DNA of 64,000 bases from an uncultured Gammaproteobacteria bacterium (GTDB lineage Bacteria; Patescibacteriota; Patescibacteriia; 2-12-FULL-60-25): positions 120,591-184,590 of the forward strand of contig CAZMOB010000001.1 in the NCBI GenBank assembly GCA_964567995.1, given 5' to 3'. The translations under genes were made by a program, and so were the position numbers. The notes under the pieces were generated by a model, which ran no database searches, was not told the origin of the DNA, and saw only the letters and a list, made by a program, of their open reading frames with translations. Shown here piece after piece: positions 1-64,000 of the stretch. Numbering within the stretch: position 1 is the stretch's first letter; every line of letters begins with the position of its first letter.

Positions 1-1439
1 TCAAGACCGAAATTTGGGAGTTCCATCCCCGCCTGTTTCCATTTGATCATACCGTAACCATTGTCGTTCAAGAGGAGAATGACGATGTGGAGTTTAAGAC
101 GAACGGCGGTTTCTAACTCTTGCGAATTCATCATGAAACCTCCATCACCACAGACGGCCATGATTTTGCGGTCGGGATAGATAAGCGCGGCGGCCATCGC
201 AGAAGGAAGGCCAGCGCCCATGGTGGCAAGGGCGTTATCGAGGAGAAGCGTGTTCGGTTCGTGCGCATGGTAATGACGGGCGAACCAGAGTTTGTACATG
301 CCATTATCTAGACAGACGATTCCGTCCGATGGCATAGCTTCACGGACAAGGCTCACGACACGCTGCGGTTTGATTGGGAAAGAGTTGTCCTGTTCTGTTT
401 CGGCGCTGTGAGCGAGCAAGCGTTCACGGGCGCGTAAGAAAACGGAGAAATCCCAATGCGTTTGCTGTGTGAGTTGTTCTTTGATCTGCCAGATCGCATT
501 GGCGATATCACCGATGACTTCGAGCTGTGGGAAATAAATTTGATCGACTTTGGCGGAGCAGAAATTGACATGGATCACCTGTTGGCCGCCCCGTTTCATG
601 ATGAAGGGTGGTTTTTCGACGACATCATGACCAATGTTGATGATGAGATCGGCCGCTTCGACGGCGCAATGAACGTAATCACCGGCCGATAGCGCTGCTG
701 TTCCAAGAAAGAGGGGATGACGTTCGTCGATAACGCCTTTCCCCATTTGCGTGTTGAAGAAGGGGATGCTGGTGGTGTCGACGAACTCGCGTAGCATCTT
801 GGCCGTGAGTTTGCGATTGGCACCCGCACCGATGAGGAGAAGCGGACGTTTGGCGGCCTCAATCATCCGCACGGCCTCAGCAATGGCTTTACCTTCGGCG
901 ATGGGGCGACGCACACGTTTTACCGGGAATGGTTCCTGATCGGTCGTATCGGTGGCCACATCTTCTGGCAATTCAAGATGAACCGCGCCCGGACGTTCTT
1001 CCTCCGCTTGGCGGAACGCTTCACGCACTGAGGCGGCGACTGAATCTCCATTGACGATTTGTTTGGCAAACTTTGTAACCGGTTTCATCAAATCAATCGT
1101 GTTCACGATCTGGAACGCTCCTTGTTTGCTTTTCCAAATTCCTTTTTGTCCGGTGATCATGAGCATCGGCATGCCGCCGAGCTGGGCGTAGGCAGCGGCG
1201 GTGACGAAGTTCGTCGCTCCAGGACCAAGCGTTGAGAGAGCGACCCCTGTTTTGCCGGTTAAGCGGCCAAAGGTAGCCGCCATGAATCCGGCTGACTGCT
1301 CGTGACGTGTTGTGATGAGCGTGATGGAGGACGTGCGTAACGCTTCCAAAAAATGCAGGTTTTCCTCACCTGGAACACCAAAAATGTATTTTACCCCTTC
1401 TGCTTCTAAGGAACGGACAAAGAGTTCGGAGGCAGTCAT
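1..1439 (-). CDS. Thiamine-diphosphate-dependent acetolactate synthase-like enzyme (AlsS/IlvB family); C-terminus runs off the window
   Basis: Absent from the ORF track because no stop lies inside the window. Hand translation of the reverse strand from ATG 1439 gives MTASELFVRSLEAEGVKYIFGVPGEENLHFLEAL..RHEQSAGFMAATFGRLTGKTGVALSTLGPGATN..VCGDGGFMMNSQELETAVRLKLHIVILLLNDNGYGMIKWKQ. These are typical ALS/AlsS Pyr and TPP-binding motifs. The frame stays open to position 3. Confidence 0.85.
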   Translation of the reverse strand, partial: MTASELFVRSLEAEGVKYIFGVPGEENLHFLEALRTSSITLITTRHEQSAGFMAATFGRLTGKTGVALSTLGPGATNFVTAAAYAQLGGMPMLMITGQKGIWKSKQGAFQIVNTIDLMKPVTKFAKQIVNGDSVAASVREAFRQAEEERPGAVHLELPEDVATDTTDQEPFPVKRVRRPIAEGKAIAEAVRMIEAAKRPLLLIGAGANRKLTAKMLREFVDTTSIPFFNTQMGKGVIDERHPLFLGTAALSAGDYVHCAVEAADLIINIGHDVVEKPPFIMKRGGQQVIHVNFCSAKVDQIYFPQLEVIGDIANAIWQIKEQLTQQTHWDFSVFLRARERLLAHSAETEQDNSFPIKPQRVVSLVREAMPSDGIVCLDNGMYKLWFARHYHAHEPNTLLLDNALATMGAGLPSAMAAALIYPDRKIMAVCGDGGFMMNSQELETAVRLKLHIVILLLNDNGYGMIKWKQAGMELPNFGL

Positions 1440-1523
1440 AGATTTCTAGTATCAAGCATGGAAGAGGGGAAAGCAATTTTGCTAATGAAAGCCTTGTTTT
1501 TAACAAAATACGGCTCAATTTGA

Positions 1524-1552
1524 TTGACAAAAAGCCCATTTTGTGCTATTTT
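1524..1552 (+). promoter_or_regulatory. Sigma70-type promoter for the GC-rich TPM-domain gene
   Basis: TTGACA (1524-1529), a 17-nt spacer, then TGcTATTTT (extended -10, hexamer 1547-1552). It lies about 90 nt upstream of ATG 1644. Confidence 0.5.
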
Positions 1553-1643
1553 ATACCGTTGCATGGTCACCGATATTTGGTGGCCATACCGCAGCATTCA
1601 GTACACCCTCACAATCCACCCCCCCCCATCGCAGGAGTCCGCC

Positions 1644-2327
1644 ATGAAGAAGTTCGCTGGTCTCGCCTTCGTCACGCTCTGTCTCGTCGTCGCCGCCTGC
1701 GTACCGGATCGGAATGAGTACCTCTCTCCGGATAGCGATCAGCACCTGACGGATTTCGTCCGCCGCTTCGACGATGATCAGCGCTTCAAGCTGACCCGCG
1801 AGTTGATGTCCTTCGAGGACACGACCGGGATCAAGCTTCAGGTCATCAGCATCGATTCCTTCCCCGACGGGTACGATCGGCAGATGTATGCGTCCATGCT
1901 CGAGAAGGATTTTGAGATGGATCAATCTGGTGCTCGTCGTCGAGTTGTTATCGTCCTCTTCGATCGGAAAGATCCTGTCCCTGAGCTGCCGGAGTGTCGG
2001 GTGGACATGCTCGACAACTTGCCTCCTGGGTGGCGTGACGCGCTTGGGAACAACACGGCGGCTCGTGCGATGGGTCGAGGGCATTGCCTTGAGGCGTTTC
2101 TCATCTCGCTCCGGCGTGTCGAGACCGTGCTCGCGCCGACCTTCCGACCGCCGCCCGGCTCGCTGCACGTCTACCAGCTCGCACCGAATACCTACGTGCC
2201 TACCTACGTCTACGGACTCGCTGCCTTGTGCTTTATCGCCGGCATCGCCTTGATCCGAGCGGCAGTGCGGCGCTTGAAGAAGCCGACCACCTCGACCGCC
2301 TCCTCGGGGGCCGCCATGGAGGGTTAG
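1644..2327 (+). CDS. TPM-domain (YgcG/TLP18.3-like) lipoprotein with C-terminal TM anchor; GC-rich
   Basis: The ORF 1524-2327 frame is used, with the start moved to ATG 1644, which is preceded by AGGAG (6-nt spacer). MKKFAGLAFVTLCLVVAAC is a lipoprotein signal with a lipobox Cys. The body resembles the TPM phosphatase fold (..TGIKLQVISIDSFP..RRRVVIVLFDRK..). A C-terminal hydrophobic helix reads YGLAALCFIAGIALI. Confidence 0.65.
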   Translation: MKKFAGLAFVTLCLVVAACVPDRNEYLSPDSDQHLTDFVRRFDDDQRFKLTRELMSFEDTTGIKLQVISIDSFPDGYDRQMYASMLEKDFEMDQSGARRRVVIVLFDRKDPVPELPECRVDMLDNLPPGWRDALGNNTAARAMGRGHCLEAFLISLRRVETVLAPTFRPPPGSLHVYQLAPNTYVPTYVYGLAALCFIAGIALIRAAVRRLKKPTTSTASSGAAMEG

Positions 2328-2354
2328 AACTCTTTACCGCTATACCGCGTTACC

Positions 2355-2424
2355 TGAAAACCGCACGCGCCATCTGGGCGAGTCCGCGGTCCCTCTCTCA
2401 GGTGGCGCGGTTTTCAGTTTCAAA
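2355..2424 (+). terminator. Hairpin terminator after the TPM-domain gene
   Basis: CTGAAAACCGC..GCGCCA pairs with TGGCGC..GGTTTTCAG (2355-2417) and is followed by a short T/A-rich run. Confidence 0.45.
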
Positions 2425-2485
2425 AATACCTCTTTCTAGCATTGACGGCTCGCCAGCTTTCTGACAACGGTGTAGAAGAAGAGCT

Positions 2486-4315
2486 ATGGAGCAACTTTTA
2501 AAACAGTACTTTGGGTATTCTCAGTTCCGACCTTTGCAGCGCGAGGTGATTGAGCATGTGATGTCGGGGAAAGATTCGCTGGTGCTTATGCCAACCGGTG
2601 GAGGAAAGTCGTTGTGTTTTCAGTTACCGGCGTTGGCATTGCCGGGGCTGACTCTTGTCATCTCGCCGCTCATCGCGCTTATGAAGGATCAGGTGGACGC
2701 GCTGACAGCGAACGGTGTGTCAGCTGCCTTCGTAAACAGTTCCTTATCCGCCTCTGAAGCTGAGCGGATTTGGCGGGATGCGTTGACCGGGAAGATCAAG
2801 CTCCTATACATCGCACCAGAGCGTGTGCCGGTTCTTCAGATGCGTTCAGATCTGCTACAGCTTCCTGTTTCCCTGATCGCCATCGACGAAGCGCATTGTA
2901 TTTCCGAGTGGGGGCACGATTTTCGTCCGGAGTATCGTCAATTGAACCTTCTACGAGATCTTTATCCAAAGGCTTCACTCGTTGCGCTCACAGCGACCGC
3001 TAATCCGCGAGTAAAGGAGGATATTTTGAAGCAGCTGAACTTCCGGCAAGGGAAAATTTTTCAATCCAGTTTTAATCGACCGAATTTGTTGTACCGAGTC
3101 ATCCCAAAGAAGCAATCGTTTGAACGGTTGTTGCATGAGTTGCGCGGTCGTGTGGGCCAGGCGGTGGTCGTCTATTGTTTTTCTCGGAAAAGCACAGAGC
3201 AAATTGCCGAACGTCTGGTGTTAAATGGCATAAAGGCGGCGGCGTATCACGCCGGCATTCCGGCGGAAGCGCGAGCACGGGTGCAAGAGCGATTCATTCG
3301 AGACGAAGTTCCAGTGATTGTTGCGACGATTGCGTTTGGAATGGGCATCGACAAGCCGGACGTGCGTCTGGTAGTTCACATGGATCTTCCAAAGTCCGTC
3401 GAAGGGTACTATCAAGAAACCGGTCGTGCCGGTCGTGATGGTCTGCCGAGTCAATGTTTACTGTTCTATTCCGCCGGGGATCGGGTGAAGCAACAGATGT
3501 TTATTCGAGATATGCCAAGCGTTCAAGAACGGCAGCGTGCCTACGCGCAACTTGAGCAGATGGTTCAGTATGGAGAGCTTCGTTCGTGTCGTCGCACGTT
3601 TTTATTGAATTATTTCGGTGAGCAGCGGAGCGAAACGACGTGTGATGCATGTGATGTCTGCGTTCCACAAAAAGAAGAGGTCGTCCTGTCGAAGGCGGTA
3701 GCTGAAGTTGGACCGTACGATGCGGGGCTCTTTGAAGCGTTGCGCGCGCATCGATTGCGACTCGCCCAAGAAAAAGGCGTGCCTCCATATGTTATTTTTG
3801 GTGATCGCACATTGGCGGATCTCGCGAGTCGCTGGCCGAAAACGCTTCAGGAACTGCCACAGATCTTCGGCATCGGTCAAACGAAGTTAGAACAATATGG
3901 AGAGAGCTTCTTATCCGTCATTAGATTGTATGCAGCTGAACATGGTTGGCCAGTCGTTTCTGCAGCTCCTCTGATCCAGCAAATTGCGGTTGTGAAACCT
4001 CGTGCAAAACAGAGTCTGGGCGACTCGGCAGCACATACGAAAGAGCTGTTTACTTCTGGAAAAAGCCTTGAGGAGGTTGCGAAGATCCGCAATCTGGCGC
4101 TTGGGACAATTCTACAGCATCTCGAAGAAGCGATTCAGCTAGGAGAAAAGATTTCGCTAGAGCGGTTGTCTTTTCCGGCGGATCGTCTCGCGGTGATCAA
4201 ACAAGCTTTTCAAGAGACGAATGGGTTTACGCTGACGCCGGTCTATCAAAAACTTGGGGCGAAATATTCGTATGATGAATTACGTTTAGCTCGGTTGATT
4301 TTACGCAGCCGGTGA
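2486..4315 (+). CDS. recQ: ATP-dependent DNA helicase RecQ
   Basis: LQREVIEHVMSGKDSLVLMPTGGGKSLCFQLPA (motif I), AIDEAHCISEWGHDFRPEY (DEAH box), Zn-binding CRRTFLLNYFGE..CDACDVC, and an HRDC-like region plus a C-terminal helical tail. 609 aa. Confidence 0.95.
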   Translation: MEQLLKQYFGYSQFRPLQREVIEHVMSGKDSLVLMPTGGGKSLCFQLPALALPGLTLVISPLIALMKDQVDALTANGVSAAFVNSSLSASEAERIWRDALTGKIKLLYIAPERVPVLQMRSDLLQLPVSLIAIDEAHCISEWGHDFRPEYRQLNLLRDLYPKASLVALTATANPRVKEDILKQLNFRQGKIFQSSFNRPNLLYRVIPKKQSFERLLHELRGRVGQAVVVYCFSRKSTEQIAERLVLNGIKAAAYHAGIPAEARARVQERFIRDEVPVIVATIAFGMGIDKPDVRLVVHMDLPKSVEGYYQETGRAGRDGLPSQCLLFYSAGDRVKQQMFIRDMPSVQERQRAYAQLEQMVQYGELRSCRRTFLLNYFGEQRSETTCDACDVCVPQKEEVVLSKAVAEVGPYDAGLFEALRAHRLRLAQEKGVPPYVIFGDRTLADLASRWPKTLQELPQIFGIGQTKLEQYGESFLSVIRLYAAEHGWPVVSAAPLIQQIAVVKPRAKQSLGDSAAHTKELFTSGKSLEEVAKIRNLALGTILQHLEEAIQLGEKISLERLSFPADRLAVIKQAFQETNGFTLTPVYQKLGAKYSYDELRLARLILRSR

Positions 4316-4396
4316 CTCGGACTCTCTTCCATAAAGGCGGATGGTCATGAGCCACCTGGCCAGAATGAAAGACGTAAAAAGGCTGAAGTTAGACGA

Positions 4397-4834
4397 TTAT
4401 GATTTTGATAGAGCTGAGTTCAGTGCTTGTCTACAGGTATCTTCCATGACGGATGAAGTGAATTTTACCGTCTTGAATTCTTCAAGTCCGATCCAGCGAG
4501 ATCCGACCATTTCGCCGGAAGAGGTGTCGACTTCTGCCTGATCATTTTTTGCGTTACACAGAAAATTTAGGTTTACGGTTTTTTGGCCGTGTCCATCTAC
4601 ATATTCGAAATACCCAAAAAGGCGTCCAACAGTTACGTCGATTCCTGCCTCTTCTCGTGTTTCTCGAATGACACCCTGTTCAATTGTTTCGCCTTGATCA
4701 ATTCCGCCGCCCGGAACCTCCCAAGTTCCGGGTAAGAATGCTTCATCATCATCTCCTCGCTTTAGAATAAGAACTTTGCCGTCTTTGACCATGAACGCAC
4801 TTACCGCGATTTTAAAAGCTTGTAGATCGAACAT
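4397..4834 (-). CDS. NUDIX hydrolase
   Basis: Nudix box GGGIDQGETIEQGVIRETREEAGI. 145 aa. Confidence 0.85.
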   Translation of the reverse strand: MFDLQAFKIAVSAFMVKDGKVLILKRGDDDEAFLPGTWEVPGGGIDQGETIEQGVIRETREEAGIDVTVGRLFGYFEYVDGHGQKTVNLNFLCNAKNDQAEVDTSSGEMVGSRWIGLEEFKTVKFTSSVMEDTCRQALNSALSKS

Positions 4835-4859
4835 AATGAGCTGACTATACCCATTTGTA

Positions 4860-5540
4860 TTATAGGCTCAACATCTTTTCTTGAATCGTTTCCGCAGTCA
4901 TCTGTTCTCCTGGAATCGCGTTTTTCACATCGTACGTTCCAATCATCGTTCGCCTTAGCGCGATCGCATATCCACCAACTCCCAACGCTTGCCCTAGATC
5001 ATCAGCGAGAGAACGAATATACGTTCCAGAAGTGCAATGCACGCTCAGCTCTAGTTTTGGCCAAACGTACGAACGAATCTCAAGTAGCGAAATCGTTACT
5101 TCTTTTGTTGGCCGTAGATCTTCTGTTGCTGTTCCCGCACGGGCAAGTTTGTAGAGGGGGGTGCCATGCAGCTTCTTGGCTGAGTAGAGGGGTGCTTTTT
5201 GTAAAAAGGTTCCTGTAAATGGTTTTAGGGCCTTTTGGATTTGCTCAAGGGTTGGCGGTGCCTTCTCTTTGTCCATTGTCTCAGTTACCTCACCCTCGCT
5301 ATCAAAGGTATCCGTTCGTTTGCCTAATTCGATCGTGACTGCATAGTCTTTTTCTAGCCCAACGAGCGGCGTCAGGGCTTTTGTTCCTTTTCCAATGCCA
5401 AGGATCAACAATCCCGTTGCAAATGGATCAAGCGTTCCGGCATGACCAACGGCACGGATCTTCAAAGCCCGTCTGACGCGATCAACGATATCGTGCGAGG
5501 TACAGCCAGCTGGCTTATCTACGAGAAGAAGTCCATCCAT
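4860..5540 (-). CDS. truB: tRNA pseudouridine(55) synthase TruB
   Basis: LLLVDKPAGCTSHDIV and GHAGTLDPFATGLLILGIG (catalytic Asp motif). 226 aa, lacking a long PUA tail. Confidence 0.9.
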   Translation of the reverse strand: MDGLLLVDKPAGCTSHDIVDRVRRALKIRAVGHAGTLDPFATGLLILGIGKGTKALTPLVGLEKDYAVTIELGKRTDTFDSEGEVTETMDKEKAPPTLEQIQKALKPFTGTFLQKAPLYSAKKLHGTPLYKLARAGTATEDLRPTKEVTISLLEIRSYVWPKLELSVHCTSGTYIRSLADDLGQALGVGGYAIALRRTMIGTYDVKNAIPGEQMTAETIQEKMLSL

Positions 5541-5542
5541 AC

Positions 5543-6919
5543 CTATGTTCCCTGACGACGAATGACGATCCCGATTGTTTTGAGAAGAATGGCTGCATCC
5601 AACGCGAACGAACGGTGTTTAATATAATATAAATCGTATTGGAGCTTGATGAGATTATCATCAAGCTGAGCGGTTGGAGTGAGCCAGACGACCTGTGCCC
5701 AGCCAGTGAGTCCCGGTCGGGTCAAATGACGGAGCGAGTAATATGGCATCTTGGCGATCAGCGGCTCGACGAACTCTGGTCGTTCCGGTCGTGGGCCAAC
5801 GAACGACAGATCTCCTCGGAAAACGTTCCAGATTTGAGGCAGTTCATCCAAACGAAGTTGGCGCAAAATGCGGCCGATCTTTGTGATGCGCGGATCTAAC
5901 TTTGTACTAGAGGTGAATTGTGGGCCTTGTGCTTCGGCGTTGATATGCATCGTACGAAGTTTCCAGATCTTGATCGGTTTTCCTTGGTAACCAACCCGTA
6001 CTTGGCTGTAGAAGATTGGTCCCGGTGAGCTGAGACGAACGGCGAGTGCCAGAAATGGCATGAGAACGAGTGTTACGAGACCAAACGGAACTGCCATCAA
6101 AATATCAAAATAGCGCTTTACACTTTCATACCAATGCTTTTCGCCTTCGCGAACATGGGTCAGAAACCAACGATCAGTCACGAAACGGAGAGGAATGCGC
6201 CCGGTGGTGAGTTCTTCGATCTCTGCTCGGTCGATCAATGTTACGGAATTCAAAAGCAAGCTATAGAGTAAGCGGTCGATCCCCTCGGTTTGTTCTTGGA
6301 GCTGACCCAGAACGACCGTTGTAATTTGATGTTCTTTGACGAGTCGATCGACGTTCTCGGCCATTTGTTCTCCTGTCTCTCCCGGGGTTGGCCAGTACTG
6401 CGCCACCAGTTTGTAGCCAAGGGAGCTTTGTTCGATGAGACGCTCGACATCGGCCGATTCACTCTCAGGGCCGATGAAGAGGATACGTCCTGTGATCAGA
6501 CGACGGTCCACGAGTTGCAGGAAACACAAACGCCAGGCATAGCCGAGCAAGAGACTCAGGGTAAAAATCAAGAACAGGTTCGTTCGTGGGGCGATCCCAA
6601 ATCCGGGGATGAGATAGAAGAAGGCTAAGCCTACCAGCAGGTTGCCGATCATGCCTTCGGCGAATGAGCGGAAAATCCGGAGGGGATTACGTAATAACGT
6701 CAGATTGTACAAGCCGGCTACATAGAGTCCGGCCATCCAGAGTAAAAACAAGATGCTAAATGGAATGAGATGCGCTTGCAGGTCGCTTTCATGAATCGCT
6801 CCGTAGCGTCCAGCCAAACTCAAAATCAACGACAATTCGAAGACGAGGAAATCTCCGATCATGAGAAGGGTTCGTTTGGCGTGTTGATGACGTTTTCTCA
6901 TAAAAGGCCCGTGGCCCAT
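5543..6919 (-). CDS. Polyprenyl-phosphate sugar phosphotransferase (WbaP/bacterial sugar transferase family)
   Basis: N-terminal TM helices and a C-terminal sugar-transferase domain (..LDELPQIWNVFRGDLSFVGPRPERPEF..DLYYIKHRSFALDAAILLKT). The exact start is uncertain. Confidence 0.85.
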   Translation of the reverse strand: MGHGPFMRKRHQHAKRTLLMIGDFLVFELSLILSLAGRYGAIHESDLQAHLIPFSILFLLWMAGLYVAGLYNLTLLRNPLRIFRSFAEGMIGNLLVGLAFFYLIPGFGIAPRTNLFLIFTLSLLLGYAWRLCFLQLVDRRLITGRILFIGPESESADVERLIEQSSLGYKLVAQYWPTPGETGEQMAENVDRLVKEHQITTVVLGQLQEQTEGIDRLLYSLLLNSVTLIDRAEIEELTTGRIPLRFVTDRWFLTHVREGEKHWYESVKRYFDILMAVPFGLVTLVLMPFLALAVRLSSPGPIFYSQVRVGYQGKPIKIWKLRTMHINAEAQGPQFTSSTKLDPRITKIGRILRQLRLDELPQIWNVFRGDLSFVGPRPERPEFVEPLIAKMPYYSLRHLTRPGLTGWAQVVWLTPTAQLDDNLIKLQYDLYYIKHRSFALDAAILLKTIGIVIRRQGT

Positions 6920-6964
6920 TTTCTGGGAATACTGTACGCTGGATCGGAAAAGCTTGTCTATACT

Positions 6965-8467
6965 ATGCGTGTCGCTCCTTTCCGTTGGCTGGTTATCGTT
7001 TTTTCGCTTATATTAGCGCTTATTTCGATATTTCCGGTCCAAGCAGCGACGTTTGTTATTCCGGATAACAATAATAGATATTGGAAGCGCCAATGGTATT
7101 TGCGCCAAATTCAAGCGCCCGAGGCCTGGCGACTCCTGCCGAATACCTTCAACGAGGTCACGGTGGCGGTCATTGATGCGGGCGTCGATATTACGCACCC
7201 CGATTTGAAGGACGCAATTTGGATCAACCCCAAAGAGATCGCAGGGAATGGAATAGACGATGATCAAAATGGATTCGTGGATGATATTCATGGCTGGAAC
7301 TTCGTAGCCAATTCGAACGATGTTCGACCACAAGAAATTGCCACTCAATTGGAAGAGGCCTGGAGTCACGGCACGTTTGTAGCTTCGCTCATCGGAGCGC
7401 GGGCAGCGAATCATCCTGGGATGGTAGGAGTAAACCAATCCGTGCGTCTCATGCCACTGAATGCTCTGGATGGTGATGGGTTTGGAACGATCCCACATGT
7501 GTTGAGCGCGATTCGTTACGCGGTGAACCAAGGGGCATCGGTCATCAATTTGAGTCTGGCCGGATTCGAGAGTAGTGAAGAGTTGGCCGAGATGATCAAA
7601 CGTGCCCGTGATGCGGGCGTGCTAGTGGTAGCTGCCACGGGCAATGGGACGACCCCAGCTGGTCGAGATATCGATAGTCAACCAGTCTATCCGGTGTGTT
7701 TTGATCAACAAACCAATGATGTGGTGGGAGTGAGTGGGACGGATGCGCTGGATCAGCATGCGGAATACGCGAACTATGGAAAGCGTTGCACGGACCTGTC
7801 GGCACCGGGCTATGACTTGTTTGGAGCGCGTCCGAGTTATCCACGACGAGAAGAGGGGGCTCGTCCAGCGGAGCGCTATTTGGAAGGAATGACTGGGACG
7901 AGTTTGGCAGCGCCGCTCGTAAGTGGGGTCGCAAGTCTTTTGAAGGCGGTTCGACCTGATTTGACGGTTGATCAGCTGCATACACTTTTAACGTCGACGA
8001 CGGACAATATTGAAGGTTCACTCAAGCCGTCTGAGCAAGGCAAAATGGGAAGTGGACGCTTGAATGCGCTGAAAGCGCTCCAATCAGCGTTAGCGTTTGG
8101 ACAAATACCGACCTCAACACCCGTACTACCTGTGAATGACGTGCCTGTTACAACGAATTCGACCTCTACCGAAGAATCACCGACCGCTACCTCGTTTTAT
8201 TATCGAACACCGACGACGACTCTGCGCTGGTTAATCGCTCCTAAGCCGCTCTGGCGGCAATGGAGTATGCGCGATGGGCAACCGCTGGCGTCTGTTGTAG
8301 TCAAAGAGGGGACGAACTATGTTTTGAAGCGCTGGACGCCGGTCACGAACAAAGAAACCAAGGATCGTCTCGTTTGGAATGTAAAACGCAAACTGTATGT
8401 GTTTACAGATAGCAAGACAAAGCAAGTTTGGGAGATCGATAAGCTTGAAAAAGTAACGAGTAAATAG
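6965..8467 (+). CDS. Secreted subtilisin-like serine peptidase (S8 family)
   Basis: Frame of ORF 6770-8467. Start chosen at ATG 6965 (MRVAPFRWLVIVFSLILALISIFPVQA signal peptide) to avoid overlap with 5543-6919. Catalytic triad contexts are VAVIDAGVD, SHGTFVAS and GMTGTSLAAPLVSG. Confidence 0.88.
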   Translation: MRVAPFRWLVIVFSLILALISIFPVQAATFVIPDNNNRYWKRQWYLRQIQAPEAWRLLPNTFNEVTVAVIDAGVDITHPDLKDAIWINPKEIAGNGIDDDQNGFVDDIHGWNFVANSNDVRPQEIATQLEEAWSHGTFVASLIGARAANHPGMVGVNQSVRLMPLNALDGDGFGTIPHVLSAIRYAVNQGASVINLSLAGFESSEELAEMIKRARDAGVLVVAATGNGTTPAGRDIDSQPVYPVCFDQQTNDVVGVSGTDALDQHAEYANYGKRCTDLSAPGYDLFGARPSYPRREEGARPAERYLEGMTGTSLAAPLVSGVASLLKAVRPDLTVDQLHTLLTSTTDNIEGSLKPSEQGKMGSGRLNALKALQSALAFGQIPTSTPVLPVNDVPVTTNSTSTEESPTATSFYYRTPTTTLRWLIAPKPLWRQWSMRDGQPLASVVVKEGTNYVLKRWTPVTNKETKDRLVWNVKRKLYVFTDSKTKQVWEIDKLEKVTSK

Positions 8468-8488
8468 CCAAGTAAATAAACGTAGGGT

Positions 8489-8620
8489 GTAAGCCGGGAT
8501 GTATAAGCCCTCACTTCGGACAACAACTCGCAACTTCACCAATTTTAATCGCGTTGCGATTGTTTTAGCGGTGTTGCTCAAACACGTTGTCCTCGTTCAA
8601 GCATGTACATCCCGGCTTAC
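8489..8620. other. Structured intergenic element closed by a 15-bp perfect inverted repeat
   Basis: GTAAGCCGGGATGTA (8489-8503) and TACATCCCGGCTTAC (8606-8620) flank 102 nt. The interior holds further complementary segments (AACAACTCGCAAC / GTTGCGATTGTT; GGACAAC / GTTGTCC). Confidence 0.4.
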
Positions 8621-8630
8621 CCAGTTTTTG

Positions 8631-8639
8631 TGATATACT
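8631..8639 (+). promoter_or_regulatory. Extended -10 promoter element upstream of the first epimerase gene
   Basis: TGaTATACT at 8631-8639, 13 nt before ATG 8653. No clear -35 element. Confidence 0.3.
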
Positions 8640-8652
8640 CCATGGGAATTGT

Positions 8653-9675
8653 ATGCCTGCTGCTCCTTTTGCTCGTCGGACCGTTTTAGTAACGGGTGGT
8701 GCTGGATTCATTGGATCCCAGCTGTGTGAAGCGTTGGTTAAAGAAGCGAACGTTATTTGCTTGGATAACTTCTCAAGTAGCACGCCTCGCAATATTGAAG
8801 CGTTGTTGCAGCATCCGTCGTTTGAATTCGTGAATCACGATATCACGCAGCCTTTGCAGCTTGATCAGATGCGAGAGCTGGAACGCTTCAAGTTGTCGGT
8901 GCAGGGGATTCAAGAGATCTATCATTTGGCTTGTCCAATTTCGAAGACGCATTATGAACAATTCCGGATCGCGACGATTCTTACGAATTCCATCGGTTTG
9001 AAGAATGTGTTGGATGTCGCCGTACGTTATAAAGCGAAAGTCTTGTATGCTTCATCATCAGTGTTGTATGGAGGTCGTCGCCCAGAGTCGCCGTACGTTC
9101 GTGAGGAATCGCCGTGTAATATTGACCATTTGACTTCGCACGGGGCTTACGACGAAGGGAAACGCTTTAGTGAGTCTGTGATCCAGACCTACGCAGATGT
9201 CTATGGATTGGATGTGAAGATCAGCCGTATTTTCCGAGCGTATGGTCCGCGGATGAAAATTGCTGACGGACATTTGCTGCCAGACATGATTATGAGTGCT
9301 CTTGATGGTCAGGACATTGTGATTCGAGCGCCTGAAGGAGCACGTGTCTCGTTGTGCTACGTCAACGATCTGATCGATGGCTTGGTGCGTCACATGGGAA
9401 CATCGATGGACGTCACGGTGGTGAATCTGGGATCGGATCATGATTTGTCGTGGGCCGAAGTCGCAGAAAAGATCATCCGTCTTACAAACAGCTCTTCGCG
9501 CGTACGTTTCGAGCCGCCGGAAGATCGCTCCTGGACGGAAACTCCGCTCCCGGATCTTCAACGTGCTCGTACCTTGCTGCATTGGGTGCCCCTCGTGCGT
9601 CTCGAAGAAGGTTTGGCTAAGATGATCGACTTTGCGCGCTCGCACCGCCAACAGATTGGTGTTTACCATAGCTAA
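8653..9675 (+). CDS. NAD-dependent epimerase/dehydratase, UDP-glucuronate decarboxylase (UXS)-like, copy 1
   Basis: Start moved to ATG 8653. VTGGAGFIGSQL Rossmann motif and AYDEGKRF catalytic YxxxK context. Whole-length similarity to the next gene. Confidence 0.85.
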   Translation: MPAAPFARRTVLVTGGAGFIGSQLCEALVKEANVICLDNFSSSTPRNIEALLQHPSFEFVNHDITQPLQLDQMRELERFKLSVQGIQEIYHLACPISKTHYEQFRIATILTNSIGLKNVLDVAVRYKAKVLYASSSVLYGGRRPESPYVREESPCNIDHLTSHGAYDEGKRFSESVIQTYADVYGLDVKISRIFRAYGPRMKIADGHLLPDMIMSALDGQDIVIRAPEGARVSLCYVNDLIDGLVRHMGTSMDVTVVNLGSDHDLSWAEVAEKIIRLTNSSSRVRFEPPEDRSWTETPLPDLQRARTLLHWVPLVRLEEGLAKMIDFARSHRQQIGVYHS

Positions 9676-9685
9676 CTGACCTCTT

Positions 9686-10708
9686 ATGTCTGACGCTCCT
9701 GTCTTCGAAAAAAAGAATGTGTTGGTCACGGGTGGGGCCGGTTTCATCGGGTCGCACCTGTGTGAACGCCTACTTCAAGATTGCCGTGTGATCTGTTTGG
9801 ATAATTTCACGACCAGTGATGTCGAAAACATCACTCATTTGTTGAAACATCCGGATTTCGAATTCATCCGTCACGACATCAACACGCCATTCGATCCGGA
9901 ACAGTTCCCGGAGCTCACACGCTTCAAAGTGAAATTCCAAGGCATTCAAGAGATTTACCATTTGGCCTGTCCGACGAGTCCCAAGAAGTTCGATCAGTAT
10001 CGCATGCAGACGCTGTACGCCAACTCGCTTGGAACAAAGTACGGTCTCGATGTAGCCGTTCGCTATCGCTCTAAATTTTTGCTTGCGTCGAGTGCGGTTG
10101 TATACGGACCACGTCCCGCGGATGGTCATGTATTCACTGAAACCGAATTCGGAACATCAGATCTGTTGTCGCCTCGTGCTTGTTATGACGAAGGAAAGCG
10201 TTTTGCGGAAGCGGCGAGCGTAACGTATCGCAATGTGCATGGGATCGATGTCCGTATCGCCCGTATTTTTCGCACCTATGGTCCTCGCATGCCTCTTTAC
10301 GACGGTCAGATGATCTCAGATTTCATTACAGATGCACTTGATGGCAAAGAGTTGGAGTTATACGGAGATGAAACCTTCCGCACCTCGCTGGTGTACGTCG
10401 GTGATGTCGTGGATGGGTTGATGAAGCTCATGCGTGCACCAGCAGAGGTGCAAATTGTGAATATTGGAAGCGATGTGGACGTGCCGCTGATTGATGTCGC
10501 TCAGCGAATTATTGAAATGACCGGTTCTGTTTCCAAAATCACCTTCAAACCACCGCTGCTTTTCATGTCTCAGCTCGGGTTGCCGGATATGACCAAATCG
10601 AAAGAAGCGCTTGGTTGGATTCCGCTGGTGACGTTGGATGATGGATTGAAGCGAACGATTGAATATACGATGTCGCATAAGTCGTTGTTGAGTTTCCGGA
10701 AGACGTAA
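9686..10708 (+). CDS. NAD-dependent epimerase/dehydratase, UDP-glucuronate decarboxylase (UXS)-like, copy 2
   Basis: VTGGAGFIGSHL, CYDEGKRFAEA, RIFRTYGPRM. Tandem paralog of 8653-9675. Confidence 0.88.
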   Translation: MSDAPVFEKKNVLVTGGAGFIGSHLCERLLQDCRVICLDNFTTSDVENITHLLKHPDFEFIRHDINTPFDPEQFPELTRFKVKFQGIQEIYHLACPTSPKKFDQYRMQTLYANSLGTKYGLDVAVRYRSKFLLASSAVVYGPRPADGHVFTETEFGTSDLLSPRACYDEGKRFAEAASVTYRNVHGIDVRIARIFRTYGPRMPLYDGQMISDFITDALDGKELELYGDETFRTSLVYVGDVVDGLMKLMRAPAEVQIVNIGSDVDVPLIDVAQRIIEMTGSVSKITFKPPLLFMSQLGLPDMTKSKEALGWIPLVTLDDGLKRTIEYTMSHKSLLSFRKT

Positions 10709-10720
10709 ACTAAAACGCAA

Positions 10721-10755
10721 CACCCGCCTTGGCGAAGTGCTGCGCCGGGCGGGTG
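10721..10755 (-). terminator. GC-rich hairpin terminator between convergent genes
   Basis: CACCCGCC..GGCG / CGCC..GGCGGGTG nested stem. On the minus strand it is followed by TTGCGTTTTAGTTT, so it best fits termination of the adenylate-kinase-like gene. Confidence 0.6.
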
Positions 10756-10772
10756 CGGGGAGAGGGGTGCTT

Positions 10773-11507
10773 CTAACCGTAGAGATGTCGAACGATCCTC
10801 TGGAAGGTCTCGTCCGGTGTGAGTACCGTGGTGTCGATCTCCACGATCCTCAGATCAGGTCGCCTGACCTGGCGGTAGGCGGCGATCGTGGGCACGACGT
10901 AGTGTTCGTACTCCGCGAAGCGGACCTCGAGGCGCTCCCGGTCGTCGTCGGGTCGGTGTCTGAGAGGTGCCTGCGTGATCGGATGGCGAGGATCCTTGGG
11001 ATCGATATTGTGCAGCGATACCGAGAAGGGCTCGTCGTGCTCATCGACGAAGCGGTCGTTGGCTCGCCGCCGAAGCTCAGCCTTGTCTGCGACCAGGATC
11101 ACGATCGCCGTTGGACGATTGATGCGGTTTTCGAAGAATTTGACTTGCGAAGGAAGGCGGGGGACGCCTTCCGCGAGCCAGTTGTCTTGGAGCTGAGGTT
11201 GATCGAAATGGGCTCGCAGCACCACCTCGACGATGTGATCCTCTACCATGATGCCTGCATGGATGGTAGCACGCACGCCCTCTGCATCCTTGCGAGAGAT
11301 ACCCATCTTCACGAGGGTGTCCGGCGGCTGCATCAGCATCGCTCTCGCCGAGAGTTGGGGCACGGGTCCGTTCAGACCGGCCTTCTGGCCGAGATACTGG
11401 GCCAGTCGATGGAAGATCGTGCCTTTGCCCGCTCCAGGCAGACCGGCCAGGCAGACCCGGCTGTTGGTGATCTTGTTCGTCGTCGTTCGGTCGTTTTCTC
11501 GCGCCAT
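10773..11507 (-). CDS. Divergent adenylate-kinase-family P-loop kinase; GC-rich
   Basis: GLPGAGKGT P-loop, an EGVPR (GFPR-like) motif and an RHRPDDDRERLEVRFAEY (R-x-DD LID/C-terminal) motif. AAGGAG lies 6 nt upstream of the ATG. The antisense ORF 10737-11555 is taken as a shadow. Confidence 0.7.
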   Translation of the reverse strand: MARENDRTTTNKITNSRVCLAGLPGAGKGTIFHRLAQYLGQKAGLNGPVPQLSARAMLMQPPDTLVKMGISRKDAEGVRATIHAGIMVEDHIVEVVLRAHFDQPQLQDNWLAEGVPRLPSQVKFFENRINRPTAIVILVADKAELRRRANDRFVDEHDEPFSVSLHNIDPKDPRHPITQAPLRHRPDDDRERLEVRFAEYEHYVVPTIAAYRQVRRPDLRIVEIDTTVLTPDETFQRIVRHLYG

Positions 11508-11599
11508 CGTATGCTCCTTCTGTTACGAAAACGCACCTTCTGTGAATTTCCGTAAACGGCCATCTTGTACCACGGTTTAGCTATTCTGCCCAGGATGCT

Positions 11600-11830
11600 A
11601 TGATGTCTCCGACTCGATCATTTTCTCTTATGGTAACTCTGACCCAGGTCGCGACGACTACCGTGAACAAAACGGTTGTTGGATTTGCGTTATTTGGTGG
11701 AATGGCAGTCGCAGCTATGGTATTTCTCGCCGGCTCCGTCTATCAAGACGGGAAAGCCCAAGCGCCACGACGTGATCAATCGGTGCCAATTGTGGAAGAG
11801 CAGAAGACGGTTTCGACGGAAAACTCTTAA
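11600..11830 (+). CDS. Small membrane protein (hypothetical)
   Basis: 76-aa ORF with one hydrophobic helix (VVGFALFGGMAVAAMVFLAGSV), directly upstream of the AAA+ gene. Confidence 0.45.
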   Translation: MMSPTRSFSLMVTLTQVATTTVNKTVVGFALFGGMAVAAMVFLAGSVYQDGKAQAPRRDQSVPIVEEQKTVSTENS

Positions 11831-11845
11831 CTCTTACGTTCTTGT

Positions 11846-12865
11846 ATGGCTGTTCCTTCCGGTGCCCCTTCACCTGCGGTTCTCGCGGTTATTTTCTTCA
11901 TCATCTTGTTCGGGGCCTATTTATTTTTGTCACAACGTAAGAAGCCAGAAGCGAAATCAGGCTCATTCACGACCGACCTGACAGACTTGGCCCGACGTGG
12001 AAAATTGCCTCACGTCGTTGGGATGGATGAATCAATTGAGCGGGTGATCCACGTCATTGCGCGTAAATCGAAGAATAATCCTTTATTGATCGGTGAGCCG
12101 GGGGTAGGGAAGACGGCTGTGATGGAAGGTCTGGCGCAACGTATCGTGGCGGGGGATGTTCCTGAACAATTCAAAGGAAAAAAGGTGTTAGCTTTGAACT
12201 TGGGCGATTTGATGGCTGGAACGAAATATCGTGGAGAGCTGGAAAGTCGCTTGCGGGGATTGCTGCAATCGCTTGAACAGCGAGAACGCGAAGTCATTTT
12301 GTTTATCGACGAGTTACACATGATCGAGCAAGCTCGTGGGAGCGAAGGGTCGCTCGATTTGGCGGATATTTTGAAACCAGCTTTGTCGCGGGGAGATCTG
12401 CAGGTGGTTGGTGCAACCACCTGGCGTGAGTACGAGCAATATTTGAAACCAGATGGAGCCATTGATCGACGCTTTCAGCCAGTCTTAGTTGAAGAGCCGT
12501 CCCGGGATACGGCGGTGGCGATTGTGAACGGAGCGAAGCCGTCCTATGAAAAATTCCATAATGTCTGTATTCCAAAACAAACGGTCGAGGCCGCGGTCGA
12601 TGCCTCGATGAAGTTCGTCAAAGATCGCTTTTTGCCAGACAAAGCGTTTGATGTTGTGGATGAAGCCTGTGCCAAGGTCGCGCTAGAAACAGCTGCTAAG
12701 TCGCATGGTGCCGCCTTAGGGATTTTGCACCAAGCTTCTGCACAGGTGAGCGCCGAGTGCCCTGGAGATACCCCGATTGTCGGGATTGAAGATGTGAATG
12801 AAGTGGCTCGGCAATGGCACGAGCATCGAATGAGTCCGGCTCAAAAGCAAGAGGCTTCGGCTTGA
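11846..12865 (+). CDS. Membrane-anchored AAA+ ATPase with a single ClpA/ClpB-type D1 module
   Basis: N-terminal TM helix (AVLAVIFFIILFGAYLFL). Then LPHVVGMDESIERVIHVIARKSKNNPLLIGEPGVGKTAVMEGLAQRI (Walker A), KYRGELESRL, and VILFIDELHMI (Walker B). No N-domain, no D2 module and no ClpP loop visible. Confidence 0.8.
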   Translation: MAVPSGAPSPAVLAVIFFIILFGAYLFLSQRKKPEAKSGSFTTDLTDLARRGKLPHVVGMDESIERVIHVIARKSKNNPLLIGEPGVGKTAVMEGLAQRIVAGDVPEQFKGKKVLALNLGDLMAGTKYRGELESRLRGLLQSLEQREREVILFIDELHMIEQARGSEGSLDLADILKPALSRGDLQVVGATTWREYEQYLKPDGAIDRRFQPVLVEEPSRDTAVAIVNGAKPSYEKFHNVCIPKQTVEAAVDASMKFVKDRFLPDKAFDVVDEACAKVALETAAKSHGAALGILHQASAQVSAECPGDTPIVGIEDVNEVARQWHEHRMSPAQKQEASA

Positions 12866-12896
12866 ACGTCTGGCCTCGGCGGGCTACTGTGGGTCT

Positions 12897-13574
12897 ATGC
12901 GCGTGATTGCCGTCATAGCAGCGTTTCGAGAGGTGCCTCGGGTCCGTCAGTCGGTCGAGGCTTGTTTGCCGTATGTGGATCAGGTGATCGTGGTCGATGA
13001 TGGGTCTCAGGATGGCACGGCTGAAGAGGCGAAACGGGGCGGGGCGTTGGTATTGCAGCATGCGATTAATCGAGGGCAGGGAGCGGCTCTTAAGACCGGA
13101 ACATTAGCTGCTATTCGTTTGGGAGCGGATTTCATTGTTCATCTTGATGCGGACGGTCAGCATGACCCGAGTTTCATTCCAAGCCTGCTTAAGCCGATCG
13201 TGGCGGGGGAAGTGGACGTAGTCTTTGGCTCCCGGTTCCTCGGGATCAAAGCGATCGGGATGCCGCTCAGGCGTCGGATCCTGATGATGGGCATTCGTCT
13301 GTTCAATATTTTTGCATTGGGCATCCCGTCTCATGTGACCGATCCGCAAACTGGACTACGTGCGTTTCATGCGGAGGCTGGACGAAAACTGAATTTTCAA
13401 CAAGATCGCATGGCCCATTGCTCAGAGATTTTGCGCCAGGTCACGCAGAACTTCCGTTGGACGGAAGTGCCTGTTCAAGTGCGTTATACGAAAGAGACCT
13501 TGGCCAAGGGGCAATGGCGCGGCGGCGCGGCGAGAGTTGTGTGGCAGCTTTTGATCGGATCGTTTAGGAAATAA
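12897..13574 (+). CDS. Glycosyltransferase family 2 (polyprenyl-phosphate sugar synthase-like)
   Basis: VIVVDDGSQDGT and HLDADGQHDP (DxD) motifs. 225 aa. Confidence 0.88.
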   Translation: MRVIAVIAAFREVPRVRQSVEACLPYVDQVIVVDDGSQDGTAEEAKRGGALVLQHAINRGQGAALKTGTLAAIRLGADFIVHLDADGQHDPSFIPSLLKPIVAGEVDVVFGSRFLGIKAIGMPLRRRILMMGIRLFNIFALGIPSHVTDPQTGLRAFHAEAGRKLNFQQDRMAHCSEILRQVTQNFRWTEVPVQVRYTKETLAKGQWRGGAARVVWQLLIGSFRK

Positions 13575-13584
13575 TACAGTATTT

Positions 13585-13932
13585 ATGTGGATTCGCTACG
13601 CTCTCCTTCTCGCCTTGGCCGCTACGCTCGCGCTGACGTGGTATCGCGCTTCGAAACAAGCGATCCGTCCGCTTGAGGCGGCAGGGTGGACCGTTGTCTG
13701 GGTTGGAGCGGGGGTATTGGTCTGTTTGCCGGGGATCACAACCTTTTTTGCAGAACGGGTCGGAATCGGCCGCGGAGTCGATCTGATGATCTATTTGTCC
13801 GTATTTGTCTTGTTTCTGCTAGTTTTTCATTTGCATGTTGTCCATGATCGTATAGAGAAATCGATTACTGAACTCGTCCGACATGAAGCGTTACGCGCCT
13901 TGCCGACGGAGGGAAAAGAACAGGGGAAGTAA
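13585..13932 (+). CDS. DUF2304-like small membrane protein
   Basis: Three TM helices plus a C-terminal amphipathic helix (HDRIEKSITELVRHEAL). The position right after a GT2 gene is typical for this family. Confidence 0.6.
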   Translation: MWIRYALLLALAATLALTWYRASKQAIRPLEAAGWTVVWVGAGVLVCLPGITTFFAERVGIGRGVDLMIYLSVFVLFLLVFHLHVVHDRIEKSITELVRHEALRALPTEGKEQGK

Positions 13933-13936
13933 TTGC

Positions 13937-15088
13937 ATGGCTAAAGCGTTACGCGTACTCCATGTCGCCTGTCTGGCTCCGCCGGAAGTGGGTGGTATTG
14001 GGATGTCTGCTTTACGAGAGGTTGAGGGGTTACGTGTTCGTGGACACGAGGCATTCCTCGTTGCCCCGGAAATAGAAGGGGACAAGACAGGAATGGTGCG
14101 CCCAGTTGGTATTCGTACGCTCACACCCGTTTGGCGAGTGGGGAATGCTGGGACATTACCGTTGAGACGCATCCTGAAAGAAGGCTGGGATATCGTGCAT
14201 TTGCATTACCCGTTCTACGGAACCGCAGAATGGCTGCTCGCCATTCCACGTTCAGTTCCTATCGTCCTGACGTTTCATATGGACGGAGTGCTGGGTGGGT
14301 GGCGTGAACCGATCGCGCGTGTGCACCGGTCAATAGTTCAGCCCTGGTTATTACGGCAAGCGAAGCGCATCTTTGTTTCTTCGTTAGATTATGCCGTTGC
14401 TTCGTCGATGAGAAGCTTCGTGAAACGACAAGATCCGAAACTGGTCGAGTTGCCTTTTGGTATTGATCTAAAGGCGTTTCAACCCGGCCCGAGCGAGCGA
14501 GCTTTTTTTGGTCTACCTGAAGATCGAATGATTTTTTTAATGGTCGGTGGTCTGGATCGTGCTCACGCCTTTAAAGGCGTCGACGTTGCTATTCGAGCCC
14601 TGGCTGGTATCTCGGACAAGACGGTATTGCTTGCGATTCGAGGGGATGGGGAATTACAAGCGAGTTTTGAAGCACTAGCGCACGAACTTGGAGTCGCTGA
14701 ACGCGTCCGTTTTTTGCCTCGTTGCGAGACACGGGATTTGCCACGCCTCTATCGTTCGGCGGATGTGCTGCTTTTTCCATCCACCTCTGGTTCGGAGGCG
14801 TTTGGATTGGTTGCGATCGAAGCGCAAGCGTGTGGGACACCAGTCATCGCGTCTGATCTGCCCGGTGTGCGATCCGTGTTGCAGTCAGGGAAAACGGGTT
14901 GGATCGTCCCACCGCGAGATGTAGCGGCTCTTACGAAACAGATGGAGAGAGCTATCCAACGATCATCAGATGAGGTCATTCGGATGCGACTCGAGGCGTC
15001 TCAACTTGCGCAGCAACGGTACGATCAAGAACGTCATCTCGATCGGTTGATTCAAACCTATCAAGACGTATGCGGATCGCTGTCTTAA
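13937..15088 (+). CDS. Glycosyltransferase family 4 (GT-B, Glycos_transf_1)
   Basis: Start moved to ATG 13937 (MAKALRVLHVACLAPPEVGGIG). C-terminal PSTSGSEAFGLVAIEAQACGTPVIASDLPG motif. Confidence 0.88.
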   Translation: MAKALRVLHVACLAPPEVGGIGMSALREVEGLRVRGHEAFLVAPEIEGDKTGMVRPVGIRTLTPVWRVGNAGTLPLRRILKEGWDIVHLHYPFYGTAEWLLAIPRSVPIVLTFHMDGVLGGWREPIARVHRSIVQPWLLRQAKRIFVSSLDYAVASSMRSFVKRQDPKLVELPFGIDLKAFQPGPSERAFFGLPEDRMIFLMVGGLDRAHAFKGVDVAIRALAGISDKTVLLAIRGDGELQASFEALAHELGVAERVRFLPRCETRDLPRLYRSADVLLFPSTSGSEAFGLVAIEAQACGTPVIASDLPGVRSVLQSGKTGWIVPPRDVAALTKQMERAIQRSSDEVIRMRLEASQLAQQRYDQERHLDRLIQTYQDVCGSLS

Positions 15089-16167
15089 CGAATGCCTATC
15101 CACCGCAGGCTCGCGGCGGAGCTGGCCGCATTGCGGAGCGTCAGGTCGAATTGCTACGTGCCCGAGGCCACGAAGTTCGCGTTTGGGTTACTTCGCTCGA
15201 TTGGACGACAAGCTCATTTATCGGGCGACTCTTTTTTCATGTACGAGATCTTGTCTGGATCCATCCAGCTGCGAAAGAAATCGTTGCCTGGCAGCCAGAA
15301 GTGCTACTCACGCATAATTTGACTGGTGCGGGGTTTCGGACGCCGCAGAAGATTAAGCAGGATAATCAATCAATCACTTCAGGCAAGAATCTTCGCTGGG
15401 CGCATGTGTTACATGATGTTCAGTTGTTTCATCCATTAGGTTTATTGAAGGAGGAACAACGGATCACTGGTCTTCAGCGTTGGGTGACCAGTGTCCGAAG
15501 ACAGATCTTTGGTCGACCAGATGCGGTAATCAGTCCCACAGAATGGTTGCTACAGGCGCATCGACGACGTGGATGGTTTGAAGCAACGGAAACAAAGGTG
15601 ATTCCTAACCTTGCTCCTGCCCTTGAATCACCAGCCTCACAAGACTGGAATAAACCACTTCGTATTTTATTTGTAGGACGGGTGAGTCCAGATAAAGGAT
15701 CGGAGCTGCTCAAACAATTGATGCAGACGGTTTCTCGTCCGACCAGCTGGGAAGTGATTGGTGCACAAGCAACCTCCTTGAATGAGACGATTGTTCCTTC
15801 GGGATCAGTGCTGCGATTGCAAGAGGAATCTTCGCCGAACGAAGTGCTTGAAGCGATGCGTGCCGCTGATCTGCTACTTGTTCCTTCTCAAATCGCAGAA
15901 AATCAGCCAACGGTGTTATTGGAAGCATTTGCTGTCGGGTTGCCGGTCATCGGACAAGCGATCGGAGGGATTCCGGAGACGATCGGAACCGCGGGAATCA
16001 TCGTCGATACAGCTGAGCCGCAAGCTTGGCTCAAAGCGATCGATAAGCTGACATCACGGCCTCGGGTCTTCTGGTCGGAACGTGTGCAACAGGCCTGGAC
16101 GCGTCACGATCCGACACGCGTTGTTGAAGTGTTGGAAGATGCGCTCAGATCAAATAAGAAAATATAA
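15070..16167 (+). CDS. Glycosyltransferase family 4 (GT-B)
   Basis: MRIAVLTNAYPPQARGGAGRIAE and a C-terminal ENQPTVLLEAFAVGLPVIGQAIGGIPE motif. Overlaps the previous gene by 19 nt. Confidence 0.85.
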   Translation: MRIAVLTNAYPPQARGGAGRIAERQVELLRARGHEVRVWVTSLDWTTSSFIGRLFFHVRDLVWIHPAAKEIVAWQPEVLLTHNLTGAGFRTPQKIKQDNQSITSGKNLRWAHVLHDVQLFHPLGLLKEEQRITGLQRWVTSVRRQIFGRPDAVISPTEWLLQAHRRRGWFEATETKVIPNLAPALESPASQDWNKPLRILFVGRVSPDKGSELLKQLMQTVSRPTSWEVIGAQATSLNETIVPSGSVLRLQEESSPNEVLEAMRAADLLLVPSQIAENQPTVLLEAFAVGLPVIGQAIGGIPETIGTAGIIVDTAEPQAWLKAIDKLTSRPRVFWSERVQQAWTRHDPTRVVEVLEDALRSNKKI

Positions 16168-18230
16168 GCGGTGCCCCGTTCAACATTCCAGGTTCGATCC
16201 GCCAAGGCTTTCAATCGTTCGATAATCTGTTCCGATTTGAACCAATATTGGTTAACAACGACGTAGACCAGCGAGCTTTGTCCAAGATCGCCAGCTTCCT
16301 GCGCAATGTCCAGATCGGGACGTTCCATCATTTGGAGGAACTGTTCATAGAGCGGGCCACCGGTCGGAATAGGGTAATAGAAGATGTCGCCCACGTAGCG
16401 CTTGAAGCCAAACGTAGAAATAGCGGCGGCGCTCACGGTTTGGTTGGCCAAGACGGTGTACGGTTTTCCGTTTGCTTGTTTGTCAATGAATTTTACGGCT
16501 TCCAGATCGCTTTTTCCGACATTCCAACCATGTCCGATCGCAGCGGCGTCATTTCGTGGAAGAATGTTATAGACATTAGCTGAAAACCAAGCGATGCCGA
16601 GCAGAAGTCCGGCCGCTTGCATGCGCGGATGTGTCCGTTCAAGGTGTTCGAACCAGAATCCGATTCCGACCAGAGCGGCTGGTACGAGGAAGAGTTGTGC
16701 CACGATCAACAAACGTGCGGCGTAATCCTGGCGTTCATAAGAAATAAGGAAGGAAAAATCGCCACTTGTATGGAGAAGCCAGCTGCTTCCAGCGACGGCA
16801 AGCGATAGTCCGATCAACGTGATCCAGATTCGTCGACGAGCCAGATCTTTGTGGGCAGCGAAGACGGCCGCCGCCAGTAGAAGTAGAGGAAGAAGATAGA
16901 TCTGCCAGTTGGCCCAGTCTGGCCAAAGCGCCAAGTGAGTTGCGGGCGGCTGTACTCGATCAACGAACCAGTGGAGAGACTGAGAAATATCTTTGAGCCA
17001 AGACCAAGACCACGCACCACTTTGAAGGAATGCCCGCAAAGAAAAGGCGAGCGGAACGGCGAGTAACGAACCAAGGAGAGCGAGCACGGTTCCGGTCCAA
17101 CGCAGCCAGCCAATCCGCAGACGCTGAAAGGCGATCGCGCCACAGGCGAAAGCAAAGGGAAGGCCAGCCAACGGGTGCGTCGCGAGCGACCAGCCGAGCA
17201 AGAGTCCGGGAAGCGCGAAATGGGATGCGGCTGTTTCTTCTTCTGTTGGAATCAGCCAGAGCAGAGCGAGTAACCCCAAAAGGTAGGCGACGTTTTGGGG
17301 TGTCGTCGCGGATAGAATATGGAGCGGTACCGCGATCAATAGACCGACGATCACGAATCGTCCGCGTCGTTTGGAGGCCAGGTGAGCGCTGGCAAAGGGT
17401 AAGAGCAGAGCGACCGCTCCGACGAGCCAGAGATCTCCCAGACGGTGCGGAATGTGAAGTGTACGCGTTAGCCAAGTCACGAGCGTGTACTGTCCAATAT
17501 ACGAAGGTGGAGCGGGTGTCAGTGTTCCGGTACGCAGAATGACTTCTTCACTCGCGCGGTGCAGGAAGCCATCAAAACCGTAGCCGAGTGGATAGATGAG
17601 GGTTGTAAGAGAGGCCAGGGTGAGCAAGGTGAGTGCCACGAGTCCGATCACGATCGGTTTTCGAGCTTTGAGCGTTGCAAGAAAGCTCCCGAGAAATAAG
17701 ACGGCTACCGCGATGAACATCCCAGCTGGAAAGAGATTCCAAGGTCCGTTGATTGAACGAGTGGTCGCATGCAGTGAGGCGGTGATGATCAAGAAGAGCG
17801 CAGCGGCAACGAATGAAAGAACGGCCAGCGTCGTCCAGGCTGCTTCGGATGGTTCAATACGTGTCGGTTCGTCTTCGTTCAAGTCCTTTGTCTGGAGCGG
17901 ATTGATTTGAAGGAGAAGTCCAATAAGTAAGACGCTGCCACCGAGCGAAATTCCATCAGACACGGGTCCAAGTGATCCACCGGCGTAGTACCAGATCGTT
18001 TGTAAAATCGCTTGTCCAGCGAAAATCGCTGTTCCGCTGATGAGCCAACGAAGCACCCGAGGACAGCGTGGAGCGAGCCCTTCTCCGAAGGTTCCGGTAG
18101 CAAAAACCAACACAAATAACAAGCCAGCCGAACGAATGGCTTCTAACGAATCCGGCAGAAGTCCGGTTGCGCACGCAAGGATTCCGCCGACGAGCAGAGG
18201 GAGGCTGGACAAGAGGCGAGAGTGTGTCAC
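16104..18230 (-). CDS. Large polytopic membrane protein, possible GT-C-type glycosyltransferase/polymerase
   Basis: 708 aa with more than 12 predicted hydrophobic helices followed by a soluble C-terminal domain of about 150 aa. It sits in a glycan cluster. Function is inferred from context only. Confidence 0.55.
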   Translation of the reverse strand: MTHSRLLSSLPLLVGGILACATGLLPDSLEAIRSAGLLFVLVFATGTFGEGLAPRCPRVLRWLISGTAIFAGQAILQTIWYYAGGSLGPVSDGISLGGSVLLIGLLLQINPLQTKDLNEDEPTRIEPSEAAWTTLAVLSFVAAALFLIITASLHATTRSINGPWNLFPAGMFIAVAVLFLGSFLATLKARKPIVIGLVALTLLTLASLTTLIYPLGYGFDGFLHRASEEVILRTGTLTPAPPSYIGQYTLVTWLTRTLHIPHRLGDLWLVGAVALLLPFASAHLASKRRGRFVIVGLLIAVPLHILSATTPQNVAYLLGLLALLWLIPTEEETAASHFALPGLLLGWSLATHPLAGLPFAFACGAIAFQRLRIGWLRWTGTVLALLGSLLAVPLAFSLRAFLQSGAWSWSWLKDISQSLHWFVDRVQPPATHLALWPDWANWQIYLLPLLLLAAAVFAAHKDLARRRIWITLIGLSLAVAGSSWLLHTSGDFSFLISYERQDYAARLLIVAQLFLVPAALVGIGFWFEHLERTHPRMQAAGLLLGIAWFSANVYNILPRNDAAAIGHGWNVGKSDLEAVKFIDKQANGKPYTVLANQTVSAAAISTFGFKRYVGDIFYYPIPTGGPLYEQFLQMMERPDLDIAQEAGDLGQSSLVYVVVNQYWFKSEQIIERLKALADRTWNVERGTAYIFLFDLSASSNTSTTRVGS

Positions 18231-18299
18231 ACGAAGCTGAGTGTACCATTTTTTTGCTCGATTGCCGCTCCTCCCGTATCCTACTCCCTAAGAGTTCGT

Positions 18300-18884
18300 A
18301 TGCTCATGACAAATGAGAACGTTCGGTTATATCCGCACGATCGTTTTTTACAAGCCACCCTTCTCAAGCTCATTCCGGCTTGGATCACGCCCAATCAGCT
18401 CACGCTGGCGAGATTCTTGTTGGTGCCGGTTGTTCTGGCTGCCTTGAATGATCAAGCGTGGGCTTGGGTATTGGGTCTATTCCTATTGGCGGCTATCACG
18501 GATGTGTTCGATGGATCGTTGGCTCGGACACGAAAACAGATCACGATGTGGGGAACTGTGGCGGATCCGATCGCTGACAAAGCCTTAGTCGGATCGATGG
18601 CGCTCGTCTTCGTGGCGGAACAGATCCATCCGCTGTTCGCAGGATTGTTGGTCACGTTAGAGCTTGCCATCATGGCTGGTGCCTACGCTCGTTTCCGTCG
18701 CCGACATGCCTACACCTCGTCCAATATTTTCGGAAAAGTCAAAATGGGCCTGCAAACGTTGGGCGTCGTGCTGCTCATCGCACATCAGTTTATTCCGATT
18801 CCCTATGCGGTGCCTCTCGCGATCGTGATTTTTGGCTTTGCCCTGGTGCTGGCCGTGATTTCGTTTGTTACGTATAGTCTGTGA
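18300..18884 (+). CDS. CDP-alcohol phosphatidyltransferase family protein
   Basis: Start moved to ATG 18300. The signature D-G-x2-A-R-x8-G-x3-D-x3-D is seen as DVFDGSLARTRKQITMWGTVADPIADK. Confidence 0.85.
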   Translation: MLMTNENVRLYPHDRFLQATLLKLIPAWITPNQLTLARFLLVPVVLAALNDQAWAWVLGLFLLAAITDVFDGSLARTRKQITMWGTVADPIADKALVGSMALVFVAEQIHPLFAGLLVTLELAIMAGAYARFRRRHAYTSSNIFGKVKMGLQTLGVVLLIAHQFIPIPYAVPLAIVIFGFALVLAVISFVTYSL

Positions 18885-18891
18885 CGTCCAT

Positions 18892-20238
18892 ATGCCCTCC
18901 TTGCGTGAACGGGTAAAACGTCTTGTGCCAGCGAGCCTATTGGATCGCTATCATTTTGCGTTGGCTAGTTTGGCTTCCTGGCTGTACCGAAATCCTTCAA
19001 ACGAGCTGGTCGTGATCGGCGTCACGGGAACAAATGGTAAAACAACCACCTCCTACCTCATCGCCAAAGCCCTTGAAGCGAGTGGATTTAAAACTGGCTG
19101 TACCACCACCGCCATTCTCAAAGTGGCCGATCGTGAATGGCTGAACGATACCAAGATGACCATGCCTGGTCGCTTTTTCTTGCAGCGGATGTTGCGTGAG
19201 ATGGTGGATGCTGGGTGTCGGTATGCGGTGATTGAGACTTCGTCTCAGGGCATTGTACAGCATCGCCAAAGAGGCATTCGCTACGATTTGGCCGTTTTCA
19301 CGAACCTTACGCCGGAGCATATTGAAGCGCACGGCGGATTTGAAAACTACAAACAAGCCAAGCGCAAACTCTTTGAACATCTGGCCGCGCTTCCACCGAA
19401 ATACATCAATGGCCAACTTATTTCACGGGCTGCCATCATCAATGCAGAAAGTGAGTATGGCGCGTATTATGCCGCAACGCCTGGCCTCACGAATGTGCAT
19501 TGGTACGGCATTGAAAAGGGATCCGGCCTGAAAGCCGATCATTTTAGTCTCTTGCCTGATGGTTCGCAATCGGAGGTGAAGGGGTATCCGATGCAGCTGT
19601 CCCTTCCGGGTCGGTATAACGCAGAAAATGTGATGGCGGCGTTATCGGTTTGCCAGGTCCTGGGTGTCCCCCTTGAAGCGGCGATTAAACGGGTGGAAAC
19701 GATCCAAGGGTTGCCCGGACGCTTTGAACGCGTACGCCTAGGTCAGCCTTGGACGGTGATTATCGACTACGCGCCTGAGCCAGAATCTTTGAAGCAATTT
19801 TATGCGGCTCTGGTGTCCGTTCCACATAAACGGTTAATTCATGTGCTTGGTTCATGTGGTGGTGGTCGTGATGTGGCCCGTCGGCCGATCCTGGGTCGGA
19901 TGGCAGGTGAAACCGCCGATCTCGTTATCGTAACCAATGAAGACCCCTACGACGACGATCCGCAGCAAATCATCGATCAAGTCGCGGCTGGAGCTCTGGC
20001 CGCTGGAAAAGAAGAGGGGAGGACGTTGTTAAAAATCTCAGATCGGCGTGCCGCGATTGCCGAAGCCATGGCTCGAGCCGAACCGGACGATCTGGTCGTA
20101 ATCACAGGGAAGGGCTGTGAGACCTGGATGTGTGTCGCGAATGATGAAAAACTCCCCTGGAGTGAACGAGCCGCGGCCGAAGCCGGGATCCAGATGGCGC
20201 TCCACAAAACACTCGTGCATCCTTCCATTTCTTCTTAA
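18892..20238 (+). CDS. murE: UDP-N-acetylmuramoyl-L-alanyl-D-glutamate--2,6-diaminopimelate ligase (MurE)
   Basis: Start moved to ATG 18892. VIGVTGTNGKTTTSYLI ATP site, FTNLTPEHIEAHG, and VTNEDPYDDDP (DNPR-like region). Confidence 0.88.
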   Translation: MPSLRERVKRLVPASLLDRYHFALASLASWLYRNPSNELVVIGVTGTNGKTTTSYLIAKALEASGFKTGCTTTAILKVADREWLNDTKMTMPGRFFLQRMLREMVDAGCRYAVIETSSQGIVQHRQRGIRYDLAVFTNLTPEHIEAHGGFENYKQAKRKLFEHLAALPPKYINGQLISRAAIINAESEYGAYYAATPGLTNVHWYGIEKGSGLKADHFSLLPDGSQSEVKGYPMQLSLPGRYNAENVMAALSVCQVLGVPLEAAIKRVETIQGLPGRFERVRLGQPWTVIIDYAPEPESLKQFYAALVSVPHKRLIHVLGSCGGGRDVARRPILGRMAGETADLVIVTNEDPYDDDPQQIIDQVAAGALAAGKEEGRTLLKISDRRAAIAEAMARAEPDDLVVITGKGCETWMCVANDEKLPWSERAAAEAGIQMALHKTLVHPSISS

Positions 20239-20265
20239 TCCTCTCACGGAGCTCTTCGATGATCT

Positions 20266-20901
20266 ATGTTTCATCTGTCTGATGTCATGAAATTGCAAGC
20301 GAATGAGAAAGTTCTCGGGCTCCTCCGGGCTCATTCCACTGCCTTGATTGTGCGTTTGATTGGGTTTGCGGTACTCATTGTTTTGCCGTGTTTCTTTATC
20401 TTCCCGCTCTTACGCTTAGGTGTCATCGGAGTGGGATTATTTCTCCTCCCTGTCTTGGTTGGCGTGATCGCTGCCTGGCGAGCGGTTCGTTTGTGGGATG
20501 CGACGGTGCTCGTTCTAACCGATCGACGACTGGTCCACGTTCTGCAGCGCGGAATTTGGGATCGTCACGTGTCTGAAGTGAGCTTTTCGCATATAGGGGA
20601 TGTCCAGTGGGAGAAACGCGGGTTTTGGCAAGCGGTGTGGGGGATTGGAACAGTCCGTGTCCGTACGAATGGGGGCGCGGTCCCTTCGGTTGTTATGCGA
20701 GATCTGCGTGGACCGGAACGCCTAGCTCAATCCATTCAGGACTTGCGCGGGCATGGTCATAAAACAGGCGCTGCATCAGCGCCGTCTACGATGAATCCAA
20801 CCGGCATAGAAGCCCAGCGTGAGCGATTGATTCATCAAATCCAACAGGCTGACCCAGAAGAGCTCGATCGGTTAGAAGAGGCGATGCACCGTCCCGTGTG
20901 A
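20266..20901 (+). CDS. Membrane protein with bacterial PH (YdbS/YdbT-like) domain
   Basis: Two TM helices followed by ..VLVLTDRRLVHV..IGTVRVRT.. in a PH-like arrangement. 211 aa. Confidence 0.55.
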   Translation: MFHLSDVMKLQANEKVLGLLRAHSTALIVRLIGFAVLIVLPCFFIFPLLRLGVIGVGLFLLPVLVGVIAAWRAVRLWDATVLVLTDRRLVHVLQRGIWDRHVSEVSFSHIGDVQWEKRGFWQAVWGIGTVRVRTNGGAVPSVVMRDLRGPERLAQSIQDLRGHGHKTGAASAPSTMNPTGIEAQRERLIHQIQQADPEELDRLEEAMHRPV

Positions 20902-20922
20902 TAAACTGAGCGAGGCTCCAGT

Positions 20923-21384
20923 ATGTCGTCTGCGCATTCTTCGTTCCATCATCCACGCACAAGTGGGAGGGGTTCTTCCCTCCCGTCTTTGCGTTGGCCA
21001 GTGTTGTTCGCGCTGTTAGCAGCGATTGTCTTCTTTGTGGGAGCTTCGACCGTTCGAGAGAGCTATCGCGGCTGGAAAGTCGATCAGGAAATCGAAGGCT
21101 TGAAATCTCAAGTCTCCGCCCTGGAAGCTCAGAAGCACTCCATGACCGGACTGTTGACCAATATGAAAACAGACGCGTACGTTGAACAAGAAGCGCGACT
21201 GCGGTTTAATCTCAAAAAGCCGGGCGAACATGTCGTGCTGTTTGAGGAAGGCGAGACAAGCGCTCGCATGGCTTGGTCAGAAACATCGACTGCTACCACA
21301 GATCCAGCCACTCCCACCGAACAGCCGTCCATTCCTCGTCGCTGGTTGCAGTATTTTGTCGGAGGCAGTCTCGGGCGCAGTTAG
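20923..21384 (+). CDS. Septum formation initiator (FtsB/DivIC family)
   Basis: N-terminal TM helix and a coiled coil (EIEGLKSQVSALEAQKHSM), then YVEQEARLRFNLKKPGEHVV, which is characteristic of DivIC/FtsB. Confidence 0.7.
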   Translation: MSSAHSSFHHPRTSGRGSSLPSLRWPVLFALLAAIVFFVGASTVRESYRGWKVDQEIEGLKSQVSALEAQKHSMTGLLTNMKTDAYVEQEARLRFNLKKPGEHVVLFEEGETSARMAWSETSTATTDPATPTEQPSIPRRWLQYFVGGSLGRS

Positions 21385-21387
21385 CTG

Positions 21388-22047
21388 ATGTCTTTTCCTA
21401 CTCTTTTCTTTCCTATGCTTCAAAAACGCACTGTTCTCATCGTTGGTGTCATCTCCATCTTGATTCTGTTGACCTGTGTGACATCCGCTGTCTTCGCCTA
21501 CGGCATTACCCGCCACCAATGGGAAGGCGCTTCAACGCGTACCTTCGCAAAGATCACCTCTTTTCCGGCTGGGAAAGTGGCTGGTGAAAAAGCGACCTAT
21601 ACCGATTACCTCTCTCAAGTCGATGCGCAAAGAATCTATTTGAAAACAGAAGACGCCCGTCTGCGCCAACTACCAAGCGACGTAAATCAACAGACCCGCG
21701 AAGCCGCCTACCAACAGATCATTCAGATTGCCGCTCTAGATCAGTTGGCGAACGAGAATCAAGTCACCGTTTCTGAGGCTGAAATCAATAGTGCCTTCGA
21801 TGAGTTTGTTACCCAATCCGGAACCTCCACCCAACCGGGTGAAATCGACGCCTTCTTAAAAGAATCGTTTGGCTGGGAACGCGAAGACTTCAAGCGCTTC
21901 TTCATTCGTCCGGGGGTATTGAGTCAGGCTCTACGAGCTAAAATGCCGGGGACAACGGAAGATGAAAAAGGGGCAGCCTTGGGAACGAAGCTGGATGAAC
22001 GGTTGAAGGCGGGGGACGTCAAGAAATACCTTATTATTAGTCAGTAA
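21388..22047 (+). CDS. SurA N-terminal-domain-like periplasmic chaperone
   Basis: Signal/TM segment followed by a helical chaperone-like region (..AYQQIIQIAALDQLANENQVTVSEAEINSAFDEFV..). No PPIase domain. Confidence 0.5.
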   Translation: MSFPTLFFPMLQKRTVLIVGVISILILLTCVTSAVFAYGITRHQWEGASTRTFAKITSFPAGKVAGEKATYTDYLSQVDAQRIYLKTEDARLRQLPSDVNQQTREAAYQQIIQIAALDQLANENQVTVSEAEINSAFDEFVTQSGTSTQPGEIDAFLKESFGWEREDFKRFFIRPGVLSQALRAKMPGTTEDEKGAALGTKLDERLKAGDVKKYLIISQ

Positions 22048-22071
22048 ACGCAGAATCTACGGTTGGAGATC

Positions 22072-23148
22072 ATGTCCTCTGTCGAATATCGTGCCCCTGA
22101 GCCGCCTCTCTCGCCTGAAGCCAGAGTCAAGCTCAAAGCCCGCATTCTTGAGAGCATGGGGCGGATTATTGAGAGGTATGAAGCCTTCTATCTCAGTGTA
22201 GACGAGATGCATACGTTCGTCGGTTCACCCTTGACGAACGCTCGTTATGCAAGATTCGAAACTTGGCTTGGGATGCTTTCTGAGAAGAAGATCCTTATTT
22301 CCTCAGCTTTATCCCTCGATCAAGTCCATTTCGCGCAAGATGTTTCACGCGTTGTTCTTCTGTATCAAGCTCTACAAGACCTTTCCATGGGTAGGTCCGT
22401 GGCAACAGATATACGTAATGAATATGAGGAAAGGCCTCTTTCTGCAGATGAATTTCTTCTAAGAGAAGAAGATCTTCCATTGTGGAATGAATTCCCCTCA
22501 GAAGAAGAGGTCAAAACTGCCTTCAACTTTGATTCGATCTGGAGCGACGAATACTGGCAGGGCCGTAAGCTCAAAGATGCAAATGACGCTGCTTATACAA
22601 CCAAAGAAACTCTCAAAGATCGCAAAGGTTTTGAACCAACAGATCAAGACCTTTTGAATGTGGGATATGCAGTAGATGATTCAGATAGACGTCATGCTTT
22701 TCTTCGTGCAGTGGAAGAAGTTTATGTAAAAGAACGGCTTCAACCGGCCAAGATCTTCGAGATTGGAGATATTATTGATCAAAAAAAGAAAGAAGCTGAA
22801 GCACGAGGCAAGACAGTTGAGGACTATCTTACAACGAAAGAGCTTCTCGAAGCCTTTGATGAGGCGTCCGTCCGTCCGGCTACTCTCAAAGAACTTTTGG
22901 CTTATGCAAAGACCCGCTGGAAGCCAATTAATGATCCGAATCAATCCCTCACAGAAGAAGAAATGGATCAACACGCGAACGCCCCCTATATCTGCGCTCT
23001 TGGTTCCGTATTCTCGAATACCCTTGGGCAGCGCAGGGTTCCATACCTTCGCCTGGATCGCGATGGGCGTCGGTTAAGTATCGATCACTTCAGCGACAAC
23101 TGGTACATGAGCCGTCGGTTTCTGGTCTTCCGCAAGTCATTTTCATAA
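22072..23148 (+). CDS. Member of the unrecognised RFLVFRK paralog family (dispersed copy P0)
   Basis: First ATG is at 22072 (the ORF track starts at TTG 22063). It shares PLTNARYARFETWL, LYQALQDL, ADEFLLREEDLPLWNEFPSEEE, LTTKELLEAFDEASVRPATLKELLAYAKTRWKP, ALGSVFS and RRFLVFRK with the array at 58977-64000. Confidence 0.85.
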   Translation: MSSVEYRAPEPPLSPEARVKLKARILESMGRIIERYEAFYLSVDEMHTFVGSPLTNARYARFETWLGMLSEKKILISSALSLDQVHFAQDVSRVVLLYQALQDLSMGRSVATDIRNEYEERPLSADEFLLREEDLPLWNEFPSEEEVKTAFNFDSIWSDEYWQGRKLKDANDAAYTTKETLKDRKGFEPTDQDLLNVGYAVDDSDRRHAFLRAVEEVYVKERLQPAKIFEIGDIIDQKKKEAEARGKTVEDYLTTKELLEAFDEASVRPATLKELLAYAKTRWKPINDPNQSLTEEEMDQHANAPYICALGSVFSNTLGQRRVPYLRLDRDGRRLSIDHFSDNWYMSRRFLVFRKSFS

Positions 23149-23185
23149 AGTATTTGAACATTTGAATACGTAAGACCTGGAAACA

Positions 23186-23215
23186 GAAAAACGCCCCCTT
23201 GCGGGCAGCGTTTTT
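23186..23215. terminator. Bidirectional hairpin terminator between P0 and tRNA-Thr
   Basis: AAAAACG-CCC..GGG-CGTTTTT hairpin with an A-run before and a T-run after. Confidence 0.55.
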
Positions 23216-23218
23216 CCA

Positions 23219-23294
23219 TGGAGCCAATTCCGGGAGTCGAACCCGGGACCTCTGCTTTACGAAAGCATTGCTCTACCAACTGAGCTAAATTGGC
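23219..23294 (-). tRNA. tRNA-Thr (anticodon CGU), CCA encoded
   Basis: The reverse complement folds as GCCAATT-TA-GCTC-AGTTGGTA-GAGC-A-ATGCT-TTCGTAA-AGCAG-AGGTC-CCGGG-TTCGACT-CCCGG-AATTGGC-T-CCA. Confidence 0.93.
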
Positions 23295-23378
23295 GCCTCT
23301 CTGGTGAAAACACGTGAGCATCCTCACCAGAGTTTCACCTTGTCATTCCACCTTCGTCCGTTTTGCGAACTGGGTGGG

Positions 23379-23453
23379 TGGAGCGGGTAAGGGGAATCGA
23401 ACCCCTCTTTGGTGCTTGGGAAGCACCCATAATAACCACTATACGATACCCGC
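23379..23453 (-). tRNA. tRNA-Gly (anticodon CCC), CCA encoded
   Basis: The reverse complement reads GCGGGTA-TC-GTAT-AGTGGTTA-TTAT-G-GGTGC-TTCCCAA-GCACC-AAAG-AGGGG-TTCGATT-CCCCT-TACCCGC-T-CCA. Confidence 0.9.
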
Positions 23454-23474
23454 GGAAAGTTATTATGTGCCGAG

Positions 23475-23503
23475 AGTATAGGGGATCGGATCTTGGAAAT
23501 CAA
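23475..23503 (-). promoter_or_regulatory. Sigma70-type promoter for the tRNA-Gly/tRNA-Thr pair
   Basis: On the minus strand: TTGATT (23503-23498), a 17-nt spacer, then TATACT (23480-23475). It lies about 20 nt upstream of the tRNA-Gly 5' end. Confidence 0.6.
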
Positions 23504-23537
23504 GGGAAATCTACTGTGGATGAACAGAAAAAGCGCT

Positions 23538-24680
23538 TTACTCGGCAGAATAACGGGCGTGCAGTTCCGCGTGGGCCAGGCTTTCGCTGCGGCGGCGGAC
23601 GGCGACACTTTGGACCAGTCCTACGTTAATCCAGACGACCACAAGCGATGAGGCGGCACTTGAAACAAAGGGGAGCGGGATTCCGGTGATGGGGAGGATG
23701 CCAAGGTTCATCCCAGCGTTCTCCACGACGTGAACGAGGAGCGTTGCGCCAAGACCGATCAAGAGCAGGGCGGCAAAGTCATCACCCGAAGCGAGCGCGG
23801 TCAAGACATATCGAGTGAAGAGCCAACCAAAGAGCAAGATCGTCACCGCGATGCCAACGAATCCTAGTTCTTCCCCGACGACCGCAAAGATAAAGTCGGT
23901 CGCCGCTTCTGGTAAAAAGCGCAGACGTGCTTGCGACCCTTCTCCAATCCCTTTTCCTAACCAACCACCCGAGCCGATAGCAATCCGAGCCTGAGCCGCG
24001 TTGTAACCGGATCCACGGACATCCGCAGTTGGATTCACAAACGCGACGATGCGTTCTTTTTGGTACGGTTTGAGGGCGAATGTCCACCCAAGGCTGATCG
24101 TTACAGCGGCAATAATCGGCAGAATGAACCAGGCAAAACGTGGGAGTCCTGCGAAGAGCGCCATCGCGCCCCAAACGGCTAACATGACCATGGCCGAGCC
24201 AAAGTCTGGTTGAAGGAACACTAACGCGACATAGGCACCGACCGCAGCCGCGCTTCTCAGAAAACTCGGCCAACTCAGACGACCGTGTCCATGCCGCGCC
24301 ATGAATGCGGCCAAATAAGCCGCCAGACAAATCTTGGCTGGCTCAACCGGCTGAAACGAAAACCCTCCGAACACGAACCAGCCCTGTGTTCCACGAATCG
24401 TTTTTCCAAAAATAAGCACCGATATGAGCAGAGCGAGGCCAACAAGATACACCACAACCGACAGCGAACGCAGATGACGATAATCAATGATCGTGAGGGC
24501 TAACGCAATCGATAATCCGATCCCTAGAGCGGCCAGCTGCTTATAAAACGAAAACAGATCAATCGGATCGCGCGAGATGCCGATGCCGTAAATAATCGAT
24601 AAACCGATCGCGACAAGCGAAGAAGCCGCAATAAGCAGCCCCCAATCCAGGCGTTCAAACAGAACAAAAAACCGCTGCAT
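23538..24680 (-). CDS. FtsW/RodA/SpoVE-family peptidoglycan glycosyltransferase
   Basis: 380 aa, about 10 TM helices. QPVEPAKICLAAYLAAF, YNAAQARIAIGSGGWLGKGIGEGSQ and LPEAATDFIFAVVGEELGFVG are SEDS-family signatures. Confidence 0.9.
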   Translation of the reverse strand: MQRFFVLFERLDWGLLIAASSLVAIGLSIIYGIGISRDPIDLFSFYKQLAALGIGLSIALALTIIDYRHLRSLSVVVYLVGLALLISVLIFGKTIRGTQGWFVFGGFSFQPVEPAKICLAAYLAAFMARHGHGRLSWPSFLRSAAAVGAYVALVFLQPDFGSAMVMLAVWGAMALFAGLPRFAWFILPIIAAVTISLGWTFALKPYQKERIVAFVNPTADVRGSGYNAAQARIAIGSGGWLGKGIGEGSQARLRFLPEAATDFIFAVVGEELGFVGIAVTILLFGWLFTRYVLTALASGDDFAALLLIGLGATLLVHVVENAGMNLGILPITGIPLPFVSSAASSLVVVWINVGLVQSVAVRRRSESLAHAELHARYSAE

Positions 24681-24725
24681 GCATGGATCTTACCGACGTA
24701 GACATGAATAAACCAGAGTACAGGG

Positions 24726-24892
24726 GTGGGTGGCGGACCGTATGTCCGAACGACCGAGCACCTGTCCGAGCCTTAATGAACGAAGTGAATGACACAAACA
24801 AGGCCATTGAGCAGATCTGCTGTAATGACTCTGCGAGATGATTCCTACAGGCGAGTTGCGCAGGGAGTGAGGGCATACGGTCCGCCACCCAC
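24726..24892. ncRNA. Candidate structured RNA or structured spacer closed by a 19-bp perfect stem (family unassigned)
   Basis: GTGGGTGGCGGACCGTATG (24726-24744) is the exact reverse complement of CATACGGTCCGCCACCCAC (24874-24892). The 129-nt interior has further local hairpins, and TTATTTTT follows on the plus strand. It lies between two minus-strand genes. Confidence 0.4.
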
Positions 24893-24902
24893 ACGCTTAT
24901 TT

Positions 24903-25781
24903 TTAAATCCGTGTTGTCGGTAAATAGCTTGCTGGATCCAAAATATCAACGTAAGGCGTGATTTCGACCTGGTCGACGCCGCTGACTTGTTCGTACCACT
25001 GCAGAGAGATCGGGCGTTCTTCGTTTGGTTTGAGTTCGCGCACATCGACTTTGTTGATGGCGAGTGGAATGCCTTGGCGTAGGAGCGTTACGAACAATTG
25101 CACATTCCAATAGCCATATCCGGAGTTATTGGTGATGCTGAAATCCGTTTTTCCAACTCCATCACCCAAAGAAACGTAGGTTGGATCTTCGCTGAACAAG
25201 AAATCGAGGCGTTCCGCGGCGTAGCCACTGTAGTCTCCGCTGACTTGAAGGAGGGGAATGCGCTGCCATTGGATAGATTGGACTGTCAGTTGTGGATCAC
25301 CGCCACCTTTCCAGCCAAGTTCGGCCAACGGTCGAGTGCTTTGCGGTAAGATTGTCGCTTCCTGAACGGGGGTTGATTGTCCGTCTAATTGAAAGGCAAA
25401 TTTCACACGGGCTGACCAGAGCGCGTTCGGATTGCTGAGACTACTTAGAATATCCAGCCGTCCCTCCGTTGTTTCAAAGGCTTGGACGTCAGCTGGTTGG
25501 AGCGCTTCGGGAGCGACGCTCTGGATTGCCTCTAACGGCACCATCTGTTGAGCGATTAGTTTTGGAATCCGCGATTCTCGTGGCCAAGAAATGAGATAGG
25601 TATCGACCAACGACCAAAGGGTGTATCCCCAGAACAAGACGCTTACTGCAATAAGACAGCCGTATCCAAAACGGCGTAAGCCAAGATGATGTTTGACCCA
25701 CCACGAGGCGGCGGTCAGATCACTTTCGCTCATTCCACTACCGATCTGATGTTGGTCAGAGAGCATAACGAATAGCTCCAT
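24903..25781 (-). CDS. Hypothetical membrane-anchored protein
   Basis: 292-aa ORF with one TM helix (FGYGCLIAVSVLFWGYTLWSLV) followed by a beta-rich extracytoplasmic region. I recognise no family. Confidence 0.6.
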   Translation of the reverse strand: MELFVMLSDQHQIGSGMSESDLTAASWWVKHHLGLRRFGYGCLIAVSVLFWGYTLWSLVDTYLISWPRESRIPKLIAQQMVPLEAIQSVAPEALQPADVQAFETTEGRLDILSSLSNPNALWSARVKFAFQLDGQSTPVQEATILPQSTRPLAELGWKGGGDPQLTVQSIQWQRIPLLQVSGDYSGYAAERLDFLFSEDPTYVSLGDGVGKTDFSITNNSGYGYWNVQLFVTLLRQGIPLAINKVDVRELKPNEERPISLQWYEQVSGVDQVEITPYVDILDPASYLPTTRI

Positions 25782-25804
25782 GATAGCATCTTTTTTGCAA
25801 GTGA

Positions 25805-27910
<2,106 letters not shown>

Positions 27911-27941
27911 TCTTCTCACTTTTGCTCTTTTTTCATCCCAT

Positions 27942-28703
27942 ATGACTTCTTGGGATAAGCTCCTTCGTACCTTAGGCTTCACGGATAGTGAATCAAAGTT
28001 GTATCTCGTTTCCTTGGAAACCGGTCCGGCCACTGTTCAAGACTTGGCCAAAAAGGCCAAGATTTCACGTGTGACCGCCTATGCCGCCGTCGACGCGCTC
28101 ATGCGGAATACTTTGATGAGCACGATGCAACAGGGGAAAAAGCGCCTTTTCTCGGCTGAATCACCCGATCGCTTGATTTCGTTCGTGCAAAATCGCATGC
28201 AGCACATGCAATCGACGCTGAAAGAGGTCGAGGCGTCGGTCGAGGAGTTACGCTTGTTGCAACGGGGTGAGAAACCGGTCGTAAAAATGTTCACCGGAGA
28301 AGAGGGGATCCGCGCATTGCAAAATGACTTGCTACAGGTCGCGCCGAAAACATTGGATGAGGTGGCGCATTTTGACGAAGTCTTACGCTTGTATCCGACC
28401 GAAGGCAATCGTGAGTTTTTCGATAAATTAGACAAGATCCATCCCAAGCGCCGGTTGATTTTCTACAGCCGTGGCGACAATCAAATTCGTGGAGGATTTC
28501 CCGATGAGCACATCGCTGTGATCAAAGAAACAGGCCCGAGTAAATTCTTTGCCGATATCCAGGTCTATGGAAATCGAGTCGTGATGTCGACGTTGCGAGG
28601 AGAAATTATTTTTATCCTCATCGAAAGTCAGGATTTGGCGGATGCCTTTCGCGAGATGTTTGGGCACATGTGGAATAATGTCCAGGATAAACGCATCAGT
28701 TAG
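27942..28703 (+). CDS. TrmB-family transcriptional regulator
   Basis: Start moved to ATG 27942. N-terminal wHTH LGFTDSESKLYLVSLETGPATVQDLAKKAKISRVTAY plus a C-terminal TrmB-like domain. Confidence 0.75.
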   Translation: MTSWDKLLRTLGFTDSESKLYLVSLETGPATVQDLAKKAKISRVTAYAAVDALMRNTLMSTMQQGKKRLFSAESPDRLISFVQNRMQHMQSTLKEVEASVEELRLLQRGEKPVVKMFTGEEGIRALQNDLLQVAPKTLDEVAHFDEVLRLYPTEGNREFFDKLDKIHPKRRLIFYSRGDNQIRGGFPDEHIAVIKETGPSKFFADIQVYGNRVVMSTLRGEIIFILIESQDLADAFREMFGHMWNNVQDKRIS

Positions 28704-28727
28704 CCGATAAATTTTTAAAAAAAAGAG

Positions 28728-28784
28728 ACGCCCGGTCCGAGTCTTGCGAGCGCGGATGCGCGGCGCCTGACTCGGCCGGGGCGT
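28728..28784 (-). terminator. Long GC hairpin terminator for the small GC-rich ORF
   Basis: ACGCCCGGTCCGAGTC (28728-28743) pairs with GACTCGGCCGGGGCGT (28769-28784) with 2 mismatches. On the minus strand it is followed by CTCTTTTTTTT (plus-strand A-run 28713-28724). Confidence 0.6.
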
Positions 28785-28813
28785 GGAGCCTCTTCTTCGA
28801 TGTAACGCGACCT

Positions 28814-28924
28814 CTAGGGTCGCCCCCCACCAGTTTGTGTCAGCTCCGCGGGGCCGTCGGCTCCGCAGGTCGACTCCTCCTGCTGGTAGTGGTCGAAGAA
28901 GTTGATGTACGGTTGTCTGTGCAT
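28814..28924 (-). CDS. Candidate 36-aa small protein (MHRQPYINFFDHYQQEESTCGADGPAELTQTGGGRP); GC-rich
   Basis: Below the ORF-track size cutoff. ATG 28924 is preceded by AGGAG (9-nt spacer). The codons show a strong third-position G/C bias. The ORF has its own promoter (29049-29077) and terminator (28728-28784). Confidence 0.4.
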   Translation of the reverse strand: MHRQPYINFFDHYQQEESTCGADGPAELTQTGGGRP

Positions 28925-29048
28925 GAAAGGACGCTCCTGTTTCTATACGATGGGTGCGATAGAGCCGCTCTTTGTTCGCCGTCCGAAGCCATCTGATGGG
29001 TAGGTCTTCCGACCCACTGTTCTTTGGCCCGGTTTCGAAGAGCCTAAT

Positions 29049-29077
29049 ACTCTAACAGAAATCAGGAAAAAAGTCAA
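29049..29077 (-). promoter_or_regulatory. Sigma70-type promoter (leftward) of a divergent promoter pair
   Basis: Minus strand: TTGACT (29077-29072), a 17-nt spacer, then TAGAGT (29054-29049). This implies a leader of about 120 nt before ATG 28924. Confidence 0.55.
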
Positions 29078-29128
29078 GTTAAGGCTTAGATTAGCCAAAA
29101 TATCTTTCCCACGAGGGTTCTATTTACC

Positions 29129-29157
29129 TTGACAAAACTGATAAAATGGGCTATGAT
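29129..29157 (+). promoter_or_regulatory. Sigma70-type promoter (rightward) of a divergent promoter pair
   Basis: TTGACA (29129-29134), a 17-nt spacer, then TATGAT (29152-29157). The leader to ATG 29265 is about 105 nt. Confidence 0.6.
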
Positions 29158-29264
29158 TGTCTGTTCTTTACAGCACGATTCGCTTGTGAAAATGGCTTGT
29201 TTGTGACGACGCACTGGGTGATGAGACGGCTACGGCCCTTCCCTCGTCATTCGCTGGAGTCGCC

Positions 29265-29858
29265 ATGAAGAAGCCCCGCAAAATCAACTGGAAGCTCGTA
29301 TTTGCCTGGTTCATCCCGGCGCTCTTCGGCCCCGCCTTTGCGCGGTTGGCCTGGACCTACCTGGAGCGTCTCGGTACGTGGGTTGGCGGCCATGTCGGCC
29401 TGCGCCCCTCGCTCCACCTCGAAGGGATCAGTCGTGTAGACGACAACGCCACCACCTTCTGGTGTCTCTACGCGGCGGGCATCCTCGCCTGGTGGCTCCT
29501 GCACAATCTCCTGGGATGGACTAAGGAGCGGGATGTATTTCGCGAGAAGCTGGGAAGATACTTCGTGCTTCCCGCATTCGTCGGCCCGGTCGTGGGCATG
29601 CTCATCTGGTGGCTGTTTCCGTACGTCTGGTCGCTGATCGATGCGTTCTTCGGGGCGATCTCCAGCTTCTTGCACGTGGGTGGCCTCTGGAGGACGATCG
29701 CGCACCTCCTCGAGTGGTGCTCCGAGCGCATCGTCGCCCTCTTCGATGCCGTTTGGCGCCTGCTCTGGACGGTGATCGCCCCGCCCGTCGGTCACTTCCT
29801 CAAGTGGCTGCTCCTTCGTCTCATTACCGCTCCTTTGAATTACATCGCTTCGCGTTAA
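29265..29858 (+). CDS. Trp-rich polytopic membrane protein (hypothetical); GC-rich
   Basis: 197 aa, 4-5 hydrophobic helices, many Trp residues (WKLVFAWF, LAWWLLHNLLGW, LIWWLFPYVW). GGAG lies 6 nt upstream of the ATG. The antisense ORF 29247-29876 is judged a shadow. Confidence 0.6.
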   Translation: MKKPRKINWKLVFAWFIPALFGPAFARLAWTYLERLGTWVGGHVGLRPSLHLEGISRVDDNATTFWCLYAAGILAWWLLHNLLGWTKERDVFREKLGRYFVLPAFVGPVVGMLIWWLFPYVWSLIDAFFGAISSFLHVGGLWRTIAHLLEWCSERIVALFDAVWRLLWTVIAPPVGHFLKWLLLRLITAPLNYIASR

Positions 29859-29873
29859 CTCGCTCGAAGCACC

Positions 29874-29918
29874 CACGCCCGGGGCCTGCGCATCTCGCGT
29901 AGAACCTCCCCGGGCGTG
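29874..29918 (+). terminator. 11-bp perfect GC hairpin after the Trp-rich membrane protein gene
   Basis: CACGCCCGGGG (29874-29884) pairs with CCCCGGGCGTG (29908-29918). A second hairpin, AAAGAACTAGC / GCTGGTTCTTT, at 29964-30003 ends in a T-run. Confidence 0.5.
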
Positions 29919-30017
29919 TAGGACAGTTCCCCTCAGATCACTCGCTGGTCTACGGAGAACGAAAAAGAACTAGCCTCCAAGCTTGCTCGGGCGCTGGTTC
30001 TTTTGTATTCTAACGGT

Positions 30018-30353
30018 ATGTCGATCCAACCTTCACGTATTTTGACCCAATGTCCGCTGTGCCAGTCGGTGTACGATGAGGCCGGGATTCGGTTGGTAGA
30101 AGATCAGGGGGCTACAAGGCTCTTTCATTGCAGCTGCAAAAAGTGCGGCCGGGCCATGCTGGCGGTAGTTCTGGAGGCTTCGGGCGTCGTGAGTTCCGTG
30201 GGTGTTGTTACGGACCTTGAAGCAGCCGATGCCAAGCGGTTCCATGAGGCGGCGGCGATATCGGTCGACGAATGCCTACAATTCCACGTACAGCTGGAGA
30301 CTCAAAGCAGGGAATTGTGCCAGGCATTGCTGCAACCATCGAAAACGGCGTAA
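30018..30353 (+). CDS. Zinc-ribbon-containing hypothetical protein
   Basis: Start taken at ATG 30018. Two Cys pairs (CPLCQS..(24)..CSCKKCG). 111 aa. Confidence 0.55.
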   Translation: MSIQPSRILTQCPLCQSVYDEAGIRLVEDQGATRLFHCSCKKCGRAMLAVVLEASGVVSSVGVVTDLEAADAKRFHEAAAISVDECLQFHVQLETQSRELCQALLQPSKTA

Positions 30354-30391
30354 ACCAGCAATTTTCTCTAAAATCAAGTGAAATTCCCACG

Positions 30392-30421
30392 AATCCCGTC
30401 CCTTGACGGGATTTCGATTTT
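30392..30421 (+). terminator. Rho-independent terminator upstream of L25
   Basis: AATCCCGTC-CCTT-GACGGGATT followed by TCGATTTTCT. The same stretch contains TTGACG, 17 nt, then TATCGT, so it may also serve as the L25 promoter. Confidence 0.55.
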
Positions 30422-30452
30422 CTCGTATCGTTAAGCCACTTTTTTGAAGTCT

Positions 30453-31139
30453 ATGAAATACGAGATCACCGCAGAAACACGTACCAGCACCGGCCGCCGT
30501 GCCAAGAACGAATTGAAGAAGATGCGTATCCCGGCTGCCATGTACGGCAAAGGGGTTGCGAGTCAGATTATTACGTTGCCTAAGTCGGCTTTTGTGAAGA
30601 TGTACGCTGCCGCTGGCTTCTCCAGTTTGGTGGATGTAGCGGTTGATGGTGGATCCTCGGTCAAAGCGGTTATCAAGGAAGTGCAATTGCATCCTCTGAC
30701 GAATGAAGTGACTCACGTCGACTTCCACCAGGTCCGCATGGATGAAAAGATGACCGTCCGCATTCCTCTCGTGTTTACGGGTGAATCGCTCGCGGTGAAG
30801 GGCTTAGGTGGAACCTTGGTCAAATCGATGGATGAAGTTGAAATCAGCTGTTTGCCAGCCGACCTGCCTCATGAGATTGCAGTCGATCTGTCCGCCCTCT
30901 CAACCTTCGAAGATTCGATCCCTGTATCTTCTCTCTCCTTGCCAAAGAATGTTGAGATTCTCTCAGATCTGAATGCGACGATCGCCACAGTCGCTCGTCC
31001 GATGACAGAAGAAGAGATCAAGAAGTTAGACGAAGTGGTTGTAGCCGACGTCTCTGCGATCAAGAGCGAAGCCGATCTGAAGAAAGAAGAGAAGGAAGAA
31101 GCTGCCAAGAAAGATACAGAGGAAAAAGCTGCGAAATAG
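30453..31139 (+). CDS. rplY: 50S ribosomal protein L25/general stress protein Ctc
   Basis: ATG 30453. MKYEITAETRTSTGRRAKNELKKMRIPAAMYGKG.., VQLHPLTNEVTHVDF, and a Lys/Glu-rich C-terminal tail typical of the Ctc form. Confidence 0.9.
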   Translation: MKYEITAETRTSTGRRAKNELKKMRIPAAMYGKGVASQIITLPKSAFVKMYAAAGFSSLVDVAVDGGSSVKAVIKEVQLHPLTNEVTHVDFHQVRMDEKMTVRIPLVFTGESLAVKGLGGTLVKSMDEVEISCLPADLPHEIAVDLSALSTFEDSIPVSSLSLPKNVEILSDLNATIATVARPMTEEEIKKLDEVVVADVSAIKSEADLKKEEKEEAAKKDTEEKAAK

Positions 31140-31154
31140 TGTATACTCTGGGGC

Positions 31155-32294
31155 ATGCAACGCTTGCCCCTTTCGCCTCACGGCCACAAACCGACCAAAC
31201 AGTCGAACAAGCAACGCTCTCAACGATGGATTATCGGGGGAGCGTGTTTGTTATTGTTGATTTCGGCGGGTCTCCTGTACTTCATCATTTCAGGTCTGTC
31301 GCGCCGCCAAACGTCTGATCCCTTCGTTCCGACAACCCCGTCGGTGACGACGACTACGAACGGCCAAGTCGTTCGTCGATTGGATGGGGTGCTGGTGTCT
31401 CCCGGTTGGGAAGCCAAGCGTCCGATCAGTGTCATGATCGATAATCAACTGGATGCACAGCCATGGTCTGGCGTCGATCGAGCCTCGCTCGTGATTGAAT
31501 CACCCGTTGAAGGGGGGATTACACGGCTGATGACGTTCTTTGATCCAGCCATTCCGACCTCGACCTCGATTGGACCTGTGCGAAGCGCTCGTCCGTATTT
31601 TGTCGATTGGGCGAAGGCTTGGGAGGCGGGCTATGCGCATGTAGGTGGCAGTCCGGAAGCTTTGGATAAGATCAAAAAATTAGGCACGACCTTTTTCAAT
31701 CTGGATGAAATGGCGAATGGATCGACCTTTGTGCGTGATCGTGCCAAATCAGCGCCGCATAATGTCTATTCCTCGATCGACCTGTTAACTCAAGCGATGG
31801 AGCGTCGCTATGGAACAAGTACCGCGACATTTGCGATGTGGCGTTTTGAGCCGCTTGCGACGTCTACGGAGGCGGTCGTATCCGCTGCGTCCATCCGCAT
31901 TCCCTATGGCGGCTCCTACTCAGTGACCTGGAAATTCGATCCGCAGCTCGGCCAGTACCGGAGGTTCAAGGGAGCGGCGGTTCAGAAGACACGTGAAGGT
32001 CAAGAACTGCTCGCATCGAATGTGGCGGTCATCAAAACGGATGCACAAGTGTTGGATGATAAAGGCAGATTGTCTATTCGGACCGTTGGGAGCGGTGACG
32101 CGGTCTTATACCGAGCTGGGAAGAGATATGTTGCCCGATGGAGTCGTGCCCAAAACGAATCCATTCGTTTCGAAGGCGCTGATGGAACCGAGTATCCCAT
32201 GACCGTTGGTCCGACCTGGATCGAGGTCACGACAGATGATCGAATCTTTGGTGGGTTGACTCCAACGGCCAGTTCTACAGCTCCAACACCGTAA
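31155..32294 (+). CDS. DUF3048-domain protein (YerB-like)
   Basis: N-terminal TM/signal segment, then PISVMIDNQLDAQPWSGVDRASLVIESPVEGGITRLMTFF..RSARPYFVDWA, which matches my recollection of DUF3048. Confidence 0.7.
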   Translation: MQRLPLSPHGHKPTKQSNKQRSQRWIIGGACLLLLISAGLLYFIISGLSRRQTSDPFVPTTPSVTTTTNGQVVRRLDGVLVSPGWEAKRPISVMIDNQLDAQPWSGVDRASLVIESPVEGGITRLMTFFDPAIPTSTSIGPVRSARPYFVDWAKAWEAGYAHVGGSPEALDKIKKLGTTFFNLDEMANGSTFVRDRAKSAPHNVYSSIDLLTQAMERRYGTSTATFAMWRFEPLATSTEAVVSAASIRIPYGGSYSVTWKFDPQLGQYRRFKGAAVQKTREGQELLASNVAVIKTDAQVLDDKGRLSIRTVGSGDAVLYRAGKRYVARWSRAQNESIRFEGADGTEYPMTVGPTWIEVTTDDRIFGGLTPTASSTAPTP

Positions 32295-33162
32295 ATCGTT
32301 TGGCTCCGTTTTGGTCGAGCTCGGTTGTGATCTGTGCGTTAGGAAACAATTCTTTGGCTGTTTGTGCCAGTTTTTTGGCTTGACGTGGATCGTGTTCCAG
32401 TAGGACGATATCGCCCGTTCGGGCAGCTAGAAAGCGCTTTAGTTCTCGTAAGAAGGTATTGATTAAACTCAAGCCTTCTTCTTTGGCGAAGAGCGCATTC
32501 AGAGGTTCATAGCCGGTAACTTGCGTGTGCATCCGTGGTCTGTCTGCTTCTGGGAGGTAAGGCAAGTTAGCCAGAATCAACCAGTGTTTTTGTTGATAGA
32601 TGTGCAGCCAGCGTTTGACGGTTGGTGTGAGGAAGGGGCCGATCGAAAATGAGACGTTTTTTATGTCGAGGCGTTTCGCGTTCTTTTTGGCAACTTCAAT
32701 CGCACCGATAAAGCGGTCGCTCGCGATGACGGGCAGAGTAGGAACGGCCTCTGCGACGGAGAGTGCTAAGCAGCCACTCCCGGTTCCAACATCCCAGAGT
32801 GCCCACTTCCGTTCGTTTCCAACGATCCGAATAGCTGCATTCACGAGCCATTCGCTTTCCGGACGAGGAATGAGGGTCCGTTGATCGACGAAAAAGGTAT
32901 GTCCAAAGAAGGGCGCTTCATTGAACAGGTAGGCGAGTGGTTCGAAGGCGACTCGACGTTCAGCGAGTTCTGAGATCTGTCGGAGTTGTGTTTGGGTGAC
33001 CGTTTTTTCCGGATGCAGGGCGATCCAGGTTCGATCCTGGTCCAGGACATGAGCAATCAGAAGTTCCGCTTCGAACCAGCGCTGGTCGAGCGGGCGGATG
33101 GTTGAAGCGAGTGTTTTGGCCAGATGCAGGGTCAGCGTTCGGACGGTGGGGAGCGGGGACAT
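32275..33162 (-). CDS. prmC: Release-factor glutamine N5-methyltransferase PrmC (HemK)
   Basis: LWDVGTGSGCLALSVA SAM motif and an ANLPYLP (NPPY-type) catalytic motif. 295 aa. Confidence 0.88.
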   Translation of the reverse strand: MSPLPTVRTLTLHLAKTLASTIRPLDQRWFEAELLIAHVLDQDRTWIALHPEKTVTQTQLRQISELAERRVAFEPLAYLFNEAPFFGHTFFVDQRTLIPRPESEWLVNAAIRIVGNERKWALWDVGTGSGCLALSVAEAVPTLPVIASDRFIGAIEVAKKNAKRLDIKNVSFSIGPFLTPTVKRWLHIYQQKHWLILANLPYLPEADRPRMHTQVTGYEPLNALFAKEEGLSLINTFLRELKRFLAARTGDIVLLEHDPRQAKKLAQTAKELFPNAQITTELDQNGAKRFTVLEL

Positions 33163-33232
33163 GAAGCCAGTGTACGAGGCTTTTCATGATCTTGTCACCT
33201 GCGGGACGATTCGCTATGCTCCCTGCGCGTTT

Positions 33233-33309
33233 GGACGTTTAGCTCAGCTGGTTAGAGCGCACGATTCACATTCGTGAGGTCGCTAGTTCGATCCTAGCAA
33301 CGTCCACCA
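33233..33309 (+). tRNA. tRNA-Val (anticodon CAC), CCA encoded
   Basis: GGACGTT-TA-GCTC-AGCTGGTTA-GAGC-G-CACGA-TTCACAT-TCGTG-AGGTC-GCTAG-TTCGATC-CTAGC-AACGTCC-A-CCA. Confidence 0.93.
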
Positions 33310-33343
33310 CGACAATACGAAGCGGTCTCTTTGAGACCATTTC

Positions 33344-33378
33344 ATGGGCAGCCTTTACGGCTGCCCATTGTCGTTTTT
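33344..33378 (+). terminator. Rho-independent terminator after tRNA-Val
   Basis: ATGGGCAGCC-TTTAC-GGCTGCCCAT followed by TGTCGTTTTT. Confidence 0.8.
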
Positions 33379-33556
33379 CCATTGTAAGGGTGAGGTGATA
33401 GTCAAAACTCAGCAAGAAGGGTTTAATGAGCCTATGGAGACTTTATCTGACTATCTTCAAAAATGGGATGCTAAGAATTGAAAAGCTCACGATTCGATTA
33501 CTCTTTTTGATCCAGAACAGACACGCAACTGGTCTTCAGAGCAGAAGATTTCTTTT

Positions 33557-34108
33557 GTGAAGCTTTTTTATCACGCACGTGGTCATTTTCATGATTTTCT
33601 TTGGTACGTGGGGAATTTCGCACCGGATCACAAGCAGCGTCAAAAGGTCTTAGCTAATATTGCAGAAGAATTTGGAAGTTCTAAATCACATGAGCAATTG
33701 TACTTTGAATTCGCTCAAGCTGTGGGCACAGATTTGTCTAAAGAGGTTGTTGGTGGAGAAAACTATCTTCCTTTCATTCGTGAGTTCAATAAAGGGCATC
33801 TCGACTATCTCCATACTCATGATTGGGATGGGTGTCTATGTGCGTTTGCCGCCTATGAACGATTGGATAACGTAGATTATCGAGACCTATACATTCTGGC
33901 AAAAGCAATCTGTGAGAATGAGTCTGCCCTCACGTTCTTCAAGGTTCACGCATTCGTGAAGCATTTCGATATGGCAGATCAAGGAGATCTTCAAAGAATT
34001 TGGAACGCTTCGCCAGAGAAGCTAAAGAATGCGTTTGAATTCATTGCGGATCATCAAGCGAAGATGTGGAAAGCGCTCTCTGGATCAATCGAGAATGTTA
34101 TCTTTTAA
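33557..34108 (+). CDS. Heme-oxygenase-like fold iron-containing redox enzyme (TenA/PqqC/CADD/HDO superfamily), N-terminally interrupted
   Basis: FYHARGHFHDFLWYV, NIAEEFG..SHEQLYFEFA, AAYERL and FFKVHAFVKHFD resemble the helix-bundle ligand motifs of PF14518-type proteins. The homologous reading frame continues upstream to ATG 33434 through an in-frame TGA at 33479-33481. Low GC. Confidence 0.6.
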   Translation: MKLFYHARGHFHDFLWYVGNFAPDHKQRQKVLANIAEEFGSSKSHEQLYFEFAQAVGTDLSKEVVGGENYLPFIREFNKGHLDYLHTHDWDGCLCAFAAYERLDNVDYRDLYILAKAICENESALTFFKVHAFVKHFDMADQGDLQRIWNASPEKLKNAFEFIADHQAKMWKALSGSIENVIF

Positions 34109-34214
34109 TGCGACAAAGACGATCTTTGTAGGACGGAAGTCCATAAAATAACCTAAATTAGGGTTGTATCAGCTATTGGACGCGTTGTATTCTTTGGTGA
34201 TTAACTAAAGAAGT

Positions 34215-34832
34215 ATGGAAAAAGAACCAAAGGCTTTCGTAAAGAACTCTTTAGCTCAAGCCTGTGAGAAGGTGTCAGATTTTCTACCAACTCAGTCTCT
34301 TGCCAAAGAACAAAAGGCGAAGATTCTCCGAAAGTATATTGCTGCGATTGAAGGTAACTTCGTCTCTTGGATGGGGGCGGCTACTATCTGTGCTCGATCT
34401 GTGCAAGGGCGTTATGCGGCTTCAGAAAATCTTTGGGTTGAAATAAAAGATGATCATGCAGGAATGCTTCGAGATTTTGCCAAATCAGCACAATGCGAAC
34501 CTGGAATAGAGGATTACCAGGCAGCATCAGGCGCGGTGATGAGCATGAGGGGATTGGTAGCTCGCCTCTCTGGTCTTGAATGTCTCACGTTGATGGCGGT
34601 TCTAGAAAAAACTTCAGCTGTCTTCATCCCATGGTTAGAAGATGCAGCCAAAGAACTTGGATCAACGAATTTTCGCTATACGATGGTACATGGTGAAGCA
34701 GATATCGGTCATGCGGATCAATTCGCTTGGGCCGTGTCACATGAGATGGAGCTTTATGAGAACGCCGAAGAAAAAATCAATACCTCTGTTCAAGTTACCG
34801 TTGAATTCTTAAGGAATATTTTCCGCGTATAA
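34215..34832 (+). CDS. Heme-oxygenase-like fold iron-containing redox enzyme (second, divergent copy)
   Basis: NFVSWMGAATICAR, SENLWVEIKDDHAGMLRDFA, AVLEKTS and MVHGEADIGHADQF give an E/H-rich helix pattern typical of HDO/PqqC-like diiron proteins. 205 aa, low GC. Confidence 0.55.
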   Translation: MEKEPKAFVKNSLAQACEKVSDFLPTQSLAKEQKAKILRKYIAAIEGNFVSWMGAATICARSVQGRYAASENLWVEIKDDHAGMLRDFAKSAQCEPGIEDYQAASGAVMSMRGLVARLSGLECLTLMAVLEKTSAVFIPWLEDAAKELGSTNFRYTMVHGEADIGHADQFAWAVSHEMELYENAEEKINTSVQVTVEFLRNIFRV

Positions 34833-34855
34833 AGTTCTCATACATAAATGACGAT

Positions 34856-35320
34856 ATGGATCTTTGTTTTATCGCAGAAAAAGTAATCTCCCAGCTTCAT
34901 GACCGTGATTTTATATCAGGACTTACATGGAAGAATTATCATGGCTTCCTCAAATCTCGATTACCCGATGTGAAGTTCCGATTACTAGCCCATGAACTTG
35001 GCTTTGATGCTGAGAAATGCCAGGCTGAAATTGTAGAAGTTACAAAAGATCTTTCGAAGGAAATACATCTACATAGGAACTCTCGCGCCTATTGTGTCGT
35101 GCTAGGAGAAAAAGATGGTTTCGCTGATCCGCTCTATGCATCAGTCTTTCTTGGCGATGAATGGAAGCCTGTAAGAGTTGGCGATATCGTTGATATTCCG
35201 CCCAGCACTACTCATGGATTTACCATTGATAAAGGTGGGAGATTGTTTTTTCTTTCTTTACAAACTCCACCAATCGAACATGAAGGAGGGGATGATTACG
35301 AGCGGATTCATGGAAGCTAA
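34856..35320 (+). CDS. Cupin-domain protein
   Basis: EIHLHRNSRAYCVVLGE (HxH..E-type motif 1) and GDIVDIPPSTTHGF (G-x5-P-x-x-x-x-H motif 2). 154 aa. Confidence 0.65.
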   Translation: MDLCFIAEKVISQLHDRDFISGLTWKNYHGFLKSRLPDVKFRLLAHELGFDAEKCQAEIVEVTKDLSKEIHLHRNSRAYCVVLGEKDGFADPLYASVFLGDEWKPVRVGDIVDIPPSTTHGFTIDKGGRLFFLSLQTPPIEHEGGDDYERIHGS

Positions 35321-35564
35321 GGAAATACGTCAAGAACCAATTATGGCTGCTAGTAACCGCTGAAAAGGTTGACTTTTATACTGAAGTATGAGAATTTTCT
35401 CTGTAACTAAATACAATAAAACATGAATTGGAAACGGCGTTTTTAAAGCTAAGAATTGGCCTTAAAGACGCCGTTTTCAACGAAGGCTAGGGAAGCGGAT
35501 GCTCCGACCAACTAGTTACTTGTACGGCGTTCCGCAAAGCAGCGGAAGTAAGGAGGATGAGACG

Positions 35565-36014
35565 ATGGTATGGAGAGCGCAACGTACAGATGTTCACGAG
35601 GTATTCAACCCTGGTGATCCCGCGCAGCTTCAACGGAGGCTCGACGACCTCCAGATGTACATCCTGGCCCGTTCGGTCACGGTGTTCTACGAACTCGTGG
35701 GCTACTCAATGGACCAGGAAGACGCATCCTATACCTTCGCGGGGGTACGGGTCATTCTCCGTAACGGCAAGCTGCACGCCGAGTTTCGTCTGAAGATCCC
35801 GGCTCCGCCGCCGCCTGAGGTCGCCACGTACGACCTCGAGACCGGGATCTTCGACGATCATCAGCTCGGTCAGAACTGCCCGGAGAGGTTCGTAGCTACG
35901 ATCGCGCTCGCCTATGTGGCTTCCCGTTGCTATCCGGAGCGTGTCGTCACATTCAAGATGAACGGCGACGTCTTCGAGGCCGAGAACGGCGAGATCTGGC
36001 CCAAGGTCGCCTGA
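35565..36014 (+). CDS. Hypothetical protein; GC-rich ORF nested in the low-GC islet
   Basis: Frame of ORF 35499-36014. Start moved to ATG 35565, which is preceded by AAGGAGG (8-nt spacer). MVWRAQRTDVHEVFNPGDPAQLQRRLDDL.. I recognise no family. Confidence 0.55.
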   Translation: MVWRAQRTDVHEVFNPGDPAQLQRRLDDLQMYILARSVTVFYELVGYSMDQEDASYTFAGVRVILRNGKLHAEFRLKIPAPPPPEVATYDLETGIFDDHQLGQNCPERFVATIALAYVASRCYPERVVTFKMNGDVFEAENGEIWPKVA

Positions 36015-36589
36015 TCAGCAAAAGAACGTATCTGCGTCGCTCCTTTCACTCTTGGTTCCGAGTACAGGAACACGTCAGGCCAGCGTCACTCGCTGCGGCC
36101 CATAAGGATGTCCTGGCCATCCAAACCCCTTTTACATTCTCTTTGAGGATGAAAGAGGAGAATATATCAGCTTAAAGGCTGGTATTTTCAGTTATAAAAA
36201 ATTCTTCAAAGATCCACCAGTCAATAGGCTATCAATGTTTTATTTTTTCTCAGTTGTCCCACCTTGCATCCCCTCATCCCTCTTGGTTTCAGTTTCCCTC
36301 AGAGCCAGTCAACAGCCATGAAAGAAAAAATAGAAATTGGTGGTCAGATTTTGCGACTGGAAATAGGTTTGAGCCTCGTTGTTCATGTGACAGAGCCATC
36401 ATGACAAGCACGGGTCAGGCAAACGAGAGTATGTGTAACCGAATTTTTCGCTTATTTTAGCCAAAATATCAGAGTCAACCTTTTTTGCTACTTGGATTAA
36501 TACTATCAGATTTATAATATAATGTCAATAGTGGCTTAGATGTCAAGGCGATTGAGCCTTTCCGAGGCTTCTGTTAAGCTCTGCCTAGT

Positions 36590-36898
36590 ATGGCGCAATT
36601 GATCGCGGTCGGAATCGGGATTCTCGTACTCATTGTTGGGTACGTGATTTATCGTGTTGCGTTACAAATCTTAGATGAAGGGGACTATTTCTTTTACGCG
36701 GTTGGGTTCTTCTTGGTGTTGTTTCTCATCGCCGGATTAGCCTTGTATTTTTTGTTGCCACGACCGCCTGCGCGAGCCGATCTTACGACCGTGACCCCGA
36801 ATGCAATTGCAGAGCGACTCACGGGACTCGCTGATACACTGTATTCTACCTCGCCTTCTATTCAAGGTGAGTCGATTAGCTATTCGTTGGTTGAGTAA
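36590..36898 (+). CDS. Small two-TM membrane protein (hypothetical)
   Basis: 102-aa ORF with two hydrophobic helices. TATAAT at about 36523 lies upstream. Confidence 0.55.
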   Translation: MAQLIAVGIGILVLIVGYVIYRVALQILDEGDYFFYAVGFFLVLFLIAGLALYFLLPRPPARADLTTVTPNAIAERLTGLADTLYSTSPSIQGESISYSLVE

Positions 36899-36904
36899 GC
36901 GTCG

Positions 36905-38206
36905 TTATTCAGGGATGGTGGCATGTAATGGTTCCTCGGACGGCTGTTTGCCCTGTAAGAGCTGCTTTAAGCGCTCGTAACCAGCCGACGGGGCCGCTCC
37001 ATAGCCATTCCAGGCCAACCGGGCGAGACCGCCTGAGCGTTTCCAGTCCATGAGCCATTCGCTTAACGTTTCTAATTCGAGTGGAGGCAAGCCGGCTTGT
37101 ATCCCTCGTAGCCAGGCGTAACGCGCCTCTTCTTGGCCGCCTAGAGGTGGCTGCACGATGATAGGAAGACCGAGACCGGCATAAAATACCCAGGGGCTCG
37201 CGGCTGTCCAAAGAACGTCGATGCTTGGGAGAGCTTGCGTAAACGAAGCGAAAGCGACAGTTTCGTTCGCATGAGCATGTACGATGAGAGAAGAACCTAG
37301 ATGACGGTGGAGTGTTTGGTTGCGAGCGATGGCTTCGATTGAGCGTGCTCGGGTAAGATCGTTCCCCGTGAACAAATGGATGATGAGTTCTCCATTTCGA
37401 ATAGCCTTCCCTGCTCCTTCAAACAGTTTCAGCAATTCGTGGGTACGCCAACCGCTATCGGCGACGAGGCCGAGGCTAAGAGGTTTTTGAATCCGAGTGC
37501 GTGTTTTACGCGGACGGAAAATCTGATCAGGATCGAGGCGGGCAATACGTGCTTCCACATCTGCAAGCAGGCCTTTGGAAGATATGCTCTTGGGAGAAAG
37601 CGGAAGGCCGAAATGATAAATCTTGGCAGCCGGAACACCATACGCCTGTAATCGTTCTTCTGCCGTTCGGGTTGGAACGAGGAATTCGATCTTGGTGTGT
37701 TGTGGTTCAAGTGGGGCCCAGGCGCGTGAAGGATCGGCCGCATGACAGACGAGATAGATCGGGCCGGGATAGCCGTGGACTTCGGCGCTGAAGGCTAGAA
37801 CTTGAGAGCTCGTGACAAGCGGGAGAGATTGTTTCGACAGCTGCTGAATGAGGTCTCGTCCCAGCTCTTTGTTTTGGAGATAATAATAGAATTCAATCAG
37901 GCGGCGGTTCCAGGCCGCTTGTTCGCGTTCTGGATAGCGAGAGGGTAGGCGGTGAACGAAGCGCTCCGTCACGCGTCGTAGGGGGCGACCGATGAGGGGG
38001 ATCCGACTCAAAGAAGACAAGAAGGACGGTTGTTCCTGAAGATGGGACCAGAGCGCGCGGTCATGGGGCGGAATACCTGCATACGTGTCTGCTCGAAGGA
38101 CTTTTTCTTGAAACGCAAGATCAGCGCACGCTTGAGCGACAAGATCTACGCCTCGTCCAAGGGGTGCAGAGACAACCCAGGCATCAAAAGAACGACGAAT
38201 CGCCAT
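36905..38206 (-). CDS. Hypothetical protein (possible two-Rossmann GT-B-like fold)
   Basis: 433-aa ORF with clean coding appearance. The alternating beta/alpha pattern and ..VLWTAASPWVFYAGLGLPIIVQPPLGGQEE.. are reminiscent of GT-B C-terminal domains. Function is not established. Confidence 0.5.
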   Translation of the reverse strand: MAIRRSFDAWVVSAPLGRGVDLVAQACADLAFQEKVLRADTYAGIPPHDRALWSHLQEQPSFLSSLSRIPLIGRPLRRVTERFVHRLPSRYPEREQAAWNRRLIEFYYYLQNKELGRDLIQQLSKQSLPLVTSSQVLAFSAEVHGYPGPIYLVCHAADPSRAWAPLEPQHTKIEFLVPTRTAEERLQAYGVPAAKIYHFGLPLSPKSISSKGLLADVEARIARLDPDQIFRPRKTRTRIQKPLSLGLVADSGWRTHELLKLFEGAGKAIRNGELIIHLFTGNDLTRARSIEAIARNQTLHRHLGSSLIVHAHANETVAFASFTQALPSIDVLWTAASPWVFYAGLGLPIIVQPPLGGQEEARYAWLRGIQAGLPPLELETLSEWLMDWKRSGGLARLAWNGYGAAPSAGYERLKQLLQGKQPSEEPLHATIPE

Positions 38207-38229
38207 GTACAGTCAGTATACACGGTCTG

Positions 38230-38682
38230 TTATTTTTTGGCGCGTCGCGGCAAGGATTTTTTATTGGATGCGTTGGATCGAACGGTCGAAGCCATATCGA
38301 TTTCTTGGGTGTAGCGAGCAAAATGTTCATCGTAGGTTTTTTCGATCAGGTCCTCTAGTTGTTCCGGAGATGTCAAAGCAAGTCGATCGCCGATGGTTTT
38401 TTCTGTTTCTTGGCGCGCACGGTACCAAGCCCATTCGTCGGTGTAGGCGTACCAACTGTATTCCCACAGACGATCCTCTTCTTCATGAAAGAGGCTGTGC
38501 GCTTCCTCTTCGCTCAACTCAAGCAAGCGTTCCAGGTGACCCAAAAGCGCTGGAGGTTCTTGGCTGTCTTCTCCTCGTTCACGGCGAAAGGTTTCTTCGA
38601 CGATGTACTGCGAAAGAAGTGAGCGGTGGAGCTCGGTGAGTTGATCGCGTGTGAGGCCTAGGGAATAAAAAGCATCAGTCAT
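38230..38682 (-). CDS. Acidic hypothetical protein
   Basis: 150-aa helical ORF rich in Glu and Trp. No recognised motif. Confidence 0.5.
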   Translation of the reverse strand: MTDAFYSLGLTRDQLTELHRSLLSQYIVEETFRRERGEDSQEPPALLGHLERLLELSEEEAHSLFHEEEDRLWEYSWYAYTDEWAWYRARQETEKTIGDRLALTSPEQLEDLIEKTYDEHFARYTQEIDMASTVRSNASNKKSLPRRAKK

Positions 38683-38686
38683 AGGG

Positions 38687-39208
38687 TTATCGGATTAATC
38701 CTGGTTTTGGAACGATCGCAGGAACATTCTGTGATGTTCTGACGCGCAGATTGAAACAGGTACGTCCAGCACTATGGTACCAGCTTGGAATATCGACTAA
38801 CGCCCCTCCAACGGGCACTGGTCCAGCTGGCGTGGATCGCTCTTCTGGTGAGGTGGCAAGATCGAAATTGGCGCAGAGTTGGTAAAAGACTTTGGTAGAT
38901 GTTGTTGCTGGAGAAATGTCGTAATATTCATACTCGACACCGGTTGCTGGATCGCGTATTTCACTATTAATATGTGGTTGGGTACTGACGAGGTCTGCCA
39001 AGTTGCGAGGGATGGTTCCGCGTGTTTGTGCAAATACATCAACAGCATAGGTGATCTGGTCCAGGTTGTTTACCCGTTGCTGATCGAGTGCTTCTTTACG
39101 ACGTGTGGTGGGGGATCCGGAAACGTACAGTCCAGCGATAATCGCTATAATGATTACGAGACAGACTCCCCAGCGAATAACACGGACTGTGGGTAGCGTG
39201 TGCAGCAT
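38687..39208 (-). CDS. Membrane-anchored hypothetical protein (pseudopilin-like topology)
   Basis: Start moved to ATG 39208, directly after the stop of 39210-39854. One N-terminal TM helix (WGVCLVIIIAIIAGLYV) followed by a small extracytoplasmic domain. No G/FTLIE prepilin motif. Confidence 0.5.
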   Translation of the reverse strand: MLHTLPTVRVIRWGVCLVIIIAIIAGLYVSGSPTTRRKEALDQQRVNNLDQITYAVDVFAQTRGTIPRNLADLVSTQPHINSEIRDPATGVEYEYYDISPATTSTKVFYQLCANFDLATSPEERSTPAGPVPVGGALVDIPSWYHSAGRTCFNLRVRTSQNVPAIVPKPGLIR

Positions 39209-39209
39209 A

Positions 39210-39854
39210 TTAGGCGTGGGTGAGAGCCTCGTCGCGACGAAGATCCCAGAGGTAATAGCCGAAGGCGGTGCCAGCGATGAGGAGGACGATGGCAACTTTG
39301 AGTAAGAAGCGGACGGTCAATTCACCAGACAACAGCGATCCGACCAACGTGATCAGATCGACGATGATGCTGACAGCTGCGACGAACAAGGTGAAGTAGG
39401 TGAGCCATTTACGAACTTTGGAACCACGTTTTAGCGGATCGCGTTCGAGACCTTTTTCAAGAAAGCGGTTCAGGACGACGAAGATGGGGAACGTAATGAT
39501 CAACGCGGCTGTTGAGTTACGTACGGTCGAGAGTCCGGCAATACTGGCATAATTCCCTTGGAGTACATCAGGAATTGCGCGTTCGATGAGTGCGAAGAGT
39601 AATGTGCCAAAAGAGACAGCGGTAATGTAGAGCGTCAGAAACAGCACCAAATACAAAAAGGCTTCCCGAGCAGACAGATAGGGCTCGCGGCGAGGAACGG
39701 GCAGGGTGAATCCATCGATCATGACGAAGCCACGTAATGCGGACGTGATCTCTTCTTCAGGCCAGCCAGCTGCTTTGAGAGCCTGCGTGATACTTGCGGT
39801 GGTTTCGCCACGCTCCAACGCTTGTTTTAAAAACGGCTGTAAATCGTACGCCAT
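39210..39854 (-). CDS. DUF5671-like membrane protein
   Basis: An N-terminal soluble helix pair (FLKQALERGETTASITQALKAAGWPEEEITSAL) followed by 4 TM helices. This architecture is common in CPR genomes. Confidence 0.6.
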   Translation of the reverse strand: MAYDLQPFLKQALERGETTASITQALKAAGWPEEEITSALRGFVMIDGFTLPVPRREPYLSAREAFLYLVLFLTLYITAVSFGTLLFALIERAIPDVLQGNYASIAGLSTVRNSTAALIITFPIFVVLNRFLEKGLERDPLKRGSKVRKWLTYFTLFVAAVSIIVDLITLVGSLLSGELTVRFLLKVAIVLLIAGTAFGYYLWDLRRDEALTHA

Positions 39855-39894
39855 ATGCCTTTTACGCTACGCGTAAACCTGCGGTCTGTCGAGC

Positions 39895-40485
39895 TTACGA
39901 CTCAGCCCGCTTGGCGGCTTCGAGCTGGGTTTGGATGAGGCCGAGGAGCGCCTCTTTGCCAGTGCCAGTACGAGCGGAGAAGAAGACGGCGGATGCGTTC
40001 ACCCCTTGTCGGATAAGGGCGTGTTGCAATTGTGATTTTTCAGACTGCGAAAGTTTATCTGATTTGTTTATGACCAAGATCCAAGGCAGTTTTTGTTCTT
40101 GTAGGTAGAGCGCCATCTCTCCATCCAGCGGGGAAGAAAGTCCAACGGCGGCATCAATGACAAGGAGGATGAGCGCTGGTGGCATGAGCAGCGTGTCGTA
40201 GATCATCTGCTCAAGCTCGCCTCGTTCTTTTTTGGATTGCTTGGCAAAACCGTAGCCGGGCAAGTCGAGTAATGAAAAGGACTTGCCGAACGTGTAGCGG
40301 TTGATAAGGCGTGTTCGGCCGGGGGTATTACTGGTGCGGGCCAGGTCTTTTTGTCCACCCAAACGATTCACAAGACTGGACTTTCCAACATTCGACCGAC
40401 CCACCAACACGATGTGTGGGAGGGTGACGGGAAGGTCTTTTGGTGTCGGGTAGCTCCGTTCGAAGGCGGCCGGGGTGATGGACAT
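39895..40485 (-). CDS. engB: Ribosome biogenesis GTPase YsxC/YihA (EngB)
   Basis: G1 motif GRSNVGKSSLVNRL, G3 motif LLDLPGYGFAK, G4 motif INKSDK. Confidence 0.9.
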   Translation of the reverse strand: MSITPAAFERSYPTPKDLPVTLPHIVLVGRSNVGKSSLVNRLGGQKDLARTSNTPGRTRLINRYTFGKSFSLLDLPGYGFAKQSKKERGELEQMIYDTLLMPPALILLVIDAAVGLSSPLDGEMALYLQEQKLPWILVINKSDKLSQSEKSQLQHALIRQGVNASAVFFSARTGTGKEALLGLIQTQLEAAKRAES

Positions 40486-40528
40486 GTCAGGGAGAGTAGC
40501 AAACTTGGCAGAAATCCCCTAGAGAGGC

Positions 40529-41692
40529 ATGCTACTGGCCACTATGTCCACCTGGAATGAGATCCAACAAGCCTCGATTGACTTACATCGAACGAACAAA
40601 GGCGTGATTCAGATGCAGCCCAAGCAGCCGATCGAGAATCGGGCTGATTTGACCCTGGTTTATACTCCAGGAGTCGGGGCGGTTTCGAGTTTGATTGCGG
40701 AGCGTCCGGAAGAGGCAGATCGGCTCACGTGGCGAAAAAATACCGTCGCGGTGATCTCGGATGGGTCAGCGGTCCTGGGCCTTGGTAATATTGGTCCGGC
40801 GGCGGCGTTGCCAGTGATGGAGGGGAAGTGCGCGATTTTCAAGCGGTTTGCGGGAATTGATGCTGTGCCGCTTGTGTTGGGCACGCAGGATCCAGAAGAA
40901 ATCATCAAGATCGCGATCGCATTGGCTCCCAGTTTTGGGGCGCTACAGTTCGAGGATATTTCAGCTCCCCGGTGTTTTGAGATCGAACGACGTGTGCAGG
41001 AAGCGTTGAATATCCCTGTGATGCATGATGATCAACATGGAACGGCGATTGTGACGTTGGCGGCTTTGATCAATGCAACGAAGGTCGTTGGGAAGAACTT
41101 GGAAGACTGTCGCATTGTACTGAACGGAGCTGGCGCTGCAGGAACGGCCATTGCCAAGTTATTGAAAACATACGGCGTAAAAAACTTGATTGCGGTTGAT
41201 CGTACCGGAGCAATTTATGTGGGAAGAGGGGATTTGAATCCTGAGAAACAATTGCTTGCTGAACTGACGAATGAAGAACGACGAAGTGGTTCTCTCTTAG
41301 AGGTGGCAGCGAATGCAGATATTTTGATTGGTATCAGCGTGGCCGGTGCGTTCGGTCCGGAGGTAATCAAAGCGATGGCCAAAGACCCAATCGTGATCGC
41401 ACTGGCTAATCCGGTGCCGGAAATTTTGCCGGATGTGGCAAAAGAAGCGGGTGTGGCTGTTCTGGCGACTGGCCGCAGTGACTTTGCGAATCAGGTAAAC
41501 AATGCCTTGTGTTATCCGGGATTATTTCGTGGCATGTTGGATCATGACGTAAAGAAAGTGACAGACGAGATCAAGGTGCGTGCCGCGAAGGCGATTGCTT
41601 CAATGGTTACGAATCCAACAGCGGACAACATTATTCCAACCATGTTTGATGAAGGATTGATGGAAACGGTAGCGAAGAGCATGCTTGGATAA
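40529..41692 (+). CDS. NAD(P)-dependent malic enzyme (short, single-domain form)
   Basis: LTLVYTPGVGAVS, VISDGSAVLGLGNIGPAAALPVMEGK, IPVMHDDQHGTA and NGAGAAGTAI are malic-enzyme signatures. Confidence 0.9.
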   Translation: MLLATMSTWNEIQQASIDLHRTNKGVIQMQPKQPIENRADLTLVYTPGVGAVSSLIAERPEEADRLTWRKNTVAVISDGSAVLGLGNIGPAAALPVMEGKCAIFKRFAGIDAVPLVLGTQDPEEIIKIAIALAPSFGALQFEDISAPRCFEIERRVQEALNIPVMHDDQHGTAIVTLAALINATKVVGKNLEDCRIVLNGAGAAGTAIAKLLKTYGVKNLIAVDRTGAIYVGRGDLNPEKQLLAELTNEERRSGSLLEVAANADILIGISVAGAFGPEVIKAMAKDPIVIALANPVPEILPDVAKEAGVAVLATGRSDFANQVNNALCYPGLFRGMLDHDVKKVTDEIKVRAAKAIASMVTNPTADNIIPTMFDEGLMETVAKSMLG

Positions 41693-41717
41693 AACGATCT
41701 AGCCCATAAAACGAATG

Positions 41718-41757
41718 CAGAGGCCGCGACCTGATTGGTCGACGGCCTCTGTTCTTG
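41718..41757 (+). terminator. Rho-independent terminator after the malic enzyme gene
   Basis: CAGAGGCCG-CGAC..GTCG-CGGCCTCTG followed by TTCTTG. Confidence 0.65.
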
Positions 41758-41975
41758 CAGCGGGACCGAGTTGACGGTTCCTGCCACGGAAAGGGGCAGA
41801 CGCACGATGGGGGAGATGAGGACCCATCTGCATCGCTGGTTGCACCCGTGAAGATGCAACGCGCTATGTGCTCTCCTGTGCTCCAACCTTGCGCACGGAG
41901 GCTTTGGTATCAGCGAAAAACGCAGACTCGTTCACAATGCTGTTTTCTGCTATACTTCCCTCTGTTGTTGGCTCT

Positions 41976-42662
41976 ATGATCCTTCTTGAACACGTGACAA
42001 AAGTCTATGCGTCGGGGGATCCTGCGTTGCAGGATGTGTCTTTGCATATTGAACCGGGGGAGTTTGTGTCGATCGTCGGGCAAAGCGGTGCGGGGAAAAC
42101 GACGTTGGCGAAACTCTTGATCGCGGAAGAGCGGCCGAGTAGCGGTCGGATCATTATCGGCGGCTGGGATATTACGCGGATCAAGCCACGAGAAGTTCCG
42201 TATCTTCGGCGACAATTGGGGGTGGTCTTTCAAGACTACAAATTGCTGCGACAAAAAACCGTCTATGAAAATGTTGCGTTTGCGTTGGAGGTGGCGGGTG
42301 AGTCTGCTAAGCGTATCCGTGAAGTGGTTCCACAAGTTCTTTCGATTGTGGGTCTGACGGATAAAGCGCATCGGTTTCCAACGGAGATTTCCGGAGGTGA
42401 GCAGCAACGCGTCGTGATCGCTCGTTCGCTGGTCCATCGTCCAAAAGTGTTGTTGGCGGACGAGCCGACAGGAAACTTGGATACGGTGAATACGCAAGAG
42501 ATTATGAACCTACTCATGAAGATTAATGCCTTTGGAACAACGATCGTGTTGGTCACACACAATCGGGAGATTGTGAATGCAATTCGACGTCGTGTTATCA
42601 CGTTGAAAGATGGACGGATCGCGACGGATCAAGAGAAAGGCAAATACCATCTTCCTGTATGA
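41976..42662 (+). CDS. ftsE: Cell division ATP-binding protein FtsE
   Basis: Start moved to ATG 41976 (MILLEHVTKVY). GQSGAGKTT Walker A, LSGGEQQRVVIARSL signature, [12 protein letters not shown] Walker B. An extended -10 TGcTATACT lies at 41948-41956. Confidence 0.9.
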   Translation: MILLEHVTKVYASGDPALQDVSLHIEPGEFVSIVGQSGAGKTTLAKLLIAEERPSSGRIIIGGWDITRIKPREVPYLRRQLGVVFQDYKLLRQKTVYENVAFALEVAGESAKRIREVVPQVLSIVGLTDKAHRFPTEISGGEQQRVVIARSLVHRPKVLLADEPTGNLDTVNTQEIMNLLMKINAFGTTIVLVTHNREIVNAIRRRVITLKDGRIATDQEKGKYHLPV

Positions 42663-43570
42663 TCCGCACTGCTTGGCGCATTTTTGGAGCTTCCATCCGC
42701 AATCTGTGGCGCAATGGTTGGATCAGTCTTGCAACGGTGTTTGTGTTTTCACTCGCCTTACTTTCGGTGAACGTATTGATCGGAGTGCAGTCGATCGTTG
42801 GATCGGTCGCTCGGTCGTTGGAGGAAAAAGTAGATATTACGATTACCTTTAAATCGGATACACCGGCAGCCGTTGTGTCCCAGGCCCGTTTCTTTGTTCG
42901 TTCTTTACCCCAAGTCAAAGATCTAGAAGAGATTACGCCGGATCAAGCGTTAAAGGAGTTCAAAGAACTGCACAAGAATGATCCGAACGTCTTGGAAGCC
43001 TTGAATGAAGTGGGGGGTAATCCATTGGGCGCGAAGTTGATCGTCAAAGCGCGTCATCCGGATGAGTATCCCTTTTTGGTGCAAGCGATTCAGAATCCAC
43101 AGTACCAACCGTATATCGAGCGGCAGACTTATGATCGACATGAGGGGGCGATTGCATTGGTCGAAAAGGCAGGACGACAGGTTCGTTTGTTTGCTTCGGC
43201 ATTAATTGCGCTCTTCGCTTGTTTTGGCTTGCTCATGGCATTCAACGCAATTCGGGTTGCGATTTACACGCAGCGCGATGAGATCGCGATCATGCGCTTG
43301 GTGGGAGCGTCCAACTCGTTCATCCGCGGTCCATTCGTTTTAGAAGGGGTTTGGCTCGCCGTGATTGCGTTCCTTCTGTCAGGACTCGCGACGTATCTGT
43401 TAATCGTTTGGAGTGAACCGCTCTTGGTCCGTGCCTTGGGCGTGGATGGAGGAGTGCGAGCCTTCTTTCAAGAGCGTTTTTTCCAGATTCTGTCCGTCGA
43501 AGGCGGTGGTTTGATCTTGCTCGCCATGCTCTCTTCCGGAATTGCGGCGGGGAGGTATAGTAAGCGCTAA
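42659..43570 (+). CDS. ftsX: Cell division permease FtsX
   Basis: 4-nt overlap with ftsE. TM1, a periplasmic domain, then 3 C-terminal TM helices (..MRLVGASNSFIRGPF..). Confidence 0.88.
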   Translation: MIRTAWRIFGASIRNLWRNGWISLATVFVFSLALLSVNVLIGVQSIVGSVARSLEEKVDITITFKSDTPAAVVSQARFFVRSLPQVKDLEEITPDQALKEFKELHKNDPNVLEALNEVGGNPLGAKLIVKARHPDEYPFLVQAIQNPQYQPYIERQTYDRHEGAIALVEKAGRQVRLFASALIALFACFGLLMAFNAIRVAIYTQRDEIAIMRLVGASNSFIRGPFVLEGVWLAVIAFLLSGLATYLLIVWSEPLLVRALGVDGGVRAFFQERFFQILSVEGGGLILLAMLSSGIAAGRYSKR

Positions 43571-43573
43571 GGT

Positions 43574-45130
43574 ATGGAACAACCATTTGAACGAGGTTCA
43601 GCACCAGATCAAGAGGAATGGGTGTCTGAAACGGACGAACCGATTCCAGATCATATCTTGGAGTTGATCGGGGTCACGCCGCGTGCTTGGCGGACGACGC
43701 CTTCTCCAACGGGCAAGGCGCTTTTTTTAGCTGTATCGCTGGCTTTGGGAAGGAGTGATGGTCATAAAACGATGAACGATTTACCGCCTCAACAGGTGGA
43801 AGTGGTGAGGCGTTCAGTCACGCGGGAGAAGCCAAGCGAACAGGCACATATTCAAGTATCTGGGCTAGAGGTATTTGGTGTAGATGGAGCTCGCTTCGCT
43901 TCCAGAATGGCGGAGATGCTACATCCGTTTTTACGACCAGGCAGGTATCGTATCCAATTTTCTCCGCAGCAGCGCTTTATTGATGATACGTATTTTGGGT
44001 TGCAGGCAATCGGTCGAGTCTCAACGCAGTGTGAGGTATTGGCTGATTGCAGTCATACGGAAAGCGCAGAGGAAGATGTCATCACGACGTATCCGGCATT
44101 GGTGAATCCTGGCTTGGCAGCAGGAGCGAGTACCGACCAATTGATCGATACGATCGCACACGAACTCATGCATACACATGAGGATGGGGAACTCGCCTAT
44201 TTCATTCAGCGCGTTCAATCCGAGGATCGCATTCGTTTTCCTTACCCTGAGCGGTTCTTGGAAGTGCGTTTCCAAGGCCAGCCGGTTCTTTGGAAGGCGA
44301 TGGCCAATGAGTATCGTTCAGAATTGGTAAAGGCACTGATTCACATTCAAGCGACGACGCCAGATGGGTCGATTGAACGTTCAGCCATTGCCTTTTTACA
44401 AGATCGATTTCCCGGATCATCGGCAGCGGCAGTGCTGGAAGATGTCCGTATGCTCAGTCAGCAGAACCCCGCCATCAACTGGCCAGTCTTACTGAAAGAA
44501 GCTCAGGCGTTCCGACATGATGTAGCGCTTGAGCGGGAACGGGGCTCTATCCTGCACGATTTCATCGAACCGATTCAAGATCCGGTATTGGCTGAGATGA
44601 TGCGCGGGCTCTTAGATCGATCGGCACCGACAGAATGGATGCGGATAAGGCATGTACTCGAACGCGTCCCGCCTGCAGAACGAACGGAGGAGTATGAGAG
44701 CTTGATTCGGGATCTCGCTTACTATCGTTTTGAGTTGAAACAGCGGCAAGAGACGGAGTTTGCAGACGCTACTCATCATGCCTCGGTCTTTTCCCCGGCG
44801 TTGTTACGGACTTGGCGCATCCTTATCGAGAGCATACAAACGGTTGTGCAACGACGATTGAAAGAGGGCGAACCACGAACAGCTTTTTCTGAAGAGTCAG
44901 ATCTCAATAGAGTAATGGTCACACGACTGCCAAGTCGTGCGCTACGAGCAAGTTTTTTACAACACTACCAGGCGCTTTCGGATGAGGAGCGAACGATGAT
45001 TCGCCCATTCTTGATCGAGGCCGCTCGTTTTGAAGCGCAAGAAATTCCTGTACCCGCCTGGTTCCGAGCTCGGGTCGAGCCTTTTCTCGCAGGTCGACGC
45101 TCAGGGCCAACGATTCCACTCTCGTCCTAA
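43574..45130 (+). CDS. Hypothetical protein with HExxH zinc-metallopeptidase-like motif
   Basis: 518 aa. The only recognisable motif is IAHELMHTHEDGE. Otherwise unassigned. Confidence 0.55.
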   Translation: MEQPFERGSAPDQEEWVSETDEPIPDHILELIGVTPRAWRTTPSPTGKALFLAVSLALGRSDGHKTMNDLPPQQVEVVRRSVTREKPSEQAHIQVSGLEVFGVDGARFASRMAEMLHPFLRPGRYRIQFSPQQRFIDDTYFGLQAIGRVSTQCEVLADCSHTESAEEDVITTYPALVNPGLAAGASTDQLIDTIAHELMHTHEDGELAYFIQRVQSEDRIRFPYPERFLEVRFQGQPVLWKAMANEYRSELVKALIHIQATTPDGSIERSAIAFLQDRFPGSSAAAVLEDVRMLSQQNPAINWPVLLKEAQAFRHDVALERERGSILHDFIEPIQDPVLAEMMRGLLDRSAPTEWMRIRHVLERVPPAERTEEYESLIRDLAYYRFELKQRQETEFADATHHASVFSPALLRTWRILIESIQTVVQRRLKEGEPRTAFSEESDLNRVMVTRLPSRALRASFLQHYQALSDEERTMIRPFLIEAARFEAQEIPVPAWFRARVEPFLAGRRSGPTIPLSS

Positions 45131-45138
45131 ACGATCCT

Positions 45139-45594
45139 ATGTTGTTGTTTTTATTTTCCTCAGAATTTGATCTACTTGGAGAGTTTGTCTTTGAGCAGGG
45201 AGCACTTCAGCGCTTTTCTTTGTCTTCACGGGGACGAACGCAGCTCGAGACAGTGGTTGAGCATTGGCAAGCACAGGGGATCGAGCTGATCGAGCGTGTG
45301 CCGGTCGTACAAGAGGAGCAAGCGAATTTGATCACGACGCGACGTTTTGTGACATTCAATCAGCCAGAAGCCGAGGCCGCAGTGCGTTGTTGGGCGGTAG
45401 AGAAGGACTATCTGTGTTTGGATGTTCCAGAACGTCTGTTGCCCCAGTGGGAGAAACTTTGCTTGTTAGACCTTCAACCGGAAGAACGCTTCGCGAGTTT
45501 GCGGGCGTTGCGGGAGGGTTCGCACAAGATTGTGGAAGCGTGGGATACGGCGCTTGATAAGACATTACAGGCTCAGAAAACCAGAGTTCGTTAA
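45139..45594 (+). CDS. Hypothetical protein
   Basis: 151-aa ORF 8 nt downstream of 43574-45130. Its 3' end overlaps the pepF stop by 4 nt. Confidence 0.5.
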   Translation: MLLFLFSSEFDLLGEFVFEQGALQRFSLSSRGRTQLETVVEHWQAQGIELIERVPVVQEEQANLITTRRFVTFNQPEAEAAVRCWAVEKDYLCLDVPERLLPQWEKLCLLDLQPEERFASLRALREGSHKIVEAWDTALDKTLQAQKTRVR

Positions 45595-47429
45595 ACCTTT
45601 TTATTGGTCTGTTTGGCGAGATTGATCGCTTCTTCCACCAATGCTTGTACGTAGCTCAAGCCTTGTTCCCAGAATTTCGGATCCTGCAGATTAATTCCAA
45701 AGGGTTTTAAGAATTCAGCCGGTGTTTTGGAGCCACCCGCCGTCAGAAGGTCTTGATATTTCTTTACAAATACCGCGCCCTCTTTTTTATAGAGTGCGAA
45801 AAGCGACAACGTCAGAATTTCCCCGAAGGCGTACGAATAGACGTAAAAAGGCGTGTGAATGAAGTGTCCGATATATTCCCACCAGTAGCCGTAGTCATCG
45901 CGCATGTTTACAGATGTCCCAAACATTTCACGTTGCCGCACGAGCCAACGCTGATTAATCTCTTCGGTCGTGAGCTCGCCCTTTTCCTGGCCGAGCGCAT
46001 GAATATCCTGCTCGAAGCGGTACATCGCGGTTTGTCGGAAGACGGTTGCGAAGATTTCCTCGATCTTTTGCAGATAGAGCGCTAGTTTTTCCTTCGGGTC
46101 GGTGATTTTCTCACGTAATGCGTCAAAGACGAGCATTTCACCGAAGACACTAGCCGTTTCGGCAAAGGTCAGCGGCATGTCGAAGTTCAGATAGGTTTGT
46201 TTTCGCGCTAGACAAGCATGTACCGCATGGCCGAGTTCATGTGCCAATGTAGACACATCCTTTATTCCACCTTTGTAGTTCACGAGGACATACGGGTGCA
46301 GGTCCGTTGTGTTGAACATGCAGAAGGCTCCGCCGCGTTTGCCGGTTCGGACGCCCGTATCGATCCAGTGATTGTCGAAGAACGCGCGCGCTTGATCCGC
46401 AAAGAGAGGGGAGAAGCGATGAAATGCATCCAGTACGATCTGTTTAGCTTGGTCGAAGCTAAATGTCGTCGCGCTTTCTGGGAGAGGCGCGTAGCGGTCG
46501 TAATCATAGAGTTCGGAGAGCTTCAGTAGCTTCTTTTTGAAACTATAATAATTCGCGACCAACGGATAGTAGCGGGTGATGGCCTCGCTCATCGCGTCGA
46601 CCGTTTTTTGATCGGTCTCGTTCGACATGTGCTGAGCCGCTTCTGGTGTGGCGTACTGACGATAGCGATCAAGAGTGCGCTTATGCTGAAGGAGCGTGTT
46701 CGTCATGAACGTCAGGCGATGAGCTTGGTCCTTCAGGCCTTGTGAGAGACTGTCCGCTGACGCTTTGCGTACCTTTCGGTCTGAGCTGTTGATGCCATGC
46801 AGAACATCTTCTTGTGAGACACGAGGCGTTTGGCTCTTGCCCAGAGGTGCTTCGTATTTATAGCGCGACAATTCTTCTTCGTGCAGACGCGTGAAGGCTC
46901 CACTGCTGCTGACGGACAAGTCATTTAAGAGCTGTTCGCGGGCTTCATCCAAGCGATGTGGTTGATACTCACGAATCCGCGAGAGGTAATGGGCGTAGTT
47001 AGCCAGTTCTTTGGTTTTGATTAACTTGTCGAGCGTCGAAGCGGGAATTGTTCCGAGCTCAAGTTCGAAAAATAGAAAGGCGCGAGAAATTTCCAGACTT
47101 TGTACGTCGACCTTTTGCATGAATGCCCCGTTCTCTGGATTTAGGGAATCGGCGGCATGAACGAGTGCAGCGTAAATCTGAGGTTTGGCGTATTCTTCGA
47201 GTAGCCTTTCATAGACCCGAATGAGTTTTTTTAGCTCGGCTGGTTGTTTGGCGAGAGCGGCGATACGGCCTTTGTAGGTCTTTTGGAAGCGTTCAGCCTG
47301 GGCTTTGCACGTTTTCAGCGTTGCTTGGATCTTGGGATCGGTGATGGAAGAAAAAAGATCGGACAGATTCCAGGCGGGAAGAGCCTTGGGGGCAGCCTTC
47401 TTGGAAGAGGGGAGAGTATTGATAGGCAT
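45591..47429 (-). CDS. pepF: Oligoendopeptidase F (M3B family)
   Basis: 612 aa with LAHELGHAVH (HExxH) in typical M3B sequence context. Confidence 0.9.
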   Translation of the reverse strand: MPINTLPSSKKAAPKALPAWNLSDLFSSITDPKIQATLKTCKAQAERFQKTYKGRIAALAKQPAELKKLIRVYERLLEEYAKPQIYAALVHAADSLNPENGAFMQKVDVQSLEISRAFLFFELELGTIPASTLDKLIKTKELANYAHYLSRIREYQPHRLDEAREQLLNDLSVSSSGAFTRLHEEELSRYKYEAPLGKSQTPRVSQEDVLHGINSSDRKVRKASADSLSQGLKDQAHRLTFMTNTLLQHKRTLDRYRQYATPEAAQHMSNETDQKTVDAMSEAITRYYPLVANYYSFKKKLLKLSELYDYDRYAPLPESATTFSFDQAKQIVLDAFHRFSPLFADQARAFFDNHWIDTGVRTGKRGGAFCMFNTTDLHPYVLVNYKGGIKDVSTLAHELGHAVHACLARKQTYLNFDMPLTFAETASVFGEMLVFDALREKITDPKEKLALYLQKIEEIFATVFRQTAMYRFEQDIHALGQEKGELTTEEINQRWLVRQREMFGTSVNMRDDYGYWWEYIGHFIHTPFYVYSYAFGEILTLSLFALYKKEGAVFVKKYQDLLTAGGSKTPAEFLKPFGINLQDPKFWEQGLSYVQALVEEAINLAKQTNKKV

Positions 47430-47449
47430 AGATGGACAGAGTGTAGAAG

Positions 47450-47998
47450 ATGGACAGAAATAGTGCTACTGTCCTGAACATGCCTTGGATTTACACTACA
47501 AAACGGCAGTGGGACGCGCTCTTTTTGATCCTTCTGATTGCCTTGGCGATCTATCTGTGGCCGGTCTGGATTCTGTTGGGAGTGTACCTCCTTGGCCGCT
47601 ATCTGCATCGCTTATTTCTGCGACGGACCCTTTTAAAAGAAGTGCGACGAGTCTGGACGGAGAAGGGTATACGTATTTTATTCTTCACATCGAACAATAA
47701 ACGGTGGTCGGCGTATTTTGAGACGGAGTTGTTGCCAAAGATCGCTTCCAAAACCCAGGTCGTGAATTGGTCAACGCGTATGCAAGATGGGTGGGATGAA
47801 GCTCAGCTTGAAGCTCGGATCGTGCGACTCTGCACTCCCTGGTACTCGGCTCAGCAAGCGATTGCTCCGGCGGCGTTTGTGTTGTTGCCGTCTGGCCAAA
47901 TGAAAACAGTTCAATTAAAGGATGCGTTTACTGATTACTTGAAATCGAGTAAGTCACGGTACAAGGAGCTGGAACAAGAGCTCTTGGCGTTGATTTAG
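47450..47998 (+). CDS. Hypothetical membrane protein
   Basis: 182-aa ORF with an N-terminal TM hairpin (ALFLILLIALAIYLWPVWILLGVYLL). No recognised family. Confidence 0.5.
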   Translation: MDRNSATVLNMPWIYTTKRQWDALFLILLIALAIYLWPVWILLGVYLLGRYLHRLFLRRTLLKEVRRVWTEKGIRILFFTSNNKRWSAYFETELLPKIASKTQVVNWSTRMQDGWDEAQLEARIVRLCTPWYSAQQAIAPAAFVLLPSGQMKTVQLKDAFTDYLKSSKSRYKELEQELLALI

Positions 47999-48056
47999 TC
48001 TCTAAAACGCGCGACGCCCACCGAGCGGAGGGGCCGCGACGATGGGCGAGAGTTGG

Positions 48057-48431
48057 TTACCTCTTCTTAGGCCTGGGCGAAGCGCCGTACTCATTGAGCC
48101 GAGTTCTTGCCTGTTCGATCCATCGCACCCGGTCATCACGGGTATCGATGATTTCGTAGAACAGGCCGGCGATCCCACGAACGGGAGAATCGGGTGGAAG
48201 AATCCGTAGATCAGTGTTCTCCGAGACGATGCTCGACATAGCGTTGCGTGCATCCTCCTCGATGAGCTTCAGCTCGCCATCAGTCAGCGTAGTGAGCGGA
48301 GGTGTGGCGACCTTCGGCTGTCTTGCGACCACATCTTCTCCACCCGTCTGGTCACCCTCCACCAGGACCCCCGCGTGAATACTCCCTTGAGGCTGTGCTC
48401 TTCTGTTCCGTCTATGCGACTTCGCCATCAT
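48057..48431 (-). CDS. Hypothetical protein; GC-rich
   Basis: 124-aa ORF. AAGGAAGGA lies 6-7 nt upstream of the ATG. TTGACA (48482-48477 on the minus strand) lies about 45 nt upstream. Confidence 0.5.
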   Translation of the reverse strand: MMAKSHRRNRRAQPQGSIHAGVLVEGDQTGGEDVVARQPKVATPPLTTLTDGELKLIEEDARNAMSSIVSENTDLRILPPDSPVRGIAGLFYEIIDTRDDRVRWIEQARTRLNEYGASPRPKKR

Positions 48432-48548
48432 GCACCATCCTTCCTTGTGTGCAGACTAAGGCGAATTGCTGGTAAATGTCAATACAGTGAAGGTTTCAGG
48501 CATGAAGGAAGAGAGTCTAACAAAATTGGTGTCTCTCTAAAATTAGCT

Positions 48549-48597
48549 GTACCCGGCTATCGTTCTCGCGTGCTTCGCGAATACGATGGCCGGGTAC
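48549..48597 (-). terminator. Long near-perfect hairpin between the two GC-rich ORFs
   Basis: GTACCCGGC-T-ATCGT-TC-TCGCG-TGCTT-CGCGA-AT-ACGAT-G-GCCGGGTAC. On the minus strand an AATTTTAG stretch follows. Confidence 0.55.
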
Positions 48598-48625
48598 TTC
48601 TCCGACCGGCGAGCGCGCCTGGTCG

Positions 48626-49087
48626 TCACCTCCTCATCTTGTGAAGCAGAAACTTGGCCCTGTTGATCCAGCCTGCACGCTGCCAATCCCGCGGTCCCTC
48701 CTTCGACAGCCTCTTCACTTCCTCCCGCTCGCTCTCCGTGAGGTCCGTCTCGAACTTGAAGTCGCCGACCTGGCTCCACAGCAGGTCCTGGAGGTCGAGC
48801 ACCTCCTGGTCCGTCGGAGTTGTCATGGCGATCGGCTGCTGAGCAGTCTGTTGAGCAGTCTGCTGTCGCGCCGCCTCGAGCTGCGCTTCGCGCCGCTCCT
48901 CCTTCGCCTTACGCTCCGCCGGGGTACCTTTCCTGCGCTGCTTGCAGTACTGCACCCAGGCATGATTGGCGCTCGGCCGGCCACGTCGATCGTTGGGGAT
49001 CGACTCCCTCTGAATCCGCCCATCTCCGTCGCGCGGGAGGCTGTCTTTCTCCGCGCGCTTCTGTTTCCACTGAGTCGCTGTTTGCAC
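48626..49087 (-). CDS. Hypothetical basic/acidic bipartite protein; GC-rich
   Basis: Frame of ORF 48626-49123. The preferred start is GTG 49087 because GGAGG lies 7 nt upstream; the alternative is GTG 49123. An Arg/Lys-rich N-terminal half and an acidic C-terminal half. Contains a TAQQTAQQ repeat (tandem 12-nt repeat near 48837-48865). Confidence 0.5.
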   Translation of the reverse strand: MQTATQWKQKRAEKDSLPRDGDGRIQRESIPNDRRGRPSANHAWVQYCKQRRKGTPAERKAKEERREAQLEAARQQTAQQTAQQPIAMTTPTDQEVLDLQDLLWSQVGDFKFETDLTESEREEVKRLSKEGPRDWQRAGWINRAKFLLHKMRR

Positions 49088-49144
49088 GTGCAAACCTCCT
49101 CGCGCGGCAGGATACACATCCACTTTAGAAAAAGCAATATTACC

Positions 49145-50911
49145 TTATTTTTTGTCTTCTATCCGTTCGAGTTCTTCTTGGATTCGGATCCACTCATGTT
49201 CGGTATGGGCGAGGATTGTTTCAATCTGGTGGAGCTCCTTTTGGCGTTCAATGGAGTACGTCGTTGGTTCGGCTAGGTAGGTTTCTAGCAACCTTTGACG
49301 TTTTTTGCCATAGTCTTCCATCTGTTTTTCAACGGTCTTAAGGAGCCGTTTCAATTCCTGTATGCGTTCGTGTCGTTCACGTTTTTCTTGTTTACGGGCC
49401 TCTTCTGCAAAATCGGAATCATCCAATGGGACCATTTCGTGACGGACATCCGCTACATATTCGTCGTAGGTGCGGCGATCCAAGCCGGCTCGACCGTTAC
49501 GAACTTCAAGTAGGCGAGTGGCTAAGGTTTTCACGAAGGTGCGTGAGTGGCTTACAAAAAGCACGGTGCCTTTCCAGCGCGTTAATGCCTCAGCCAGCGC
49601 TTCCGTCGTTTCCATGTCCAAATGGTTGGTCGGTTCGTCAAGTAATAAAATATCAGGACGGCCAAGGAGGAGTCCAGCCAAGCAGAGGCGTGAGCGTTCA
49701 CCGCCACTCAACACGCCAATAGGTTTTTCTAGATCGTCTTCACGAAACAAGAAATCGCTCGCGAGTTGCAGCAAGTCTTGACGGACGACGGCTTGGTCAG
49801 AGGCGAGCTCCAAATGACGCATGACGGTTAGACTCGGATCGAGCGATTCGGTGACGTGCTGTGCGTAGACAGCGGCTTTCAAGCGATTAGCGAGCGTGAA
49901 GGTTCCATCAAGTGGCAGAATTTGTTCCGAGAGAGTTTTGAGCAGGGTTGATTTACCTTGGCCGTTTTCTCCTACAATTGCAATTCGTTCGCCGCGTTGG
50001 ACTTCGAAGCTGATATGCGAGGCGATCGTTCGGTCGCCGTAGCCGATGGCGAGTTCGTGCGTACGTAAGGCAAAGGTTTTGCGGAATTCGACTTGAGGGA
50101 TGCGTAAACGGATGGTTGGGAGTGGAGGATCGATGTCGACGGTCGTCAGCTTTTTTAAGAGCTTCATCTTGGACTGGGCTTGGGTCGCTTTCGACGCCTT
50201 CGCACGGAAGCGCGTAATGAATTCTTCCAAATGTGCACGCTGTTCTTCAATGTTTTTATTGAACCGTTCACGCATCAAGTCTCGTTCTTCTTTATACCGT
50301 TGATAGGTATCGACATCACCCGGAAAGGTGGTCGCTTTGCCACGTTCGAGTTCAATGGTGCGATCACAGACGTTTTTCAAAAAGGTACGGTCGTGCGAAA
50401 TGATCAAACAGGCATGACGAAACTCGTTCAACCAAGCCTCGAGCAGAAACTGAGTTTGAAGATCGAGATGGTTCGTCGGTTCGTCGAGAAGGAGCAACGC
50501 TGGATCTTGCAGTGCGAGCAGAGTTAATAGAATGCGCATTCGATAGCCACCAGACAAATCGTTACAAGGGCGTGCCAAATGGTCTTTTTTCAAACCAAAC
50601 CGCGCCCCTTCTTTGGCGCAGGACCAGGCTGGTTTTCCACTTTTTTCTTCCAGGTACTCCGCGACACTTACTCCGTCCGGAAATTCGGCATGCTGTTCTA
50701 GGTAGCCAATCGTGCAGCCATCAAAGGCTAAGACTTCCCCTTGATCAGCCGTTTCCTTGCCGGCTATGATGCGCATGAGCGTTGATTTTCCGGCTCCATT
50801 ACGACCAATCAAACTGATTTTTTGTCCATCGGCAATCGTAAGCGCGACTCCATCGAGCACGTGTTGGAGGCCATAGGACTTGGTCAGGTCTTGAATCTGG
50901 AGCAAGGTCAT
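49145..50911 (-). CDS. ABC-F family ATPase (translation-associated, Uup/EttA-like)
   Basis: Two ABC cassettes (GRNGAGKST..LSGGYRMR..LLLDEPTNHLD; GENGQGKST..LSGGERSR..LLLDEPTNHLD), no TM domains, and a C-terminal coiled coil. Confidence 0.9.
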   Translation of the reverse strand: MTLLQIQDLTKSYGLQHVLDGVALTIADGQKISLIGRNGAGKSTLMRIIAGKETADQGEVLAFDGCTIGYLEQHAEFPDGVSVAEYLEEKSGKPAWSCAKEGARFGLKKDHLARPCNDLSGGYRMRILLTLLALQDPALLLLDEPTNHLDLQTQFLLEAWLNEFRHACLIISHDRTFLKNVCDRTIELERGKATTFPGDVDTYQRYKEERDLMRERFNKNIEEQRAHLEEFITRFRAKASKATQAQSKMKLLKKLTTVDIDPPLPTIRLRIPQVEFRKTFALRTHELAIGYGDRTIASHISFEVQRGERIAIVGENGQGKSTLLKTLSEQILPLDGTFTLANRLKAAVYAQHVTESLDPSLTVMRHLELASDQAVVRQDLLQLASDFLFREDDLEKPIGVLSGGERSRLCLAGLLLGRPDILLLDEPTNHLDMETTEALAEALTRWKGTVLFVSHSRTFVKTLATRLLEVRNGRAGLDRRTYDEYVADVRHEMVPLDDSDFAEEARKQEKRERHERIQELKRLLKTVEKQMEDYGKKRQRLLETYLAEPTTYSIERQKELHQIETILAHTEHEWIRIQEELERIEDKK

Positions 50912-50955
50912 GATTGACCAAGAGTCTGCCTTATTTACCTATCTATTACCAGCGT

Positions 50956-51390
50956 ATGTCCGAAGCATCCATCGACAAGTTGTTTGTCGCGACGAAAGCG
51001 TTTATTGAACGGGATGGAAAAGTGCTCGTTGTTCGAGAGTCAGTCAACTACCAGGATGGAACGAATGCCGGGAAGTTTGATGTCCCAGGTGGTCGTTTAA
51101 GCGCGGGTGAGCATTTTGACGAGGCGCTGCGTCGTGAAGTAAAGGAGGAAACAGGGTTAACGGCAACAGTCCACGAGCCGATCTATGTTGGTGAATGGCG
51201 ACCGACCGTGCGTGGTGAGAACTGGCAGATCGTGGGTATTTTCTTCCGCGTGAGCTGTGATGCGTCCGATGTCTTACTGAGTGATGATCACATGGAATTC
51301 CTCTGGATCGATCCAAAAGACTACAAGAATCACCCAATCATTGAGAATCTGGCTCGTGCATTTGAAGCGTATCTAGCAGCGAGGAGTTGA
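50956..51390 (+). CDS. NUDIX hydrolase
   Basis: Start moved to ATG 50956. Nudix box GGRLSAGEHFDEALRREVKEETGL. Confidence 0.8.
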   Translation: MSEASIDKLFVATKAFIERDGKVLVVRESVNYQDGTNAGKFDVPGGRLSAGEHFDEALRREVKEETGLTATVHEPIYVGEWRPTVRGENWQIVGIFFRVSCDASDVLLSDDHMEFLWIDPKDYKNHPIIENLARAFEAYLAARS

Positions 51391-51816
51391 GGAGCGGGGT
51401 TTGATAGAGCCAGCTGCAATCATGACCGCCTCTTTTTGGACAGTGCGAGGGATGGATCGTTCAAGAAATACATCATCTTTCTTTTCTTTCGCGACAATGC
51501 AGAACGTGACGGTGATGGTTTCGTTTTCAACTTGGACGCCAGTGACGAGTACCCCTTTCATATCATAAAGATCCCATTCGCCCGCGTGCGCATCAATATA
51601 GCCGCGCATGAAGGCGAGTTCTGGTTCGGTGAGTTGTTCGAGTCTCTCTCGTACTGGTGGGGGAAACCCACTTCTTGTTAAAAACTTGGCGGCAAAGGCG
51701 GTTCGTTTTTCCTGTTTTTCGAGGGCATGTCGTGCTCTTTCTTGCGCAGCTTCTTCTTGTTCCAATGAAGCGGGCTTTTTTGGAAGGGGAGGATCAGGGT
51801 TGAATTTCTCAGCCAT
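51373..51816 (-). CDS. Hypothetical protein
   Basis: 147-aa ORF with no recognised motif. Confidence 0.45.
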   Translation of the reverse strand: MAEKFNPDPPLPKKPASLEQEEAAQERARHALEKQEKRTAFAAKFLTRSGFPPPVRERLEQLTEPELAFMRGYIDAHAGEWDLYDMKGVLVTGVQVENETITVTFCIVAKEKKDDVFLERSIPRTVQKEAVMIAAGSIKPRSSTPRC

Positions 51817-51886
51817 AGCCCTTTCAGTATAGAGACTGGATCACTCTACAAGCAAACGAACGCCGGCGCGTTCGTTTGGTGTGTGC

Positions 51887-52393
51887 TTATGGCTGTTGTG
51901 GAACAGCTTGTCCGGCTGGTGGTTGCCCCGGTTGTCCGCCCGTCCGTCGCAGGATCATGGCATCGCCTCCAGCTGGTCTGATTTGGATAGTGGAAGCGGT
52001 AATACTCCCATCGGAGTTGGTTGTTCCGGAGACCATTACGTTTGTTCCGTTCGTGAGATCGCTCATGGTCCCATCGGTCATTTTTCCGACGCGCGTCGAG
52101 GATGAGGTTAGGACAATTTTCGAGCCACCGTCCATCAGTTTGAGTGTGAGACTGGAATCATCTTTGCTCACGATTTCACCATTTGAGAAGCCTCCGTTCC
52201 CGGCGCCAGCACCCGCCAATCGTCCAGCTCCGCCCGCCGCCCCTGCTCCGCGGAATGTGCCAGCTGCATTCGCCCCCCGAACACCTGCCTGATTCGGCGT
52301 TTGTTGTTTTCCATAGACCATTCCACCGTAAAACCCAACACCACCAGCGGCCAACACGCACACGAGTAAGGAAAGAATGAATTTATTATTCAT
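51887..52393 (-). CDS. Secreted Gly-rich protein with DUF5666-like beta domain
   Basis: Start moved to ATG 52393 (MNNKFILSLLVCVLAAGGVGFYGG). A Gly/Ala-rich linker, then ..LTLKLMDGGSKIVLTSSSTRVGKMTDGTMSDLTNGTNVMVSGTTNSDGSITASTIQIRP. Confidence 0.55.
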   Translation of the reverse strand: MNNKFILSLLVCVLAAGGVGFYGGMVYGKQQTPNQAGVRGANAAGTFRGAGAAGGAGRLAGAGAGNGGFSNGEIVSKDDSSLTLKLMDGGSKIVLTSSSTRVGKMTDGTMSDLTNGTNVMVSGTTNSDGSITASTIQIRPAGGDAMILRRTGGQPGQPPAGQAVPQQP

Positions 52394-53606
52394 AACGTAA
52401 AGCTTCAATAGGATTAAGTTTCGCGGCGCGTTGCGCAGGATAGAACCCGAACACCAACCCGATTCCAACCGACACGCTCACGGCCAGCGCGACTGAGGTC
52501 CAAGAGACGACGGTTGGCATCTGCATGAGCGAGCTCAGGATCTTGGAGATCCCGTAGCCCAACAAGATGCCGAGCGAGCCGCCCATGAGCGTGAGCAGAA
52601 TCGCTTCGCCAAGGAACTGGCCGACAATCTCCGTTTTCTCGGCCCCGATGGCCTGACGCAAGCCGATTTCGCGCGTGCGTTCGGTGACGGTAGTGAGCAT
52701 CATGTTCATGATGCCAATGCCACCGACCAATAAAGAAATACCAGCGATCGAGGCGAGTAAGGCGGTGAAGGTATCGGTAATGCTCGAGGCTGCACTCACA
52801 AGATCTGATTGGTTCAAGATGCTGAAGTCGGCACGATCAGGCGTTGGGATTTTATGACGATCAAGTAAGACATTCGTGACGGCTTCTTGGGCCAGCGTCA
52901 TCGAAGCTGCGTCTCTCGCTTGAACGCTAATGGTGCTGACTGTGTCACTACCGGTCAGAAAAGCATTCATCGTCGTGACGGGGATGAAGACTGTATCATC
53001 CTGGTTCGAGAAGCCGGAGCCACCTTTTGCCGCCGTCACACCGACAACGGTGAAATCTAGACCATTGATGCGGATCCGTTCACCGATAGGCTGCGCACCT
53101 TCTCCGAACAGGTCGGTTCGAGTTGTGGGACCAAGAACAGCCACCTTGGATTTAGAGGCAACTTGCGCGTCTGTAAAAAACGCACCTGCTTCCAAGCCGA
53201 CATTTCGGACGCCCAAGTACGCGGGCATGGATCCCAACACGGAGGTATTCGTGTTTTTGCCACGAGCAGTTACTTGGTAGCGTCGAGACGACTCTGGGGA
53301 GACGGCAAGAACGCCTTCGGCTTCGCGCAAAGCGATCGCGTCGTCTAGTGTAAGCGTTTGCGCTGATCCACGACCTGCGCTGACCGTGACTCCGGCTCCG
53401 CGTTGCGCTCCCGGCATGACCATGAGCAAGTTCGAACCGATCGATTGAATGTTCGATTCGATCTGCGCTTTGGCTCCTTGTCCAATCGACAACATGGCGA
53501 TGACGGAGGCGATGCCAATAACGATGCCGAGCATGGTTAACCCTGAGCGAACTTTGTTCGAGGACACGCCAAGATAGATTTCCGCGACTTGATCGGTGGG
53601 TCTCAT
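52386..53606 (-). CDS. ABC transporter permease, MacB/FtsX type
   Basis: An N-terminal TM helix, a large periplasmic MacB_PCD-like domain, and a C-terminal FtsX 3-TM domain (..GGIGIMNMMLTTVTERTREIGLRQAIGA..). Confidence 0.88.
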   Translation of the reverse strand: MRPTDQVAEIYLGVSSNKVRSGLTMLGIVIGIASVIAMLSIGQGAKAQIESNIQSIGSNLLMVMPGAQRGAGVTVSAGRGSAQTLTLDDAIALREAEGVLAVSPESSRRYQVTARGKNTNTSVLGSMPAYLGVRNVGLEAGAFFTDAQVASKSKVAVLGPTTRTDLFGEGAQPIGERIRINGLDFTVVGVTAAKGGSGFSNQDDTVFIPVTTMNAFLTGSDTVSTISVQARDAASMTLAQEAVTNVLLDRHKIPTPDRADFSILNQSDLVSAASSITDTFTALLASIAGISLLVGGIGIMNMMLTTVTERTREIGLRQAIGAEKTEIVGQFLGEAILLTLMGGSLGILLGYGISKILSSLMQMPTVVSWTSVALAVSVSVGIGLVFGFYPAQRAAKLNPIEALRYE

Positions 53607-54310
53607 ACGTGTTGGGTTTGCTGTCGTACATGGGCATTCTTCCGATCTTCGACGAGCTCTCCATCACGAATCACCAGGATTCGTTCCGCGTGTTCTGCGA
53701 CATACGGTTCATGCGTGATGAGGACGATCGTTCGGCCTTGTCTGTGTAATTTCTGAAATGTTCCAAGAACCAGGTCACCCGTTTTCGAATCTAAGTTCCC
53801 GGTTGGTTCGTCAGCCAGAATGATCGCTGGGTCGTTAACGAGCGCACGAGCGATGGCGACGCGCTGCATCTGTCCGCCGGAGAGTTGGTTTGAGAGGTTC
53901 AGATGTTTGTCTTCGGCGAGGCCGGCATCAACCAAGGCGCGAGCTGCTCGTTCGGCGCGTTCCTCTGGTGGGAGTTTGGCGTAGACCAAAGGGAGAGCGA
54001 CATTGCGGAGAGCGGTGGTACGAGGGAGGAGATGGAAGGCTTGGAACACGAAACCGATTTTTGTTTTGCGAATCCGTGCTAATTCATCGGCTGGCAATGA
54101 AGAGACGTCGACACCATCGAGCAGGTAAGAGCCGGATGTCGGGGTATCAAGCGCGCCGATGATATGCATCAGGGTCGATTTTCCCGAGCCAGAGGGGCCC
54201 ATGATGGCAACGAATTCGCCCTTCGCGATCGAGAAGGAAACGCTTTTCAAGACGCGCGTGGTTTCTTTGCCGGTGACATATTCTTTTACAAGGTCGTGTG
54301 CGTCGATCAT
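53603..54310 (-). CDS. ABC transporter ATP-binding protein (MacB/LolD type)
   Basis: [35 protein letters not shown]. Overlaps the permease gene by 4 nt. Confidence 0.92.
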
Positions 54311-54313
54311 AGA

Positions 54314-56320
54314 TTAACGCCCGGTTTGTCGGATGAAGGTCGCGCCACCGCCTGCGGCTGCGCCGCCACCTAGACCTGGAATCCGTAATCCACCCGCCGC
54401 GCCGGTACCTGTTTGTGTCGTTCCGGTTCGAGCGGCGGATGTCTGGAGCGCTGGATCAATCGTACGTGTCACGACATAATCACCTTCCTGCAGTCCTGAC
54501 AGCACTTCTGTTAGCTGATCATTAGCGAGTCCTGCTTGAACAGTACGTGTTTCAGGAGGCGTCGTTGGAACAATACCTTGCGCAGTAAGAGCTAGGGCCG
54601 GATCAATATTCGTCAGAACCTGTACCGATCCACCCGTTCGCAGTGCGACGTTCGGGATAGTGAGGACATCGGTCCGGGTCGCCGTGATGATCGCTGCGGA
54701 AACACTCATACCTGGTTTGATCCGATCATCTTGGGTGACGAACAAAATCTTCACACTGTAATTCACAACACCTTGACTCACGGTGCCGATGGAATCGACT
54801 TCGCTGACATTTCCAGCGATCGTCAGATCGGGAAGTGCATCGAAGGTCAGTGTAGCTTTTTGGCCAACCTGAATTTTTGAAACATCAACTTCATTCAAGC
54901 TGATCTGGGCGATCTTGGCGTGGGTGAGCAAGGTCACGAGCGCCGTCGAAGCGGAGACAGCGTCATGTTCTTTGACGGAAACTTTCGCGATGATCCCCTC
55001 GAATGGGGCGCGGATTGTATAGTTCTGTAGGAGTTCCTGCGCGTCGCGCAGCTTATTTTGGGCATCCACGACCGACGCTCGACGCTGTTGAATCGTATTC
55101 TGTGCGCTCGAAAGATCGAGTGGATCGGTTCCGCGTTTCAATTTGTTGAATGAGGCTTGGGCTTCTTGGACACGTTCCTCAGCCGATGCGATCTCGGCGG
55201 GCTCAGGTCCTTTCTTGAGTTTGTCGAGCGTTAAGCGAGCCTTGTCTAAATTACGCACACCACTCGAATAGGACTCTCGAGCCGAGTCGAGTGATTGTCT
55301 GAGCGAGGTCAGAGAGGTAAGTCTGCTCGTGATATTCGATCGATCGCTTTGGGCGGTGCTCTTTAGAGAATTTAGAGTGCTTTCACTCAACGCGGCTGAA
55401 GACACAGTATTTTGCAGTACATCATAAACGCCCTGTATAAGTGGATCCATGAGAGTCAGCGTGCTCTGCGCTTTTTGAATGACCTCATCAATAGTATCGG
55501 TCGATTCATTCTGCGCTTGGAGCCGATCTGTTAGCGTTTTCAGTTCCCGAACGGGCGTGCGAGCTTGGGCGTAGAGATTCTTGGTGGTTTGCAGCTTGGC
55601 CGAATCTTGAGCGGACAAAAATTGCTCATAGGCATCGTTGGCTGAAGTTCGATCAACACCTAACACATCATCTGCGCTATACAGTGTTTGCGTTAGCGTT
55701 TGAGACAGGGTTTTTAGGGTTGGAACGCTGGTGTTATAGGCGTCACGGATAATTTTTGGTGTAACCCCATCAGATGAAAGTCCAACAGTTTCTTCTTGTG
55801 CACGGATGTCAGCTTCCGCCTGGCGTAAGTCGAGTTCATCCGGAGGTTCGCGTAGTTGATCGAGGGCTCGTTGCGCTTGTCGAACAGAATTCTCCGCTTG
55901 AATCACGGCTACTTGGTCTGGTGGTTGTTGGAGCTTGCGTAAGGATAACTCAGCTGACGCGAGAGAGATCTGAGCATCGCTCACGCCTCGACTCGCATCA
56001 CGGATGGTTTTCTGGGCTTCTTTCGGATCCAATTGAAATAGGATTTGGCTGCTGGAGACATTCTGACCGGATTGTACAAGGACTTTAATAATCTCAGCTG
56101 AAACGGTTGGTTTCACATCGATCTGATTCTGGCCAGATACCTGACCACTTCCGGAGATCGAGGTAATAACGGTTCCTTTGGTAGCCGCAGCTACAACATA
56201 CCGCAGTGGCTCTTGAGGTGTGCGCATCTTTGCCCAAATTGTTCCGCCGCCAACTAAGCCAAGTCCGAGGATGATAAACCAAACTTTGTGTTTCAGAAGT
56301 GTTTTTTTGAAGTTTGCCAT
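54314..56320 (-). CDS. HlyD/MacA-family periplasmic adaptor with very long coiled-coil hairpin
   Basis: N-terminal TM helix, a biotinyl-lipoyl-like segment (VKPTVSAEIIKVLVQSGQNV), about 350 aa of heptad-rich sequence, a beta-barrel/MPD region and a Gly-rich tail. Confidence 0.8.
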   Translation of the reverse strand: MANFKKTLLKHKVWFIILGLGLVGGGTIWAKMRTPQEPLRYVVAAATKGTVITSISGSGQVSGQNQIDVKPTVSAEIIKVLVQSGQNVSSSQILFQLDPKEAQKTIRDASRGVSDAQISLASAELSLRKLQQPPDQVAVIQAENSVRQAQRALDQLREPPDELDLRQAEADIRAQEETVGLSSDGVTPKIIRDAYNTSVPTLKTLSQTLTQTLYSADDVLGVDRTSANDAYEQFLSAQDSAKLQTTKNLYAQARTPVRELKTLTDRLQAQNESTDTIDEVIQKAQSTLTLMDPLIQGVYDVLQNTVSSAALSESTLNSLKSTAQSDRSNITSRLTSLTSLRQSLDSARESYSSGVRNLDKARLTLDKLKKGPEPAEIASAEERVQEAQASFNKLKRGTDPLDLSSAQNTIQQRRASVVDAQNKLRDAQELLQNYTIRAPFEGIIAKVSVKEHDAVSASTALVTLLTHAKIAQISLNEVDVSKIQVGQKATLTFDALPDLTIAGNVSEVDSIGTVSQGVVNYSVKILFVTQDDRIKPGMSVSAAIITATRTDVLTIPNVALRTGGSVQVLTNIDPALALTAQGIVPTTPPETRTVQAGLANDQLTEVLSGLQEGDYVVTRTIDPALQTSAARTGTTQTGTGAAGGLRIPGLGGGAAAGGGATFIRQTGR

Positions 56321-56332
56321 ACCGTAAGCGGC

Positions 56333-56785
56333 TTAGGGGCGAGTAGGGAAGAGGCGAATCAAGCGCGCTTCAATTTGGCCTTGTTCGTTTGGAAGGCCGA
56401 ACACACCAACTTCTCTGTCGGGTCGAAGATCTCCGAGCGAAGCGGTTCCACGGTCGACGCGTAGCACGGTTGAGCTCGTGATCAGGACGTTTTGTTCAAA
56501 CTGATCTTGGCCTTCAATCATAAAATTCGTGCCGGTGGCAGAGAGGATACGGCCGAACACGCCATTCGGAAGCGGCATCGGTCGATGTGGAGGCGCTGGA
56601 ATCAAGGTCTTGCTCCCGCGATGAGGCTTGAGCATGTCAGGGTAGTGATCGCACCAATTGGAAAAATGACGAGTGCGCCGCTCGTTGGTTTTTACTCCCG
56701 CGAGAAACGCCAAACACAGGAGAAGGAGAACGATTAGAACACCCAGAACGATCTGAACTGCTTTTGAGGTGATAAATGGTTGCAT
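56333..56785 (-). CDS. Membrane-anchored hypothetical protein (DUF5666-like)
   Basis: 150 aa. An N-terminal TM helix and a C-terminal ..GTASLGDLRPDREVGVFGLPNEQGQIEARLIRLFP beta domain. Confidence 0.5.
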   Translation of the reverse strand: MQPFITSKAVQIVLGVLIVLLLLCLAFLAGVKTNERRTRHFSNWCDHYPDMLKPHRGSKTLIPAPPHRPMPLPNGVFGRILSATGTNFMIEGQDQFEQNVLITSSTVLRVDRGTASLGDLRPDREVGVFGLPNEQGQIEARLIRLFPTRP

Positions 56786-56791
56786 AGGAAA

Positions 56792-57202
56792 TTAGGTCGG
56801 ACGGAGCAGGACGGCTTGGCGGACTTCACGCAGACGCAAGAGAAAACCAATCACAAAGGTCAGACAAAGGACGAGTCCGAGGCCAAGGACGAGCGATTGG
56901 ATGGGCACTGTTTCGATGAGACTCCAGGCGGTTTCTTGAAAATTGGCAAATACAATATCCGGATCAGAAAAACCTAAGCGAATGAGCTGAAAGAAGGAGG
57001 ATTCTTGAATTTCCAACCAGACATCAGACCAAAAAAAGGTCACATAGCCAGCCAGCGCGAGCGTGGCGAGGCTCGCGATCCCAGCTTCTAAACGAATGCG
57101 GTGAATGGTTGCCCGTTGAATCTGGGCGCTGATGTTAGCCTGCAAATGGGCGGGCGCATCAGGGGTCATGAGCTGTTCCTTCAAAAACGCACGTTCTGTC
57201 AT
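56792..57202 (-). CDS. Putative anti-sigma factor / membrane protein
   Basis: 136 aa with 2-3 TM helices, immediately downstream of the ECF sigma gene. Confidence 0.45.
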   Translation of the reverse strand: MTERAFLKEQLMTPDAPAHLQANISAQIQRATIHRIRLEAGIASLATLALAGYVTFFWSDVWLEIQESSFFQLIRLGFSDPDIVFANFQETAWSLIETVPIQSLVLGLGLVLCLTFVIGFLLRLREVRQAVLLRPT

Positions 57203-57231
57203 AGTGGCTAGCGATACTACGAGGTCTAGGC

Positions 57232-57819
57232 CTATTTTGGTGCAGGCGGCTCAACTAAGCGCCCGACGATCTCTTTGAGGGCGATCAGTGCTCGGCGATA
57301 GCGACTTTTGACTGTATTTAAAGGTTCACGGACGCTATCGGCGATTTCCTGGAAAGTCAGGTCTTCCCCTTCGTGGAGCAGGAGAATCGTGCGAGTTTTT
57401 TCGGGAAGTTCCCGTAGAGCTTGTTCTAAAAGGTCGGCACGATCCGCTCGCTCCAGAAGCTCCGGTGGGAGTGGACGTTCGTCTTCGATCCGATCTTGAA
57501 AGGGTTCTTCCAAAATGGATTGATCATTCAGAGTGGAGAAGGGAATCGCCTTTTTCTTTTTGAGATAATCGAAGGCGGTATTCCGAGCGATCGTAAAAAT
57601 CCAACTCTTAAACGAGCGCTCTGCTTGAAACGAGGACAGCTTGCGCCAGGCTTTGAGACAGGTTTCTTGAACGAGATCTTCTGCAACGGCTGGTTCTCCA
57701 GACAGGCGTAAAATAAAACGATACAGCGGTCCCGTATAGCGCGTGAGCAGGGTGTTGAAGGCCTGTGGATCGCCTTTTAGGTGCCGTGCAACCAGCTCCG
57801 TATCTGTCAGAAGAGGCAT
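57232..57819 (-). CDS. ECF-type RNA polymerase sigma-70 factor
   Basis: Region 2 (..DLVQETCLKAWRKLSSF..SWIFTIARNTAFDYLKKKK) and region 4 (LPEKTRTILLLHEGEDLTFQEIADSVREPLNTVKSRYRRAL). Confidence 0.9.
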   Translation of the reverse strand: MPLLTDTELVARHLKGDPQAFNTLLTRYTGPLYRFILRLSGEPAVAEDLVQETCLKAWRKLSSFQAERSFKSWIFTIARNTAFDYLKKKKAIPFSTLNDQSILEEPFQDRIEDERPLPPELLERADRADLLEQALRELPEKTRTILLLHEGEDLTFQEIADSVREPLNTVKSRYRRALIALKEIVGRLVEPPAPK

Positions 57820-57861
57820 CTTCTCTACGCTACCCCCTTCTCACGGCAAGTTCAATGCGGT

Positions 57862-58668
57862 TTATTTGTTCCCGACGACATTGATGAACGGCAGGCTTGA
57901 GCCAGGCACCATGGTTTCTGGGAGTTGACCATTCCATTTTTTAACAGCTTCAACCTGTGCTTCCAATGCTTTGAGTGCGATGTACTTGTCATTGTTGGCC
58001 GCTTCGGATTGGAGCTTGATAGCGGTGGCCTCGGCTTGTGCTTGGGCGACACGTTGTTCAGCTTGAATCTTGGCGGTCTTCAATTCGTTCTCCGCGCGTT
58101 TCGAATCTTGTTCGGCGACTTGCTTGCGCTCGATCGCAGCTTCGAAGGCGGGGGAGAAGGATTCGTTGACCATCGAGAATTGGCTTACGATGATGTGATT
58201 GGCGGCGACAGAGGCACGAACGGTTTCTTCGATTTCATCTTGAACGAGTGCGCGCTGGTTCAAAATCTCTTCGGCCGTGTACTTGGCGATCGTTTGCTTG
58301 ATAGCGGCTTCGAGAGAGGGTTGAATAACTTTTTCTTCAAAGGCTGGCCCAATTTCTTGATAGATTTTTCCGACTTGCACAGGATCAAGCTGATAGAGAA
58401 GCGCACTTTCGATATTCACGACTTGCAAATCTTTGGAGTAGGCTTCTGAAGATTCGACGGTGTATTTGTTGCTGCGCACATCCATTTTGACGACACTTTC
58501 GGCGATGGGTACAACAAGATGAAGTCCTGGTTCAAACACGCGACCCTCAAAAGCGCCCCAGCGCAAGACGACTCCGCGTTCTCCCGCGTCAATCGTCGTG
58601 AAGGGATTGATAATCAGGACGACAATGATACCCACAACGATAAGAATAGCGGTGAGGACTTTTTTCAT
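57862..58668 (-). CDS. SPFH/band-7 (prohibitin-like) membrane protein
   Basis: Start moved to ATG 58668 (MKKVLTAILIVVGIIVVLII). SPFH core ..ERGVVLRWGAFEG.. and a C-terminal coiled coil (AEQRVAQAQAEATAIKLQSEA). Confidence 0.85.
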   Translation of the reverse strand: MKKVLTAILIVVGIIVVLIINPFTTIDAGERGVVLRWGAFEGRVFEPGLHLVVPIAESVVKMDVRSNKYTVESSEAYSKDLQVVNIESALLYQLDPVQVGKIYQEIGPAFEEKVIQPSLEAAIKQTIAKYTAEEILNQRALVQDEIEETVRASVAANHIIVSQFSMVNESFSPAFEAAIERKQVAEQDSKRAENELKTAKIQAEQRVAQAQAEATAIKLQSEAANNDKYIALKALEAQVEAVKKWNGQLPETMVPGSSLPFINVVGNK

Positions 58669-58771
58669 AGATTGGCCTAGTTTGCCTGGTGTGAAGCCCC
58701 CTGAGAAGGGGGTGGGTTCTAAATTGACGAAAGTGCAGTTCGCCCGTATGATAGCGCCACAATTCACCCAT

Positions 58772-58845
58772 TCGGAGATCGTCTAATGGTAGGACAGCGG
58801 CCTTTGAAGCCGTGAATCTTGGTTCGATCCCAAGTCTCCGAGCCA
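58772..58845 (+). tRNA. tRNA-Gln (anticodon UUG), CCA encoded
   Basis: TCGGAGA-TC-GTCT-AATGGTA-GGAC-A-GCGGC-CTTTGAA-GCCGT-GAAT-CTTGG-TTCGATC-CCAAG-TCTCCGA-G-CCA. The U1-A72 pair and G73 are as in bacterial tRNA-Gln. Confidence 0.9.
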
Positions 58846-58847
58846 AC

Positions 58848-58879
58848 AGAAAAAAACTAGGGATATCCCTGGTTTTTTT
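58848..58879. terminator. Bidirectional terminator between tRNA-Gln and the paralog array
   Basis: AAAAAAA-CTAGGG-ATAT-CCCTGG-TTTTTTT. Confidence 0.75.
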
Positions 58880-58976
58880 GTTGGTACACTTCCGTTAAGT
58901 AGACAGACCAGTTTTCTAGCGCTTCACAAGAAGTCATCCAGTGAATTGCTAAAAATCGCAATGGAGAAGTAAATAT

Positions 58977-60002
58977 TTACGTAATTTCCTTCCGAAACAC
59001 CAAGAATCGATCTGTTGCATACCAGTAACGGTTAAAATCATCCCCATGTAGTCCAGAAGGCTCATCATCATACGAATCCATACCAAACCGATCATCTTTT
59101 ACTTTATGGCTAAGATGGGGAACGGTACGATCCCCTCCTAAGGTAGGTGAGAATACGGAACCAAGTGCGTAGATGTGAGTTGCATTTGCTCTTTGTGCTT
59201 TCTCTGTGTCGCTTAGAGCCGTTTTTGGTTTCCAGTATTTCTTGGAATAAGCCAACAGCTCTTTCATCGTCGCCGGACGAACGCCAGCTTCATCAAAGGC
59301 TTCTAATACTTCTTTGGTTGTGAGCTTTGCTAGAGACTCTGTTTTTTTCTTCTGTTTTTCACCAATCAGATCATCAATATAAAAAAGTCTTGCAGGCGGC
59401 AAAACTTCGGGGAGATGAGTGACGTCCACGGCCTGTAAGAATGCTTGCCGCTTTGCTGGATCTGCGACCGCATAGCCAATGTTCACAAGATCCATGTCCA
59501 TGACCGTGAATCTTGTTTTGAGATCCCAACCCGGTTCGTCATAGTAGTCCCAAACCGTATCAAGCTTGCAGTAGGTTTTAATCTCTTCTATTGGGGGAAG
59601 TTCTCGCCAGTCCGGAAGATCTTCTGGCTCAAGCAGAAACTCGTCTGGAGCCAACTCGTAACGTGCACGAATACTCTCAGACGCTGGTCGACCCTGTGCA
59701 ATGTCAGCCAGTGCTTCGTAAAGTCGTACCAGATGAGATACATCGGCGGCGACTCGTTCTTGTTCAATATCAGTTTTGATGCCTGCTCCTTTGTTTGTCA
59801 TCTGATCAAGCCATTGTTCGAATAACCTGTATCTTGCCTGCGTGAGGGGAGTACGTTGCAACTCACCAAGATCCTCTTCTTTTCTATAGAGAGGTTCCAA
59901 TCTGATAATGATTCGGCGCATTTCGTGTTTGATACGTTCTCCAAGCTTCGCCTGGGTTTCAGGAGAGGATGAGCTGGACGGAGGGGACTCGAAAGAGAGC
60001 AT
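58977..60002 (-). CDS. RFLVFRK-family paralog P1 (unrecognised family)
   Basis: 341 aa. Motifs: RLEPLY, PLTQARYRLFEQWL, LYEALADIAQGRP, YELAPDEFLLEPEDLPDWRELP, LTTKEVLEAFDEAGVRPATMKELLAYSKKYWKP, IYALGSVFS, DRFLVFRK. Confidence 0.85.
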   Translation of the reverse strand: MLSFESPPSSSSSPETQAKLGERIKHEMRRIIIRLEPLYRKEEDLGELQRTPLTQARYRLFEQWLDQMTNKGAGIKTDIEQERVAADVSHLVRLYEALADIAQGRPASESIRARYELAPDEFLLEPEDLPDWRELPPIEEIKTYCKLDTVWDYYDEPGWDLKTRFTVMDMDLVNIGYAVADPAKRQAFLQAVDVTHLPEVLPPARLFYIDDLIGEKQKKKTESLAKLTTKEVLEAFDEAGVRPATMKELLAYSKKYWKPKTALSDTEKAQRANATHIYALGSVFSPTLGGDRTVPHLSHKVKDDRFGMDSYDDEPSGLHGDDFNRYWYATDRFLVFRKEIT

Positions 60003-60019
60003 ACGAGGACTGATTTTTA

Positions 60020-61012
60020 TTACACTTCTCTGCGAAACACTAAAAATTTATCCTCACTTCTCCAATGATTGTAGAAAGCTGATCCATCTAATTTGCGTAT
60101 ATTCTCTCGATAATCAAGACATGGTACGGTCCGGATGTCTTTTGTATACGTACAGGCGGTTCCCAACGCATGGATATAGCGAGAATTGGCAGACTGATCT
60201 ATCTCCTCTTTCGTCCAAGGATGTGTGGGATTCTGCTCAGGTATCCAGTATTTTCTGGAGTAAGCGAGGAGTTCTTTGAGGATCGCGGGACGAACCCCCG
60301 CCTCATCGAACGCTTCTAGAAGTTCTTGGGTGGAAAGCGCGTCGGAATGAGCTGAGTCTTGTTTTTGCTTTTCTTCGATTATCTTCGTGATGTCGAAGAT
60401 CCTGGCCGGAGGAAGAGCTTCCGTAAAATGATCAACGTCGATGCTGAGTAGGAATGCTTCACGCTTGGCGGGATCGTGTTCGGCATATCCTGCGACTAAA
60501 AGATCGTGTTCTTTTAGTTCAAAATCTCGAAGGGATCGTCCCTCTGAATAATCTATGCCAAACACCCAATCAAGCCTGAATGTTGTTTTGAGAGCTTCTT
60601 CAGATGGAAGTTCGTTCCAACGAGGAATGTCCTCTGGTTCAAGCAGAAACTCATCAGGCGCCAAATCGTAACGCCTCTGATTGCGTTCGGAGATCGGTCG
60701 GTCATGTTTAAGGTCGGCAAGTGCTTCGTAGAGTTGAACGACTTGTGAGATATCGGTTGTTAGCTTTGATCGATCGATACTTGTTCGGACCGATGATCCC
60801 TTTTTTGTTAGCTCTGCAAGCCATTTCTCAAATAACCTATATCTTGTTTGTGTCAGAGGGCTATTCTGTATACGCTCAACTTCCTCATGATCGAGATACA
60901 AAGGTTCCAGCCTTTGAATGGTCCGTCGCATATCGAAAAGAATCTGACGACGAATGTGCTCCTTTTGGTCTGGAGAAATGGGAGTGAATGTGTGCTGATC
61001 GGGGGAGCGCAT
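60020..61012 (-). CDS. RFLVFRK-family paralog P2
   Basis: The ORF track starts at TTG 61018. The first ATG, at 61012, gives MRSPDQHTFTPISPDQKE.., matching the P3 N-terminus. The same motif set is present, ending DKFLVFRR. Confidence 0.85.
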   Translation of the reverse strand: MRSPDQHTFTPISPDQKEHIRRQILFDMRRTIQRLEPLYLDHEEVERIQNSPLTQTRYRLFEKWLAELTKKGSSVRTSIDRSKLTTDISQVVQLYEALADLKHDRPISERNQRRYDLAPDEFLLEPEDIPRWNELPSEEALKTTFRLDWVFGIDYSEGRSLRDFELKEHDLLVAGYAEHDPAKREAFLLSIDVDHFTEALPPARIFDITKIIEEKQKQDSAHSDALSTQELLEAFDEAGVRPAILKELLAYSRKYWIPEQNPTHPWTKEEIDQSANSRYIHALGTACTYTKDIRTVPCLDYRENIRKLDGSAFYNHWRSEDKFLVFRREV

Positions 61013-61030
61013 ACACAAAAGAGTATCTGC

Positions 61031-62026
61031 TTATTCGTCCTTGCGGAAGACAAGAAATCGATCAGTTCGTTTCCAGGTGCTGTTAAATTCTGCTCCATCC
61101 AGTCCGCGTTTATTCTCATGCCACTCAAGACAGGGGGCAACTCGGTCACCGTCTCGAGACATGCCTGATGAGTACGCGGATCCAAGCGCATAGATAGACC
61201 ACGCATGAGCATACTGATCGACCTCCGCATCGGCCGAAGGATCCCTGTCTTCAGGCGTCCAATACTTTTTGGAGTAGGCCAAAAGCTCATGGAGCGTTGC
61301 AGGGCGAACACCAGCTTCGTCAAAGGCTTCCAAGAGTTCTTTGGTTGTGAGTTCTTCGGGATGACTTGGGTCTTGTTTCCGCTTGTCTGCGATGATGCTC
61401 CTGATATCGAAAATCTGGGCGGGTGGAACGGTTTCTGAAAAACGATATCGATCAACGAGATACAATAATGCCTCACGTTTAGCGAGATCGTGCTCGGCGT
61501 AGTGAACATCCAGTAGATCTAGCCCTTTCAGATCAAAATCCTCAAGCGTTCGTCCTTCGGAATAGTCATTTTCAAAGATTCGATCAAGTCTGTATGTTCT
61601 TTTTAGGCTTTCTTCAGATGGTAGTTCGCTCCAATAAGGAATATCTGGTCTTACAAAACGAAACTCGTTGGGGGCGAGGTCGTATTCTTTTCGAAGGTCT
61701 TCGGGGATCGATCTATCCTGTTTGAGATCGGCGAGCATGCGATACAGCTTTATAACCAGTGCTACATCTTCCATCAGTTTCATTTGATCTGTATTTGCTT
61801 GGAGGTGGGTTGTTTGTTTTCCCATTCCATTGAGCCCGTCTTCAAATAGATGGTATCTAGTAGTATCTAAGGATCTCGCTTGTGTGGCACTGAGTTGTTC
61901 TTCATCAAGATACAGGGGTTCCAGTCGTTCAATGATCCGTTGCATTTCCGAAAGAGCTCGACGACGAATACGCTCCTTTTGATCTGGAGAAAGGGGAGTG
62001 AACGTGGGCTGATCAGGCGAGCGCAT
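61031..62026 (-). CDS. RFLVFRK-family paralog P3
   Basis: 331 aa. MRSPDQPTFTPLSPDQKE.., LTTKELLEAFDEAGVRPATLHELLAYSKKYWTPE, IYALGSAYS, DRFLVFRK. Confidence 0.85.
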   Translation of the reverse strand: MRSPDQPTFTPLSPDQKERIRRRALSEMQRIIERLEPLYLDEEQLSATQARSLDTTRYHLFEDGLNGMGKQTTHLQANTDQMKLMEDVALVIKLYRMLADLKQDRSIPEDLRKEYDLAPNEFRFVRPDIPYWSELPSEESLKRTYRLDRIFENDYSEGRTLEDFDLKGLDLLDVHYAEHDLAKREALLYLVDRYRFSETVPPAQIFDIRSIIADKRKQDPSHPEELTTKELLEAFDEAGVRPATLHELLAYSKKYWTPEDRDPSADAEVDQYAHAWSIYALGSAYSSGMSRDGDRVAPCLEWHENKRGLDGAEFNSTWKRTDRFLVFRKDE

Positions 62027-62043
62027 AAAATAGATATGTCCGA

Positions 62044-63051
62044 TTAGTCCTTGCGAAAGACCAGAAATTTCTCATGGATTCCCCAGGTGCCGCGAGGATC
62101 AGAACCATCTAACCGCCGCTGGTTATCACGCCAAACAAGGCAGGAAAGGGATCGGTCATCCGTACCGGCTACAGTATACGAGTAGATAGATCCGAAGGCG
62201 TAAACCACGCTGGCAGAATGAACCGGTTCAGCTTCTTCTGGTATTCGGGGACGATTGGGATCATTCTCAGGACACCAGTATTTTTCGGAATAAGCGAGAA
62301 GTTCTTCAAGGGTCGCAGGACGAACATTTGCTTCGTCGAAGGCGTCTAGGAGTTCTTTGGTTGTGAGTCCTTCGCCATGGTAGGGGTCTAGATTCAGTAT
62401 TTGCTCAATAACTTCAGAGATGTCGAATATTCTGCCTGGCGGAGGGTTTTCTGAAAAATTCTCACGATCAACAAGGTGAAGGAAGGCTTCTCGTTTGGCG
62501 GGATCCTGTTCCGCATAACCGAAATCGATCAGATCCCGATCGTTTGGGTCAAACGCCCGGATGCTTTTTCCTTCGGAATAATCAATTGCAGCAATCCAAT
62601 CAAGCTTGAATCTTCTTTTAAACTCTTGTTCGGATGGCAATTCCGTCAGGTGAGGAGTATCTCCGCGTTCGAAGAGGAATTCGTCGGGAGCGAGATCGTA
62701 TTTGTGTTTCTTTCGGATATCTTCTGGAATAGGTCGACCATGTTTGAGATCGGCCAACGCTTGGTAAAGACCAACGACCTCAGAGACGGCATTGGCTAGC
62801 TCTCCCTGATGGTGAGAGACGGCACGAGCGAAGTCAGGAGTTATATGCGTTTCAAGCCAGCGCTCGAAGAGTGCGTAGCGAGCTTTATCCAATGGTTTGT
62901 GTTGAATGTCGATGAGCTGTGGTCCATCAAGATAGAAGGGTTCTAGTTCTTCCAGCTTCTCTTTCATGGCTGTAAGAATACGTAATCCAAGCTTACGTTC
63001 CGCTTCGGGGCGCGGCTCCAGGTCGGGAAGACGTTCTACTTGGGATCGCAT
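62044..63051 (-). CDS. RFLVFRK-family paralog P4
   Basis: 335 aa. PLDKARYALFERWL, LYQALADLKHGRP, LTTKELLDAFDEANVRPATLEELLAYSEKYWCPE, VYAFGSIYS, EKFLVFRK. Confidence 0.85.
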   Translation of the reverse strand: MRSQVERLPDLEPRPEAERKLGLRILTAMKEKLEELEPFYLDGPQLIDIQHKPLDKARYALFERWLETHITPDFARAVSHHQGELANAVSEVVGLYQALADLKHGRPIPEDIRKKHKYDLAPDEFLFERGDTPHLTELPSEQEFKRRFKLDWIAAIDYSEGKSIRAFDPNDRDLIDFGYAEQDPAKREAFLHLVDRENFSENPPPGRIFDISEVIEQILNLDPYHGEGLTTKELLDAFDEANVRPATLEELLAYSEKYWCPENDPNRPRIPEEAEPVHSASVVYAFGSIYSYTVAGTDDRSLSCLVWRDNQRRLDGSDPRGTWGIHEKFLVFRKD

Positions 63052-63072
63052 AGGGAAAATAAAAGTTCTTTG

Positions 63073-64000
63073 CTAGCGAGTTTCGAACACAAGAAAGCAG
63101 TCATGCTCGTCCCATAGCGTGTCATACGCTGCACTTTTAAGTTCGCAAGCGTCGACCCCGTTATCACGAGTGTGTCTCAGTTCGGGGACAAACATCTCGT
63201 GAGATGAGCTGATAACTGAGCCTAATGCATAGATGTGATGGGTATGGTGTTTGTTAGAACGCCAGTATTTTGCTGCATAGGCAAGGAGCTCTTGGAGGGT
63301 AGCCGGACGCAATGCTTGTTTATGAATCAATTCCAGGGCTTCATCCGTCTCGATTCGGTCTGGATGATCAGGGCCACACTCTGCGATAAGGTCTTTGACG
63401 AAGATGAAGCGTCCGATGGGAGCAATTTCCGCACGCTGCTCTTTGCTCATGCTTTGGAGGATACTCTCCCGTAAAAGAGAGCTATTTAAGCGTCTCCCAA
63501 GTTTTGATAAATCCATTTCCGTTAAAGCGAAGTCCTGAAGGGGCCTTCCTTCTTGGTAATCGTGTCCGACATAACTTAGGTTAAAGGTCGTTCGTAGAGA
63601 GCTTGGAGACGGCAGAACGGTCCAGTCTGGGACTTCTGCATCCGAAAGGAAGAGCTCTCCAGGACTTATCTGATGCATTTGGCAATAGGCCAAAAGCTTC
63701 GTGTCGAGCGGACCGCCTTGGGTGAGTCTTTGGAGAGCGGCATAGCCTTCCATGATCTCATGAAGATCTTGCTGCCATTGGCCTTGATCGATGTCCGCTG
63801 GGTTCTGTTGCAATCGAGTACATTCACCTAACCAAGCTTCAAAATGAGCATACCGCTCTTTCGTCAACGTTCTCTTCTTAGAGACAGCTGAGTCTGGCTT
63901 GGGATTATAGAACGCTTCATACGTTCTGATCCGTACTTCCAGTTCATACAGAATCATCTGACGAATGTCTCGTCGTTGTTCGGCTGTATAGAAGTTTTCG
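63073..64000 (-). CDS. RFLVFRK-family paralog P5 (most divergent); N-terminus runs off the window
   Basis: The ORF track starts at M 63957, but the frame stays open to 64000. The upstream residues ..TAEQRRDIRQ align with the KERIRRR helix of the other copies. ALRPATLQELLAYAAKYW, IYALGSVIS, and the ending CFLVFETR. Confidence 0.8.
   Translation of the reverse strand, partial: ENFYTAEQRRDIRQMILYELEVRIRTYEAFYNPKPDSAVSKKRTLTKERYAHFEAWLGECTRLQQNPADIDQGQWQQDLHEIMEGYAALQRLTQGGPLDTKLLAYCQMHQISPGELFLSDAEVPDWTVLPSPSSLRTTFNLSYVGHDYQEGRPLQDFALTEMDLSKLGRRLNSSLLRESILQSMSKEQRAEIAPIGRFIFVKDLIAECGPDHPDRIETDEALELIHKQALRPATLQELLAYAAKYWRSNKHHTHHIYALGSVISSSHEMFVPELRHTRDNGVDACELKSAAYDTLWDEHDCFLVFETR

Follow-up and report, generated by a model that had tools for sequence, protein, structure and literature searches.

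Diversity-generating retroelements (DGRs), which hypermutate their target genes, are enriched in Patescibacteria, where these targets are without known function, and the targets of CPR clade 2 carry neither a recognisable domain nor a TM segment; new variants of the C-type lectin fold are expected in CPR genomes (Roux et al., 2021, PMC8144416). In cyanobacteria, a DGR-type binding domain occurs as several paralogs mounted on other N-terminal domains. Many of these have no homology to a template repeat, and it has been proposed that the diversification components were removed after the variants had become fixed (Vallota-Eastman et al., 2020, PMC7517822). A third described arrangement, the immunity-gene array of polymorphic-toxin systems, shares with the locus reported here a tandem run of diverged, small cytoplasmic paralogs.

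The locus lies at one end of a 64,000-nucleotide stretch of DNA (the window). ORF listing bore out the five minus-strand ORFs that a sequence-only reading had reported between position 58977 and the window edge, and the full array was rebuilt from the public Logan contigs L001, L002 and L007, which are 100% identical to the window in their overlaps (5185 and 4318 nt, 0 mismatches). The complete tandem array comprises 12 head-to-tail genes which share a single direction and are spaced 6–41 nt apart (17, 18, 17 and 21 nt among copies 12 to 8), and the window ORFs are its copies 8–12. The array had been thought to run past the window edge, and it does so for the remainder of copy 8 and a further seven copies. 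It had also been said to start after tRNA-Gln, which has the orientation reversed: this tRNA gene marks the end of the array, 131 nt past the 3' end of the final gene. A solo gene elsewhere in the window brings the paralog count to 13. The features are as follows, with coordinates beyond the window extrapolated.

22072..23148, plus strand: solo 13th paralog, 358 aa (P0013), adjoining tRNA-Thr and tRNA-Gly
58772..58845, plus strand: tRNA-Gln(TTG), convergent with the array; a marker of its 3' boundary and not a working component
58977..60002, minus strand: array copy 12, the last, 341 aa (P0006), from the ORF and paralog alignment; carries the C-terminal domain
60020..61012, minus strand: array copy 11 (P0001), 330 aa if begun at the ATG at 61012 and 332 aa if begun at a possible TTG at 61018
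61031..62026, minus strand: array copy 10, 331 aa (P0002), the copy modelled with AlphaFold2
61034..61441, minus strand: C-terminal domain of copy 10 (residues 196–331), by sequence similarity a homolog of the variable domain of Patescibacteria DGR targets
~61034–61180, minus strand: counterpart of the DGR variable region in copy 10, roughly the final 46 codons
62044..63051, minus strand: array copy 9, 335 aa (P0004)
63073..64000, where the window edge cuts the gene, minus strand: array copy 8; the whole gene encodes 319 aa (P0014) and ends at 64032 by extrapolation
beyond 64032 up to ~71003, minus strand: array copies 7 to 1, from the Logan contigs

The window copies align end to end and contain every motif block listed for them, in keeping with the earlier claim of clear homology. 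Pairwise protein identity across the 13 copies is 25–55%. The estimate that neighbours share roughly half of their positions suits copies 9–12, which are mutually 41–55% identical, and fails for copy 8, which is only 28–31% identical to copies 9–12; the widest divergence in the array is that of copies 1 and 2 (27–37% identity). Synonymous sites are saturated between paralogs at this level of protein identity. The nearest relatives of each array copy are the other copies, with none closer anywhere, and the solo copy is the paralog closest to family members of other genomes. With 13 genes and a lineage-specific origin, the family is the large investment it had been taken for. Reading frames are intact in all 13 copies, and the 12 array ORFs, of ~1 kb each, all keep the family motifs. 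Every copy is acidic (pI 5.0–6.2) and none contains a TM or signal-like hydrophobic segment, which upholds the original description of the proteins and gives no sign that they work at the cell surface.

Next to the array on its 3' side come tRNA-Gln and the genes for an SPFH protein and an ECF sigma factor. At its other end, an AAA_5 ATPase gene is transcribed divergently, accompanied by the gene for an HExxH-motif protein. The latter two proteins have no PDB relatives and are not seen beside family members elsewhere, and for want of this co-occurrence they are not counted in the system. These flanks bear on the suggestion, made from the sequence, that the array either supplies a polymorphic-toxin system with its immunity (or orphan immunity) proteins or is an anti-defence family. 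The layout of the array, the acidic character of its small products and the lack of a housekeeping annotation on any copy speak for that suggestion. However, neither flank of the complete array contains a toxin, Rhs/CdiA-like, secretion or phage gene; inspection beyond position 64000, where a partner gene was to be looked for, yielded further copies and no toxin or secretion gene; and the array's neighbours do not accompany the family elsewhere. Moreover, its relatives are single-copy genes in housekeeping contexts, the copies carry no known immunity domain (no immunity or SUKH-type Pfam domain, and no match to Pfam immunity families, PADLOC or PHROGs), and the conserved domain is, by its sequence similarity, that of DGR targets. 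We therefore regard an immunity or anti-defence function as very unlikely. The broader proposal of an interaction role fares better, molecular recognition being the best reading of the data.

The profile searches that the sequence-only reading had called for found no family for the copies in Pfam, NCBIfam, PADLOC or PHROGs, with chance-level matches only in PADLOC and PHROGs (E of 0.04 and 0.2), and no relative among PDB sequences when two profiles were used. Pfam scans of 10 long, 10 mixed and 71 distant homologs likewise gave no match, and a full-length family scan of GTDB species representative contigs found no relative. A profile of the five window copies matched 167 of 1.84 billion representative proteins, most of them small (140–230 aa) and aligned over the C-terminal ~100 residues only. 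A metagenome scan returned just 14 loci, with no second large array among them, and single-copy relatives of the family reside among housekeeping genes.

The small-protein family was found at 215 places among GTDB species genomes, and most of the 80 records listed from these bear Patescibacteria or CPR lineage names. In ~30 of the 80 loci there is a template-type repeat, in which the final 131–138 nt of the small gene recur ~480–520 nt downstream. The mismatches to the downstream copy fall at A only, or nearly so (e.g. 19/19, 23/23, 24/24 and 25/25), and a gene for a ~330-aa YxDD reverse transcriptase follows in 19 of 20 such loci. These small Patescibacteria proteins are DGR targets. At the variable codons of the verified targets the third base is C in 57% of cases and A in 0%.

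The array proteins show significant sequence similarity to the domain that bears the variable region in these verified targets, and we conclude from this similarity that the C-terminal ~125-aa domain of the paralogs and the variable domain of Patescibacteria DGR targets are homologs. The earlier statement that the proteins belong to no named family thus stands as far as the libraries are concerned and falls for this domain, a link that lay out of reach of a reading of the sequence alone. The solo copy is the best match to the DGR-target profile (3e-13), and copies 1 and 2 score lowest. The array and the clade 2 targets have in common the motifs G-x-RPAT-x-ELLA(F/Y), ALGS, R-x-V-x-x-L, R-x-L, W and RF-x-V-RK; both are soluble proteins with no signal peptide, TM segment or Pfam domain, and both occur in the same lineages. 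They differ in size and architecture, the array proteins being ~320–345 aa long as against ~200 and possessing N-terminal helical and middle modules that are missing from the 80 DGR-target loci. Unlike the targets, the array has no template repeat, nearby reverse transcriptase or NNC footprint, and its variety is distributed over 13 fixed genes.

The structure prediction that had been proposed was also run, and the AlphaFold2 model of copy 10 is confident (pLDDT 93.4, pTM 0.88). It is divided into an N-terminal helical module (residues ~14–115), a middle module (~116–195) and a C-terminal alpha/beta domain (~196–331), which gives a pLDDT of 90 when modelled alone. When this domain was compared with PDB folds, the top 20 matches were all C-type lectin-like domains, with probabilities up to 0.87 but below significance (E 0.05–0.5, TM 0.41–0.46); the full-length model ranked the matches alike, at weaker scores. 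No solved DGR variable protein is among the top 50 fold matches, and a BFVD search with the full model returned nothing significant. The predicted C-terminal fold thus weakly resembles a C-type lectin. The order of helices and strands in the model fits the CTLD fold of snake-venom snaclecs and BDCA2/CLEC4 receptors, and the ALGS motif would, as placed by eye, sit where CTLDs have WIGL. Unlike CTLDs, the array domain has no conserved cysteines and no sequence similarity to Lectin_C, FGE-sulfatase or DUF1566, none of which was found in Pfam at E <= 1 for the five window copies, 10 relatives and 71 distant homologs. A possible resemblance to DUF1566 ('WRLPT..EL...VRCVR') drew no support from the Pfam scans and is kept as a lead only.

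The intact frames and the confident fold model argue against the copies being decaying pseudogenes. Such a view, in which most of them would be unexpressed duplicates, could appeal to the divergence of copies 1 and 2 (27–37%) and their low scores against the DGR-target profile, but all 12 array frames are open over ~1 kb each with their motifs kept, the family alignment yields a confident fold and the tight spacing fits co-transcription. We consider it extremely improbable.

Our search for a template repeat, in which ~30 of the 80 homologous loci score and serve as a positive control, found none for the 3' end of any of the 13 paralogs, array and solo alike, across the window and the rebuilt array; nor is there an A-biased repeat in the window. 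A reverse-transcriptase HMM built from the 19 enzymes of the homologous loci found no such gene when the window, the merged array and loci L003–L006, L008, L009 and L090–L103 were translated in all six frames, and there is none within ~80 kb of the array. The NNC codon footprint is absent: the third base of the paralogs at the equivalent codons is T, A, C and G in 30, 26, 26 and 17% of cases, which is their overall third-position usage. Contigs assembled from two runs (SRR13208889 and SRR13208906) show no variation in the variable region; across the array, each matches both the window and the other run at 100% identity. On this evidence the array copies are not substrates of a DGR. Diversification in trans, with the template repeat and the reverse transcriptase in another part of the genome, would be compatible with the homology of the domain to DGR variable domains, with the remote DGR targets known in cyanobacteria (Vallota-Eastman et al., 2020, PMC7517822) and with the ~360 kb of the source contig that lie outside the inspected stretch. 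Nevertheless, nucleotide identity between the 3' ends of different copies is only 60–70%, so a single template could fit one copy at most. Taken with the abundance of third-position A at the equivalent codons, which sets them apart from verified targets, the identity of the two assemblies and the lack of a reverse transcriptase nearby, this makes diversification in trans highly improbable.

Across the paralogs, entropy is 2.68 bits at the columns homologous to DGR-variable codons. The remaining columns of the variable region give 1.37 bits (Mann-Whitney p = 3e-6), and the domain outside that region gives 1.68 bits (p = 2e-7). This contrast is no proof of selection for diversity because the positions varied by DGRs are surface positions, which would also drift fastest under relaxed constraint. 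The residues kept across copies are those of the scaffold (RPAT-ELLAY, ALGS, R-VP-L, R-L, W and FLVFRK). In the predicted structure, the variable-equivalent positions fall in loops and, within beta-strands, on alternate residues; on this basis they are likely to be exposed.

A soluble three-module protein, in which conserved N-terminal helical (~115 aa) and middle (~80 aa) modules precede a C-terminal alpha/beta domain (~125 aa), would thus have expanded lineage-specifically to 12 tandem copies and one solo copy, in a genome that is probably from Patescibacteria. The copies retain the scaffold residues and differ most where a DGR would randomise, their diversity being kept in separate, old, intact genes with no DGR mutation, and they may display different binding specificities, be it for host, phage or self molecules, on a common N-terminal module. 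We put a probability of roughly 60% on this reading, namely that the family is a germline-encoded, fixed repertoire of binding-domain variants produced by lineage-specific tandem expansion, and as such a germline counterpart of DGR somatic diversification. The notion of a binding repertoire is drawn by analogy with characterised DGR targets, to which those of Patescibacteria do not belong.

The same divergence might instead reflect weak constraint on exposed residues, if the copies were duplicates of a soluble adaptor or structural protein that had become functionally redundant or sub-functionalised. Exposure of the variable-equivalent positions is what the model predicts, the copies are old (25–55% identity, with unbiased nucleotide mismatches) in a manner compatible with slow drift, and no ligand, partner or regulatory signal has been identified. 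Against this, the retention of 12 intact genes in a small genome argues for selection on each copy, scaffold columns are conserved within the same ~46-residue stretch in which their neighbours approach maximal entropy, and the mutagenesis machine of the homologs hits the same positions, which indicates that variation there is functionally useful in this family. We judge drift among duplicates to be unlikely.

The fixed repertoire may be extended to a more specific and rather doubtful proposal, in which the 13 genes would present C-type-lectin-like domains on a common cytoplasmic module, replacing DGR hypermutation, and would act as a phage or host sensor akin to innate pattern recognition in an ultra-small symbiont. 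If this were true, the array would amount to a naturally occurring library in which selected variants of the enigmatic Patescibacteria DGR targets are collected and the shared N-terminal module a new signalling or effector adaptor.

The closest parallel to a fixed repertoire is provided by the cyanobacterial non-DGR paralogs (PMC7517822), which also form multiple paralogs with a DGR-type domain grafted onto other N-termini. They are dispersed, belong to the FGE-type C-type-lectin subclass and frequently have kinase or caspase-like domains as fusion partners, whereas the array genes are strictly tandem, are of another subclass absent from Pfam and carry a novel N-terminal module. Furthermore, the cyanobacterial genomes carry DGRs, and none is seen here within ~80 kb. 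The array shows the domain of Patescibacteria DGR targets to exist as a stable multi-gene family as well, and it suggests that reduced genomes may arrive at a binding repertoire by either of two interchangeable routes in evolution, retroelement mutagenesis and tandem duplication. With 13 variants fixed in nature and a scaffold modelled with confidence, expression and ligand screening would be much easier than for a hypermutating locus. The analysis also defines two further modules, the N-terminal and the middle, which no database describes. The N-terminal module occurs fused to other repeat domains as well, and in two proteins (P0082 and P0097) it is joined to a short C-type-lectin-like domain.

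Five minus-strand ORFs at the end of the window, separated by 17–21 nt, occupy the coordinates given for them in the sequence-only reading, align over their full length and carry all of the motif blocks that it listed. The array had been said to start right after tRNA-Gln; this tRNA gene converges on the last array gene from 131 nt past its stop codon, so the array terminates there and does not begin.

58772–58845, plus strand: tRNA-Gln
58977–60002, minus strand: array copy 12 (ORF calling)
60020–61012, minus strand: array copy 11 (ORF calling; ATG start)
61031–62026, minus strand: array copy 10 (ORF calling)
62044–63051, minus strand: array copy 9 (ORF calling)
63073 onwards, minus strand: array copy 8, cut by the window edge (ORF calling)
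22072–23148, plus strand: solo copy (P0013, 358 aa), just before tRNA-Thr and tRNA-Gly and after bPH_2, DivIC and SurA_N genes

The array runs past position 64000, as had been thought: copy 8 has no upstream stop within the window, and copies 1–7 were recovered on Logan contigs L001, L002 and L007, obtained by exact look-up. These contigs are 100% identical to the window where they overlap it, and their mutual overlaps are exact. The merged locus contains 12 head-to-tail genes with gaps of 6–41 nt, of which copies 8 (cut) to 12 fall in the window, and the proteins of copies 1–12 are 329, 346, 331, 311, 322, 326, 319, 319, 335, 331, 330 and 341 aa long. For copy 11, the ATG at 61012 (330 aa), which is the start of the deposited protein P0001 and fits the alignment to its sister copies, is preferred to the TTG at 61018 (332 aa) given by a mechanical ORF list. 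Pairwise identity among the 13 paralogs is 25–55%, with subgroups formed by copies 3–8 and by copies 9–12 plus the solo copy, and with copies 1 and 2 as outliers. All copies are acidic (pI 5.0–6.2) and none has a TM or signal-like segment. The 3' ends of the array and of the solo copy alike adjoin tRNA genes. Copies 3 and 6 are each preceded, 6–7 nt before the start codon, by an extended -10-like box (TGGTATACT and TGATATACT; merged array 6000 and 8938, or ~68938 and ~66000 in extrapolated window coordinates, minus strand), and GGTATACT is found 18 nt upstream of copy 1. The boxes, which are consensus matches only, may be internal promoters of leaderless or near-leaderless transcripts.

Searches of Pfam, NCBIfam, PADLOC and PHROGs, and a PDB-sequence profile search, gave no meaningful match for the array proteins, in agreement with the initial failure to place them in a named family. 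An AlphaFold2 model of copy 10 (P0002), built from an alignment of 68 sequences (pLDDT 93.4, pTM 0.88), comprises a helical N-terminal module (residues ~14–115), a middle stretch (~116–195) with sparse regular structure yet high confidence, and a C-terminal alpha/beta domain. By Foldseek, the full model had no significant PDB match, its top hits being C-type lectin-like domains, and a fold search against BFVD returned nothing. When the C-terminal domain was modelled on its own (pLDDT 90), all of the top 20 PDB matches were C-type lectin-like, at values below significance (E 0.05–0.5, probability ≤0.87, TM 0.41–0.46). Because this ranking is consistent but below significance, we take a C-type lectin-like fold class as likely and not as demonstrated; the structural check proposed from sequence has yielded a confident model but no significant fold match. 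That the copies are decaying duplicates is scarcely credible, given that every frame is intact and the predicted fold is confident.

An exhaustive HMMER search of 1.84 billion cluster representatives with a five-copy profile matched 167 proteins. Beyond the full-length relatives, the majority of these matches are limited to profile positions ~223–328 and lie in small proteins of 140–230 aa, in two- or three-domain proteins, or at the C-terminus of ~600-aa proteins; no Pfam domain was found in the partial-match homologs scanned. Pattern searching that started from seven of these small proteins located 215 loci in GTDB species genomes, and the majority of the 80 loci listed carry the names of Patescibacteria or CPR lineages (Niyogi-, Lipton-, Uhr-, Magasanik-, Kuenen- and Colwellbacteria included). 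ORF calling in the small-protein loci revealed a recurrent short second match ~300 nt downstream of the gene, and in ~30 of the 80 the final 131–138 nt of the gene are repeated ~480–520 nt downstream. Mismatches between gene and repeat fall solely or nearly solely at adenines of the downstream copy (19/19 in L013, 23/23 in L019, 24/24 in L039 and 25/25 in L069), and a reverse transcriptase gene (~330 aa, YxDD) lies next in 19 of 20 repeat-bearing loci. The signature of a diversity-generating retroelement (DGR) consists of a variable region, a template repeat and a reverse transcriptase. All three are present, and the small C-terminal-domain family is therefore the DGR target family of Patescibacteria. 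As targets of CPR clade-2 DGRs, such proteins have been described as lacking a recognisable domain or TM segment, and new C-type lectin-fold variants were anticipated among them (Roux et al., 2021; PMC8144416).

Reciprocal profile searches confirm, at the level of sequence, that the array C-terminal domain belongs to this family. A 13-paralog profile matches every verified target (a small homolog whose template repeat shows adenine mismatches) at 30–53 bits. A profile of verified targets only matches the solo copy at 3e-13, copy 10 at 1.5e-10, copies 11 and 12 at ~2e-6, and copies 6, 8 and 9 at <2e-3 (E-values with Z = 1.84e9). Tandem runs of three to six small genes with the DGR-type domain occur in some Patescibacteria-type genomes, so such arrays are not exclusive to the window:

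L089, 3558–6929: six small genes
L078, 4785–6297: three 159-aa genes
L017, 4080–6815: tandem run of small genes
L043: tandem run of small genes

The array itself is not a DGR substrate, as judged by repeats, reverse transcriptase, run identity and codon footprint. No template-repeat-like partner was found for any copy in the window or merged locus, self-comparison of the window gave no A-biased repeat, and an HMM from 19 reverse transcriptases found none in the window, the merged array or the relatives' loci. The 3' ends of the copies are 60–70% similar, an ordinary level for paralogs, and contigs of two sequencing runs are identical throughout the array. Verified targets show the footprint to be expected at their variable codons, where template codons rank AAC > GAC > AAT, with C as the third base in 57% and A in 0%; at the equivalent paralog codons the third base (T 30, A 26, C 26, G 17) matches overall usage. 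Both the codon footprint and the identity of the assemblies speak against remote targeting by a DGR in a part of the genome outside the examined sequence, which we regard as very unlikely.

Divergence among the paralogs follows the positions that vary in DGR targets. We aligned all 13 paralogs, together with 27 verified targets, to a single domain profile and classed a column as DGR-variable when the first or second position of its codon is a template adenine in at least half of the targets. Mean paralog entropy is 2.68 bits at the 21 DGR-variable columns, against 1.37 bits at the 25 remaining variable-region columns and 1.68 bits in the remainder of the domain (Mann-Whitney p 3e-6 vs other variable-region columns; 2e-7 vs all other columns). 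Between the variable columns, which fall at alternate positions along predicted beta-strands, the scaffold is conserved (ALGS, R, VP-L, R-L, W, FLVFRK). The array combines DGR-domain homology, absence of DGR features and position-specific divergence. Such a pattern might come from drift at exposed positions with no selection for diversity, which seems unlikely. We prefer, with a probability of roughly 0.6, to see the array as a germline-encoded repertoire of DGR-type binding-domain variants on a constant N-terminal module, in which tandem duplication and divergence would perform the role of a DGR elsewhere; a binding function is what we infer by analogy with DGR variable domains in characterised systems. 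The principle of such a repertoire is already known, since DGR binding-domain paralogs likewise outside a DGR have been reported in cyanobacteria (Vallota-Eastman et al., 2020; PMC7517822). New here are the connection between this unannotated family and the DGR targets of Patescibacteria, two undescribed modules accompanying the DGR-type domain, and a strictly tandem array of 12 genes whose divergence follows DGR-variable positions.

Among 5.8 billion proteins, a word-indexed search returned only ~16 relatives, located on the 438-kb source contig, on a second contig of 301 kb and on a small number of metagenome fragments. Since every array copy has its closest relatives among the other copies, and family members of other genomes are most similar to the solo copy, the array is by similarity a lineage-specific expansion. 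The 301-kb relative has at least five family copies, as a pair and singly. JGI metagenomes, when scanned, yielded 14 loci, with no second large array, and single-copy relatives (L008, L009) are surrounded by housekeeping genes. The tight layout had been likened to that of immunity-protein arrays; toxin and secretion genes are absent from its flanks and the relatives sit in housekeeping contexts, which makes this reading highly improbable. In the pair of the 301-kb relative (L003 439–2070), P0008 is called as 543 aa, the same as the mechanical ORF. Its family portion is the final 331 aa and its upstream portion overlaps an opposite-strand HExxH gene (DUF45-like, by eye); its start has probably been called too far upstream.

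Neither the N-terminal nor the middle module is present at the 80 DGR-target loci. The middle module and C-terminal domain are also joined to other N-termini, as in the ~620-aa P0031 and P0039; in these and in P0040, P0044 and P0051 (594–636 aa) they follow an unrelated N-terminal region of ~420 aa that has no Pfam match. One P0031-type fusion gene (L009 8090–9955) is single-copy amid the housekeeping genes UvrD, MetK and YceG. The N-terminal module is likewise joined to other C-termini: in the metagenomic proteins P0086 (578 aa) and P0131 (519 aa), long runs of ~35-aa 'SL.GVDTPEAM..R' repeats, with no Pfam match, stand in place of the lectin-like domain. This fusion suggests that the helical module is an independent adaptor.

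The genes around the array and a further tandem pair in the window are as follows.

L007 1–3894 (extrapolated ~71044–74937), plus strand: AAA_5 ATPase (750–763 aa) and HEIGH protein (at least 529 aa), upstream of copy 1 and divergent
57862–58767: SPFH/Band 7 gene, just downstream of the array
57232–57819, minus strand: ECF sigma factor, just downstream of the array
52386–56320, minus strand: HlyD-ABC-MacB/FtsX efflux operon, downstream of the array
8587–9675 and 9686–10708, plus strand: NAD-dependent epimerase/dehydratase tandem pair, 57% nucleotide identity

The ATPase was assigned by Pfam (E = 1e-6) and has a Walker A motif, GELGSGKT; the HEIGH motif of its neighbour is zincin-like. Neither protein has PDB relatives, and no AAA_5 or HExxH counterparts were found near family members elsewhere. 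Two small unannotated ORFs, possibly including an anti-sigma factor, lie downstream of the array (within 52386–57819, minus strand). In the 301-kb relative, too, a sigma-70 ECF gene is found close to a family member (L006 3753–4325). The epimerase/dehydratase pair, which a subtilase gene (6770–8467) adjoins, consists of ordinary sugar-nucleotide metabolism genes.
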